A stretch of 64,000 nt of DNA from Eledone cirrhosa (taxonomy: Eukaryota). The stretch spans positions 32,426,001-32,490,000 of the forward strand of contig OZ024746.1 of the NCBI GenBank assembly GCA_964016885.1. Direction: 5' to 3'. The first letter of the stretch is position 1. Each line of letters begins with the position of its first letter. Of this stretch, positions 1 to 64,000 are shown piece after piece. A program made the translations under genes and the position numbers. Under the pieces are notes generated by a model. That model was given only the letters and a program-made list of their open reading frames with translations, had not been told where the DNA came from and searched no databases.

Positions 1-304
1 AATGAATACATCAAAGAATGAATTTTACAATAGATTGGGAGCACTCAACAAAAAAAGGTTTTCCAGAGTTATTAATATTAATTCAAAATATTAACAAAAT
101 ATATATTCTTGTGATCAAGTATATTTTATTATACATATTTCAGAGGTAGACTGAATCTTAACCATCTGCTGTCAGGGCATGTCATGCATCATCTTATTTT
201 ATCTGATGAGGACGTACTGTTGAACTTAACTCAGTACCTCTGAAATATGTATAATAAAATATACTTGATCACAAGAATATCTATTTTGTTAATATTTTGA
301 ATTA
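1..304 (+). mobile_element. Hammerhead-bearing fold-back element (family A), Penelope-like pLTR remnant
   Basis: 78-148 is a near-perfect reverse complement of 235-304. The plus arm contains a hammerhead and ends in (TA)n. The left arm continues to the window edge. Confidence 0.75.
195..261 (+). ncRNA. Type I hammerhead ribozyme (family A)
   Basis: Stem I TATTTTAT(195-202)/ATAAAATA(254-261); CTGATGA 203-209; stem II GGAcGTACTG/CAGTACcTCT; GAAA 242-245; minimal stem III; AUA cleavage triplet ending at 253. Confidence 0.8.
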
Positions 305-328
305 ATATATATATATATATATATAAGG

Positions 329-377
329 ACGGTGCCCCAGCATGGCCTCAGCCGGATGGCTGGAACAGGTAAAAGAG
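329..377 (+). mobile_element. SINE/LINE 3' tail fragment
   Basis: GGTGCCCCAGCATGGCC...GGAACAGGTAAAAGA resembles a cephalopod SINE tail as I recall it. A diverged copy lies at ~37381-37421. Confidence 0.5.
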
Positions 378-454
378 TAATATCCAAGGAAAACTTGAAC
401 CGGTAAGGTATTTTCCTTGGTTATGTCAAAATTTATAAAACACACTTCGTATTT

Positions 455-505
455 TATCTGATGAAAGCGTACCAAAGTTTTGGTACCCTTGAAATATATA
501 TAATA
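455..505 (+). ncRNA. Type I hammerhead ribozyme (family A, diverged copy)
   Basis: TAT-CTGATGA(458-464)-AAGcGTACCAAA/TTTGGTACcCTT-GAAA(491-494)-TATATA-TA^ATA, then AATAAA. The tail to ~650 is homologous to the reverse complement of 1-148. Confidence 0.75.
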
Positions 506-646
506 GAATAAATATGATTTTATAAATATAGTTTCCATTTATTTAATATCATTGAATATTATACCCCAGAAAACTTGTTGAGTGCTCTGAATCAGTTATA
601 AACATTTATATTTGTTGAATTACCAACAAATTGAATATCCCTTCTG

Positions 647-706
<60 letters not shown>

Positions 707-812
707 GTAGGAGGTGAGTTTTATTGTAGTACAATAAAGCAATGCAGATATCGGATAAGAAGCACTCTACAGTTTGTGGGACTGGAGTATGCATATATAT
801 ATATATATATAT

Positions 813-1008
813 ATAGGAACGAGTAGGACCCCAACGGCTGAGCTCAAGCCGTTTCGACGGCTAATTCTGGACTGTGAATTAGCCGTCGAAACGGCTTGAG
901 CTCAGCCGTCGGGGTCCTACTCGTTCCTATTACCCACTCTACTACCCTAAGTATTGAGTACTTGGGTGCGTTATGGTCCACCTGGTTCCTTACCACATTT
1001 CCTTCGTT
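813..1008 (+). mobile_element. Family B element: 55-bp-arm palindrome made of two hammerhead 3' halves, plus tail
   Basis: Arms 813-867 and 876-930 differ by one mismatch. The right arm reads GCCGTC-GAAA-CGGCT..AGCCG-TC^GGGG. (TA)n on both sides. Confidence 0.85.
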
Positions 1009-1612
1009 ATATATATATATATATATATATGTTATGTAATATACATGTGTCATTGTTTACATACCATCGACCACTTACGAAAGATTGCCACGACTTATTT
1101 TGATTAGAAGTAAAATAGATAAATAAAAGTTTGTGGAGAGAAAGAAAGACAAAAGAAGAGAGGGAGAGAAAACTATCGTAAATTCCTCGTGACTCACATT
1201 TTTGTTTTAGATATGTAAATAGTAATATAATTGTAACGGTTTCTAATTTAGATACAAGACCAACAAGATAAAGATGGTAGTGGTGGTGGTGATTTTATCC
1301 ACCTCAGTACATAACTGGTACTTTATTTTATCGGCCCATGAATGATGGAAGGCAAAATTGACATCAGTTGGACTTGATTGAATTCAGAACATAAAAGGGT
1401 TGTAATGAATAATATTAATTTACTAATAAATTAGGGGTCGATAAAATATAGTGCCAGTAATCCACTGGGTAATTGCTGGCCTTGTGCCAAAAGTAGAAAC
1501 AATTATTAATAATTAATAATAATAATGATGATGATGACGATGATGATGATAATGGTGGTGGTGGTGATGATGATGATAATGGTAATAATGGTGATAATGA
1601 TAATGATGATGA

Positions 1613-3385
1613 TTTCTTTTATTGGCCACAAGGGCCCAATATATTTGGGACAATACGAGGACGAAAATCGATATTTACACTGAGTAAAACAGTATAAGTA
1701 TAACAGCAACAATAATTGTTATAAATAGTCATGATAACAATATCAAACAATAACAAATATCATCTAAGAACAGCCCCCTCACCAGTAGTGGGAGGTGGCG
1801 TGGGATTGTGATTTAAGGTAATTCCAGGGAAATCTCCACATAAAACTCCCACGGAAAGTGTCCTCTCTCTGTTAGATTAGGCTCATTCAGTCGAGTCACT
1901 GTTATCCCATCTTTCATAAAACACACTAGAAGGTACCAACTCCCTTTCAACCACCACATAGAAGGCATCACATCCCTCTCCGCCGTCACTTTCATCCTTA
2001 AATGGTTGATGATGGCTTGACCGGAGAGGAAGCTTCCCACCCTAAAACTCCTTAGACATGTCCATCACACAGTTTCTTTCGTCATAGCTACCAGACAAAG
2101 GAAGAGATGCCATCCTACCTTTCTAAAGGAAGGTGTCGGCTCAATTTTCACTATACACCCGGATCTGATAGCCTGATCTACACGTTCGACACAAGCCCAT
2201 AACTCTGCAATGTACGGGCACAGGATGATGATGCTCTGTGTGCATCTCTGATATGACCCGTCTATTGGCATTTCCATGCCTGTAGAGCTTGTCTTGAACT
2301 GATAATTCCCCTCTGCAGCACTCCCATGCCAAGGATTTTGGGAAATTGCCTCCTGGAGAATCAGCTCAGACAGTCCTCGTCGGCGCTCAGAGTTGCTCCT
2401 AGGCCACCATTACACATAGCTTTCATTAACTTTGTATAGAAAGAAATCGTTTTTTGGCCGCCTATTGAGTTGTCCAGCTGGTAAAGTGCCGTGAGAGGCT
2501 GGCAGTACTCTAGATGCCAGGTGCCATGACTGGGGTTCTGTCAGTCGACGAAGGTGCCCGTCCACAATGGTTGGACTTCGCTTTCGTTGTCATCGTCGTC
2601 GCAGTAATCGAGATATTTCTGAAGGTGCGATAGCTGCAACGCATGCCTGCGCATTCTTAACGATAGCATCTCAAGGCCACCACGGAGCGGATGTTGGTAG
2701 CAGATGGATTTTCTCGCCAACGAGACTTGTCCCTTCTATAAAAAGTGGAAGAGCATGCGTTCCACTCAGGTAAGATGTTTAGGGAGTGGTGACATGACCC
2801 AAAGGCCAGGTGGTTATACACTAGCGAAGCAATGTAGATGTTGACCAACTGCACCAACCTTTGAAGGACGGCTATTTTTCTATCCATTTCTGAGTGAGAC
2901 TGGCTACTTTGTTCCTGACCCCCCCCCCCCCAACAGTCATTGTCTTTTTGGAGATCCGGTTCAAACCAGACTCCTAACATTTAACCGGGCTCTCAGTCCA
3001 GCGGTAGAAATTGCACTGGCCGACATGGACTAGCCTCGCACGTGCAAACTGACTTGTCCTAGTTAATGCAAGCTCCAGTAACCAGCTGGTATTCTTCCTG
3101 TATGGAGCCGAACAGTCTCTATATTTGAAGTGTCCACTTAATTTGACTAGTGTAGAACGTAGCGATCCAGCTTCTGAAAATGGGGCCCAAATCTTACGAT
3201 AGTCCCCAGGTAACGAAGGCTGACTCTGTGGAAAACTTTTGAATAATTTAGACTGACCAGCGCTCCGCAACAGACTGGTCTTCGTCTGCCCTACTCTACG
3301 ATATCTCTTATGGGGTGGAGGCTGTCGTGGATAGGTCTGCCTGGGGTCAAACTACCAATAACCAGCTCCAACCCCACAACAACAA
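1613..3385 (-). mobile_element. Degenerate Tx1/L1-clade LINE (RT and C-terminal remnants)
   Basis: Fragmented ORFs (LGVWFEPDLQ, GRPIHDSLH, VGSFLSGQAIINH) match the intact ORF2 at 49125-52360. The 3' ends are similar. Many stops and frameshifts. Confidence 0.9.
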
Positions 3386-3399
3386 CAATAACAATAATC

Positions 3400-3568
3400 C
3401 TTTCTAATATAGGCGCAAGACTAACAATTTGCGGAGAAGTGAAGTCAGTCACATCGACTTCAGTACATGACTGATAATTTATTTTATCCGGAAGATAAAA
3501 GGCAAAGTTGACTTCGGCGAGATTTGAATTCAGAACATAAAAGGCCGTAGCCAAAAATGCCGCTAAGC
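3400..3568 (-). mobile_element. tRNA-derived SINE (family S1), diverged
   Basis: Reverse complement of the TCTGAGTTCAAATCCCGCCGAGGTTGACTTTGCCTTTCATCC core. Other copies at ~1240-1390, 14280-14399, 15810-15950, 33625-33870, 46900-47005, 57220-57420 and 63050-63120. Confidence 0.8.
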
Positions 3569-4506
3569 AGAAAAAAAAAAAAAAATTAAGGAAGATTAAA
3601 ACATTTGTTACAAGGGCAGAGATATTTCGAAGAGAGTGTTATGGTTGATTATATTGATTACCCGAGTGTATTACTGGTGCTTCACTTCTTTCCGTCTACT
3701 TCGACGGCATGTAAACACAGAACGAAGGCGAAACAATACACAACACACACACATATTCATACAGACGCATACGCACACATATATATTTATATATATATAC
3801 ATACATACATACACATGCACATATATATGCACGCGCACATATATATGTATGTATGCATATATATATATAAACACGCGCACACGCCTACTTACATATATGT
3901 GTATGTGTATGCATATATAGATATATATATATAAATAAATAGACACATACACACACACACTTTTCGTATATTAAATTACATAGTTACACATTGATTAAAG
4001 TGTGGTGTAAATGTAGTGTAAGTATTTGTATGTGTGTTGTAAGTGTGTTATACGATAAATACCGCGCAACCCTACTACAAAAACACGAGACGGTCAAATG
4101 AGTTAGGAGAGAACGTCAGATAAACAAGATAAGAACAGAGAGAGAGAGAGAGATTGTGTCTGGAATTAGAACTGGTGACTGTTGGATTTAAACTTACCGA
4201 TTCTGAATCCATCACATAGATTGTGTGTCTCTAATTGGTGTGTGTGTGTTACTGTACTATTATAGATATGTGTGTGTGTATATATATATGAGTCTCTCTC
4301 TATATATGTGTGTGAGTATGTGGCTGCAGAGTATTCAGTAAACACATGCCACAGTTTTCCACTACACACCGCAATATACAAATGATAATCAACGCCTTCC
4401 TTCCTTACTCTCTCTCTCTCTCTCTCGCTCTCTCTTAATATACCACTCTTTCACACACACTTTCTTTTTCTCTCTCCTTCTCTTTCTCTATATATATATA
4501 TATTTC

Positions 4507-4759
<253 letters not shown>

Positions 4760-5036
4760 ATGATGATGATGAAGATGATGATGTGTGTGTATATATATAA
4801 GCATGTGTGTGTGTGTATGAAAGAGAAAGGTACACATCATACATTTGTCTATATGCAACAGTAGCAGCTTTGTAACTTATGAAAACCATTTCACACACAT
4901 ATTCAGACGTACACGAACATACACACATACACACTTATACACACACATGCACACATATACATACACACATACATTAACACATATACACATACATACACAC
5001 ATTAATACTAGTATGGAAGACTCATTATCTCATGAA

Positions 5037-5220
5037 TGGATTGGCAGTATCGGTAGAGGGTCGGACGCCATGCTTTCCAGCATAGTTATGTCCCCTTACG
5101 ATATGAGTTCAAATCCCGCCGAGGTTGACTTTGCCTTTCATCCTTACGGGGTCGATAAAATAAAGTACTAGTAATGCACTGGGTAATTGCTGGCCTTGTG
5201 CCTAAAGTAGAAACAATTAT
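5037..5220 (+). mobile_element. tRNA-derived SINE (family S1)
   Basis: A-box-like TGGCAGTATCGGTAG and B-box GAGTTCAAATCC. Near-identical to 8420-8607. Confidence 0.85.
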
Positions 5221-5282
5221 CTCATGAACACATACTGCTATTGCTCTATATGGAATACAGCCACTCCTATATATAAATATAT

Positions 5283-5479
5283 ATAGGAAAAAGTTTAACC
5301 CCGACGGCAGAGCTCAAGCCGTTTCGACGGCTATTTCTGGAGTCTAGAAATAGCCGTCGAAACGGCTTGAGCTCTGCCGTCGGGGTTAAACTTTTTTTAC
5401 TATTACCCACTCTACCACTCTAAGTATTGAGTACTCTGGTGCGTTATGGTCCATCTGGTTCCTTACCACACCTCCTTCG

Positions 5480-5481
<2 letters not shown>
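5283..5481 (+). mobile_element. Family B element, second palindromic copy
   Basis: Arms ~5288-5340 and 5344-5396. Same hammerhead 3' half and tail as 813-1008. TA-rich flanks. Confidence 0.85.
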
Positions 5482-5517
<36 letters not shown>

Positions 5518-6214
5518 GTATATACACAGAGAGAGTGAGAGAGATGAGCTGTGGAATGTATGTATGTATATATATGTGTATGCGTGTATGCATGTGTGAG
5601 TATGTGTATGTGCATGATTCAATATAAGGTATATGTATGTGTATATACATGTATGTTTGCATATATGTGTATGTATATGCTACAATATGACTTGCACATA
5701 CATATGTACAAACATTTACACACATACATACATACAAACATCCTTACATGCATACATACATACAATCCATTAATGGAACAGTAAAAATATGTAAAACATT
5801 CCAAAAATTTTGCATCTAATAACTGCCTATACAGATACAAAGCATATACACATGCACACATACAACTCAAAACATCCACATCCACACATACAATAACATC
5901 CATATCTACACATGCATGCAGTTGATGTTGTGTAAATCTACCTAGTTGATGTTGTGTAAATTCCAATGGGAGAGTCCTGTGTCTATGTTAGAAACCGACT
6001 CTCTCTCTATTGGTAAAACTTTGTGAAATTATAAAACCAGAAGAACATACACATACATACATATAATGTGTGTGTATAAGTACATGTGTATTTATGTATG
6101 TGTGTATGCTACAATATAATGTGTATGTATGTACATGTGTATATATATATGATATAATATATGTATATGTGTATGTTACAATATAATGTGTATGTGTATA
6201 TACATGTATATATA

Positions 6215-7486
6215 CAGGGTGTGGACGATATTTGTTCGCAATTTTCAACTGCTAATTTTATGCAAATTTTTTTTTACTTTCGTTGTCACTCTTGTCTTCA
6301 TAAAAACAGTGACTGTATTTCCATTATTTATTTTCAGAATAATTGATTATGAATAATTTTGAACCCTTCTTGGAATCCGCACCGGGACGATAAATAAGGA
6401 AATTTTAGACTTTCTCAGAGTCAGCAGGAGAATGGTGGAAAAGGTCAGAAAGGAATTGGAAGATTCAGGATTCGACTACGAAGCAACCTCAGAGAGGAAA
6501 ACACATCATCGAGGATCTGACGCCTTCAGAATGCCCGAGTTCGTCGCTGAAGTTCAGGATATCATCAACAATGAACCTAGCAAGTCGATGTGTGCCATTG
6601 CAAGGGAGAAAGGCATGGATGAAAAACTCATTAGGCTGGTGGTACATGAAGACATTCGCTACGTTTCATACAAGATGAGGAAAGGACAATTTCTGTCAAA
6701 GGTGATGCAAGAAAAGCGACTGAAGCACGCAAAGAAGCTGATCAACAAGTTGAAACACCCACTGGAGCCAGACATGCTGTGGTTTTTCTCCGACGAGAAA
6801 AACTTCTGCCAAGACCAGAAGATGAACTCCCAGAACAACAGGTGGCTCGCTGTCTCATCTAAAGATGTGCACAAAGTCATGCAGACAAAGTTTCCAGCGA
6901 CAACATTGGTCTTAGGTGTCATCAGCAGTCAAGGTGCCACCTCACTTCTTCCATGAGGGCCTCAAGCTGAACACCGATGGCTACATTCGCATTCTGAGCG
7001 AGGTAGTAAAGCCCTGGATCGACCAGGTAGCTGCAGGTAGGCCGTACATGTGGCAGCAAGACTCAGCGCCCTGCCATACCAGCCGAAAGACCCAAGCCTG
7101 GCTGTCAGAGAACTTCGTCGACCACACTTCACCTGACATCTGGCCTCCCAGCTCGCCTGACTGCAACCCCCTCGACTTCTTTGTGTGGGGCGCCGTGGAA
7201 CGAGACACCAACAGATCTAGCTGCAATACGAAAAACAATCTGAAGGCCAGGATCACAAGTGCCTTTAGGGGCCTAAGTCGGGGGACAGTGACGAAGGCCT
7301 GTAGCCGGTTCCGAGGCCGCCTTGAGGCCGTCATCAAAGCCAATAGCGGGTTTATCGAGTGAGATCGAAAGAACAAGTCATGAAGACAAACTGACCCAAG
7401 TTTGATAAATATATCTTAAAAAATAAAACTACCGTGTTACTTTTTCCTAGACAGTAATCTTGCGAACAAATATCGTCCGCACCCTG
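6215..7486 (+). mobile_element. Tc1/mariner DNA transposon, DD37D (maT) family
   Basis: 27-bp TIRs CAGGGTGTGGACGATATTTGTTCGCAA (6215-6241) and 7460-7486 with one mismatch; TA on both sides. Confidence 0.95.
6432..7362 (+). pseudogene. DD37D transposase, frameshifted near 6935
   Basis: Motifs WFFSDEK, WQQDSAP and SPDCNPLD, with 37 residues between the 2nd and 3rd Asp. Split over ORFs 6432-6956 and 6916-7362. Confidence 0.92.
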
Positions 7487-7647
7487 TATATATATATATA
7501 TGTGTATGTGTATGCTACAATATAATGTGTATTTATGTATATATATATATGTGTATCTATGAATGTGTATGCTATAATATATGTGTATGTATGTATATGT
7601 GTTTGTGTACGATACAATATAATGTATATGTATATATATGTGTATGT

Positions 7648-8254
7648 GTCAGGTCACCAGTTGGTGCTACTGGTAACATGTATCCCAGTACAACCTGTCT
7701 CATGGTCGGGTCGTTGGCGACTAAACTGGCAACCCCACCAAGGTTTCTTGGTGTGGAGGGTGACTTTGGACATCCTGCAGGACTAAAAACAAAACCTGTC
7801 AAAGGGCAAAGGAGCTCTTAAGAGTCAATGGCCATCCAAAATCACCGGGAGAGATGACCCCTTAGCCTTTGTCAAGGCAGAATTCTAGGAGAAGGAAAAC
7901 TCTGATATAACACCTGCAACCCTGATGGTATCCAATGATGTTGACTTGTTCTTCTTTTTGGTAAATATCATCTTGGTTAAGAGAGTGGGACTGGCTTTGT
8001 GCAGTGCCTTTGCTCACTATAAAAGCTTCACGGCACAGGCATTGCTTTATATCTGGAGATCTCTCTGCACTTGTCGTCACATGGTACCATGGGCCCAGCA
8101 CTATGTGTCAATAATTGTCACAGGTGTAGTGTTTGTACCAGAGTTTTCAAGTCACTGGCTGGACTAAAAAGTCACACTTGTTCAGGGCATCGGTAGGGGT
8201 TCTCCTACATGGATATAAAGTAGTGGCCGTACTCGAAAACGAGTTGGCAGCCAC
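7648..8254 (+). mobile_element. Non-coding ~600-bp retroposon (unclassified)
   Basis: 7876-8254 is near-identical to 21275-21654, with the same 3' end hairpin GTGGC..ACTCG-AAAA-CGAGT..GCCAC. Confidence 0.7.
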
Positions 8255-8419
8255 CATGTGTATACTACAATATAATGTATATGTATATATGCAAGAGTCT
8301 CTCTCTATATGTGCATATGTGTGTGCATATGCTACAATATATGTATATGTGTATGCCTATGCTACAATATAATGCATATGTATATATATATACAAGTGTC
8401 AATATATATGTATATGCTT

Positions 8420-8607
8420 AGGGCGGTGGATTGGCAGTATCGGTAGAGGGTCGGACGCCATGCTTTCCAGCATAGTTACGTCCCTTTATGATCTGAGTTC
8501 AAATCCCGCCGAGGTTGACTTTGCCTTTCATCCTTACGGGGTCGATAAAAAAAGTACCAGTAATGCACTGGGTAATTGCTGGCCTTGTGCCTAAAGTAGA
8601 AACAAAT
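8420..8607 (+). mobile_element. Full-length tRNA-derived SINE (family S1)
   Basis: GGGCGGTGGATTGGCAG head, B-box, body shared with more than ten copies in the window. Confidence 0.85.
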
Positions 8608-8889
8608 ATATATGCTACAATGTAATACATATGTATATATACAAGTGTCGATATATATGTGTATGCGTATACTACAATATAATGCATATGTATATATACA
8701 AGTGTCTATATGTATGTATATGCTACAATATAATACATATATACAAGTATCTATGTATGTGTATGTATATACGTATGCTATAATAATATATGCTGTATGT
8801 TATAATACACTAGAAGAGTACAGAGGCTATCTAACACTTCACCCTATTCTCCACCCACCTTTACACCTTGTCTATATAATCAATACAAG

Positions 8890-8946
<57 letters not shown>

Positions 8947-8948
<2 letters not shown>

Positions 8949-9193
8949 AGGGAGTGTAACTTGGAGTTACTGTAGGTTCACCCGGGTGAGCACTCAATGT
9001 TTAGGTTCACTTCAGTGTCAAAGTGTAGAGCTATACATTCTTCCATTAACATTACAAGGGGTCTGATGAGCCGTGGATTACAGAGTCAGGTCAAATCGAT
9101 ACAGATCGAACCTTGAGCTGGTCAGTGGCGAAACGTGCGTCACCAGCTAATAAACATAATGAAGGAGTAACCAATCCTCCTTGTTATCTCATT

Positions 9194-9197
<4 letters not shown>
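8947..9197 (+). mobile_element. Hammerhead-bearing element (family C) in (TA)n
   Basis: Bounded by TA tracts. 8947-9011 recurs inverted at 36374-36438. Hammerhead followed by AATAAA. Confidence 0.75.
9060..9144 (+). ncRNA. Type I hammerhead ribozyme with long stem II (family C)
   Basis: GGT-CTGATGA(9063-9069)-GCC...GGC-GAAA(9130-9133)-C-GTGC-G-TC^ACC; AATAAA at 9149. Confidence 0.82.
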
Positions 9198-9239
<42 letters not shown>

Positions 9240-9516
9240 CCAGAATCAGTTCCTGTATGAGCAAGACAAGGTCAGCCGACCGGACACTGCCCACAACAGG
9301 ACAACCCGTCTAACCCATGCTAGCGTGGAAGAACAGACGTAAAACGGTGATGATGATAATGATGATGATATGTGTGTGTGTGTATGTAATATGTGATTAA
9401 TAAATGGAAACATATATAGGTATATATAATATATAATCAATGCATACATGCAAATATATATATATATATATACGTGTGTATGTGTGTATATATATCTTAG
9501 ATATATATACACACAT

Positions 9517-10040
9517 ACGCCTTACCTAAATACAAAGTAAAAACCTACTACAGTCAGTAGGCATCTCTATCAAAACACCCCCCCGTCCCACCACCTCCAC
9601 CCCATCCACACCGCCCCTTTCAATGTACAGTTATGTTGGTCCCACAACATCCAGGCCGAAACAAATGAGATCGTGTAGGTGTCACGACAAAAAACACACA
9701 GTCCACGCTGTAAATGTGGCCGTGTAGGCAACACGGTAAAAACCTCCCAGCCCCACACTGTAAATGTGGTTGGTGTTAGGAAGGGCATCCAGCTGTAGAA
9801 AACCCGCCAGACAGTCCACGCTGTAATGTGGCCGTGTAGGCAACACGGTAAAAACCTCCCAGCCCCACACTGTAAATGTGGTTGGTGTTAGGAAGGGCAT
9901 CCAACTGTAGAAAACCCGCCAGACAGTCCTATGCGAGCAAGACAACCACTCTTGCCTCAAGTGGGAAAACCCCCGTCCAAACCCATGCAAGCGTGGAACA
10001 TGGACGCTAAACCTGATGATGATGATGATGATGATGATAG
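9517..10040 (+). mobile_element. RTE LINE 3' UTR copy with internal duplication and (GAT)n tail
   Basis: Homologous to 10328-10745; an internal block of about 120 bp is tandemly duplicated. Confidence 0.8.
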
Positions 10041-10149
10041 ATAGATGGATAGATATAGATACAAATATAATCGAAATAATGGAAATAAATATAAGTATGT
10101 TTAATCTATACACATGCCAATATATATAGGTATATAGTAAAATAATCAA

Positions 10150-10745
10150 TATTGGTCACGTGATGCACATGAAAGACGACAGCTGTATAAAAAAGTGCAG
10201 GGCAATAAAAATAGACGGTAGCCACGGAGTAGGCAGACCCAGAAAAACCTGGGACGACTTGATAAATTCCGACCTCACACACTTACACCTCTCCAAGACA
10301 ATGTTACTGGACCGAGATCTTTGGCGCTACACAGTAATACAGAAGACCCGCCTTACCTAAGTACAAAGTGAAACCTACTACAGTCAGTAGGCACCTCTAA
10401 CAAAAATACACCCCGTCCCACTACCCCCACCCCATCCACACCACCCCTTTCAATGTAAAGTTATATTGGTACCACAACATCCAGTCCGAAACAAATGAGG
10501 TCGTGTAGGTGTCACGACAAAAAAAACAAACAGTCCACGCTGTAATGTGGACGTGTAGGTAACACGGTAAAAACCTCTCAGTCCACACTGTAAACGTCGT
10601 TGGTGTTAGGAAGGGCATCCAGCTGTAGAAAACCTGCCAGACAGTCCTATGCGAGCAAGACAACCCCTCTTGCCTCAAGTGGGAAAACTCCTGTCCAAAC
10701 CCATGCAAGCATGGAAGATGGATGTTAAACGATGATGATGATGAT
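10150..10745 (+). mobile_element. RTE-clade LINE 3' end (ORF C-terminus plus 3' UTR)
   Basis: GHVMHM...GRPRKTWDDLI...DRDLWR is a typical RTE C-terminus; (GAT)n tail. Confidence 0.88.
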
Positions 10746-11072
10746 ATATATATATATATATATGCATACATATAAATATATATATATATATACATAATAT
10801 ATGATTGATACATGCCAATATATGTAAGTACATATAATCTATACATGTCAATACATGTTATATATATATAAACATATATATAATCAATACTTGGAAATAT
10901 AAATATGTGTTGTAAGAATTGACTAAGAAGGTTGGTGTCTGGAAAAGGATCCATCTGTAAAACATTGTCTTATAAAGGACCCCGTGAGGAGTATAAAGTT
11001 TGTCATGGGACCTCCCCACCCAGGCCCTTATGGTTAACCAGTTTTTAGCATGGAAATTGGCCTTTAAACACT

Positions 11073-11107
<35 letters not shown>

Positions 11108-11142
11108 TGTTGGCTTCTTGCTACAATACTTTCTATACTTTC

Positions 11143-11204
<62 letters not shown>

Positions 11205-11234
11205 ACTTGTATATATATATATATATATATATAT

Positions 11235-11780
11235 CATCATCATTTAATGTCCATTTTTCCACGTTAACAAGGGTTAGATGACTTGTCCAGTTGTGAGACA
11301 AGCTAGATCAAATGACCATGTCTTGCTCATATAGAAATGTCTATAGCTTGGTTTCTATGACTGGCTAATGCCAACCACATTTACAGTGTGGACTGTGTGT
11401 TTTTGTCGTGAATTCTACACAACCATTTTACAGTGTGGACTGTGTGTTTTTGTCGTGAAATCTACACAACCATTTTACAGTGTGGACTGTGTGTTTTTGT
11501 CGTGAAATCTACACAACCATTTTACAGTGTGGACTGAGGGTTTTTTGTTGTGATATCTACACGGCCACTTTATAGTGTGAACTGGGCCTCTTTTTGTCAT
11601 GATATCTACATGACCACATTTACAGTGTGGACTGGGCCCTTTTTGTTGTGATATCTATACGACCACTTTATAGTGTGGATTGGGCCATTTTTGTCATGAT
11701 ATCTACATGACCACATGATAGTTTGGACTGGGCGCTTTTTATTGTGGCACCTACACGACCACTTAACAGTGTGGACTAGA
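11235..11780 (-). mobile_element. RTE 3' UTR-type element with ~8 tandem 47-48-bp units
   Basis: Units like CCACTTTACAGTGTGGACTG.. at 11375-11780, the same unit as the 54255 array. Confidence 0.8.
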
Positions 11781-11882
11781 GGCTGGGGAAGTACATGAGG
11801 ATTGGAGAGGAAGATCTTGGGTGAGGCACATTTCACATATATATATATCATTTAACACTCTCTCTGTCTGTTCATCTCTCTT

Positions 11883-11914
<32 letters not shown>

Positions 11915-11916
<2 letters not shown>

Positions 11917-12472
11917 CAATGTAAATGACAATCAAAGAGTATTTAAAACATTTAGTCACTTACAATTGTTTCATCCTAGCACAAGGTCGGAATCATTGGA
12001 GTAGATAACAAAAGTCAAACACCAATATAATATCAAAACTTTGTCACAAGAACATTAGGAGGATACCTAATATGGAAGGCTAGATAAGTATAAACATCAG
12101 CACTGTATTTAATTCATCTGTAACAGCATGTTTTAAAATTTTTATTGCTTTTATCTGCTCCTAATTTTTATAGCATTTATCTGCTCTGTTATCTTATATA
12201 AATGCTGATGCTTATACTTATCTAGCCACCCATATTATGTATCCTCTGAATGTTCTTGTGACAAAGTTTTGATATTATATTGGTGATTGACTTTTGTTAT
12301 CTACCCCGATAATTCCAGCCTTGTGCTAGGATGAAACAATTGTAAGTGATTAAATATTTTAAACACTCTTTGATTATCATTTACCTTGTATTTCAGCTTT
12401 GTAGTATACTTGTTATTTTCCATCGAGCTATTTCCATATCTGTAATTGGATAATATTTAATATTACCCTCAT
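11915..12472 (+). mobile_element. Fold-back element with ~185-bp diverged arms in (TA)n
   Basis: 11915-12102 is the reverse complement of 12203-12390. Both arms carry GAAAC-AATT-GTA, resembling a hammerhead 3' half. Confidence 0.75.
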
Positions 12473-12894
12473 TATATATATATATATATATATATATATT
12501 CATTTATCAACTACATATATATGTGTGTGCACGTAAACAACTACAGCTTCACACCACCCTCATATATCATATCATCTTTAAATCACAAGCCCCCCCACCC
12601 ACCCTCGGTCCTTATGTGTATATTTTAAATTATATAACTTCCTAGTAGCTGGTTTAAGAGACATCTCAAGCTTGAAGTATTGTGTTCATATTACAGTAGA
12701 GAGAGAGAGAATTGTAATAGTGAGAGAGGGAGAGGGATGAGAGAAAGTTGTAGAGGAGAGGATAGTGAAGCAGGGGTGGGAGAAGCTTGGGAGGAGAGGG
12801 GGAGAATGTAGGTGAGAGTAGGAGAGAGAGTATTTAAATCAGAAGGTTTCATTCATGTTAATGTATGAATAGCTTGCTACTTTAATGAAAGTGC

Positions 12895-13340
12895 TCAGCT
12901 TTGTGGTTAGTGTGTTGATCTCATAATCATGAGGTTGTGGGTTCAATCTCTTGAGTGGGAAATGCATTGTATCCTTTGGAAAAACACTTCATTTCATGTT
13001 ACACCTGTTCACGACTGAAATGAAATAAAAACCAGCAGCAGCTGGGAATTATCCTTGTGAATGACTGGTGTCCCATCCAGGAGGAAGTATTGTACTTTGT
13101 TTCTTTGTACAACATGAAACATAGGTAATTTCCAGGCTGATGAGCCCCTAGGCTCAAGACAAATTTTATCTCTATGACTGTGGTTTCCAGGCTCAAGTCA
13201 GACTTTATTTCTGTGCCTCTGGTGACCAGATTCAAGGCAGACTTTTTTATTATTTGTGTCTCTGGTTTCCAGATTCAAGTCAGATTTTATGTCTGACTTG
13301 AGTTTGGTTTCAAGGCACAAGGCTGATTTTATCTCTGTGA
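12895..13340 (+). mobile_element. tRNA-derived SINE (family S2) with tandemly repeated tail
   Basis: tRNA-like head (GTGGTTAG..GGTTCAATC) and GACTGGTGTCCCATCCAGG core. Homologs at 17250-17385 and 59465-59750. The ~37-bp tail is repeated at 13150-13340. Confidence 0.7.
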
Positions 13341-14399
13341 CCGTGATAAAGAAAGCTTGTGATTATGGTTTTATCAGTTGACGTTTGCACCCTTCATTTG
13401 TTCCAACACAAACATTACCAGGCTGGGAGAGAGGACATGTTAAAACTGGTTTTTAAAATGCTATCATGGTTGGAAGATTTAACAACAGAAATATTTAACT
13501 CTTTATATTTCTTTTGTCATTCTTTATATTTTTTCTAACACTCTCTCTCTTTCCCCATCTCCCTCACTCTCTCTCTATTTCTCCCTCTCTCTCACTCCCT
13601 CTCTTTTTCTCTCATTCTCGCTCTATCTTGTTTTTGATTTTTATATTAGATATCTTTCTCAGTCTGTCATGGCTTACCAGCTTTACATGGACAATTAAAT
13701 TGAGTAAATAAATACCACCACCACCACCACCACCACCACCACCACCGCCGCCACCCTCATCATTATCATCATCACCAGCATCTCATCAATATAATTATCA
13801 TCCCCACCATCAGCAGGTTTGAACACAGCTGATTTCTTCTAGAGAGTACTCTTTTTATTGAAGTGAACTTCAGCAGGATTTGAACTCAGAGAGCAGAGAC
13901 AGCTAGAACAAATACTGCAATTCATGCTATCCCACATTCTACACATAATTCAAATACAATAAAAAAAAAATATTCCAGATAAACAGGAAAGGTTGACTAG
14001 TTAAGAGGAATGTGAAAACTATTGCTGCCACACCTAGCTAGTTATATCTTGCTTTATACACACATTATAACTTATCTTTTATCACAGCCATTTCACTTAT
14101 CTTACTATTTCAGAACTTAGAGCAGGTATGACTGTGTGGTTAAAATGTTTACTACACAACCACATGGTTTCAAGGTCAGTCTCACTGTAGGAAAGTGTCT
14201 TCTACTATAGCCTCAGGTTGACCAATGCCTTGTGAGAGAAATTTGATAGATGGAAACTGTATGGGAAAAGAGATATAGAAGAAGAAGGTACTTTTTTATC
14301 AACGTTGAAAGGATGAAAGAAAAAAACTTATCTTTGCTGGATTTTAACTCAGAAAGCAGAGAGCTAGGAAATATACCAGAAAGCATTCTATCTGATGTT

Positions 14400-15445
14400 A
14401 ATAATAATAATAATAATAATAATGAAATTATTGTGTAGAGTGCTCAGGTGCACTACAACTCATCAAAGGTGCATGTATAGTACATAGAATAATGTACAAA
14501 TGTCAGGAAAATGAACAATGTACGAGTCATAAAATACATGTGTTTGTGTGTATGAAGGGGGGGGGGGGGTATCAGGTATAGTGTTGGCGAATCTCTGGAA
14601 GCATGGAGGGTTTAAAGGATGCAGTGTCTCGATAGCTAACAACTGATGCAGGTAGTTTGTTCCATGTTCAGCAACTCTGAGCACGAAAAAAGGTTTCCGA
14701 AAGTCATGGGAGCTGTGCTGTTTTCTGACTTTGTTGGCATGGCCACGTGTGTTAGACACATGGAAATCAAAAAGGTGCTCATGGTTGTTGTTGGCAAGAT
14801 GGTTAATAATTTTGTGGGTGTTTACCAAGTCAGTTGCCAGATGTCGGAGCTTCAATGTATCCATGCCCAGGGAAGCAAGACGTTCAGAGTATGGTAGATG
14901 CCTGATGGAGGGTATTTGCTCGGTTGCACGTCTCTGAACAGTTTCCAGGCGGTCAATGTTTTGAGCAACATAGGGGTTCCAGACTGGTGTTGCAAATTCT
15001 AAGTGTAGCCATACCACAGCTATATGCGGCTTTAAATAGATAGCTGGAGAGTGGCAGACAAAGGTCTTGCTGAGTGATGCTAAGACACCCTCGGCCTTCT
15101 TGACAATTTTAGAGACGTGCTTCATCCAATGCAAATCGCTGCTGACAGTAATGCCCAGGTCATGTTTACAAGAAGACTTCTTGATATTAGTGTTGTGGAG
15201 GGAGTATGTGGACGCTGGGTTTTTACTCCCAAAATGCATGATGGTACACTTGTCACAGCCAACTTGAGTTACCAGTCCGTGATCCATTGTTACATTGTCT
15301 CCAGATCAGATTGCAGGAAAGATCTATAGTGTTCAGGACCTGTCCTTTTTATCTCAAGGTACAGCTTGATGTCATCTGCATATTTCAGTACTGTGGCATT
15401 CTTTAAGTTGGCATCTATGTCATTAATATATGCCACAAACAAAAG
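14400..15445 (-). mobile_element. 5'-truncated CR1-clade LINE with (ATT)n tail
   Basis: RT motif YADDIKLY at ~15360-15385; DLGITVSSDLHW, LETVQRRAT and NTRGH; frameshifted. Confidence 0.92.
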
Positions 15446-16979
15446 GTTCTAACAACTCTGCCAATTTGCTACCTTTCTTCCAGCATTAGCAAATGTAATA
15501 ACACATACAACTGTCAGTATACACCACACATCTAAAACACAAATGAAATAACAGAAATATACCCTTCACACCCTTTTTCCTATGACATAAATAATCTATT
15601 TAGCACACAACTTTCATATAACACCCACTCACAATAAGACCTCCCCAACCCTTATGGAACATCTATATATGGTATGGTATGGTCCCGTAACTTCTGATAG
15701 AGTTGTAGGGGCGCTGTATTGACATATGGCGTTTCCTGGGCATTTTAAAGCCTGGCAGAGCCCATCCCTCTCCAGGCCTGAGTACAGCAGATTTCTTCTA
15801 GAGAGAGAGGAAGAATTGACCCCAGTACTAGACTGGTGTTATTTTTTATCAACCTCAAAAAGACGAAAAGCAAAGTTGACCTCAGCAGGATTTGAAATCA
15901 GAGAGCAGAAAGCCAGAACCCAATGTTCTAATGACTCTGCCAATTCATCACCTACATCCATATATAGCCCTTTAAAAAATATATCTAGGTGCCACACATA
16001 TATCGAACTGCTATCCTCATATCTAGGTACCATACACATAGATGCTATCTACCTATACATCTAGGTACCAGACACAGATCTAAGTACCTTACCCCCCCAT
16101 CTATACACACCCTCCCTCCTTGCCATCAGTTACATAGACCCTAAAAGACACCAAAGACACTGCTCTCATATCCCTGACTATACAGTAAAAATAAATAAAT
16201 AAATCAATAAAAATGCAGTGGTTAATTATATCAAGTGGAGGAACCTCAATGCAGTCATTCGACTTGCTAGAAATAGAGGCCAAATCTGCTTCACATTTCC
16301 CCTCTGATCATATTAAAAATCAATGAATATACTGATTAAATTAATGCTGTATATAATAGGCCAGTAGGGAAGATGGGATGGTCATGACTTGCATGCCAGT
16401 AGAATGATGAAGAAAAAAAAAGTGAGACAGAGAAACAGAACCACAAAATTGTTTTATTTTGCTGGCAACATTCCTGCAGTTTTAGAGGAAATTATAGATA
16501 GTTAAGAAGTAATTATAAACGGAAGGTATGTAGTTGAAATAGTGGTCAATGACTACTCTCCATATTTCCCTACGGAACTACGACAAGCCAACAAGTTGGA
16601 TCAAACTGCTTCTTTTTTTATATTTTTTCAACCACTTAGGAGTGAGTTTACAGATGGAAGCGATCTTGAAATGTATAATTAAATATGAGAAAATTTTATT
16701 GGAAATAAATCAAAGGAAATAATGTTATTTAGTAGAGAAATAGCAGCAATTAGAAAAGATATCTTAGATTTTAGTGCTAATATATTTTTAGCTCACATTT
16801 TCTCAGTGTCTCTGTGAATGTATGTAAATCATCAATAACATCATTTAATGCTTGTTTTCCATGTTGGCATGGGTTGGACAGCTTATGATGGTTAGAGACT
16901 AGATGGGTCAGTGAGACCATATTTTGCAATATGTTCCATATTTGGCATGGTTTCTATGGTCTAATGTTTTTCTTAATGA

Positions 16980-17240
16980 CAACCACTTTACAGAATGTAC
17001 TGGGTTCATTTTACCATGGCATCAGCACTACCACTTTACAAAGTGTACCAACTGCATTTTATCGTGGCACCAACCCTACCACCTTACAGAGTGTATTGAC
17101 TGCATTTTATTGTGGCAGTAACACTACCACCTTGCAGAGTGTACTGGGTGTATTTTATGATGGTACCAGCGCTACCATTTTATAGAGTGTACTGACTGCC
17201 TTTTTTTCGTGGTACCAGTACACACCTTACAGAGTGTACT
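16980..17240 (-). repeat. Degenerate ~48-bp tandem units inside an RTE-tail element
   Basis: 5-6 units of CCACTTTACAGAGTGTACTGGGTG. Similar clusters at 39350-39570 and 43420-43890. Confidence 0.7.
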
Positions 17241-17429
17241 GTGGAGTGGTGATTTACTCTGTGATGAACTGGTGTCCTGTCCAGGAGGAACCTTGTATTC
17301 TCAGTGTTTTAATTGCCAATGAAACTGGGATTAGTTGCAGCCTGATGAGTCTCTGGGCTTAGGATAGACTTTAAATTTAACTTTTTATATGTAAGTGTGT
17401 GTGCCTGTCTGTTTATGTATATATGTATG

Positions 17430-17465
<36 letters not shown>

Positions 17466-17699
17466 GTTTAATGTCTATTTTCCTCGCTAGCATAGGTTTG
17501 AACCATACTCTACTACCCCAAGTACCGAATACTCTATTGAGTAATGGTCTAACCAGTTTCAAACTAATTCCATCCTGATTTACACACACACACACACACA
17601 AACATATATATACGAAAAGTAATCAGAAAACAAGCCAGCAAAATGATGCAGAACAATGAAAATATATATTAGTTGGACTCTTGATATAGTAGGGAAGAG

Positions 17700-17735
17700 T
17701 CTTAACGTTTCAGATGTTAGTCCTTCATCAGAAGA
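17700..17735 (-). ncRNA. Minimal type I hammerhead (family D)
   Basis: Minus strand TCTT-CTGATGA-AGG(ACTAACA)TCT-GAAA-CG-TT^AAGA; stem III is reduced to the palindrome ACGT. Host element ~17610-17800, homologs at 41483-41592 (+) and 53530-53670 (-). Confidence 0.65.
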
Positions 17736-17907
17736 TAGAATAAGAAATAAGAAGAAATAGAAAGATAGTTGAGTGAGAAGAGGAATAAATGGAAAAATAA
17801 TTTCTTTGAGAGAAAGCACGTGTGTGTTCAGTTAACCATTATATATACACTACACACACACACACAAACACATTATATATTTATATTCATATAGAACCAT
17901 ATAATGA

Positions 17908-17944
<37 letters not shown>

Positions 17945-18719
17945 TATAGATATATATATATATATATATATAAATATATGTGTGTGAGTGTGTGTGCGCG
18001 CACACACATACATATAATTATATCTAAACATTGTTGCTATTGTTGTTGTCCTCTCACAAACTGAAGATTAAAGGCCAAAACATACAAAGAAATGTCAACA
18101 TTAGAAATACAATATTAAGGTAGTGTTGGTGGTGGTGTTGGGGTTAATGAATAGGACAATAAAGACTAAATAGTAGTAACCACTACCTCCATCACCTCCA
18201 CCTTGTACTGGTGCATTGTGAAGTTACATGGTTTAGTGGTTAGAGTGTTTGGCTCACAATTCTCGGTGGAACATTGTGTCCTTGAGCAAGACACTTTATT
18301 TTATGTTGCTCCAGCAGTTCACTCAGTTGAAAAGAAAAAAAAAAAAAAAGAGTTGTAGCTATTATTCAATAAGGCCAGCCCTGTCACACACAGGGTCACA
18401 TTGAATCTCTCTGAGAACTCGGTTAAGACTTCATGTGTCTGTGGAATACTCAGTCACTTGCACATTAATTTCATTAGCAGGCTGTTCCATTGATCAAACT
18501 GGAACACTCATTGTCAGAAGTGATGAAGGTCCAACATGGGTAGGTGGGTGCTCTCCAGCATGGCAAGTACCCAGATTTCAAGGTCCTTTGTCATTTCCTT
18601 CATGAGGTTCAGCTTCTTGAAGTGTCTTCATCAGTTTGTCCTAAGTCTTCCTTGGTCTCCCTCTTCCTCGGGTTCAACCCACATCAAGCACTCTGCACTT
18701 GAGTGTGTGTAAAACCATG

Positions 18720-18980
18720 CTCACAACCATCACAACCATTACCACCACCTCCACCATCACCAACACCACCACCAAAACCACTACCACCACTACCACCACC
18801 ATCACCAAAACCACCACCACTACCACCACCACTACCATCACCACCACCACCACCACCACCACCACCACCACCACCACCACCACCACCACCACCATCACCG
18901 CCACCAACATTATCATCACCATCACCACCACCACCACCACCACCACCACCACCATCAAGACCATCATCATCATCAACATT
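18720..18980. repeat. (ACC)n trinucleotide repeat
   Basis: Direct reading. Similar tracts at 22418-22892, 23284-23545 and 45555-46072. Confidence 0.95.
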
Positions 18981-19276
18981 ATCTCTAAGATTTATCATTA
19001 TCCATAATACTTAAAAAACTTCTTACCACAAAATTGGCATGGTTTGTAGTTTACAAAAAAAAATAAAATCATTATTTTCCTATAATTAACCAGTGAGTGG
19101 GAGTCAGTTAACCCCCAAAACCCTGCAGAGATTCCGTGACTGGAGCCAAATCTAGCTATAATCCCTGTAAAGCTGATAACTGGCGCTGTAAAGCTGCAGT
19201 TGATTTTTAACAGAAGAAAAAGGAAGATGGAAAAGAACAATGTAATTCACATCATAATTTTCTTATTAATATATGA

Positions 19277-19332
<56 letters not shown>

Positions 19333-19390
19333 TCATCGTTTTTACATCCGTATTTTCATGGTTGCATGGGAATAAATATATATATATGTG

Positions 19391-19449
<59 letters not shown>

Positions 19450-19555
19450 TCCCCTCTTTCTCCTACTGGCAGGTTTAGCCACCATCTCCCCTACTAATTT
19501 GCAACCACAGAATTACTACTGATTTTTGACAATCACTTTGACCATATATGGAATT

Positions 19556-19649
19556 ACCCCTTGAGAAGATCGGCTATTTAAATACCAGGATTAATTTTCA
19601 TTTAGTCCAGAATTAGCCGTCGAAACGGCTTGAGCTCAGCTGTCGGGGT
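19556..19649 (+). ncRNA. Complete type I hammerhead, U3-A8 core variant (family B)
   Basis: ACCCC-TTGAGAA(19561-19567)-GAtCGGCTA...TAGCCGTC-GAAA(19622-19625)-CGGCT-TGAGCTC-AGCTG-TC^GGGGT. The element spans ~19449-19662 between TA tracts. Confidence 0.85.
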
Positions 19650-19659
19650 CTTACTGGTT

Positions 19660-19697
<38 letters not shown>

Positions 19698-20107
19698 TTG
19701 TGAGGTTTTTTTTATATGAAATCATGTGTTGAAACAAATATTGTTATACTTGGGGAGGGTCATATTGTTGTAATGATATTGCCAGAAATAATAACAGAAC
19801 ACACTCACTGTTTGGTTGGTTTTCGCTTCTATATTAACCACAGTTAATTCATTTGGTCCTCAATGTTTATCACTGACTGACCAACGGTCAAAAATACAGA
19901 TATAATATGGATATAAACACATATATATATAGTCTAACAAAGTTCTTTCAATGCACATCTGCAACATCATCAGTGCTACTATTGTGTTCCTCCTGTTGTA
20001 TTGTATGTCTACGCCATTATTATTTATCTGTTTATTTATTTATTTATTTTTGTCTTCTCTGCGCATGTATTTATTTATTTTTGTCTTCTCTCCCCAAGTA
20101 TAACAAT

Positions 20108-20194
<87 letters not shown>

Positions 20195-20200
20195 TTATAT

Positions 20201-20299
<99 letters not shown>

Positions 20300-20660
20300 A
20301 GATCATGAAAGTTGTTGAAAAAGGTTATAGCACAACCAATCAGGGACAGAATCAAGTTAGATGAGATGCAGTTTGGATTTATGCCAGGTAGGGGTACTAC
20401 CGATGCCCTCTTTCTCATGAGATAAATACAGGAGAAGTATTTAGCTAAGAGTAAGCCACTGTACCTATCATTTGTAGATTTAGAGAAAGCTTTTGATAGG
20501 GTCCCTCGCTCTATAATCTGGTGGACACTTAGGAAGCTAGGAGTAGGCAAATATCTTGTGAGGGCCATGCAAGCTATGTATAGAATGAGATTTGAAACGA
20601 GTGCAGTGATGAATTTGAAGTGCAGGTGGGAGTCCACCAGGAATCAGTCCTGAGTCCACT
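20300..20660 (+). mobile_element. RTE LINE reverse transcriptase fragment
   Basis: MQFGFMPGRGTTDALF...FVDLEKAFDRVPR, with an in-frame stop. Confidence 0.9.
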
Positions 20661-20744
20661 TCATGTCTCTCTTCTAGATCTGTGGCTATCCTAACTTGTG
20701 CCAAAAATAGAAACAATTATTATGGTTATGCTAAAACACCTGGG

Positions 20745-21145
20745 TAAGATGATTGCTGACCTTTTTCTTATCGAAGATGTTGCTTCAGTGTTGTTATCCT
20801 GGTTTCACATGATGCTTATATGGATTTTAGGCCCCAGCGACCCTCCTTGCATAAGATATATAGCCTATCCACTTCACAACTGATGTTAAAGTTTCCAATA
20901 ACACAGAGCAGCTTGCAAGCCCTTATGTCCATCTTGATCAGTTCTGGCAATGATCAGTTCAGCAGGCCAAATGTTGGCATTAGGATGGACACACCAAAAG
21001 TATTATGGGCAATGTACTTGTATGCTGGGAGTTCTGATGACTATATTCTCTTTACTCTCCTGAGCTATTCATTCCTGGTCCTCTCCTTATTTATGGGCCC
21101 ATCATATCTGACATTCTCATCCTCTTCAAGATACTTTTAATTGTC
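20745..21145 (-). mobile_element. Degenerate R4/Dong-like LINE RT fragment
   Basis: Minus translation KYLEEDEN..LRRVKRI*SSEL..VDRLYILCKEGRWGLKSI resembles the YKYLG...DRLYLPRKEGGRGL region. Confidence 0.7.
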
Positions 21146-21200
21146 ACTTGGCGGTAGAGGTTGTATTTATTTCATTCCAATGCCTGAAGAAAATTGGGTA

Positions 21201-21231
<31 letters not shown>

Positions 21232-21274
21232 TGTATGTATGTATGTATGTATGTATGTATGTATGTATGTATGT

Positions 21275-21654
21275 AGGCAGAATTCTAGGAGAAGGAAAAC
21301 TCTGATATAACACCTGCAACCCTGATGGTATCCAATGATGTTGACTTGTTCTTCTTTTTGGTAAATATCATCTTGGTTAAGAGAGTGGGACTGGCTTTGT
21401 GCAGTGCCTTTGCTCACTATAAAAGCTTCACGGCACAGGCATTGCTTTGTATCTGGAGATCTCTCTGCACTTGTCGTCACATGGTACCATGGGCCCAGCA
21501 CTATGTGTCAATAGTTGTCACAAGTGTAGTGTTTGTACCAGAGTTTTCAAGTCGGTGGCTGGACTAAAAAGTCACACTTGTTCAGCGCATCGGTAGGGGT
21601 TCTCCTACATGGATATAAAGTAGTGGCCGTACTCGAAAACGAGTTGGCAGCCAC
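21275..21654 (+). mobile_element. 5'-truncated copy of the 7648 retroposon inside (TATG)n
   Basis: Near-identical to 7876-8254, with pure (TATG)n on both sides. Confidence 0.85.
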
Positions 21655-22826
21655 TATGTATGTATGTATGTATGTATGTATGTATGTATGTATGTATGTA
21701 TGTATGTATGTATGTATGTATGTATGTATGTACCAGCAGCGCCATCCCAAACATATGAGAAGTATTGTAACGTGGTCTACGATGTCTATGTTTGTGTGTG
21801 TGTGCGTTACAGAAACATTCTCAGATATATGAGCAGTACTGTAATGTGGTCTAGAATGTTATGTGTAATAGCAGCACTGTCTCAGATATGTAGTCTAGAA
21901 TGTTATGTGTATGTGTAATAGCAGCACTGTCCCAGGTATGTGAGCAGTATTGTAATGTGGTCTAGGACAGCGGTCCCCAACCATTGGGCCACAGACTGGT
22001 ACCAGGCTGTAGACCATTTGAGCATGACATGATCCCCTGATCTAGCATTGCCTACAACAGGACAACTCGTCTAACCAATGCTAGCATGGAAAAATGGACG
22101 TAAAACAGTGATTATGATGATGATGATGATGATGATATATATATAGATAGAGAGATAGAGATAGAGAGATATGTTTCTGCTAATATATTTAGTATATAAA
22201 GCATTAAATATGTTAACTAGAAATAATTATTGGGTGAGGAAAAGACAATTTACATCAATGTCTGTATGCCTGTCTGCCAGTCTACCACACCACAAAATGC
22301 CCCAGTCCCACCCACCTCACATTAACTATGTTAAAACTAAGGAAACACTTAATATTTAAAATGTATAATTACAGGATGTTTAGAATAAATGGTTACACTT
22401 GATATTGTTTACATCCAGTGGTGTTGTTGGTAGTTGTGTTGGTGGTGTTGGTGGTGGTGTTGATGGTGTTGGTGGTGGTGTTGGTGGTGTTGGTCTTGGT
22501 AGTTGTGTTGGTAGTGTTGGTAGTTGTGTTGGTGGTGTTGGTGGTGGTGTTGATGGTGTTGGTGGTGGTGTTGATGGTGTTGGTGGTGGTGTTGGTGGTG
22601 TTGGTGTTGGTAGTTGTGTTGGTGGTGTTGGTGGTGGTGTTGATGGTGTTGGTGGTGGTGTTGGTGGTGTTGTTGTTGGTGGTAGTTGTGATGGTGGTGT
22701 TGGTGGTGGTAGTAGTAGTAACGGTAGTAGTAGCGGTAGTAGTAGCAGCAGTAGTAGTAGTAGTAGTAGTAATAGCAGCAGCAGCAGCAGCAGCAGCAGT
22801 AGTTAGCAGCAGGAACAGCAGCAGCC

Positions 22827-22860
<34 letters not shown>

Positions 22861-23785
22861 CAGCAGTAGCAGCAGTAGTAGTAGTAGTAGTAGTTTCCAA
22901 TATGGAAGAAGACTGTCACACATTCGTGACAACAACTCAAGAAATTATTTCTTTTCTAAATATATATACATCTAAAAATATACATTTCTAAATATATACA
23001 CCTTTTAAATATATAGACTCGTTGTCCTCTGCGTGTAGCATCTACAACTATAACACTCTAGAAGTTTATGTTATTAAACCATATGTTGACTAAATCTATT
23101 TACTTTCTTCTCCTCTCTACTCTATCCCAGGAATTACCCATATATATATATATGGGGTATGCTCCATTTACATTGTTGTATACGATATAGTTTATGATAT
23201 AGTTTGCCTTTACTTCAGTACATACTCTGATTCTGTCCCCTTGGTTATAACAGAAGAACTGCAGCTGCATGGGGTGGGTGAATCACCACCACTATCACCA
23301 TCACCACCATCATCACCACCACTACCACCATCACCATCACCACCATCGCCACCATCATTACCACTACCATCACCATCATTACCACTACCATCACTACCAC
23401 CATCACCATCACCATCGCCATCACTACCACCACCACCACCACCACCACCACCACATCGCCACAACCATCATTGCCATCACCACCACCACCATCACCACAA
23501 TCACTACCACCATCACCACAACAATCATGATGATCATCATCATCCAATACAAAAGTATTATAAGCCACTAACCTTCTAAATTAGTTCAAGTCATTAAATC
23601 TTCTTGCTATTATAATTGACTGATTACGATGATGACATGGAAGTATTTAAATAATATCTTCTGCCTTCCTAAATACACATTACCCCATATGTCTACTATT
23701 GTCACACTATGTTTGATGTCACCATTTCCCAAATACAGGTCACCTTATGTCTTCTATTGTCATACACAATAACAGTGTCATAATA

Positions 23786-24229
23786 AATTGTTACAAGGGA
23801 AAAAGTGATGTTCTAGAAACAAGCTGCTATGGAGGCATAGAAGTGAAAAGTTAAGGAAGGGGAACTACCCTCTTGGCTAAGAACTTCTCTTGTAGTTGTC
23901 TCACAAAGAAGAGGGCATCTGTGATGCTCTTTCAGGCACAAAACCTCTCAGCTAAGAACTTCTCTTGTAGTTGTCTCACTAAGAAGTAGGCATCTGTGGT
24001 GCTCTTTCCAGGCACAAACCTACTCAGATAGGAACTTGAACTTCTCTTGTAGTTGTCTCACTAAGAAGAGGACATATGTGGTGTTCTTACCCGACACAAA
24101 ACCAAACTACATCTCATCTAATTTGACTTTTTTCCTAAAACTCATTATCACTTTCATAACTTGATCCACCAGTGTTATGCCTCTATAGTTGTTTGTTTCC
24201 AGAGCATCACCTTTTCCTTTGTAACAATT
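23786..24229. mobile_element. MITE-like element with ~54-bp imperfect TIRs and three internal ~72-bp repeats
   Basis: 23786-23839 versus 24176-24229 are inverted. A partial second copy lies at ~60955-61278. Confidence 0.75.
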
Positions 24230-24341
24230 AATGGTTATACCACTGTGCCAGTTATTGGGTATGATGACACTGTCATTTGAAAAGTAAGACTAGTCAGACA
24301 AGAACTTAAGATTTTCTACCAAACTCTGCATCTATGATTCA

Positions 24342-27300
24342 TGTGTCATCACAGCTGTAGTTGTCTGTGACATAGACACCATAGTGACAGATTGTGTCAT
24401 CACAGCTGTAGTTGTCTGTGACATAGACACCATAGTGACAGATTGTGTCATCACATCACAGCTGTACTTGTCTGTGACATAGACACCATAGTGACAGATT
24501 GTGTCATCACATCACAGCTGTAGTTGTCTGTGACATAGACACCATAGTGACAGATTGTGACATCTCATCACTGCTGTAGTTGTCTGTCACATAGACACTA
24601 TACTGACAGATTGTGTCATCACATCACAGCTGTAGTTGTCTGTGACATAGACACCATAGTGACAGATTGTGTCATCACATCACAGCTGAAGTTGTCTGTG
24701 ACATAGACACCATAGTGACAGATTGTGTCATCATATCACAGCTGTAGTTGTCTGTGACATAGACACCATAGTGACAGATTGTGTCATCACATCACAGCTG
24801 TACTTGCCTGTGACATAGACACTATAGTGACAGATTGTGTCATCACATCACTCCTGTAGTTGTCTGTGACATAGACACTATACTGACAGATTGTGTCATC
24901 ACATCACAGCTGTAGTTGTCTGTGACATAGACACCATAGTGACAGATTGTGTCATCACATCACAGCTGTAGTTGTCTGTGACATAGACACCATAGTGATA
25001 GATTGTGTCATCACATCACAGCTGTACTTGCCTGTGACATAGACACTATAGTGACAGATTGTGTCATCACATCACTGCTGTAGTTGTCTGTGACATAGAC
25101 ACTATAGTGACAGATTGTGTCATCACATCACAGCTGTAGTTGTCTGTGACATAGACACCATAGTGACAGATTGTGTCATCACATCACTGCTGTAGTTGTC
25201 TGTGACATAGACACCATAATGACAGATTGTGTCATCACAGCTGTAGTTGTCTGTGACATAGACACCATAGTGACAGATTGTGTCATCACATCACAGCTGT
25301 AGTTGTCTGTGACATAGACACCATAATGACAGATTGTGTCATCACAGCTGTAGTTGTCTGTGACATAGACACCATAGTGACAGATTGTGTCATCACATCA
25401 CAGCTGTAGTTGTCTGTGACATAGACACCATAATGACAGATTGTGTCATCACAGCTGTAGTTGTCTGTGACATAGACACCATAGTGACAGATTGTGTCAT
25501 CACATCACAGCTGTAGTTGTCTGTGACATAGACACCATAATGACAGATTGTGTCATCACATCACAACTGTAGTTGTCTGTGACATAGACACCATAGTGAC
25601 AGATTGTGTCATCACATCACTGCTGCAGTTGTCTGTGACATAGACACCATAGTGACAGATTGTGTCATCACATCACAGCTGTACTTGTCTGTGACATAGA
25701 CACCATAGTGACAGATTGTGTCATCACATCACAGCTGTAGTTGTCTGTGACATAGACACCATAGTGACAGATTGTGTCATCACATCACAGCTGTACTTGT
25801 ATGTGACATAGACACCATAGTGACAGATTGTGTCATCACATCACAGCTGTAGTTGTCTGTGACATAGACACCATAGTGACAGATTGTGTCATCACATCAC
25901 AGCTGTAGTTGTCTGTGACATAGACACCATAATGACAGATTGTGTCATCACAGCTGTAGTTGTCTGTGACATAGACACCATAGTGACAGATTGTGTCATC
26001 ACATCACAGCTGTAGTTGTCTGTGACATAGACACCATAATGACAGATTGTGTCATCACATCACTGCTGTAGTTGTCTGTGACATAGACACCATAGTGACA
26101 GATTGTGTCATCACATCACAGCTGTAGTTGTATGTGACATAGACACCATAGTGACAGATTGTGTCATCACATCACAGCTGTAGTTGTCTGTGACATAGAC
26201 ACCATAGTGACAGATTGTGTCATCTCATCACTGCTGTAGTTGTCTGTGACATAGACACCATAGTGACAGATTGTGTCATCTCATCACTGCTGTAGTTGTC
26301 TGTGACATAGACACCATAGTGACAGATTGTGTCATCACATCACTGCTGTAGTTGTCTGTGACATAGACACCATAGTGACAGATTGTGTCATCACATCACA
26401 GCTGTACTTGTATGTGACATAGACACCATAGTGACAGATTGTGTCATCACATCACAGCTGTAGTTGTCTGTGACATAAACACCATAGTGACAGATTGTGT
26501 CATCACATCACAGCTGTAGTTGTCTGTGACATAGACACCATAATGACAGATTGTGTCATCACATCACAACTGTAGTTGTCTGTGACATAGACACCATAGT
26601 GACAGATTGTGTCATCACATCACAGCTGTAGTTGTCTGTGACATAGACACCATAGTGACAGACTGTGTCATCACATCACAGCTGTAGTTGTCTGTGACAT
26701 AGACACCATAGTGACAGATTGTGTCATCACATCACAGCTGTAGTTGTCTGTGACATAGACACCATAGTGACAGATTGTGTCATCTCATCACTGCTGTAGT
26801 TGTCTGTGACATAGACACCATAGTGACAGATTGTGTCATCACATCACAGCTGTACTTGCCTGTGACATAGACACTATAGTGACAGATTGTGTCATCACAT
26901 CACTCCTGTAGTTGTCTGTGACATAGACACTATACTGACAGATTGTGTCATCACATCACAGCTGTAGTTGTCTGTGACATAGACACCATAGTGACAGATT
27001 GTGTCATCACATCACAGCTGTAGTTGTCTGTGACATAGACACCATAGTGATAGATTGTGTCATCACATCACAGCTGTACTTGCCTGTGACATAGACACTA
27101 TAGTGACAGATTGTGTCATCACATCACTGCTGTAGTTGTCTGTGACATAGACACTATAGTGACAGATTGTGTCATCACATCACAGCTGTAGTTGTCTGTG
27201 ACATAGACACCATAGTGACAGATTGTGTCATCACATCACTGCTGTAGTTGTCTGTGACATAGACACCATAATGACAGATTGTGTCATCACAGCTGTAGTT

Positions 27301-30300
27301 GTCTGTGACATAGACACCATAGTGACAGATTGTGTCATCACATCACAGCTGTAGTTGTCTGTGACATAGACACCATAATGACAGATTGTGTCATCACAGC
27401 TGTAGTTGTCTGTGACATAGACACCATAGTGACAGATTGTGTCATCACATCACAGCTGTAGTTGTCTGTGACATAGACACCATAATGACAGATTGTGTCA
27501 TCACAGCTGTAGTTGTCTGTGACATAGACACCATAGTGACAGATTGTGTCATCACATCACAGCTGTAGTTGTCTGTGACATAGACACCATAATGACAGAT
27601 TGTGTCATCACATCACAACTGTAGTTGTCTGTGACATAGACACCATAGTGACAGATTGTGTCATCACATCACTGCTGCAGTTGTCTGTGACATAGACACC
27701 ATAGTGACAGATTGTGTCATCACATCACAGCTGTACTTGTCTGTGACATAGACACCATAGTGACAGATTGTGTCATCACATCACAGCTGTAGTTGTCTGT
27801 GACATAGACACCATAGTGACAGATTGTGTCATCACATCACAGCTGTACTTGTATGTGACATAGACACCATAGTGACAGATTGTGTCATCACATCACAGCT
27901 GTAGTTGTCTGTGACATAGACACCATAGTGACAGATTGTGTCATCACATCACAGCTGTAGTTGTCTGTGACATAGACACCATAATGACAGATTGTGTCAT
28001 CACAGCTGTAGTTGTCTGTGACATAGACACCATAGTGACAGATTGTGTCATCACATCACAGCTGTAGTTGTCTGTGACATAGACACCATAATGACAGATT
28101 GTGTCATCACATCACTGCTGTAGTTGTCTGTGACATAGACACCATAGTGACAGATTGTGTCATCACATCACAGCTGTAGTTGTATGTGACATAGACACCA
28201 TAGTGACAGATTGTGTCATCACATCACAGCTGTAGTTGTCTGTGACATAGACACCATAATGACAGATTGTGTCATCACATCACAACTGTAGTTGTCTGTG
28301 ACATAGACACCATAGTGACAGATTGTGTCATCACATCACTGCTGCAGTTGTCTGTGACATAGACACCATAGTGACAGATTGTGTCATCACATCACAGCTG
28401 TAGTTGTCTGTGACATAGACACCATAGTGACAGATTGTGTCATCACATCACTGCTGTAGTTGTCTGTGACATAGACACCATAATGACAGATTGTGTCATC
28501 ACAGCTGTAGTTGTCTGTGACATAGACACCATAGTGACAGATTGTGTCATCACATCACAGCTGTAGTTGTCTGTGACATAGACACCATAATGACAGATTG
28601 TGTCATCACAGCTGTAGTTGTCTGTGACATAGACACCATAGTGACAGATTGTGTCATCACATCACAGCTGTAGTTGTCTGTGACATAGACACCATAATGA
28701 CAGATTGTGTCATCACAGCTGTAGTTGTCTGTGACATAGACACCATAGTGACAGATTGTGTCATCACATCACAGCTGTAGTTGTCTGTGACATAGACACC
28801 ATAATGACAGATTGTGTCATCACATCACAACTGTAGTTGTCTGTGACATAGACACCATAGTGACAGATTGTGTCATCACATCACTGCTGCAGTTGTCTGT
28901 GACATAGACACCATAGTGACAGATTGTGTCATCACATCACAGCTGTACTTGTCTGTGACATAGACACCATAGTGACAGATTGTGTCATCACATCACAGCT
29001 GTAGTTGTCTGTGACATAGACACCATAGTGACAGATTGTGTCATCACATCACAGCTGTACTTGTATGTGACATAGACACCATAGTGACAGATTGTGTCAT
29101 CACATCACAGCTGTAGTTGTCTGTGACATAGACACCATAGTGACAGATTGTGTCATCACATCACAGCTGTAGTTGTCTGTGACATAGACACCATAATGAC
29201 AGATTGTGTCATCACAGCTGTAGTTGTCTGTGACATAGACACCATAGTGACAGATTGTGTCATCACATCACAGCTGTAGTTGTCTGTGACATAGACACCA
29301 TAATGACAGATTGTGTCATCACAGCTGTAGTTGTCTGTGACATAGACACCATAGTGACAGATTGTGTCATCACATCACAGCTGTAGTTGTCTGTGACATA
29401 GACACCATAGTGACAGATTGTGTCATCACATCACAGCTGTAGTTGTCTGTGACATAGACACCATAATGACAGATTGTGTCATCACATCACAACTGTAGTT
29501 GTCTGTGACATAGACACCATAGTGACAGATTGTGTCATCACATCACTGCTGCAGTTGTCTGTGACATAGACACCATAGTGACAGATTGTGTCATCACATC
29601 ACAGCTGTACTTGTCTGTGACATAGACACCATAGTGACAGATTGTGTCATCACATCACAGCTGTAGTTGTCTGTGACATAGACACCATAGTGACAGATTG
29701 TGTCATCACATCACAGCTGTACTTGTATGTGACATAGACACCATAGTGACAGATTGTGTCATCACATCACAGCTGTAGTTGTCTGTGACATAGACACCAT
29801 AGTGACAGATTGTGTCATCACATCACAGCTGTAGTTGTCTGTGACATAGACACCATAATGACAGATTGTGTCATCACATCACAACTGTACTTGTATGTGA
29901 CATAGACACCATAGTGACAGATTGTGTCATCACATCACAGCTGTAGTTGTCTGTGACATAGACACCATAGTGACAGATTGTGTCATCACAGCTGTAGTTG
30001 TCTGTGATATAGACACCATAGTGACAGATTGTGTCATCACATCACAGCTGTAGTTGTCTGTGACATAGACACCATAGTGACAGATTGTGTCATCACATCA
30101 CAGCTGTACTTGTATGTGACATAGACACCATAGTGACAGATTGTGTCATCACATCACAGCTGTAGTTGTCTGTGACATAAACACCATAGTGACAGATTGT
30201 GTCATCACATCACAGCTGTAGTTGTCTGTGACATAGACACCATAATGACAGATTGTGTCATCACATCACAACTGTAGTTGTCTGTGACATAGACACCATA

Positions 30301-32297
30301 GTGACAGATTGTGTCATCACATCCCAGCTGTAGTTGTCTGTGACATAGACACCATAGTGACAGACTGTGTCATCACATCACAGCTGTAGTTGTCTGTGAC
30401 ATAGACACCATAGTGACAGATTGTGTCATCACATCACAGCTGTAGTTGTCTGTGACATAGACACCATAGTGACAGATTGTGTCATCTCATCACTGCTGTA
30501 GTTGTCTGTGACATAGACACCATAGTGACAGATTGTGTCATCTCATCACTGCTGTAGTTGTCTGTGACATAGACACCATAGTGACAGATTGTGTCATCAC
30601 ATCACTGCTGTAGTTGTCTGTGACATAGACACCATAGTGACAGATTGTGTCATCACATCACAGCTGTACTTGTATGTGACATAGACACCATAGTGACAGA
30701 TTGTGTCATCACATCACAGCTGTAGTTGTCTGTGACATAAACACCATAGTGACAGATTGTGTCATCACATCACAGCTGTAGTTGTCTGTGACATAGACAC
30801 CATAATGACAGATTGTGTCATCACATCACAACTGTAGTTGTCTGTGACATAGACACCATAGTGACAGATTGTGTCATCACATCACAGCTGTAGTTGTCTG
30901 TGACATAGACACCATAGTGACAGACTGTGTCATCACATCACAGCTGTAGTTGTCTGTGACATAGACACCATAGTGACAGATTGTGTCATCACATCACAGC
31001 TGTAGTTGTCTGTGACATAGACACCATAGTGACAGATTGTGTCATCTCATCACTGCTGTAGTTGTCTGTGACATAGACACCATAGTGACAGATTGTGTCA
31101 TCTCATCACTGCTGTAGTTGTCTGTGACATAGACACCATAGTGACAGATTGTGTCATCACATCACAGCTGTAGTTGTCTGTGACATAGACACCATAGTGA
31201 CAGATTGTGTCATCACATCACAGCTGTAGATGTCTGTGACATAGACACCATAGTGACAGATTGTGTCATCACATCACAGCTGTAGTTGTCTGTGACATAG
31301 ACACTATAGTGACAGAATGTGTCATCACATCACAGCTGTAGTTGTCTGTGACATAGACACCATAGTGACAGATTGTGTCATCACATCACAGCTGTAGTTG
31401 TCTGTGACATAGACACCATAGTGACAGATTGTGTCATCACATCACAGCTGTACTTGACTGTGACATAGACACCATAGTGACAGATTGTGTCATCACATCA
31501 CAGCTGTACTTGACTGTGACATAGACACCATAGTGACAGATTGTGTCATCACATCACAGCTGTAGTTGTCTGTGACATAGACACCATAATGACAGATTGT
31601 GTCATCTCATCACAGCTGTAGTTGTCTGTGACATAGACACCATAGTGACAGATTGTGTCATCACATCACTGCTGTAGTTGTCTGTGACATAGACACCATA
31701 GTGACAGATTGTGTCATCACATCACAGCTGTAGTTGTCTGTGACATAGACACCATAGTGACAGATTGTGTCATCACATCACAGCTGTAGTTGTCTGTGAC
31801 ATAGACACCATAGTGACAGATTGTGTCATCACATCACTGCTGTAGTTGTCTGTGACATAGACACCATAGTGACAGATTGTGTCATCACATCACAGCTGTA
31901 GTTGTCTGTGACATAGACACCATAGTGACAGATTGTGTCATCACATCACTACTGTACTTGTCTGTGACATAGACACTATAGTGACAGATTGTGTCATCAC
32001 ATCACAGCTGTAGTTGTCTGTGACATAGACACCATAGTGACAGATTGTGTCATCACATCACAGCTGTAGTTGTCTGTGACATAGACACCATAGTGACATA
32101 TTGTGTCATCACATCACAGCTGTAGTTGTCTGTGACATAGATACCATAGTGACAGCATGTGTCATCACATCACAGCTGTAGTTGTCTGTGACATAGACAC
32201 CATAGTGACAGATTGTGTCATCACATCACAGCTGTAGTTGTCTGGGCTATAGACACCATAGTGACAGCATGTGTCATCACATCACAGCTGTAGTTGT
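24342..32297. repeat. 56-bp satellite (~140 units, 51-bp variant) with higher-order duplications
   Basis: Unit GATTGTGTCATCACATCACAGCTGTAGTTGTCTGTGACATAGACACCATAGTGACA; no spacers. Confidence 0.97.
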
Positions 32298-32860
32298 TTG
32301 GTCCTGTTATCTGTTGATGATTTCAAGCTTCTGAAGCAATTACTCTATGGTGAACAAGTTTTTGGTAAGGGCCCTTAGCACAAAAGCTGACTGATACTTT
32401 TTGGACATTAACACTACAAGCAGAAAATATATCATATTGAATAGTAGTGAATGATAGTCTATAATTTGGGACAACTGCCTGAAATTTGAGAAAATTGAAT
32501 TGCTTACCAGATGATAAAACATAATGTTTAAATATTGCAAGTTATTGATTTTCCATGCAATAATAGGACCAGATGTGATCTCACCTGTACTACCTATGGT
32601 CAAGAGTGACCAAAAATGGTCTTACCTGTACTGCCCATGGTAAAGAATGACCAGAAGTGGTCTCATCAACACTGTCTATGGTCAAGACAGTTTTTTATTA
32701 GTCAGAAGATATAGCCATAGCCCTTACTGTTTTGTCAGGGAGGGTCAGTGCCCATGAGCTTTTTAGGGCCTCTATAACTGGTGTAATAGAGGAATGAAAG
32801 TATTCTCAAACTGGAGACCAGTTATGAATGTTTGCAACAGAATGAACTCTATTAAAGACA

Positions 32861-33085
32861 CCCAAGGACCAGCTGGTGGTGTTAAACCAAGTAATGGATT
32901 AAATTTATCACCCAAGGATCAGGTAGTGGTGTTAAATCAAGTAATGAGTTAAATCTATCACCCAAGGATCAGGTGGTGGTCTTAAACCAGGTAATGGATT
33001 AAGTCTATCACCCAGGGATCAAATAGGGGTGTTAAACCAGTTAATGGATTAGATCTATCACTCAAGGATCAGGTGGCAGTGTTAA
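32861..33085. repeat. 50-bp minisatellite (~4.5 copies)
   Basis: CCCAAGGA(T/C)C-type starts at 32861, 32911, 32961, 33011 and 33061. A ~39-bp triple repeat lies at 32565-32690. Confidence 0.85.
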
Positions 33086-35160
33086 TGTTAATTTACCACA
33101 CAAGTAAGGCCATAGCAGGATTTGAATACATAATACAAAGAGTCAGAACAAATACCACAAAGTATCCTATCAGATGTTAACAATTCCACGAATCAACTGC
33201 TTTAGATTGGTACTATACAAGTATCTTATCAACTCCCCAAAAGAATTAATGGCAATGTTAACTGCGGTAGGATTTGAACCCAGAGCTAAGAAAACTGGAA
33301 CAAATATTAGAACGTATTTTATTTCATCTCTGTGATAGGTGAGACTATTGCTATAGATGTTCATCTTGAACATGTACAGAGGAAATATAATAGAGGAAGG
33401 TGCATTGTTTTGAAAGTAGAGACACATTCTTTCTCAACCAATTCAAGTATGTTCTCACCACCATAATACATTTAATGAGACTGACGATATAGCAACTGAC
33501 TGAGGTATGTATCAGAAGCCACATACTCAACTATTTGTCAAGTATCAGCTGTATTTTATTCAATTTCATATATCCAGTAACAACAACAACAACAACAACA
33601 TTAATATTAATAATAATAATAATAATTGTTTCTACTTTAGGCACAAGGCCAGCAATTACCCAGTGTATTACTGGTACTTTATTTTATCGACCCCCGTAAG
33701 GATGAAAGGCAAAGTCAACCTGATTTCTACTATAGGCACAAGGCCAACAATTTAGGGAGTGGGGGGAAGTTGATTAAATCGACCCCAGTGCAATATAGGT
33801 GCTTTATTTTAATGACCCTTTAAGGATGAAAGGTAAAGCTAACCTCGGCAGGTTTTGAACTCAGAACGTAAAGGGCTATAACTCTATGCTGTGAAGCAAG
33901 ATCTATCAATTGAAATTGAGAAAATATGGCATAGTCGGTGCACTGGAAATGATAAAAAGGGAACTGAAAAATATTTGACTGAGATATTTGGAAAGCCATC
34001 TCAGCAAGAGATACAGAAAATAGTGCTGACTCGTACTGTCTATGTTTTGAGAAGAGCATTATTAATTTAAAAACCTTGCAAAGACATTTACTGTTGTTTG
34101 TGCCCTTGTGGCATAATCTGTATGCCAATTGATTGTAAAATGTGTTTATTATCAAATTTTGCCTCAGGTGTCAGGTGGACACTCAGCAAAATATGGGAAA
34201 GAAGTTGAATTCAAAGGAAGTTAAAAAAAAAAAAAAAATAATAATAATATTAATAACAATAATAAACCACTCTCATGAAATCATGAGGCAAAGCAATGAA
34301 ATAATTAATGCCATGAATGAATCTGGAACCAATTATGGTGAAGATCTCTCACTGGCATGTTTGGATCCCTACTTAACTGGAGAAGAAGTGATCTGGCCCT
34401 GGATGGTCGTTACCAAGCAACAGATCATACAAAAATGTGCACACAGCTAGACACAAGAGGCTGAAGGAAGAGTACATTACACCCATTGAATGTCATGAAA
34501 GCCAAACTGGAGGGAAGCCGTGGAGTAGGGCATCGTACTTTGGACTTCTGATATCAGAAAGTAAACTAATGAATCAAGTGAGTGTGATTAGGAGGAAGGG
34601 TTGGTTTAAATGAGGTAGAAATATTTTAAATTAATGAATGTTTAAGGTGAGCCTACAAATAAGCAACAAAGGGAGGTTAGAGTAGAAACTAAAGCTGTTT
34701 CTACAGTTGAAGCCAGAGAGAAATAGTCAACAGGAACAGGGAAATTATGAGGAGACTGTTAGAACTGCTGAAGAGAAAGGTTATAGATTGAACCCAAGTA
34801 TTTCTGAGGATGGCTATGCAAAAGGAGGAAGCCAAAAGGATGATGAACACTTGCTTTACAAAGACGGCTTATGAATTTGATGAATGTCACTGAAGAACAA
34901 ACTCCAATAAATATGAGAAGTGTAGATAGAAGTATGATGAATGAAATTACAAAAAAGATAAATGTTATCATACCACATATCCAAACAGAGAACATTGCAC
35001 TACTTGAAAGAAAAGGTTATAGAGGCATATCTAAAAATATTAAAAGTGATTTTAAAATCCAACCTGAATGTGAGGAATCTAGTCATAGCAAAGAGTTGGA
35101 TAGAAAGACAAAGTTGATGACATTTGTCTTCTTCTTCTTCTTCTTCTTCTTCTTCTTCTT

Positions 35161-35191
<31 letters not shown>

Positions 35192-35429
35192 TTATTATTA
35201 TTATTATTATTAAAATATTCTACATTTTACTGGCATAAAACTAAAATTGTTCAGATACTGAGTCAGCAGTTATAATTATAGGTGGAGAGAATTATGGACG
35301 AAGTAGGCGACAATATTTTGTTAAATTGTGAAAAGTATGTGGGGAAACAATGGAGGAAAATATTAGAAGTTATATAATTTAATATTGAGGTTGAAAATCT
35401 ATGAAAGGGTGAGCTTTAATATATGTGCA

Positions 35430-35494
<65 letters not shown>

Positions 35495-36107
35495 ATGAAT
35501 TTATGTATGTGTGTACGTTTGTGTGTATATGAATTTATTTGTGTGTATTTTGAACATGTGTATATATGTATGCATGAATGTATGTGTGTATGTATGTATG
35601 TATGTATGTATGAGTGTGTGTGTATGTATATGTGTATATGCATGTGTGTGTGTGTTGTGTTGTTGGTGGTGTTATTATATAACAACAGGTGAGCCCTGAA
35701 TAAGCAGACATAAAATCAAATATGTTACACCTCTGGCCAGTCTGTATTTTTCTCAGGTATAGTGTATCTATGACAACATTAACCAATGTGGTCTTCCATT
35801 TTTAAACATGGAAGAGGTTATTTGAAAGAAACTTGGTTGATATTTCTAGCAAGTTAAATCTCTGCATACTGGGCCACATAGGAAAGATTTCAAAGGACTG
35901 AGATAGGTGGTAATATAATGTAGAGCAGACCTAACAAACCCATGCCATAGTGGTGATGGTGGTGGTGCTAGTGGTGATGCTGATGGTGATGATTGTGGTA
36001 ATAGTGATTATTATGATGGTGACGATATACATATATATTGTCTAACCCATGCTAGCATGGAAAATGGAAGCTAGTAGAAATTCTTCGCTTAAACTTTAAT
36101 CTGTACT

Positions 36108-36150
<43 letters not shown>

Positions 36151-36291
36151 ACCTAATATATATATAGTGAACCTAATAATATATATAGATATATTAGGTT
36201 CACTATATATATATATATTATTGTACTAATAATATATATATATATATATAGTGAACCTAATTGTACTAATATATATATATAGTGAATTGTA

Positions 36292-36337
<46 letters not shown>

Positions 36338-36689
36338 ACCTATATTGTACTAATAATACATATATATATATATAGTGAACCTAAACATCGAGTGCTCACC
36401 CAGCTGAACCTACAGTAACTCCAAGTTACACTCCCTGGATATATATATATGTGTGTGTGTGTGTATGCATATAAGTATATGCATATGAGTATATGTGTAT
36501 GTGTTTGTGTGTGTTTGTTTTTCTGAGTTCAGATCTGTTTACATTTACTGTTAGTTTATGTTCTTATAAAACAAATCAATAAAATAAGTATCAGACATGT
36601 AAAAAAGAAATAGTACTGGTAGACGAGATGTAGTGGGTTATGCGACAGACTAATAGGAAGAGAAGTCTTCATTTGTACTAGTTATACAG

Positions 36690-37348
36690 GGGTAATCGTG
36701 GGAAGAGCATCTTCCAGTCAAAGGAAGAGTCCATAGAAGTAGTTAATAGCTTCTGCTATCTAGGGGACCTATTTAGCAGCTGAGGAGAGTGCTTTGAGAG
36801 CATAAGAACTAGAATAAGGATACAATGGAAGAAGTTTAGAGAGTTGACTCTCTGTTGACATCAAAAGGATGAAAGGATGGCTGTATGATGCTTGTGTGTG
36901 ATGTGTAATGCTGCATAGTAGTGAAACATGGGCAGTGACTGCAGAGGACATGTGTAGATTGGAGAGAAATGGAGCAACCATGCTTTGTTGGATGTACCAT
37001 GTTAGATGTGGGAGAAAGGCAGAACTTGGATGAGCTAAGGGAGAAGCTGGGTTTAAGAGGAATCTGAGGTGGTGTGCAGAAGAAAAGACTGCATTGGTAC
37101 GGATATGTCGTGCACATGGATGATAATTGCTGGGTGAAGAAATGACAGGAAATCCCAGTGGAAGGAAGCCACAGTAGATGTAAACCAAGTAAGACCTGGG
37201 CAGAGGATGTGAGAGCTAATCTCAAACCACTGAAACTCACAGAGAAGATGACGAAGGAATGCATTGAGTGGACAGATGTAGTGCTGAAAAGGACCCAACC
37301 AACCCATGCAAGCTTGGGAAAATGGATGTAAAAATGATGATGATGATG
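36690..37348 (+). mobile_element. Degenerate RTE LINE 3' portion
   Basis: VNSFCYLGD, LHSSETW and RLHWYGYVVHMD motifs; (GAT)n tail. Other RTE scraps at ~18545-18700, 34390-34560 and 58750-59050. Confidence 0.85.
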
Positions 37349-38065
37349 GGGTCAATATGATCAATTTAAATTCCTTCAAAGTGTTTCCCCAGCATGACTA
37401 CAGTCTAATAACTTAAACAAGAAATGAGTGTATGAAGAAAGTATTGTTTATAAAATGACAACTTTTATTTCTGACTGGGAACAAAAATGTATTGTGATAC
37501 CGAAGACATTAACAGATCTGTTTTGAAACATTCCAAGACATTAATAAATCTGTTTTGTGACAACCATGTCTTTTCCATGATATTAGCTTATTTCTTTTAA
37601 AAAGACTTTCCAGCCATGACTATCCCATGCTCTCAATTACTTAACATCACTTTAAACTAAGATAAGTCACATGAAAGCCTTAAAGCTTAAAAAAGACTTC
37701 AATTTTTACCTAACGGTGTGATATTTGAGGGAGATTTGGCTGTTATTTTTAGCAGATAGCTGTGCAAGTGAAGTGTATTTGTATTAGTTGTGACATGAAA
37801 CCAGGCTGCAGTTTTTGCTTCCCAACAGCTTACCCCTTGATCAACTGTGTTGACATTCATAGAGAAATAATTATTTCTCCTCTTGGCAGAAAGCCACATA
37901 TTTTGTGGGAGGGGGAGACTTTTATAAGTAAACCACCCACATAAAACAAAACTAGATTGGGACTTATTTTATCAACTTCCAGAAGGATGCTTGTAATAAA
38001 TGTTTTTAAAACATTCTTTGAATTACATAACCACACACACACATACACACACAACATATATATTT

Positions 38066-38700
38066 GAGGTCTGTTGAAAAAGTATCTAACTTTAGGCAAA
38101 GAAAAAAATGTACTTGGTGGAATTCAATTGCTAATCCCTTTCAATGTAAGTCTCTTGTGTCTCCCCAAACTTAGCCCAGCAATTCTTCCACTGTCCGAAG
38201 TATGTCTGGAATGTTTCTTCCCAAATAGCATCCCAGTCTACATGATATCCTCTTGGCCTTTTTTGGAAACTACTAGAAGTTATAAGGAGCCATGTTTGGA
38301 GAGTAAGGATACTGGTAAATGAAACAAAACCTTGAACTACTTGTGACGAATGAATCAGGGCATTTTTGTGATGTAACTGCCAGTTTTGTGAGGCCCACAG
38401 ATCTTGTCACATGCGTCAAACTACATCATGAAGACATCAGAGGACTTTCTGATAGTACTCCTTTGTAATTGTCCTTCTGGTGTGTATTTGTAATATACAT
38501 TGTCTCTGTAGTTAAATAAAACGGTCAGCATCATCTGGATATAACTATACACCTGACATGCTTTTAGAGGCCTTGGTGATATTGGATGGTTCCACTTTCA
38601 TGACAGCCCCTTGGGTTCCTGGTCATACCTACACTCACATCTCACCCCCAGTTATCAGGGCATTAAAAAAATTCAGGATTCTTATTGGCAGTATCGGGTG
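38066..38700 (-). mobile_element. Degenerate mariner transposase remnant
   Basis: Minus translation LITGGEM..TITKEYYQKVL..DLWASQNWQLHHKNA; TIR-like GAGGTCTGTTGAAAAAGT at 38066. Confidence 0.75.
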
Positions 38701-38922
38701 AAATGAAATGTGACGAGTAAGTAGTACAGCACCTCCACCTCACATACCTGCTGCCTGACAGTGACTGAGACATCCAAAGAGCATGCCAAACAACTATACA
38801 CACATATGAATGTATGTGGTTACACTTCTGTGCATTTTTGTCTCCCTAATATCATTAGTTCCTATGATGAAAAAATAAAGCCAGATATTTTTTCGACAGA
38901 CCTCGTACATATAAATATACAT

Positions 38923-38999
<77 letters not shown>

Positions 39000-39082
39000 C
39001 AACTAAATCCAAGATATTGAAATCATGTATGTAATAATACTTATGTGAACCCATGCTAGTGTGGAAAATGGACATAAAATGG

Positions 39083-39132
<50 letters not shown>

Positions 39133-40391
39133 TGAAGGTGCATGACTTACCGGTTAGGGAATTACACACACATTCACACACATATATGCACACACATATA
39201 TACACACACACACACAAACACACACACACAAACACACACATACCTGCTGGCTCAAATATGATAACAGGGTTGAATTATTTTTATTTACACACTGATCAAC
39301 ATTAAATAATTAAGATTATATACGTTTATATTTATATCATGATAAAATTCACACAGCCCACTGTGTAAAGTGGTAGTGCTGGTACCACGGTAAAATGCAC
39401 CCACTCCACTATGTAAGATGGTAGTGCTAATGCCCCATAAAAGCACACAATCCACCGTGTAAAGTGGTAAAGCTAGTGTCATGAAGAAAGCGCCAAGTCT
39501 ACTCTGTAGGGCGGTAATAAGAAAGACACAATAAAATGCTCACAGTACATGCCGTAAAATGGTTGGCATTATTCTATGGTTTAACATTATTCTATGTACT
39601 ATACATGCACCTTTGATTATGGTCTGAGTTCAAATCCCGCCGAGGTTAACTTTGCCTTTCATCCTTACGGGGTCGATAAAATAAAGCACCAGTAATACAC
39701 TGGGATAATTGCTGTCCTTGTGCCAAATGTAGAAACAATTATTCTATGTACTATACATGCACTTTTGATGAATTGTATTGCACCCGAGCACTGTACACAA
39801 TAATTTCATTATTATTATAAGAAGGTCATCCAGCTGTAGAAACTAGGCCAAAAATGGAGCATACAAGCAAGACATGGTCACCTGATCTGTCGAGCCTCTG
39901 TATATGATAACATGCCTATCCCATGCAAGCATGGTAGATTGATTTTAAACATGATGATGATGATGATGATGATTTATACATGTGTGCGTCTGTATAATGT
40001 GGTTGGTGATAGGAAGGACATCCAGTGTGTATGTGTGGGTATATATCTGCTAATATATTGAGTGATAATGACCATGGGATTTGCACTTAGAGGCACAAGT
40101 CTGGGCAAGATTGTTTGTGGAAGACCAGCTGTCACCCATGCATATCGGTATTCCCTTTCCACGCCACCAATGTTGTCCAAAGGAAAAGCAAAGGCCGATA
40201 CAGTTTGGCACTCAATATATTAACAGATATATACCCTCACATTGATACATTTGTTATTATAAATAAACCTTCTTAAAAATTCCAATTGCATTTTTCAGTT
40301 CTTTTTTCCTACACTGTTACCCATGTGGGATATATTAGAAAAAACTTACTTTTAAATATATATTTAAAACAGACATAAAACAATGAGGATG

Positions 40392-40472
<81 letters not shown>

Positions 40473-40559
40473 AAGGTATATATTGAGTTAGAAACTCAAA
40501 ATAGTCTCTTACAATAAAATAGCTCTAGAAAAGAGATTTTTCCAAGCCGTATATTATAA

Positions 40560-40917
<358 letters not shown>

Positions 40918-41064
40918 ATTAGAAAAATAAATAGATAGATTATATTAAAAATAAGAATGTGCTCCACTTTAATTATTTGTTATTAAAGACTTTTCAGTTT
41001 TACTTATTAATATATATATATATTTCGTTTCTGAATTATTGGCAACATGACCCTCCCAAAGTAT

Positions 41065-41107
<43 letters not shown>

Positions 41108-41435
41108 TACACATGCATGTGTGTATATATATATATATACATGTGTGTGTATCTGTTATGGGTTAGTTGTTGTTTTGTCTTTTACTCCATGGACAGCACT
41201 TTGTCTTGTTTGTCAAATACTGTGACCCCAGGAGGACCATCAATCAGTGACGTTGGTGGGGGTCAAAACTGCCAAAGTCCATCTCAACGGCTGAAGATCT
41301 TGGATTTCCGTGTCTTTTATTTGTCTTTTCATTTAAAAAAAAATTTTTTTAAGATTTCCCCTTTAAAAAAAATTATTTTTATTCTGCCTTGTTTTTGCCC
41401 CCTTTTTTTTTTTTTTTTTTCTTTGTCAATTATAC

Positions 41436-41486
<51 letters not shown>

Positions 41487-41626
41487 GACCAGCGTCTGAA
41501 AGATTAAAACCCTCTTCCTGCTATTTCAAGCATTAAACTAATATATTCCTTCATGTACTGTGCCGTTTGTTTTGTTATTTCTGTTTACCTTTTACACACA
41601 CACACACATATATACATACATAGAGA

Positions 41627-41672
<46 letters not shown>

Positions 41673-41939
41673 CAATTTTCAAACTAAATACAATTCTATG
41701 AAACTTGTAATTCATAATAAAATAAAGAGAAAAGAAGACAGAAAAAATTAGGGAAAAAAATTAAGAAGTTATGTAATCATCATCATCATCATCATCATCA
41801 TCTTCATCATCATTCATTTAATGAAGAAAGTAAAGTAATTTAAGAAAAGTGAAATAACTTACTCGGTTGCCTACAGGTAATGTATACATTGTCAGATGTG
41901 GTGTGGTGGATGAGGAGCAGAGTATTGTGTGTAACAGAG

Positions 41940-43290
41940 ATAAAGTAAGACAGAGAGTTGTTATATAGGAAGAGAGAGAAAGAGTGTTTAGAGAGAGAGA
42001 GTGTGTGTGAGAGTGTGTGTGTGAGTGTGTGAGTGTGTTGAGAGAGAGGGTGAAGACAGGAAGAGAGAGAGAGTGTGTTTAGAGAGAGAGAGGGTATGTT
42101 GTGAGAGAGAGTGTGTGTGAGAGTGTGTGTGTGAGTGTGTGTGAGTGTGTTGAGAGAGAGGGTGAAGACAGGAAGAGAGAGAGAGAGAGAGAGAGAGTTG
42201 TACAAGATGGGGAGAGAGAAGAGAGAGGGTGAGTGTGTGTTGAGAGAGAGAGAGAGAGTGAAGACAGGAAGAGAGAGAGAGAGAGAGTTGTAAGAGATGA
42301 GGAGAGATAAGAAGAGAGAGAGAGAGAGAGAGAGTTGTAAGAGATGAGGAGAGATAAGAAGAGAGAGAGAGAGAGATAATGTGTCTGAGTGTGTGGTGAG
42401 TGTGTGGTATAAGAGAGAGGGTGAAGACAGGAAGAGAGAGAGAGAGAGAGAGAGTTTCTGTGTATATTGAGAGAGGGAGAGATAGGAGGTGAGAAAGAGT
42501 GTGAGAGAGGGAGAAAGATAGGAAGAAATAAGTGTGTGTGAGTATTGTGAGAGAGGGAGAGACAGGAAGAAAGATAGGGAGCTGTGAGAGAGAATGAGGG
42601 ATAGTAAAAAGAATGATAATTATGAGAGAGGAAGAGAGATAGGAAGAGAGCTGCAGTTGTTAAAGGGAGATGGGATATAGGAAGAAAGAGAAGAGAGAGA
42701 AGAAAAGATAGAGAGAGATAGGAAGAGAGAGAAGAAAAGATAGAGAGAGATAGAGAGATTGCTGTGATTAGTTTTGTGGTTGTCAGTAAAAGACTGACTT
42801 TGTAGGAAATAGGAAAAATATAATGGTAGACATTCCAACAGAGGGAATTGTTGGTGTTTACTGGTTGGTCGGGTGAGAGGGAATAAACTTTCATCTTTGG
42901 TTGGTCTAGGAGAGGCTGGCTGGTTGGCTGGTTTGGTGGCTGGTTGATTAGTTTGGTGGCTGGTTGGTTGGTTGGTTTGGTGGCTGGTTAGTTAGTTTGG
43001 TGGCTGGTTGATTAGTTTGGTGGCTGGTTGGTTGGTTTGGTGGCTGGTTGATTAGTTTGGTGGCTGGTTGGTTGGTTTGGTGGTTGGTTGCTTAGTTGGT
43101 TTGGTGGCTGGCTGACTGATTGGTCGGTTGGCTGGTTTGGTGGCTGGTTGGTATGTTGGTTGGTTTGCTGACTGGCTGATTTGGTGGTTGGTTGAATGGC
43201 TGGCTAGTTTGGTGGTTGGTCTAGGAGAGGCTGGTTGACTGACTTGACTAGTTGGTTGGTTGGCTGGTTTGTTGGTTGGTTGGTTTAGGA
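41940..43290. repeat. GA-rich minisatellite followed by a (GGTT/GGCT)n tract
   Basis: Recurring GTGAAGACAGGAAGAGAG units at 41940-42760; GGTT-type repeats at 42895-43290. Confidence 0.85.
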
Positions 43291-44659
43291 GGGTGGTGGG
43301 TATTTAAGGTGATTACTACATGTTTAAAGGGTGGGCTGAAGTGGCTGTGGAGCTAGAGCTGGGGCTAGAGATAAACTATCTCACATATGTTCTGATTTTA
43401 ACATTGTTTCTACAGCTGGATGCCCTTCCTATCACCAATCACTTTGCAGCATACACTGGGTGTATTTTATCATAGCACCAGCACTGGAAAGGACTTTGTG
43501 TCCTTGATACAACTGAATAGTCCTCTTGACACCTTGTTTGACAGGATTTCTATGAATGGATGCCTTTCCTACCACTAACTACCCTACAGAACATCAGCAC
43601 TAAGGAATTTTTTGTGTCTTTCACACAACTGAAGAACCCTCCCTATCTTTTGTTTGGTATGATTTCTATGATTGGATTCTTTTCCTACCACCAACCACCC
43701 TACAGAGTGTATTGGGTGTATTTTATGGCACCAACACTAAGGAGGTTGTTGTGTCCTTAACATAACTGAAGACCCCCCCCCCCACTATTTTTTATTTGGC
43801 ATGATGTTTATGATTGGATGCCTTGCAGAGTGTACTGGGTGTAATTTATCATGGCACCAACACTGAGGAGATGGCTGTTTTCTTGACACTATGAATATAA
43901 ATATATATTTTATTATCATATAATCCTGAGAGGAAAGTCAATGTTGGTGTCCCGATTCAGATCATTGGAGATTGGAGATTGTTGGGAGGAAAAGAGGAAG
44001 TTGTTCTTAGACAGGAAGCTTGGTTATTATTGTTTGGATTTAACCAGATGTGAATAATCAGCTGTAAAATTCAGATAGACTTGCAAATGTCAGACCACAA
44101 AAATGATGTAAAAACAATCATTTGTTGCTAGCAACCAACTTTTTAATGATTTACTAAAAATACTTTCATGTTTGTCCTTATCTGTAAGTTTTCTTCTGCT
44201 TTAAGTCATTATAAAAAAAAATTCTTTCATTTTCTCTTCGATAATTTTCTTTCTGTTATGGAACTGTTATTTTCTGAGTTAAATCTTATTTGAAACAAAA
44301 ATAAAATTTAAAGGGATGAGACAAAAACAAATCAGAAACAACAAAGTATACTTAGTTTCTATATATTTTGTTGTTGTTGAATCGCCATTATTTCCAATGA
44401 CAAGTGCTCCAGTTGATTCAATCAACAGAACTGCTTGCATAACCACTGACACAAAACCCATTACTTCATTGATCAAACAGATCTGAATGTTTATACATAG
44501 ATAATTGAAGGGCAGTGGACGTTTGCTTAAAAAAAAAACTGCAACAACAGTGCAGATGAGTAATATTTTAATGTTTTATACCTGTGTGGATACATACGGA
44601 GAGAATAAAATACTTGAAAGACTTCACTATGGAAAATGCAAAGTTTCTAAATGATAAGT

Positions 44660-45070
44660 AAATTGACCTGGAGAAGGCCTTTGATAGGGAACCATGCTTT
44701 GTATATGGTTGTTGGCAAGAGGTAAGTGAATGGCTTGTAAGGGCTTCGCAAACCCCGTATAGAGGTATAGTAAGTAATTTGAGGTAAAGTAACTAGAGGT
44801 ATGTGAATGGTTTGTAAGGGCTTCACAAACCCTGTATAGAGGTATAGTAAGTAATATGAGGTAAGGTAACAAGAGGTATATGGATGGTTTGTAAGGGCCA
44901 TGCAAACCCTATATAGAGGTATAGTAAGTAATGAAGGGTATGGAAACTAGAGGTATGTGGATGGTTTGTTAGGACCATGCAAACCCTGTATAGAGGTATA
45001 GTAAGTAATATGAGAATTAACATTGTGTTCAATAAGAAACTTATGATACCCAGTCAGTCCCCTCCTGTTT
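44660..45070 (+). mobile_element. RTE RT fragment with four tandem 77-bp units
   Basis: DLEKAFDR at ~44665; units start at 44720, 44797, 44874 and 44951. Confidence 0.8.
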
Positions 45071-45451
45071 ATCATATATAGTCCTACAAGCTATAACAAA
45101 AAAACTTAAGGCCTACTGCCCTTGCAAACGCTAACATGCTGATTCCCAAATTTTTGTAACTGACACTGTAATAGAATTAGGGACTCAACTCCTGCGTTCC
45201 TCGGGGCTGGGGGGATCAACACAGGGGTCATAGCAACATTTGAACATATAATAATTTAGTTTTAAACTTTGTATGGAAAAGTTGTAAACAGGATATATTT
45301 CAATGTGGTTTTCTTTTACATTTCATTGTCTTTTCTATTGATTAACAAAATAATAAAATTTTGTGATGAAATAGATAGGCGAGCTACATCAAATAGTTTT
45401 ATACCCTTCATGGGAGTGCAGCAGTAATTCAGTGGCTTGCATGCAAAGGTT

Positions 45452-45507
<56 letters not shown>

Positions 45508-45555
45508 TGGTTTATCATTAAACTGTCCACTACTACTGAGTCATCTTTAGCATCA

Positions 45556-45602
<47 letters not shown>

Positions 45603-47190
45603 TCACCACCACCACCACTACTACTACTATTACAACTACTACTGCTTCTACTACTATCACCACCACCACCATACTACTACTACTACTACTACTACTACTA
45701 TCACCACCACCACCACTACTACTACTATTACAACTACTACTGCTTTTACTACTATCACCACCACCACCATACTACTACTACTACTACGATCACCACCATC
45801 ACTACTACTATTACTACTACAACTTCTACTACTATTACTACTACCACTACTACCACAATCACTACTACTACTACCACCACAATCACTACTACTACTACTA
45901 CCACCACAATCACTACTACTACTACTACCACCACAATCACTACTACTACTACTACTACCACCACTACCACCACTACTACTACCACCACAACTACTACTAC
46001 CACCACCATCACTGCTGCTACTCCTACTACTACTACCACCACCACCACCACCACCACCACACTACTACTACACATTTACTATTTGTTTGTGTTGTTTTCT
46101 CTGTTTTAATGTGTTTGAATCTTCTCTGGAGAACATCAATAATAGATGGATGATATTTACATAGGACAGAAGAGAAACAACAACAACAATAACAACAAAC
46201 ACATCAGAAACAAAATCTAAAAAAAAACAACTAGACACCATTGTGATTTAGCTGACTGTTTCTATCTGTTGTCCGACTCTCTAATTATATTGAAGCCGAG
46301 ATATTATTTAACAGATTCTAGTTTTGCTTTATTGATAGATACACATGTTTCACAGTAATGAGGGGGAACTTTGTATTTCAGGGAGGTTATTACAGGGGTG
46401 GATTAGTAGAATTGGTAGAGGGTTGGAGAAAATAATACATTTGACATGGGTTGGATAGGTTAGTATGGTCTTAACCAGTATTTTATTGCTGTTAAAGTCC
46501 TTCTAAGACAGGTCAGGGGACCAGAAGTTACTCAATATGTTCCATTTTTGGCATGTTCTCTAGAGCTGGATGTTCTTTCTAATGCCAACCACTTTACAGA
46601 GTGTACTGGGTGCAATGTTGTAGAAGTATGAATCAACTTGTGTATGTATGTATGTGTATGTATGTGTGTATATATGTGTGTGCGCACCTGTGATATGCAC
46701 ACATGGGATTGTATGCATATATGCATTCAACTAAATTCAAATGAAAATGTTTGGAATGTCTTACAAATCTTCATTGTATTGCTAATTGGTTAGATTTGGA
46801 GGATGTGACTTGGTTTAGTTTGTTCTTTCATGGGAGACCACAACATTCCCAGGCTTTTATTTAAGTCTGTACTAACATAATCCAGTGTATATATGCTAAT
46901 AATTGTTTCTACTTTCGGCACAAGGCCAGCAATTACCCAGTTCATTACTGGTACTTTATTTTATCGACCCGGTAAGGATGAAAGGCAAAGTTAAACTCAA
47001 CGGGATGCTAATAATAAATACCAATCAACATCTATGACCAACATATAAGAACTGCTGCAAGTTCCTCATTAGTTCATCATAAACACATATGTTTCTATAT
47101 ATCTATTTATGTTTATTAGACCTAGATAGGTAGCATTTATATATCATCATCGTCGTTTTACGTCCATTTTTCCATGGTTATATATATATA

Positions 47191-47666
47191 TATATATATG
47201 AATGTATATATAATGTATTTTGCAATATACTTTATGCTTAATTAAAAGCATTTTGAAGACCGTATGCTATTGTTTTAGAGTAGTGACAAACTCACTTACT
47301 TTAATCTCAGAAAACAAGGGGAGATAAGCCGACAAGGCCTTGTTTCGCATTTTTTGATGCTTATCAAGGCTAACTACTCCCTCCTGTCTACTGAGATCAC
47401 TGATGTTATATTCTTATAGAATTCTAGTAAATAATCAGGAACTGATTATACAGAGCGGTTGCCGGTCAGGCAGAAATTAAAAATTAGAATTGGAGCTCTG
47501 AAATAGCAATATTTGGTTGCTGAGATTAAAGTAAGTGAGTTTGTCACTACTCTAAAACAATAGCATACGGTCTTTAAAATGCTTTTAATTAAGCATAAAG
47601 TGTATTGCAAAATACATTATATATACATTCATATATATATTGCTATTTCAGAGCTCCAATTCTAAT
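47191..47666 (-). mobile_element. Hammerhead-bearing fold-back element (family E)
   Basis: ~120-bp arms at 47191-47310 and 47520-47640 with about two mismatches; second inversion 47483-47508/47641-47666; TA flanks. Confidence 0.85.
47327..47371 (-). ncRNA. Type I hammerhead, U3-A8 core variant (family E)
   Basis: Minus strand AGCC-TTGATAA-GCA(TCAAAAAA)TGC-GAAA-CAAGGCCTTG-TC^GGCT; palindromic stem III. Confidence 0.85.
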
Positions 47667-47794
47667 ATATATATATGTATATATATATACACACATACAT
47701 ACATTCACACACATGTGTGTGTGTGTGTATATGTATATATATATATTTATATATATATATACATTTTAATAAATATATATATATATTTTAATAA

Positions 47795-47914
<120 letters not shown>

Positions 47915-47929
47915 ATATATATATATAGT

Positions 47930-48312
47930 GTAGGTGATTCAGTAAATTACTGGTGGTGGTACCAGTATGAGCACTCAATACACAGACACAGTGTATATAA
48001 GAAAAGACAATGATGTTTCATTTAGATGTATTTATGCTTTTATTAAATATCAACCTTTTATACGTGTGTTTCGCAGATGACTGGCTCAAGATCACCTATG
48101 GAAGCAATGAATCAGACTTCAGCATTGATCTCCTCATCAGACGGATGACCCAATTGTTTTGTTGTTGTTGAATAACCAGTCTGATGAACAGATTGATGCT
48201 GGAGTCAGGTCCATAGCTTCCATAGGTGATCTTGAGTCGGTCATCTGTAAAATGTGCGTTCCAGCTCGACACTCAATTAAAACATAAATACAAGTAAATA
48301 AAACTTCATAGT
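47930..48312. mobile_element. Old family C-related element with two divergently oriented decayed hammerheads
   Basis: Minus core at 48061-48144 and plus core at 48176-48262. Shares GAGTCAGGTC, CTTGAG and GTGCGT with the 9060 element. Confidence 0.7.
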
Positions 48313-48515
48313 TTATATATATATATATATATAGATAGATATCATCACCGTTTAACATCAATTTTTCCATGCTTGCCTGGGTCAGACAGGTCACCCACGT
48401 CATAAGACAAGTCTGGACAGCTGGCTGCGCTGTATCTTGCTCAAACGGAAATGTATTTTGGGTGGCATTTTTATAGCAGGATGCCCTTCCAACACCAACC
48501 ACATTTACAGTATGG

Positions 48516-48558
<43 letters not shown>

Positions 48559-48759
48559 CATATATATATATATTTATATATATATATATATGTATATATA
48601 TTTATATATGTATATATATTTATATATATATATATTTATATATATATATATTTATATATTTATACATATATATATATGTATATATATATTTATATATTTA
48701 TACATCTACATATATATATAAATATATATATATATATATTTATATATTTATACATCTAC

Positions 48760-48792
<33 letters not shown>

Positions 48793-48860
48793 CACACACA
48801 TATATATAAAGAAAGAGAGAGAGAGAGAGAAAGAGAAAAAGAGAGGTGGCTATATAGATA

Positions 48861-51800
48861 AGTTTCTTTTATTTGCCACTAGGGCATCAAAAGTGGGACA
48901 AGTACAAAGGGGGGAGTTTACACAAAAAGGCGTCCTCAATAAGGAGGAGGCAATAACAAAATATAAAAATAAAATAAGATATAACAAAAAATAAAATTTT
49001 TAACAAAATCCTCAATAGAGAGGAGGCGCCTTGGGGGGTCGCACACACCCCCGAAAAAAGTGTGCAACCCTTTTCCTCAGGAGCACAGAGAGGGGGTGCT
49101 CCCTCGTTCCTTCCTCTTTTCCACCTACAGGCTTATGTAAAGAGAAGGCCCATTCACACGGGCCATTCTCGCCACTTTCACCCACCTTTCATAAAAACGA
49201 CTGGGGTGCAGCACCTCTCTCTCCATCCTGATCCTTCTTCCGAAATGATATCGGAAGAAACGGACCAGTTGTTGGCCAGAGAGAAAGGTGCCTGACCTCA
49301 GTCCTTTCAGACGCGTCCACCATACAACCTCTTTCGCCATGGCTATTACGCACAGAAACACCGCCTCTGCTTCATCTTTGAAGGGGGGAGGCGGCTTGAT
49401 CATTACAATAGACTCGGTGGTCAACCGGATCGGTCCCACCCTTGACAGCAGTTGTTCGACATAGCCCCACAGATCGGCTACGCCCGAGCAGTGTACCAAT
49501 GCGTGTGCAACGGTTTCCTCGTCGCACACGCATCTGGGACAGATCTTTTTGGCGGGGTCCCTACCCGGGCGCCCGTGTCTGTAGAGCCTTTCTCGAACGG
49601 GTAAAGCCCCTCGGTAGCACTGCCAGGCCAGGGACTTCTGGAAGTTGTCCATAGGTCCCGGGCTGAATGTCCTACCGAACAGGCTGGCCAGTTCGTCCTC
49701 CTCCATGTCTAGGGCTTCTCCAAGGGTGTCGTCGCACCTGCTGCGTACCAGCCCTCTATAGAATGTTGCGGTGGAGTCTCCACTGATAACCGGATCCGCC
49801 TGCCAGAGGGCGGTGAGCCCCTGGGCACACCCAGTGTGCCAGGCGCCCAGTTTTCTCGGTCTTTGCTTGACCCAGGATTGCAGCTCGGTGAGTGAGACGA
49901 GTCTGGGAAAGGTTCGTCTCACAAACGAGGCCCACACCGGTTGTCCGGTGAGGAATACGTAGAGGTGCCGTAGCCTTAATGCGTGTTTACGCATCATTAG
50001 CCACGGCATCCCCAGCCCTCCTTTCGAAGGGTGTTGACAGCAGATGGATCTCCTCACCATAGGAGCCCGCCCCTTCCAAAGGAATTGGAAGAGCGCGCGC
50101 TCCATCTTGGTGAGGGTTTCCCTTGGGCAGGGCACTACGGTCAGGCGGTAGTAGATGACGGACGCTATATAAGTGTTCGCCACCTCCGCCCGACCTTTCA
50201 GGGATAGTTTGCAACTGGCCCACTTCTGGGTCAGTGCAAACACCCTGTTCGTAACCTCCGCCCAGTTTTTCTCCACCTGGAGGTCCGGTCCGAACCAGAC
50301 CCCGAGCAACTTCACCGGGCCCTCCGTCCAGCGTCCGACGACGCCATCGGAGGGCATCGGTCTGCCCCTCCACGTGCCGAGTTGCAAACCGATCGACTTG
50401 TCCCGGTTCAGCTTAGCCCCTGTGAACTTTTCGTACTCCTCCAGTAAGGTGCCGACCGCCTCGATTTCGGAGGCCGTCGACACCATTACTGTCACATCAT
50501 CGGCGTAGGCTGACACCGCTTTCCGCAATCCCGGTTCCAAAGGGATGCCCTGCAACAACTCCAACTTCCGCAGTAGTGGCTCGAGAGTCAACACATACAG
50601 AAGGGAGGAGAGAGGGCACCCTTGTCGGATGGACCGCGCGATTTTGAACGGCTCCGAGAGGTAGCCGTTCACCTTGACCCTAGAGCAGATGCGGCTGCTG
50701 TGCATAGCAGTGATCCAGCCCCTGAAAACGGGTCCGAAGCCTGCCGCCGCTAGCACCGCATCCAGGTAACCATGGTCGACCCTATCGAACGCCTTAGATT
50801 GATCCAAGTTGATCAGAGCCCCACCAAAGCCGGGTTCGTTCCCAACCCTCTCTATGATGTATTGCATGAGGTGGAGGTTGTCATGGATGGACCTGGACGG
50901 GATAGCGCATGTCTGCGCATCTCCCACCAGGTTGCCCACGACAAGCGCCAACCTCTTTGCTAGCACCTTGGCCAAAATCTGTAACTCTGTATTTAGCAGA
51001 GTTATGGGCCTGAAGTTACTTATTTCGTCCCCCTTGTTCTCGTCCTTCCTCACTAGCATGACTACGCCCTTGGTCACAGTACAGGGAATTCTCCCGTTCT
51101 GTTGCCAGTTGCAGTAGACCGCCTCGAGGAGATCGGGGAACAAGTCCGGCATAGCTAGATATAATTCGTAAGGAAGACCATCGAGACCCGGGGATTTGCG
51201 TTTGCCGCATTGGCCCAGCACGTCCTCTATCTCAGCGGCCGAAACCGGCTCCTCGCAAGACTTCGCCTCCCTGTCCGAGAGGCGCGGCAGGCCGTCGAGG
51301 TATGGACCGAAGTCCACGTTTCCAACCGGCTCCCCGCCCCTCCCGAACAGTCGGGCAAAGTGCCTTTGAAAGGCCTCACACATCTGCTTAGGCTCAAGAA
51401 TCGCCCGTCCATCCAGGTCTCGCAAAGACCGGATGGTGGATTTAGTTCCACTGTTGGCCTCTGTCACGCGGGCCCAGCTAACAGCTTTGGCCCCCTCGTT
51501 CCCTAGAGCACGTATTTTACTTCGGACAACGCAGCCTTCGTGCTTCGCGTCGAAAAACTGGCTCAAAGCCGTTCTCGACGCTAGCACTCTGGCCACGTCG
51601 CCGCTTCTAATTGCCTCTTCTACTCTATCTATTAGCTCCCTTTCCTTCCTATTCCTATCCGCAGCTAGAACCTTACTAAATTCAATCGAGACTACTCTAA
51701 TCTCTCTCTTTAGAGATACCCACCACCTGCTGTTGACGATCGCTCCAGTCAACCGTTCCTTAACTAACGTACTAATCCGATTCCTGTAGGCTCTACTTGC

Positions 51801-52360
51801 CGGCAAGGACAAGTTGAGCTTCCAGTAACCGGGGCCCTGTCTATGCGTTCTATCAAGGTTGACCATGCAGGTCACCAACTTGTGGTCTGAATAGCCAACC
51901 ATGAGCATTTCTGGACAACTTAAAAAGTCCCTGTCCTTATTTCTAACTAAAAATCTATCTAGGTACGATCTAGATGATCCGCTGCGATTTGACCAAGACC
52001 AGGTTGGCACCGTCGGAAAATCTAGTCGAAATCTATCGGCCAGGTCAAATCGGCCGAGTAACCCCTTGAGGCTGTTGCACCCCTCTCTATCGGGACATGC
52101 CCCTGCATAGTCCCAACGTGCATCCAGGATACCATTCCAATCCCCCACTAAAAGCAGGGAACGGGACGTCCCTAGAAAAGACTCCAGACGCTGGAAAAAG
52201 TCGGGCCGCTCTGTCCCAAAAGGGGCATATGCGGCTATCAGCCTAAGGGCTCTACCTTCACCACTGCCAAGGTCCAGCACCACCAGTCGACCCCCTGGGT
52301 CCAAGTGAACTATCTGTGTTGCAAGGCCCATATGTTTTTGCAGCAGAACGACAACCCCAC
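48861..52360 (-). mobile_element. Young 5'-truncated Tx1/L1-clade LINE
   Basis: 16-bp TSD GGTGGCTATATAGATA at 48845-48860 and 52361-52376; AATAAA near the 3' end. Confidence 0.95.
49125..52360 (-). CDS. Tx1/L1 ORF2 (partial APE endonuclease, RT, CCHC zinc finger); open frame, N-terminus truncated
   Basis: GDWN, SYLDRF, SDH, GYWKLN, SPGLDGL, DQSKAFD, QGCPLS, YADD, CPRC..E...H....C. The first ~35 aa of the listed ORF come from the flank. Confidence 0.93.
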
Positions 52361-52942
52361 GGTGGCTATATAGATAGATAGATAATATGTCATATATATG
52401 CTGAAATGCATGAAAATATGAGCGTAGCATATTTGAATGTATATGTTTAATTGAGAGTGTAGACATGTGTGTATATATATGTTGCTACATTCCTAGTTGA
52501 CTTGACTAAATCTATTATTCATATGATTTGCTGCTTATTCAAGCATGAAGGCTTTTGTGTCAAAAATAATCTATTCAGTATTACAGCCAATATGGTCTAA
52601 AATGGCTTTGTTTCATGGTTAATGGAATTATTCCAACCATTCTACCCTCATCATACCTCACTCTTTTATTGTATTCTCTTATAGTTTTAACAAATGCACA
52701 GCAGAAGGTGGCAAAAGAACAAAATAAATTTATTAATGAATTTTTTTTTCATTGAGATTTCCAAACGAAAATAATTAATGATTGGACATCCACAAATAAC
52801 CATTCTCTTAATTACTCCAGTTATATATTAGTGAGCAATTTTGCACTGAAGAATTTTCTTTTCATATGTGTTGTGTGTGTGTGTGTGCACACACACACAT
52901 ATATATACATACACACATATATATATACACACACACACATAA

Positions 52943-52975
<33 letters not shown>

Positions 52976-53227
52976 TATATATACACACACACACATATAT
53001 ATATATACATACAAACATATATATATATACATATGTATATATATATATAACATATATACAAACATATATATATATACAACTACATATATACATACATACA
53101 TATATATATATATAATATATACACAAATATATATATACATACATACACATGTATATATATATAATATATATACAAACATATATATATATATGCAAATATA
53201 TATATATACATACACATGTATATACAT

Positions 53228-53280
<53 letters not shown>

Positions 53281-54125
53281 CTGGTATCTGTCTGTCTATG
53301 GTAGGGCCAATAACATTATTAGAACTCCATGTAGTCTAAAAGTAATGTCACGACTAATAATATGGAGTTACATTACTACTATCGATTAATCACTATATTG
53401 ATTTGTTTCATCATGATCAATTAACCTTCTGAAACGATCGTAAAACAATGAACTGATTAAGCATTAAACTTCATCTTTTGTATTCATTGTTCAACACATA
53501 TACACACACACACATATATATAATTCCAATGAAGAAATATGTTAGCTTAGTGTCTGACATAGTAGGAAAAGAGTCTTTACGTGTTGGACACTAGTCCTTT
53601 ATCAGAAAATAGGATTGGGGAATAAAAGATGAAATAGAAAGATAGACTATGAGAAGAGGAAGGAACGGAATATACATATCATCATCATCATCATCATCAT
53701 CACCGTTTTACGTCCGTTCTTCCACGCTAGCATGGGTTAGACGGGTTGTCCTGTTGTGGGCAGTGTCTGGTCGGCTGACCATGCCTTGCTCATACAGGAA
53801 CTGATCTGGCTTGATTTCTACAGCTGGATGCCCTTCTTAACACCAACCTCATTTACAGTGAGTGCTGGGTGCTTTTTCGTGGCGCCTACACGTCCACTTT
53901 ACAGTGTGGGCTGGGAGCTTTTTTGCATATATATATATATATATATAAACAAAAAACACATTTTTTTTCATTCTCTGTTTTTTCCTAACAATTATGCAAT
54001 TATACACCTGATGATGTCATTGGGTTCATATGTCACCTGGTCACTGAAATCTCCATAGTGTTTTAGGTAATAAAAATTTAAAGGAATACAAGCTGTCTGG
54101 CATCCTGTCATTTTACCCTATAATG

Positions 54126-54170
<45 letters not shown>

Positions 54171-54254
54171 CATTAGAGGCAAGTTGACCATGTCTTGCTC
54201 ATATAGAACTGCTTCTGGCTAGGTTTCTATAGCCAGATGCCCTTCCTAACGGCA

Positions 54255-56965
54255 ACCACATTTACAGTGTGGGTTGGGTGCTTTTTGTCGTGACACTTAC
54301 ATGACCACTTTACAGTGTGGGCTGGGTGCTTTTTGTTGTGACACCTACACAACCACTTTACAGTGTGGGCTGGGTACTTTTTGTTGTAACACCTACACAA
54401 CCACTTTACAGTGTGGGCTGGGTACTTTTTGTTGTGACACCTACACAACCACTTTACAGTGTGGGCTGGGTGCTTTTTGTTGTGACACCTACACAACCAC
54501 TTTACAGTGTGGGCTGGGTACTTTTTGTTGTGACACCTACACAATCACTTTACAGTGTGGGTTGGGTGCTTTTTGTTGTGACACCTACACAATCACTTTA
54601 CAGTGTGGGCTGGGTACTTTTTGTTGTAACACCTACACAATCACTTTACAGTGTGGGCTGGGTACTTTTTGTTGTGACACCTACACAATCACTTTACAGT
54701 GTGGGTTGGGTGCTTTTTGTTGTAACACCTACACAATCACTTTACAGTGTGGGCTGGGTACTTTTTGTTGTGACACCTACACAATCACTTTACAGTGTGG
54801 GTTGGGTGCTTTTTGTTGTGACACCTACACAATCACTTTACAGTGTGGGCTGGGTACTTTTTGTTGTAACACCTACACAATCACTTTACAGTGTGGGCTG
54901 GGTACTTTTTGTTGTGACACCTACACAATCACTTTACAGTGTGGGCTGGGTACTTTTTGTTGTGACACCTACACAATCACTTTACAGTGTGGGTTGGGTG
55001 CTTTTTGTTGTGACACCTACACAACCACTTTACAGTGTGGGCTGGGTACTTTTTGTTGTGACATCTACACAATCACTTTACAGTGTGGGCTGGGTACTTT
55101 TTGTTGTGACACCTACACAATCACTTTACAGTGTGGGCTGGGTACTTTTTGTTGTGACACCTACACAACCTCTTTACAGTGTGGGCTGGGTACTTTTTGT
55201 TGTGACACCTACACAATCACTTTACAGTGTGGGCTGGGTACTTTTTGTTGTGACACCTACACAATCACTTTACAGTGTGGGCTGGGTACTTTTTGTTGTG
55301 ACACCTACACAATCACTTTACAGTGTGGGCTGGGTACTTTTTGTTGTGACACCTACACAATCACTTTACAGTGTGGCCTGGGTACTTTTTGTTGTGACAC
55401 CTACACAACCACTTTACAGTGTGGGTTGGGTGCTTTTTGTTGTGACACCTACACAATCACTTTACAGTGTGGGCTGGGTACTTTTTGTTGTGACACCTAC
55501 ACAATCACTTTACAGTGTGGCCTGGGTACTTTTTGTTGTGACACCTACACAACCACTTTACAGTGTGGGCTGGGTACTTTTTGTTGTGACACCTACACAA
55601 TCACTTTACAGTGTGGGCTTTGTACTTTTTGTTGTGACACCTACACAATCACTTTACAGTGCGGGTTGGGTGCTTTTTGTTGTGACACCTACACAATCAC
55701 TTTACAGTGTGGGCTGGGTACTTTTTGTTGTGACACCTACACAATCACTTTACAGTGTGGGCTGGGTACTTTTTGTTGTGACACCTACAAAACCACTTTA
55801 CAGTGCGGGTTGGGTGCTTTTTGTTGTGACACCTACACAATCACTTTACAGTGTGGGCTGGGTACTTTTTGTTGTGACACCTACACAATCACTTTACAGT
55901 GTGGGCTGGGTACTTTTTGTTGTGACACCTACACAGCCACTTTACAGTGTGGGCTGGGTACTTTTTGTTGTGACACCTACACAACCACTTTACAGTGTGG
56001 CCTGGGTACTTTTTGTTGTGACACCTACGCAATCACTTTACAGTGTGGGCTGGGTACTTTTTGTTGTGACACCTACGCAATCACTTTACAGTGTGGGCTG
56101 GGTACTTTTTGTTGTGACACCTACACAATCACTTTACAGTGTGGCCTGGGTACTTTTTGTTGTGACACCTACGCAATCACTTTACAGTGTGGGCTGGGTA
56201 CTTTTTGTTGTGACACCTACACAATCACTTTACAGTGTGGGCTGGGTACTTTTTGTTGTGACACCTACACAACCACTTTACAGTGTGGCCTGGGTACTTT
56301 TTGTTGTGACACCTACGCAATCACTTTACAGTGTGGGCTGGGTACTTTTTGTTGTGACACCTACGCAATCACTTTACAGTGTGGGCTGGGTACTTTTTGT
56401 TGTGACACCTACACAATCACTTTACAGTGTGGCCTGGGTACTTTTTGTTGTGACACCTACGCAATCACTTTACAGTGTGGCCTGGGTACTTTTTGTTGTG
56501 ACACCTACACAATCACTTTACAGTGTGGGCTGGGTACTTTTTGTTGTGACACCTACACAACCACTTTACAGTGTGGGCTGGGTACTTTTTGTTGTGACAC
56601 CTACACAACCACTTTACAGTGTGGGCTGGGTACTTTTTGTTGTGACACCTACACAATCACTTTACAGTGTGGGCTGGGTACTTTTTGTTGTGACACCTAC
56701 ACAACCACTTTACAGTGTGGGCTGGGTACTTTTTGTTGTGACACCTACACAATCACTTTACAGTGTGGGCTGGGTACTTTTTGTTGTGACACCTACACAA
56801 CCACTTTACAGTGTGGGCTGGGTACTTTTTGTTGTGACACCTACACAACCACTTTACAGTGTGGGCTGGGTACTTTTTGTTGTGACACCTACGCAATCAC
56901 TTTACAGTGTGGGCTGGGTACTTTTTGTTGTGACACCTACACAATCACTTTACAGTGTGGGCTGG
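54255..56965. repeat. 48-bp minisatellite (~56 units) amplified within an RTE 3' UTR
   Basis: Unit CACTTTACAGTGTGGGCTGGGTACTTTTTGTTGTGACACCTACACAAT. Flanks 54180-54255 and 56980-57040 match the RTE UTR (reverse complement of 10381-10670). Confidence 0.95.
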
Positions 56966-57484
56966 AGATATTTTGTTGTAAGGGTGGTGTGGACAGGAGT
57001 GTAAGGGTGGGGGTATAGTGGTTAAGAGGTGCCTACTAGATGTATGTTTGAGTCCATGCGCATAGAAAGGCGTGTCTTCTGTATTACTGCATAACACCAA
57101 AGATCTCAATATGTAAGATAACACAAAGTAAGAACCATCATGCTTATTGCCTTTACTAACACAATGCAATCAATCCAGTGTGTATATAGCTGTGCATATA
57201 TATATAAATATTGATTTTTAATTTAGACACAAGGCCAGCAAATTTTGAAGCAATACAAAGTTGATTAAATTAACCCTAGTACTTAAACGATACTTTATTT
57301 TATCAACCCCAGAAGAATGAAAGGCAAAGTTGGCCTTGGTGGGATTTGAACTCAGAATGTAAAGAGCAAGAACAAATACTGCAATGGCTTTTAATTTGAA
57401 GGTCAACCAATTTTGTCAATCCTCATACATGTATAAATATTGATAACTCAAAGCACAACCCAAATGTGCCTAGTCCCTTATTAC

Positions 57485-57672
57485 ACAATTCAAACTTTCT
57501 TGTATATACTCTTAAACTCGATTGTATCCAGAACACGTCATCACCTCTATGTTCTTGTGGAGACTATTCAGAAATTCTGTGGCACTATTTGTTCCAATGT
57601 AAAAACTACCAGTCTGAGAGAGAGCACATCTTGAAGCTAGTCTTTAAAAAATTACCAAGATTGGAAGTGTAA
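57485..57672 (+). mobile_element. LINE ORF2 C-terminal CCHC zinc-knuckle fragment
   Basis: SPLCSCGDYSEILWHYLFQC motif. Confidence 0.6.
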
Positions 57673-58582
57673 TATATATTTTAGCAGAAATATCCACTGG
57701 TTTGTGTTTGTTATGTTTGATGGTTGATGTAATCAATGCTGATGATGTGAGGTGGGTGTTGGGAAAGTGATTTTCCCAAAACATTGATACAGACCAACAA
57801 AGAACCAAACTGATATTTATCTATATTCGTTTCTAGCCATGGAATTCAACAAAACCATGTGATAAACAAAAACACAACAAGGATATGCAAATGTTCAAAA
57901 TAATGATACATTTCTCTTCATAAACTATCAGTACAATATAGAGATCACAAAAGGAGACTATTTCGATGTGGGGTATTTGTAAGCAAGATGTATTACAAAG
58001 AGATTGAGTGTATGTGTGAATGTAGAGATGTGCTGAAGAAAAGATATAGTCTAGTAGATTAACTAAACAGAGAGAGAGAGAGAGGGAGAGAGAGAGAGAG
58101 CACTAAATACGTATACATAAAAATATCTAGGTTATACGTAGGTAACTCAAAGCACAGACCAAACGCGATTAACTCCCTTACATGATAATATAAGTTTATA
58201 TATACATACACACACATATGTGTGTGTGTGTGAGAGAGATGTTACACACGACCCCCCCCCCCCCACTCTATCGCGTGCATTTTATCACAGCATCAGCATT
58301 AGGGTGGCTATCGATCTCCTTTTTTGGCATCCTTTCTATTGCAGGATACCCTTCCTATTAGTTGCTCTATTTTATTAAAGAGTTAAAATGAGAAACTCAA
58401 AAAACAATACTGAGCAAGAAAAATACTTTTATTATAAATGTGGAGAATCAAATGAAATGGATGTTAGATGAAAAGATGAAAACAACATCAAACTACTAAA
58501 GGATGGGAACTACTAAAGGATGGGAAAATTGATGAATAAAAGAACTGAATTGAAAATAATGAGAAGTGAAGAGCAAACTAAT

Positions 58583-58696
58583 TTATTCATCCAGCTTACA
58601 CTTCGGCTTTTGGCGATTCCGTGATCGACTTTTAGCTTTACACAAAGGACAAATTGGTGCATTTCTGTGAATTTGTTGGTGACATGACAAACAAGC
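58583..58696 (-). pseudogene. ZC4H2: ZC4H2 exon 5 (C4H2 zinc finger plus stop)
   Basis: [37 protein letters not shown]. Confidence 0.95.
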
Positions 58697-59888
58697 CTAA
58701 AATGTAATAAAATTAAAAAAATTAAATATTGTCTGCAATATAAGATCAGCTCTTACCACTCATGCCCAGGTTTTCCTTGGAACTCCTGGCACTTCTTCAC
58801 CCAATGACCATCATTCACACACATCATATGTCCATACCAGCACAGTCTTCTTCTCTCTTACACTATATTTGATTTCCTTTATACTCAGTTTCTCTCTCAG
58901 TTCATCCATGCTCTACCGTTCATGCACATTAACATCATCCATCCATCGGAAATCTCCTTTCATTTCTCTATAGCCTTCACATACCCGCTGCATTTGCTGT
59001 CCATGTATCCCTTCCATGCAACATTGCACTTCACACATATCTTTGTTATCACTTTCTGCCTCTCTTTAATATTATTGATTAAAATAATACAGTTCAATTT
59101 TTTCTGTAATACTTGATAATAATCTGTTAGCAACAATCTATAAATATTTCCAATAATCCAGTAATCTATAATAAATATTCTGATATTCCATCTTCATAAC
59201 ATGTTTCCCCTTTAAAATCAGATTTATAAACATTTTTCTAGAGGTCTGGCACTTCTTTTTTTTTTTTGTCTCTTAATATTATATACACTGTATTTGCTGA
59301 ACTGCAACATTTCTTTTATATGTGTATATATATATACACACACATATATATACACAGACACACATAATAGGCTGTTACACCGTTTCTGCCAATTAATTTT
59401 GTCTCACAAGTTATTGGTCAACCCAAAGCCATAACAAACAACATTTGCCCAACCCACTGCACAGTTAGCTGCGTGACCTAGTGGTAAGGGTGTTGGATTT
59501 ACAATCAAAATGTTGTGGAGCTGATTCCTGGGATGGGTTGTGTTTTGTGTTCTTGAGCAAAAAACTTAATTTCACATTCCTCCAGTATGCTCAGCTGAAA
59601 ATGAGTAGCAGCAATAGCTGGGGATTTAACCCTGCAATGGACTGGTGTCTTGTCCAGAGGGGAGTCTTGTACTCTCAGTTGCTTTATGCCACAAAACTAG
59701 GATAAGCTCCGGCCTGACGAGCTCCTCGCTTGAGACAGACTTTAAATTTAGACTACTGCACAGTTAGATGAAACACAGACCACAAACTTCATAGCCATAA
59801 AGTCTTGCCTACAACCATTGATTGATTAAATTAAATTCTAGAGCTGGTTGTTTAGACAGAAATTTGTAGAAAACAATCAAAGTTTTAA

Positions 59889-60045
59889 CTTCATTGGTGG
59901 TGGTTGTTGATGGAAGGTCTGTCGTTCATTTTTATTTCAATGAACTTGGATTTGTTGAGTACCTGGTGCAGCTACAGCTAATGATTGAGGTAAGGATGAT
60001 TCAACACTTTCAGACTGCCACTCAACATTCTGTTTCTCAAAATAT
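59889..60045 (-). pseudogene. ZC4H2: ZC4H2 exon 4 (157 nt)
   Basis: YFEKQNVEWQSESVESSLPQSLAVAAPGTQQIQVH*NKNERQTFHQQPPPMK; TGA at 59937-59939; donor damaged. Confidence 0.92.
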
Positions 60046-60414
60046 CTGCAAGAAGAAAACCATTTTCACTATTTAACACATGTATTTAATAATAGTCAAT
60101 ATATATATATTTATTTATTAGAGGATTATTCTATAATCATCATCATCCTTTTATGTCTGCTTTTCTCTGCTGGGTTGGATATGTATGTTACCTGTTGTGC
60201 TTTCCTTAAGTTTTGGCAAGGTTGTTTTCTACCTAGATGTCCTTCCTAACACCAACTATTTTATAGCATGGGCTGAGAGCATGGTTTTTTTCTGCTTGGA
60301 TGCTCTTCTTATCACCAACCACTTTGAAGTGTGGACTGGGTACATTTTTATTATGACACCAACACCAGAAAGGTTGTTTGACAGGATTTAAGTATCCTCT
60401 TAACTCAGTATCAG

Positions 60415-60700
60415 TTTTTATTCAGAATGACTGCCCTCTTACACAAGCTGCTTTCACTACATTTTATGGAAGTCATGTCTGTTCCATGCAGTCTTATTTT
60501 TTCAGAATAACTACCCTCCTAGATGGTCTCTCTTCACCAAGGCTTATGGAGTAACCCTCTACCCCATGCAGTATTATTTATTCAGAGTAACTACCCTCTT
60601 AGATGGACTGTCTTTACCATGGCTTATGGAGTAATTGTCTAGCCCCATGCATTTTTTTTTTATTCAAAGTAACCACCCTCCTTGTTTTCACAATGGCTTA
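60415..60700. repeat. Degenerate ~80-bp tandem repeat in a ZC4H2 intron
   Basis: TTCAGA(G/A)TAACTACCCTC-like motif recurs about four times. Confidence 0.65.
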
Positions 60701-61435
60701 CAGTGCCCATGTAGACAATACATATTTCTCCAATAATGCTGTTACTCATCTAAATATATGTTTGTACAAGTCTTTTATCACTTTTTAAAATATTTATTTT
60801 CCATTCTTTTAATGTGTTCATAAATTTAGATATCAATACTTTGTATTGACAATATTGTTCAATCAGATTTAGCAAATAATCAATCAATAATTACTTGAAG
60901 AATAGTAAAATCTATTAGTTTACCAGATCTATGAAAGCCAGGTATGGTGGCTTACACTCAGCTAAGAACTCCTCTTGTAGTTGTCTCACTAAAAAGTGGT
61001 GCTCTCTCTTGGCACAAACTACTCAGCTAAGAACTTTTCTTGTAGTTGTCTCACTAAGAAGAGAGCATCTGTGGTGCTCCTTCCTGGCATAAAGGCACTC
61101 AACTAAAAACTTCTCTTGTAGTTGTCTCATTAAGAAGGCATCTGTGGTGCTCAAAACCAAACTGCATCTCTTATAATTTGGTTCTTTTCCTAATTAGATG
61201 CATCACAACCTGATATGTCAGTTTAATGCTTTTATAGTTATTTCTTTCTAGAACATATAATTTTCTTTTGTAACAGTTGTTAATGATAGAGTGTGTTTCT
61301 TTGTTCAGAACCAATCACTTCTTTAGAGGATGAAAATAACAAAAATCTTGCATACATATAAGAAAGTAAAATTAAGTTATTAATTTTATAATATTAATTT
61401 TAAACTATAACAATTGTTAAAAAGGCAAAGCTTAC

Positions 61436-61581
61436 TCAGGTGTGAGTTTTTCTTCCTCATCCTGCAGCTCTCGTGACTTTTCTAGCCCAACTGACATTCA
61501 TCTTTAAGAGGTGTGTATTCTTCATATAGTCTCTTTGTAGAATCCAGGGCCCTATTTCGCTCATCTTCAGCTTGTTTCCAC
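61436..61581 (-). pseudogene. ZC4H2: ZC4H2 exon 3 (146 nt, two deletions)
   Basis: KQAEDERNRALDSTKRLYEEYTPLKDE / SVGLEKSRELQDEEEKLTP in different frames; tttcag acceptor and gtaag donor. Confidence 0.9.
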
Positions 61582-62285
61582 CTGAAAGTAAAACCCAAAG
61601 GAGGGAAAACATTGATAGAATAAAATGTAATATTTTGAAGATTTCTGAAATAATTGAGTAATGTTTTTTTTTTTTTTTTTACCTCAGTTTTTTTGTTTCA
61701 ATTTCAGTGTGGTGAATAAAAGAATATTAGATAGTGGGAAAAATGTTTTGTGGCATTTAATATACATAATGAAGACCATGAAGAAGGGCAAACATAGATA
61801 CCTCTATGAAATTCTGTGTTTTGATATTAGCACTCGCCACTTTTTTTGTAAAAAGAAAAGTCTTAAATTGTGAAAATAAAAACCTGTCTTAAGATGTTAT
61901 ACCTTTCAGATTGTGTAATATTCAAAATATATTGTATGAAAAAGATAATTTTAAAATTCTAAATTGTTTTGTGTTCTTGGAACAACGAAAAAATTACATT
62001 TCACAGATAGAGCTGCTACTTCTCCGAATTGAAAGATCACAATGTCTCAGGAAAGAATCGCTGTACAGATTTTATGGCAAAACCAACTGGCAGGAGAGCC
62101 AGGCATTGGCCAAGTGTAAGATCGTTGGATAACATTCATAAGCATTGCCTGTCTTGCTTGGGGATCTAGCCAGATCAATTGGAGATAGTTGTTTCTCACA
62201 GGATCTGTTGGAAGGGGTGTTTGAGAACTTTGCCCCCATAACCGTACCAGGAATAAATGAGCAAAGAAGAAGACTATTAAAAACC

Positions 62286-62457
62286 CAAGTTAATATCTGC
62301 ATGAATAAGACGTAATTCTTCAACATGTGCCATCTTTTCCCGAAATAATAATTCCATCTCTTGCTTATATTTTTCAAGACATCATTCTTCACACTCTGCA
62401 ATATCAAACTCCTGCTTCAGACGGCTTTTGATTTTCTCAAGATGAATACTTCTGCTT
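62286..62457 (-). pseudogene. ZC4H2: ZC4H2 exon 2 (172 nt)
   Basis: [56 protein letters not shown]; TGA at 62382-62384; the expected donor reads GG. Confidence 0.93.
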
Positions 62458-63878
62458 CTGAAAGTAAATACCAAATATATGTTTAAAACATTTTGCATAA
62501 TGTGAAAAAATGAACTCAGTATTTAAAGTGATTCTACATGTTGTAAAATGGTTGGTGATAGGAAGGGCATCAAAGTTTGCCAAACAAAGGGTAAGAACTC
62601 TTATGATGTGATGTGTGGCTGATTGTCGCACTTGGTGGCGAATTGATGGTTGTTTTTGTTTTTCCCTTTTATGTGTTTATATATGTGTTTATTAACATTA
62701 TATTTGTAATGTTCTTCTGAACGAATTGCAAGCAATTTATAATGCTATTTACGCATTTGTAATGTTATTTATGTATATATTCAAAACATATTCGTAATGT
62801 TATAAATACTTAATTATATAAATATTTCACATAACAATATAAAATCAAAACAAAAGAAAACACTATGTAACGTGTGTCAATTGGTCATACACAAGGGGTA
62901 CCAGAGCCTCCTTCTAATCATTTTTGAGGCAAGCTAACACATTGGCAGCATTACTGAGGGTGATAGAGAGGCTAAGGTACAGAAACAACCAAGCACTTAC
63001 TTGGCTAATATGCCATACTGGTAAGAAGATGCATAATAGTTTTAATGAAGTCTAGTACGTTTACTGATACTTATTTTATCAACCTTAAATTTGAACCAAA
63101 CAGAATTTGAACTCAGAACTAATGAACAAAAGACAAGTTTAGAGCTCTACGGTTAAATGTTTTAGACTGATTCAAAGGTATTTTTACTATTGTTATTGTT
63201 TAGCTCAGGGTCAGTCCTGATGAAGCAGACCTATGGTCAAAGACGTATCCAGTCTTTCTGTATATTTGACTACAGTATCTTGAGTTACCTCCCTTTGAAC
63301 TTTGATATTATTTATTGATTATAATGTATATTTGAATGACATATTCAGTGCCTAATTGCATTGCAATGACTCACAAATAAGCAAAGCCACGCTCAGTGGT
63401 TATTATCAGGCTTCTCAACATTCACGCATTATGCGAAAATTTCCAGATTTTGCTTTCTCATCACGCAATTTTAGTTCTCCCACATTTACGATATTCTATG
63501 TTTCGCTCAACAATTTTTGATGCGGACGATATTCTAGTTTATTCTGAAGGTTGTAAAAAAGACTTACTGATGTTGGTTTAAAAGAGACCCCACCCCCAAC
63601 ACACACACTTTTACCTATTGTATTATCCACCCAAAGACCGAAGTCAACTAGATAATTTCCGACGCTTTTATAAAGGAATATCATCATTTATTATGCTAAA
63701 ATCCAACATAAATTCACAATGAATTTCTAGATTATCAACTACTGCCAGATAACAATGTTTAGGATGAAGCTTTAGTTTCTGAATGTACAGATGATGCAAA
63801 TACGAATAATTGTGATTCAAAGTATTATATAATTGATGTTTTATGGGATTATTTATGTGTGTGTGTGTATATATATAT

Positions 63879-63978
63879 AACGAAGGAAGTGTGGTAAGGA
63901 ACCAGATGGACCATAACGCATCAGAGTACTCAATACTTAGGGTAGTAGAGTGGGTAATAGGAAAATATTTAACCCCGA
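63879..63978 (-). mobile_element. Family B tail-only copy
   Basis: Reverse complement of 5380-5481; ends in (TA)n. Confidence 0.85.
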
Positions 63979-64000
63979 TTATTGAATGGTTAGCTTTTTG

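What the first reader, a model, noticed from the sequence alone, without database searches (positions are those of the whole stretch)
19556..19649. Complete family B ribozyme with a compensatory U3-A8 core
The core is UUGAGAA instead of CUGAUGA, so the tertiary C3-G8 pair is replaced by U3-A8, a known functional covariation. All three stems are well formed (5 bp, ~8 bp, 6 bp). A search requiring CUGANGA would miss it. It explains the 813 and 5283 palindromes.
Basis: partly seen in the sequence, partly recalled or inferred. Interest (0 to 1): 0.75.

Follow-up and report, generated by a model that had tools for sequence, protein, structure and literature searches.

The report
Penelope hammerhead with genomic cut-site footprints
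This is one of about 5,500 copies of a hammerhead (self-cutting RNA) motif with an already described U3-A8 core, at the end of a Penelope-like jumping gene; hundreds of tiny insertions begin exactly at its predicted cut site, which likely records cutting in the living animal, apparently even in an ancestral branch where that core pair was mismatched.

Summary
Observation confirmed: 19556-19649 (+) is a complete type I hammerhead motif with a U3-A8 core and a GUC site at C19644. It is a 5'-truncated orphan copy, set in (TA)n, of the terminal repeat of a Penelope-like retrotransposon bearing the Hydra-clade protein motifs. U3-A8 in Penelope hammerheads is published (PMC4209133), so the variant is not new. 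The genome holds 5,500 complete matches: 4,100 U3-A8, 1,317 non-U3 with A8 (nearly all C3.A8, a mismatch), 7 C3-G8. A tree places the mismatch grade between older and younger U3 groups, so this U3-A8 pair likely arose by reversion, not by covariation from C3-G8. In short palindromic insertions, 26 of 44 unambiguous arm ends fall exactly after the cut site, likely a record of cleavage in vivo; a similar peak occurs in copies tentatively assigned to the mismatch era. Most insertions read through the site and stop 26-44 nt upstream, giving palindromes like 813 and 5283. No cleavage assay or RNA data. The scan noted such footprints before on other DNA of this genome (e1-9529586).

The parts
19449..19663 (+). 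5'-truncated orphan copy of the terminal repeat (pLTR) of a Penelope-like element, ending at the 'short' 3' end about 18 nt after the cut site
   Evidence: homology to L001/L002 and to both repeats of the full element L031; 5' end 195 nt before C17
19379..19448 (.). (TA)n microsatellite, left flank (insertion target)
   Evidence: sequence
19662..19695 (.). (TA)n microsatellite, right flank; overlaps the element end, so the exact boundary is ambiguous
   Evidence: sequence
19550..19560 (+). stem I 5' strand (19556-19560) with predicted outer extension (19550-19555)
   Evidence: fold; 95% and 90% of cells paired in 25 copies
19561..19567 (+). core positions 3-9 with U3 (19561), G7 (19565) and A8 (19566)
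   Evidence: sequence; in 100 copies sampled with the core left free: U4 100, G5 97, A6 100, A9 100, position 7 G79/U13/A8, position 3 U78/C21/G1 (counted by eye)
19568..19621 (+). long stem II: G10.1-C11.1, A-U, bulged U, 6 bp, internal loop, apical hairpin (19588-19608)
   Evidence: G10.1-C11.1 kept in 25 of 25 (these positions were fixed by the pattern that found the copies)
19598..19603 (+). initiator-like hexamer (A at 19600, 44 nt before C17) at the upstream edge of the main zone of 5' ends; candidate transcription start, untested
   Evidence: no arm of 30 short palindromes extends beyond -44; the initiator consensus is recalled, not from a call
19615..19630 (+). competing 6-bp hairpin that would hide G12-A14 in its loop (predicted off state)
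   Evidence: pair probability about 0.24 for 94-165 nt fragments, 0.93 when the whole 216-nt fragment is folded
19622..19644 (+). G12-A13-A14, stem III (19625-19630 with 19638-19643) with a near-palindromic loop, U16.1 (19643) and C17 (19644)
   Evidence: self-dimer -26.3 against hairpin -4.9 kcal/mol
19645..19661 (+). stem I 3' strand (19645-19649; G1.1 at 19645 is where footprint insertions begin), bulge and outer extension
815..1013 (.). head-to-head insertion of the same family: short arm 815-873 (-), long arm with tail 876-1013 (+); 3' half of the ribozyme only; middle-aged subfamily
5285..5486 (.). second head-to-head insertion: short arm 5285-5341 (-), long arm 5341-5486 (+); 3' half only; older subfamily

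Best explanation
The stretch is a type I hammerhead motif with a U3-A8 core inside the terminal repeat of a Penelope-like retrotransposon with Hydra-clade motifs, here a truncated orphan copy in a TA repeat, and the family's ribozyme likely cuts a minority of element RNAs after C17 in vivo. Shown: anatomy, context, copy numbers, positions of 5' ends. Inferred: reverse transcription starts at two fixed sites about 18 and 100 nt downstream of the cut site, primed from the two ends of a break in (TA)n; it normally reads through an uncut or re-ligated ribozyme; on a cut RNA it runs off at G1.1, adds untemplated bases, and the two cDNAs are joined into a tiny palindrome. Most insertions instead end 26-44 nt upstream of C17, probably at an RNA 5' end (a transcription start inside stem II) and otherwise at a structure block, giving palindromes like 813 and 5283. 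The lineage likely went U3-A8 to C3.A8 and back to U3-A8, then gained an A-U pair at the base of stem II. This particular copy has no ORF and is probably inert.
For: Context: L031 is repeat-ORF-repeat (961-bp direct repeats, a ribozyme in each); the ORF has RT and C-terminal nuclease motifs matching the Hydra description; 1,068 homologous proteins, named ones from corals and a sea cucumber. Core held while neutral sites change: position 7 varies by subfamily, positions 4, 5, 6 and 9 do not; the path between oldest and youngest copies is 0.69-1.06 changes per site in the repeat. Footprints: 311 palindromes with both arms reaching G1.1 and at most 8 nt between; with the junction left free, 26 of 44 arms at junctions with an insert start exactly at +1, against 3 at 0, 3 at +2 and 3 at +3, and 8 of the 40 loci are blunt at the site (first 40 of 259 loci). 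39 of those 40 pair one long and one short arm, as expected for two start sites on one RNA (two start sites shown for another Penelope element, PMC11167929). Precedent: R2 junctions track the ribozyme site and carry untemplated bases (PMC3774820, passages). History: the younger U3 clade is nested in a C3.A8 grade (30 rows, support 100/98); C3 monophyly rejected (p-AU 8.8e-5); median end branches fall 0.056, 0.039, 0.027, 0.016, 0.005 along the ladder. Main end zone: 45 of 55 copies anchored on the 3' half end at -28 to -56; 16 of 30 tail-anchored copies end at -34 to -49 and none between -50 and -327.
Against: No cleavage assay and no RNA reads. The +1 peak is nearly as strong in the middle-aged group (24 of 48 arms; 17 of 30 in copies with the C3-type tail), about 4 against 6 both-arm events per 1,000 read-through arms (estimated). 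A broken 3-8 pair should lower cleavage sharply, so either C3.A8 still cuts, or the tail assignment is wrong (calibrated on only 14 copies, and the young subfamily shares that tail), or the peak is not catalytic. Blunt junctions can also arise from a 2-nt microhomology. Covariation is not above shuffled controls (score 0.076; 278 of 500 as high). The active fold is predicted at about 0.46 for 94-165 nt fragments but 0.007 for the whole 216-nt copy, and below 0.08 for all older subfamilies. U3-A8 was not rescued in a saturation screen of another hammerhead (PMC9901934). Ribozyme mutants did not impair insertion by another Penelope element in vitro, and no RNA-seq ends were seen at its site (PMC11167929). 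The tree is rooted by branch lengths, not by an outgroup, and used 67 of 99 copies.
Confidence: 0.7

Rival explanations
1. The motif is a structured RNA signal for the element's protein but is catalytically weak or dead; the +1 ends come from reverse transcriptase stalling where stem III begins, not from cleavage.
For: The peak persists in copies tentatively from the C3.A8 era; about 1,300 copies spread with the mismatch; the great majority of insertions read through the site (56,292 3' halves; 2 of 30 tail-anchored copies end at +1 or +2); cleavage was dispensable in vitro for another Penelope element (PMC11167929).
Against: A stall at stem III should leave C17 copied (end at 0), yet ends at 0 are rare (3 against 26); no sharp peak at other helix edges; untemplated additions suit run-off from an RNA end; catalytic positions stayed fixed over 0.7-1.1 changes per site while position 7 changed several times; the lineage restored the 3-8 pair.
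Confidence: 0.2
2. The ribozyme works mainly as a dimer or in trans through its near-palindromic stem III, and cleavage followed by ligation makes circular RNAs that template the tandem repeats; read-through of the site reflects re-ligated circles.
For: Stem III self-dimer -26.3 against hairpin -4.9 kcal/mol; a 7.5-copy, 299-bp head-to-tail array with a ribozyme in each unit (L069); the model proposed in PMC4209133.
Against: Stem III is 6 bp, long enough for a monomer; only one such array was seen among 28 short-stem matches (7 of the 28 matches belong to it); circles do not explain the fixed edge at -44; no RNA evidence. This rival is not exclusive of the best explanation.
Confidence: 0.25
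3. The stretch is a chance look-alike or a decayed repeat with no ribozyme ancestry.
For: No Rfam match; folding z-score only -1.91.
Against: 5,500 matches against 1 control; position in the terminal repeat as in other Penelope elements; all other core positions are canonical; junction peak at the predicted site.
Confidence: 0.02

Closest known systems
Hammerheads in pLTRs of Penelope-like elements, including the U3-A8 variant of Schistosoma Cercyon elements (Cervera and de la Pena 2014, PMC4209133; parts 1-2 of 4 read)
   Same: Type I topology, place in the flanking repeat, long stem II, short stem I, conserved G10.1-C11.1, palindromic stem III, mostly orphan copies, some inverted pairs; U3-A8 reported there with about 1,300 hits.
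   Different: Here stem III is a 6-bp helix rather than minimal, stem II carries a 53-nt branched arm, a C3.A8 mismatch lineage is abundant, and genomic ends map to the cut site; the parts read report no such junction analysis.
Hydra clade of C-terminal-endonuclease Penelope-like elements (Craig et al. 2021, PMC8557442; section 11, passages, and supplement part 2 of 59 read)
   Same: RWK-like, DKT, CxCX5C, CxxC and CxH motifs, no CCHH seen, short ORF, (TA)n targets, tail at one end, inverted truncated copies.
   Different: Every Hydra-clade hammerhead listed in its File S2 has C3 and G8, found with a canonical descriptor; the listed Hydra-1_oBim motif is a different sequence. Clade placement here is by motifs, not by a tree with reference proteins.
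Natural U3-A8 hammerheads (Perreault et al. 2011, PMC3088659; passages read)
   Same: The same covariation at 3 and 8, stated there to be active in vitro.
   Different: Not the same family; no mismatch intermediate discussed in the passages read.
PAc Poseidon element of Anolis (Frangieh et al. 2024, PMC11167929; passages read)
   Same: Two reverse-transcription start sites that define a tail; uncut RNA as the main template.
   Different: Canonical C3-G8 core; tail 30-40 nt against about 80 nt here; no RNA-seq ends found at its cut site, whereas here genomic ends pile up at it.
R2 retrotransposon HDV-like ribozyme (PMC3774820; passages read)
   Same: Genomic 5' junctions reflect the self-cleavage site and carry untemplated bases.
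   Different: Different ribozyme class and element; in R2 the cut defines full-length copies, here only a few percent of ends.
Animal non-LTR retrozymes (bioRxiv 10.64898/2026.07.22.740005, passages read; PMC7229834, search listing only)
   Same: The 299-bp tandem array L069 looks like one derived from this repeat.
   Different: The window copy is single, not tandem.

Membership tests
Hammerhead ribozyme, type I | Three helices round the core, with stem I open | tested here: met
   87% of cells paired against 27-57% for slid controls
Hammerhead ribozyme, type I | U4, G5, A6, A9, G12, A13, A14, A15.1-U16.1 and H17 | tested here: met
   sequence; conserved in samples with these positions left free
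Hammerhead ribozyme, type I | Watson-Crick pair between positions 3 and 8 | tested here: met
   U3-A8 in this copy and in 4,100 of 5,500; not met in about 1,400 relatives. G8 itself is absent.
Hammerhead ribozyme, type I | Covariation supporting the helices | tested here: inconclusive
   3 pairs change on both sides, all in stem II, but no excess over shuffles
Hammerhead ribozyme, type I | Match to an Rfam hammerhead model | tested here: not met
   no hammerhead family listed up to E 10. The long stem II and the variant core may account for it (inference).
Hammerhead ribozyme, type I | Tertiary contact between stem I and loop II | not tested
   stem I has a predicted asymmetric bulge; partner not identified
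Hammerhead ribozyme, type I | Self-cleavage after position 17 | not testable with these tools
   indirect support only: junction peak at +1
Penelope-like element | Direct pseudo-LTRs round one RT-endonuclease ORF, with inverted truncated copies and a tail at one end | tested here: met
   L031, L032 direct; L033-L037 inverted; long and short ends. Both ORFs examined are interrupted.
Hydra clade | RWK and DKT motifs | tested here: met
   RWR and DKT read in the L031 and L032 translations against the description
Hydra clade | CxCX5C linker, CxxC and CxH motifs, no CCHH | tested here: met
   read by eye
Hydra clade | Insertion into (TA)n | tested here: met
Hydra clade | Placement in the clade by RT phylogeny | not tested
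   reference proteins were not aligned; no Pfam match; homologues in corals and Apostichopus
Non-LTR retrozyme | Head-to-tail tandem units, each with a hammerhead | tested here: not met
   the window copy is single; met only by L069

The most novel reading that the evidence does not exclude
The genome records a ribozyme lineage that broke the 3-8 core pair (C3.A8), kept cutting in vivo as shown by insertions that start at the cut site, multiplied to more than 1,300 complete copies, and then restored the pair and strengthened stem II; and tens of thousands of short palindromes mark a transcription start inside the ribozyme's own stem II, so that most transcripts begin with half a ribozyme and cannot cut their 5' end.
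Probability: 0.3. Interest if true: 0.68.

Novelty: new member of a known kind. Interest (0 to 1): 0.47.

Why it matters
The role of hammerheads in Penelope-like elements is still open: cleavage in vitro is weak, and in the one reconstituted element it was dispensable. Insertions that begin at the cut site give a DNA-only readout of cleavage in the germ line that can be counted by subfamily. Because this family passed through U3.G8, U3-A8 and C3.A8 states, it offers natural variants for asking how much the 3-8 pair matters in a cell. The U3-A8 core itself is known; the practical point is that searches demanding CUGANGA miss this whole family of at least 5,500 copies.

Tried and rejected
Rfam scans: no hammerhead match. 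Pfam: no family for the three element ORF pieces. Sequencing runs: no RNA holder listed; contigs of three runs laid on the copy show presence only, with a large rise in summed depth at about 19594-19617 in one run, which is not a copy count. First two trees were not used: one search lacked old copies; one search was distorted by rearranged young copies with unrelated flanks, so its clade test is void. One search had an index error (redone); one search used a misregistered structure (redone). The first genome pattern had too short a gap and found only deletion variants. The idea that U3-A8 came by a double change from C3-G8 inside this family was rejected: no C3-G8 subfamily. The idea that the main end zone is an exponential fall-off was rejected: tail-anchored copies show 16 of 30 ends in a 16-nt zone and none over the next 278 nt. 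A sharp single-base end or a cap-derived G in that zone was looked for and not found; ends spread from -25 to -44. Przybilski and Hammann 2007 and Nelson and Uhlenbeck 2008, which hold rates for 3-8 variants, were not held, so no rate for C3.A8 is cited. Searches for a printed junction analysis at Penelope hammerhead sites listed none by title or abstract; most listed papers were not read, Lunse et al. 2017 and Arkhipova et al. 2017 (recalled) were not read, and bioRxiv supplements are closed, so absence from print is not established.

Full report
Observation. Stem I is 19556-19560 with 19645-19649; the core has U3 at 19561 and A8 at 19566; G10.1 (19568) pairs with C11.1 (19621); G12-A14 are 19622-19624; stem III is 19625-19630 with 19638-19643; C17 is 19644. 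The minimum-energy fold is the hammerhead junction (z -1.91). Rfam lists no hammerhead for it. The copy spans 19449-19663 and has (TA)n on both sides.

Context. The window lies in a 3.0-Gb animal genome. Close copies elsewhere flank an ORF: L031 has 961-bp direct repeats, each with the ribozyme, round a reading frame for a reverse transcriptase and a C-terminal nuclease, interrupted by a frameshift; L032 is similar; L033-L037 are inverted arrangements. The protein shows RWR, DKT, CxCX5C, CxxC and CxH and no CCHH, the marks given for the Hydra clade in PMC8557442 section 11. Pfam gave no match; 1,068 homologues were found among 7,996 scored candidates, the named ones from corals and a sea cucumber. 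No tree with reference proteins was made. Copies end at one of two places, about 18 or about 100 nt after C17, like the two start sites shown for another Penelope element (PMC11167929).

Is U3-A8 compensatory? An exact pattern for the 5' core and the GAAA finds 5,500 copies, control 1. Of these 83 lack A8 (7 are C3-G8 by eye, and a small old group is U3.G8) and 1,317 have A8 without U3 (98 of the first 100 are C3). So 4,100 (74.5%) are U3-A8 and about 24% are C3.A8. With the core left free, 5,121 matches were found; in the first 100, positions 4, 6 and 9 were invariant, G5 was kept in 97, position 7 was G, U or A by subfamily, and position 3 was U in 78 and C in 21 (by eye). A tree of the repeat with positions 3 and 8 masked (67 of 99 copies kept, 32 dropped for under 150 nt of homologous flank, among them the window's own copy, whose near-identical siblings L001, L002 and L005 are in; 11 rearranged or tandem loci left out beforehand) is a ladder: old U3.G8 and U3-A8, then a C3.A8 grade, then a younger U3-A8 clade (30 rows, 100/98), with the window's subfamily at the tip. 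C3 monophyly is rejected (22 against 42 rows, p-AU 8.8e-5) and median end branches shrink along the ladder from 0.056 to 0.005. The root is inferred from those lengths only. The pair in this copy is therefore most simply a C-to-U reversion. The youngest subfamily also gained an A-U pair at the base of stem II, and its predicted share of the active fold is 0.47-0.53 against under 0.08 in 23 older copies (single old copies carry decay, so this comparison is biased). A competing hairpin at 19615-19630 would hide the GAAA and dominates when the whole 216-nt copy is folded. Covariation over 25 copies is not above shuffled controls.

Does it cut? No assay or RNA was available (no RNA holder listed). 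The genome offers indirect evidence. There are 311 palindromic insertions whose two arms both reach G1.1 with at most 8 nt between. With the junction left free between +7 and about -20, the young subfamily has 259 such loci. In the first 40, arms at junctions with an insert start at +1 in 26 of 44 cases, against 3 at 0, 3 at +2 and 3 at +3; two of those rows are blunt joints misread because of a point change; 8 loci in all are blunt at the site, which a 2-nt microhomology could also give; 39 of 40 pair a long with a short arm. Against an even spread over nine positions the peak has p 2e-14 (the nine is my choice). R2 elements give the precedent that junctions follow a ribozyme site and carry untemplated bases (PMC3774820). 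A stall before stem III should end at 0, not +1. Against my reading: the middle-aged group (244 loci; first 50 examined) shows the same peak, 24 of 48 arms, and 17 of 30 among copies with the tail type of the C3.A8 grade. Scaled by 32,813 read-through arms split 60:40 in the first 100, both-arm events are about 6 per 1,000 in the young group and about 4 per 1,000 in the middle group. The tail assignment rests on 14 complete copies (6 C3 with that tail, 4 C3 other, 4 U3 with variant tails). Either C3.A8 still cuts, or the assignment is off, or the peak is not catalytic. Published data are mixed: U3-A8 is stated active (PMC3088659), but only the C3G/G8C swap was rescued in a saturation screen (PMC9901934), and cleavage was not needed for insertion in vitro (PMC11167929).

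The palindromes. The 3' half alone occurs 56,292 times, ten times the complete motif. Of 55 arms from 40 stretches taken in order along contig C1, 45 end at -28 to -56 and 8 hold the whole core (ends 3' of -28 cannot appear by design). Of 30 copies anchored on the tail, 16 end at -34 to -49, none from -50 to -327, and 2 at +1 or +2. In 30 short palindromes no arm passes -44, the A of an initiator-like hexamer at 19598-19603 (consensus recalled). Penelope has an internal promoter (PMC2377424, passages). I infer a transcription start there, with run-off from the 5' copy of the start sites; a structure block at the apical hairpin is the alternative. The 813 and 5283 palindromes belong to this class: each has one short and one long arm, joined at -34 to -41, with subfamily marks older than the 19556 copy. 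They are siblings of the ribozyme copy, not products of it.

Comparison and novelty. U3-A8 hammerheads in Penelope repeats were described in 2014 with about 1,300 hits in Schistosoma (PMC4209133). All Hydra-clade motifs in File S2 of PMC8557442 have C3 and G8. This is thus a new member of a known kind. The cut-site footprints were noted before by this scan on other DNA of the same genome (e1-9529586, seen after my own counts). The mismatch phase with reversion and the end zone at -26 to -44 did not appear in the notes shown to me or in the papers read.

Verdict. Real motif, known variant, probably an inert orphan copy of an abundant retrotransposon. Family-level cleavage in vivo is likely (about 0.7). 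Interest 0.47, carried by the footprints and the lineage history rather than by the U3-A8 core.

Noticed in passing
window 47327-47371 (-): A second, unrelated small type I hammerhead-like motif, also with U3-A8 (position 7 U), a short stem II and a fully palindromic stem III.
   Followed up: no
   Followed up: no
window 63874-63977 (-): Tail-bearing fragment of an older subfamily of the same element that stops within about 1-2 nt of the cut site.
   Followed up: partly
L069:2289-4527: 7.5 head-to-tail copies, 99% alike, of a 299-bp unit holding the ribozyme with a shortened stem II plus the tail: a retrozyme-like array derived from the youngest subfamily.
   Followed up: partly
L110-L114, L142: An old subfamily with a U3.G8 wobble core, at the far end of the ladder.
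   Followed up: partly
window 19592: This copy and its closest siblings have T where most contigs of three public runs have A, in the apical hairpin of stem II.
   Followed up: no
window 49125-52484 (-): Open frame of 1,119 aa with endonuclease, reverse transcriptase and zinc-binding Pfam matches: a LINE ORF2, apparently uninterrupted.
   Followed up: no
window 6916-7362 (+): Weak DDE_3 transposase match (E 0.005), likely a decayed Tc1/mariner piece.
   Followed up: no
window 24347-32300 and 54253-56979: Large tandem arrays with periods of about 56 and 48 bp; the 48-bp unit also matches 9669-9884, 11313-11781 and 16979-17236.
   Followed up: no
window 7875-8259 and 21275-21659: A 385-bp dispersed repeat, 98% identical.
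   Followed up: no

What the first reader, a model, noticed from the sequence alone, without database searches (positions are those of the whole stretch)
47191..47666. Young family E element: second U3-A8 hammerhead and a double inversion
A compact 45-nt ribozyme has core UUGAUAA and the 12-nt palindromic stem III ACAAGGCCUUGU, which is dimer-competent. Its sequence is dissimilar to family B, so U3-A8 occurs in two families. Besides the 120-bp arms, a 26-bp internal piece is re-copied inverted at the outer end, implying two template switches.
Basis: partly seen in the sequence, partly recalled or inferred. Interest (0 to 1): 0.72.

Follow-up and report, generated by a model that had tools for sequence, protein, structure and literature searches.

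The report
Penelope-type retrozyme with dimer-gated hammerhead
This is an ordinary young copy of a 319-base protein-free repeat that carries a hammerhead RNA motif predicted to cut only when two copies pair, and its mirror-image layout with a short tail at one end is one inversion of the kind already described for Penelope-like retrotransposons, whose enzyme likely pasted it in.

Summary
The hammerhead is real: type I, minus strand 47371-47327, core UUGAUAA, palindromic stem III, predicted cut 47331|47330. All three stems covary across subfamilies. It lies in a 319-bp head-to-tail unit with at least 1,205 hammerhead copies in the genome: a non-LTR retrozyme.

The 'double inversion' is wrong. 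The 26-bp piece is the start of the next unit, i.e. the Penelope (PLE) 'tail', so there is one inversion joint (47512|47513). The layout is the commonest one in the family: 48 of 78 insertions are head-to-head, and 32 of 33 scorable pairs carry exactly one tail. A Neptune-like PLE in the same genome has a U3-A8 hammerhead (10,850 exact copies) and follows the same rule (13 of 13); it is the likely mobiliser.

U3-A8 cores, dimer hammerheads, inverted copies and tails are all in print. The scan has reported such retrozymes before on other DNA, including this genome.

One extra: folding predicts that the monomer is self-locked by a covarying helix that uses U3, and that tandem units release it. 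No cleavage or expression was shown.

The parts
47194..47512 (-). Long arm: one complete 319-nt retrozyme unit (unit positions 1-319), subfamily E1
   Evidence: 5 of 319 differences from the natural unit of L027; period 319
47327..47371 (-). Type I hammerhead: stem I 47371-47368 with 47330-47327, core UUGAUAA 47367-47361 (U3-A8), stem II 47360-47347, GAA 47346-47344, palindromic stem III 47343-47332, C17 47331
   Evidence: sequence, descriptor scan, covariation
47304..47397 (-). Extended stem I that carries the hammerhead, with an internal loop next to the core
   Evidence: fold; helices 1-3 of alignment A2 are 96-98% paired with compensatory changes
47337..47370 (-). Predicted alternative 'lock' helix: GCCUUG (includes U3-U4-G5) paired with CAAGGC of stem III
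47512..47513 (.). The single head-to-head inversion joint (unit position 1 against unit position 196, 0-nt gap)
47513..47636 (+). Short arm: 5'-truncated unit, positions 196-319
   Evidence: the two arms differ at 4 of 128 positions
47637..47666 (+). PLE-type tail: positions 1-30 of the next unit, contiguous with the short arm, ending TTCTAAT
47180..47193 (.). (TA)n target run at the tail-less end
   Evidence: sequence
47667..47690 (.). (TA)n target run at the tail end
   Evidence: sequence

Best explanation
This is one insertion of a 319-bp protein-free tandem repeat with a U3-A8 type I hammerhead motif (a non-LTR retrozyme), laid out head-to-head with one tail between two (TA)n runs, and likely pasted in by the reverse transcriptase-endonuclease of a Penelope-like element. 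Shown: the unit, the copy numbers, covariation of all stems, two fixed 3' ends 26-30 nt apart, one joint, exactly one tail per inverted pair, TA targets, and the same rule in a resident Neptune-like PLE. Inferred steps: (1) tandem copies are transcribed; (2) adjacent units fold into a double hammerhead and release unit-length RNA that may be ligated into a circle, while a lone unit is predicted to fold into an inactive form; (3) a PLE enzyme, probably dimeric, nicks both strands of a TA run and starts two cDNAs on one multimeric or circular RNA, one at the tail site and one at the tail-less site; (4) the two 5'-truncated cDNAs are joined, mostly through short microhomology, giving the mirror-image insertion.
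For: Unit and family; no ORF over 46 codons in any frame of a unit trimer. Hammerhead under selection: 97.6% of 638 cells paired, 6 of 29 pairs with two-sided changes, against 34-48% for slid controls. Two different perfect stem III palindromes occur (AGGCCT 40 and GAGCTC 18 of the 100 listed, counted by eye). Architecture: 48 of 78 head-to-head; 32 of 33 pairs with both ends at the fixed sites have one tail (binomial p = 8e-9); 12 of 12 in subfamily E3 (by eye); 7 of 9 in older copies (by eye). TA targets: 54 of 57 tail ends and 42 of 51 tail-less ends abut TA-rich DNA, against 2 of 18 other ends. One template source: both arms belong to the same subfamily in 48 of 48. Arms share minor variants in 5 of 23 E1 and 9 of 26 E2 insertions, against 1.2 and 2.2 for random pairing. 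Not a fold-back copy: the tailed arm is the longer one in only 16 of 32. Partner: L153 has a 938-aa frame with RT and GIY-YIG between repeats carrying a UUGAAAA hammerhead with a palindromic stem III. It has 10,850 exact hammerhead copies; 13 of 13 scorable pairs have one tail (by eye); its tail also ends TTCTAAT; and in L054 an E1 arm is joined head-to-head to its 3' end with a 5-nt overlap. Literature: PMC3846280, PMC8557442, PMC11167929, PMC4209133, PMC7229834.
Against: No cleavage or expression data. The family shows no sequence homology to the L153 PLE repeat beyond the hammerhead core and the last 7 nt. The PLE tail is 64 nt against 26-30 here, and the genome holds many PLE families (10,595 GIY-YIG candidates, 150 scored; 40 loci inspected), so the partner is not pinned. 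The L054 chimera is one case and has two tail-type ends. 15 of the 48 inverted insertions have at least one end off the fixed sites; 1 E1/E2 pair and 2 older pairs break the one-tail rule. None of 126 5' breaks falls at the cleavage site (2.8 expected), so integrated copies give no trace of cut linear RNA. Only a small share of variants is shared within an insertion (3-7%), and gene conversion could explain it. In the one in vitro PLE system, hammerhead cleavage was not needed for insertion and start sites did not differ between strands (PMC11167929). Eight of nine predicted Xenopus retrozyme dimers did not cleave (bioRxiv 10.64898/2026.07.22.740005).
Confidence: 0.85

Rival explanations
1. 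Two template switches: after making the inverted arm, the polymerase jumps again to re-copy an internal 26-bp piece at the outer end.
For: In this copy alone the piece does appear twice, in opposite orientations.
Against: The same arm-CATTCATATAT-piece joint is the normal unit joint in direct tandem arrays. 14 of 30 single-arm insertions end with the same piece without any inversion. An optional 30-40-bp tail is the described PLE signature (PMC3846280, PMC8557442).
Confidence: 0.02
2. The template is an uncut linear tandem transcript and the hammerhead plays no part in making new insertions. It is kept only for RNA turnover, or as a relic of a PLE terminal repeat. This differs from the best reading only in steps 2-3.
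For: 0 of 126 5' breaks at the cut site, and 113 intact read-throughs of it in the arms. PMC11167929 found cleavage unnecessary in vitro and unprocessed RNA the main substrate.
Against: A ligated circle gives the same read-throughs. Compensatory changes in all stems across four subfamilies show selection on the fold among the copies that spread.
Confidence: 0.35
3. The inversion arises by self-priming or fold-back on a single cDNA or antisense template (as proposed in PMC3846280), with the tail made when the endonuclease resolves the intermediate.
For: Arms share subfamily and some variants. Most joints overlap by a few bases (34 of 48 gaps negative).
Against: A simple fold-back copy cannot be longer than, or reach beyond, its template. 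The tailed arm is longer in 16 of 32 and shorter in 16 of 32. In this copy neither arm contains the other.
Confidence: 0.1
4. A MITE-like DNA transposon with 120-bp terminal inverted repeats, or a satellite spread by DNA recombination.
For: Inverted arms in TA targets; tandem arrays of up to 12 units (L232).
Against: Arm lengths and joints vary freely (5' breaks spread evenly over the unit), the two ends are unequal, 30 of 78 insertions have no inverted arm, and copies are dispersed over many contigs.
Confidence: 0.02

Closest known systems
Metazoan non-LTR retrozymes (Cervera and de la Pena 2020, PMC7229834, parts 2-4 of 6 read; Li et al., bioRxiv 10.64898/2026.07.22.740005, parts 1-3 of 5 read)
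   Same: Low-GC, protein-free tandem unit of 170-400 nt with one type I hammerhead per unit; no LTR features; coexists with PLEs; dimer-dependent cleavage as shown for the axolotl 330/350-nt repeats.
   Different: U3-A8 core; a 12-nt loop-less palindromic stem III rather than 1-2 bp plus a tetraloop; a predicted self-locked monomer, whereas that paper predicts most metazoan circles leave the ribozyme free (some mussel circles excepted); mostly dispersed insertions of one to a few units with PLE-type inverted arm and tail. Circles and expression not shown here.
EN+ Penelope-like element insertions (Arkhipova 2013, PMC3846280, passages; Craig 2021, PMC8557442, passages; Frangieh 2024, PMC11167929, parts 1-2 of 4)
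   Same: 5' truncation, partial tandems, an adjacent inverted 5'-truncated copy head-to-head, a 30-40-bp tail often at only one end, two internal RT start sites, AT-rich or (TA)n targets.
   Different: No ORF; no detectable homology to the one resident PLE repeat tested; one tail per inverted pair is near-strict here (32 of 33), where the papers say 'optional' or 'often'.
U3-A8 minimal hammerheads of Cercyon PLEs in Schistosoma mansoni (Cervera and de la Pena 2014, PMC4209133, parts 1-2 of 4)
   Same: Same core covariation (about 1,300 hits there), palindromic stem III region, dimer model, pairs on opposite strands 100-700 bp apart.
   Different: Here stem II is a canonical 4 bp, stem I is long, stem III is 12 nt, and the motif sits in a non-autonomous tandem unit.

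Membership tests
Type I hammerhead ribozyme | Core N3-UGA-N-N8-A, GAAA, UH with a 3-8 Watson-Crick pair, three helices, stem I open | tested here: met
   U3-A8 pair; covariation
Type I hammerhead ribozyme | Match to an Rfam hammerhead model at gathering score | tested here: not met
   no family hit in the window; also none for the C3-G8 motifs at 203 and 458, so the models miss these variants
Type I hammerhead ribozyme | Self-cleavage at GUC | not testable with these tools
   folding only
Non-LTR retrozyme | Head-to-tail unit of 150-450 bp with one type I hammerhead per unit | tested here: met
   period 319; natural tandems
Non-LTR retrozyme | No coding capacity, low GC | tested here: met
   longest stop-free frame 46 codons in a unit trimer; AT-rich unit sequence
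Non-LTR retrozyme | Many dispersed genomic copies | tested here: met
   332, 602 and 1,205 exact pattern hits of rising looseness
Non-LTR retrozyme | Expressed as linear and circular unit-length RNA | not testable with these tools
   no RNA run on offer
PLE-mobilised element | 5' truncation with adjacent inverted copy, head-to-head | tested here: met
   48 of 78
PLE-mobilised element | Two 3' ends that define an optional tail | tested here: met
   unit positions ~4 and ~30
PLE-mobilised element | AT-rich or microsatellite targets | tested here: met
PLE-mobilised element | Sequence homology to the terminal repeat of an autonomous PLE | tested here: inconclusive
   40 GIY-YIG loci screened: family matches at 70-87% in L134, L153 and L166 lie apart from the long ORFs; the L153 repeat shares only the hammerhead core and the last 7 nt; most PLE families not screened
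Autonomous PLE | RT plus GIY-YIG ORF | tested here: not met
   none in the element; present in the candidate partner L153

The most novel reading that the evidence does not exclude
This retrozyme family has a built-in copy-number switch. U3 of the swapped core, with the 5' strand of stem I, pairs with the stem III palindrome and shuts the ribozyme in a monomer or circle, and only a second unit frees it. The lock helix has been kept by compensatory changes across subfamilies, which would answer for this family how animal retrozyme circles avoid cutting themselves. Together with the near-strict one-tail rule, it would give a 319-nt substrate for testing whether a PLE enzyme dimer primes both target strands from two assigned start sites on one RNA.
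Probability: 0.4. Interest if true: 0.5.

Novelty: new member of a known kind. Interest (0 to 1): 0.3.

Why it matters
Its value is as a test system. The PLE link of animal retrozymes has been argued from co-occurrence and repeat phylogeny; here a retrozyme shows the PLE integration footprint quantitatively. The predicted lock and release gives a cheap, specific experiment on how a circular retrozyme RNA keeps its ribozyme off.

Tried and rejected
Rfam scan: no hit. Run search: no RNA holder listed. Laying four contig sets on the locus gave nothing usable on ends or expression. A 5'-break hotspot at unit position 133 seen was an alignment artefact of using the E1 reference for E2 copies; it went away with a second reference. 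Enrichment of 5' breaks at the cleavage site: not found (0 of 126). In the best-hit sample one arm, in L007, starts at position 183. The positional sample requires an intact hammerhead, which biases this test. A C3-G8 version of the family motif: 0 hits. A shared upstream body among the 5' flanks of single-arm copies: none, only common repeats. My first scans for a second U3-A8 hammerhead in the window missed it; a looser scan found it. U3-A8 as existing in general to make the lock: rejected, since the +19561 hammerhead folds active as a monomer and the PLE hammerhead shows no such helix. Lunse et al. 2017 was not held and is cited only through the review PMC6765202 (passages). Look-ups of earlier findings by place and by sequence returned nothing. 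Supplements were not read; the supplementary hammerhead alignments of PMC4209133 and PMC7229834 may hold similar motifs or locked folds.

Full report
Observation. On the minus strand, 47371-47327 forms a type I hammerhead: AGCC, core UUGAUAA, stem II GCAU-CAAAAA-AUGC, GAA, stem III ACAAGGCCUUGU, C17 at 47331, then GGCU. The inverted arms are 47190-47317 and 47513-47640 (128 nt, 97%), and 47483-47512 recurs inverted at 47637-47666. A second U3-A8 hammerhead of unrelated sequence lies at +19561. Rfam reports nothing in the window.

The element. A DNA search of the own genome gave 131 matches from 40 scored of 1,986 candidates, the best at 98-99%. The loci show a 319-bp head-to-tail unit. Exact patterns give 332 copies of the commonest 37-mer, 602 with a free stem II, and 1,205 with the stem III centre free as well; the reversed controls give 0. 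There are at least four subfamilies: E1 (this copy; 1.5% from the majority base), E2 (2.2%; 92% identical to E1), E3 (95% to E1) and older copies. The unit has no frame over 46 codons. The window's long arm is one whole unit, 47512 to 47194.

One inversion, not two. In direct tandems the end of a unit is followed by CATTCATATAT and then unit positions 1-30. The window's short arm reads positions 196-319 and then 1-30 without a break, so the 26-bp piece is the start of the next unit. The only joint is 47512|47513.

Survey. I took the first 100 listed of the 332 places as a positional sample: 87 loci, of which 8 duplicates of the same insertion and 1 apparent segmental duplicate were dropped, leaving 78. 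Pieces under 85% identity or more than 22 nt away were left out of each insertion. 48 of 78 are head-to-head and 30 are single-armed. 3' ends fall at two sites: in the AT run at the unit border, or at position ~30. Of the 48 pairs, 32 have one end of each kind, 1 has two tails, none has two tail-less ends, and 15 have at least one end elsewhere (p = 8e-9 for 32 of 33). Single arms split 14 tail-less, 14 tailed, 2 other. 5' breaks are spread evenly, with 0 of 126 at the cleavage site. In 20 E3 loci, 12 of 12 scorable pairs have one tail. In 20 older loci 7 of 9 do, with one pair of each like kind. Both counts are by eye. Fixed-site ends abut TA-rich DNA in 96 of 108 cases, other ends in 2 of 18. 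The sample misses insertions that lack an intact hammerhead.

This anatomy is in print for Penelope-like elements. An adjacent inverted 5'-truncated copy and a 30-40-bp tail often at only one end are described in PMC8557442 (passages). A 31-bp tail optionally on one of the inverted repeats is described in PMC3846280 (passages). PMC11167929 (parts 1-2 of 4) shows in vitro that the tail is the stretch between two internal RT start sites, that both target strands are nicked and extended at AT-rich DNA, and that the protein is predicted to be a dimer. It also found no strand difference in start sites and no need for ribozyme cleavage.

Template. Both arms belong to the same subfamily in 48 of 48 pairs, and the tailed arm is the longer in 16 of 32, which excludes a simple fold-back copy. 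Arms share minor variants more often than random pairing (5 of 23 against 1.2; 9 of 26 against 2.2). That fits one RNA or one source locus; later gene conversion is not excluded. 46 of 78 insertions have an arm longer than one unit plus tail, so the template is a multimer or a circle; these data do not tell which.

Partner. A GIY-YIG search gave 10,595 candidates, 150 scored; I inspected 40 loci. L153 carries a 938-aa frame with RT, a CxxC-type linker (the Neptune label is recalled, in line with PMC8557442) and GIY-YIG. It lies between repeats with a U3-A8 hammerhead (UUGAAAA, stem III ACCGGU). That motif has 10,850 exact copies. In 22 loci (30 less 8 duplicates), 13 of 13 scorable head-to-head pairs have one tail (by eye). 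Its tail ends TTCTAAT as here, and in L054 an E1 arm joins this PLE's 3' end head-to-head; my rough chance estimate for such a joint among 30 single-arm copies is 0.001-0.005. Against it: no further homology, a 64-nt tail, and two tail-type ends in L054. It is the likely partner, not a shown one.

Ribozyme. On 22 natural copies from four subfamilies, 97.6% of cells pair, with two-sided changes in stems I, II and III; slid controls pair 34-48%. The rows are related, so these are few independent events. The monomer's lowest-energy fold is not the hammerhead: GCCUUG, including U3-U4-G5, pairs with CAAGGC of stem III. The predicted share of active monomer is about 2e-4, and about 0.014 with a C3-G8 core in silico. 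This lock dominates in 20 of 22 copies; one exception is a natural U3C copy. The dimer's best fold is the double hammerhead in 18 of 22. The lock helix is 94.8% paired, with two-sided changes at 2 of 7 pairs. Circular monomers are locked (0.94-0.99). In 5 of 6 natural tandems tried (one had no scorable pair) the two stems III pair with probability 0.93-0.995, with both cores free in the three E1/E3 tandems and misfolded in part in the two E2 tandems. The window's copy has one hammerhead and is predicted locked. All of this is prediction without tertiary contacts or proteins.

What is known. U3-A8 was reported in Schistosoma PLE hammerheads, about 1,300 hits, with opposite-strand pairs (PMC4209133, parts 1-2 of 4). 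Dimer dependence is reviewed in PMC6765202 (passages). Non-LTR retrozymes, their circles and the proposed PLE link are in PMC7229834 (parts 2-4 of 6) and bioRxiv 10.64898/2026.07.22.740005 (parts 1-3 of 5). The first says the ribozyme in most animal circles must be blocked by something other than self-pairing; the second found 8 of 9 dimers inactive. My seven paper searches showed no report of this family or of a U3-dependent lock; subscription papers and supplements were not seen. PMC7151607 (one passage) gave nothing on U3-A8 rates. Earlier AI notes of this scan, read after I had formed my reading, describe similar retrozymes with one long and one short end, one of them a 318-nt repeat in this genome; they are not independent support.

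Verdict. A real, ordinary insertion of a non-LTR retrozyme with the standard PLE footprint; the double-switch reading fails. New member of a known kind, interest 0.3. The predicted lock and the near-strict one-tail rule are the testable extras.

Noticed in passing
window 19556-19650 (+): Second U3-A8 type I hammerhead (core UUGAGAA at 19561, long stem II, near-palindromic stem III) in a short stub between TA runs; folds active as a monomer.
   Followed up: partly
window 195-265 and 450-510 (+); 17731 (-): Three C3-G8 hammerheads of PLE type. The one at 203 differs by one base from a motif in GIY-YIG locus L172.
   Followed up: no
L089, right of the element (G000:C2 near 8390400): The 5' joint of an E2 copy runs straight into a degenerate (TTAGGG)n tract on the cDNA strand, as if telomeric repeats were added to the cDNA end or it was joined to an interstitial telomere tract.
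   Followed up: no
L054:2146-2241 and L086:1678-1917: Family E arms directly joined to terminal pieces of the L153-type PLE.
   Followed up: partly
L153; L193-L222: Very abundant young Neptune-like PLE with a U3-A8 hammerhead (10,850 exact copies). Many copies are short head-to-head stubs whose 5' breaks cluster 33-45 nt upstream of the core, perhaps the RNA start.
   Followed up: partly
L232:1498-5324: Tandem array of about 12 older units, with more units beside it: a candidate source locus for multimeric transcripts.
   Followed up: no
window 49125-52484 (-): Uninterrupted 1,119-aa frame that looks like an endonuclease-RT of a LINE (L1/Tx1-like by recall; not scanned).
   Followed up: no
window 48075-48270: Imperfect inverted repeat with CTGATGA motifs on both strands, possibly a decayed head-to-head PLE stub.
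   Followed up: no
window 54250-57018: Long tandem array with a period of about 42 bp that leaves two frames open.
   Followed up: no
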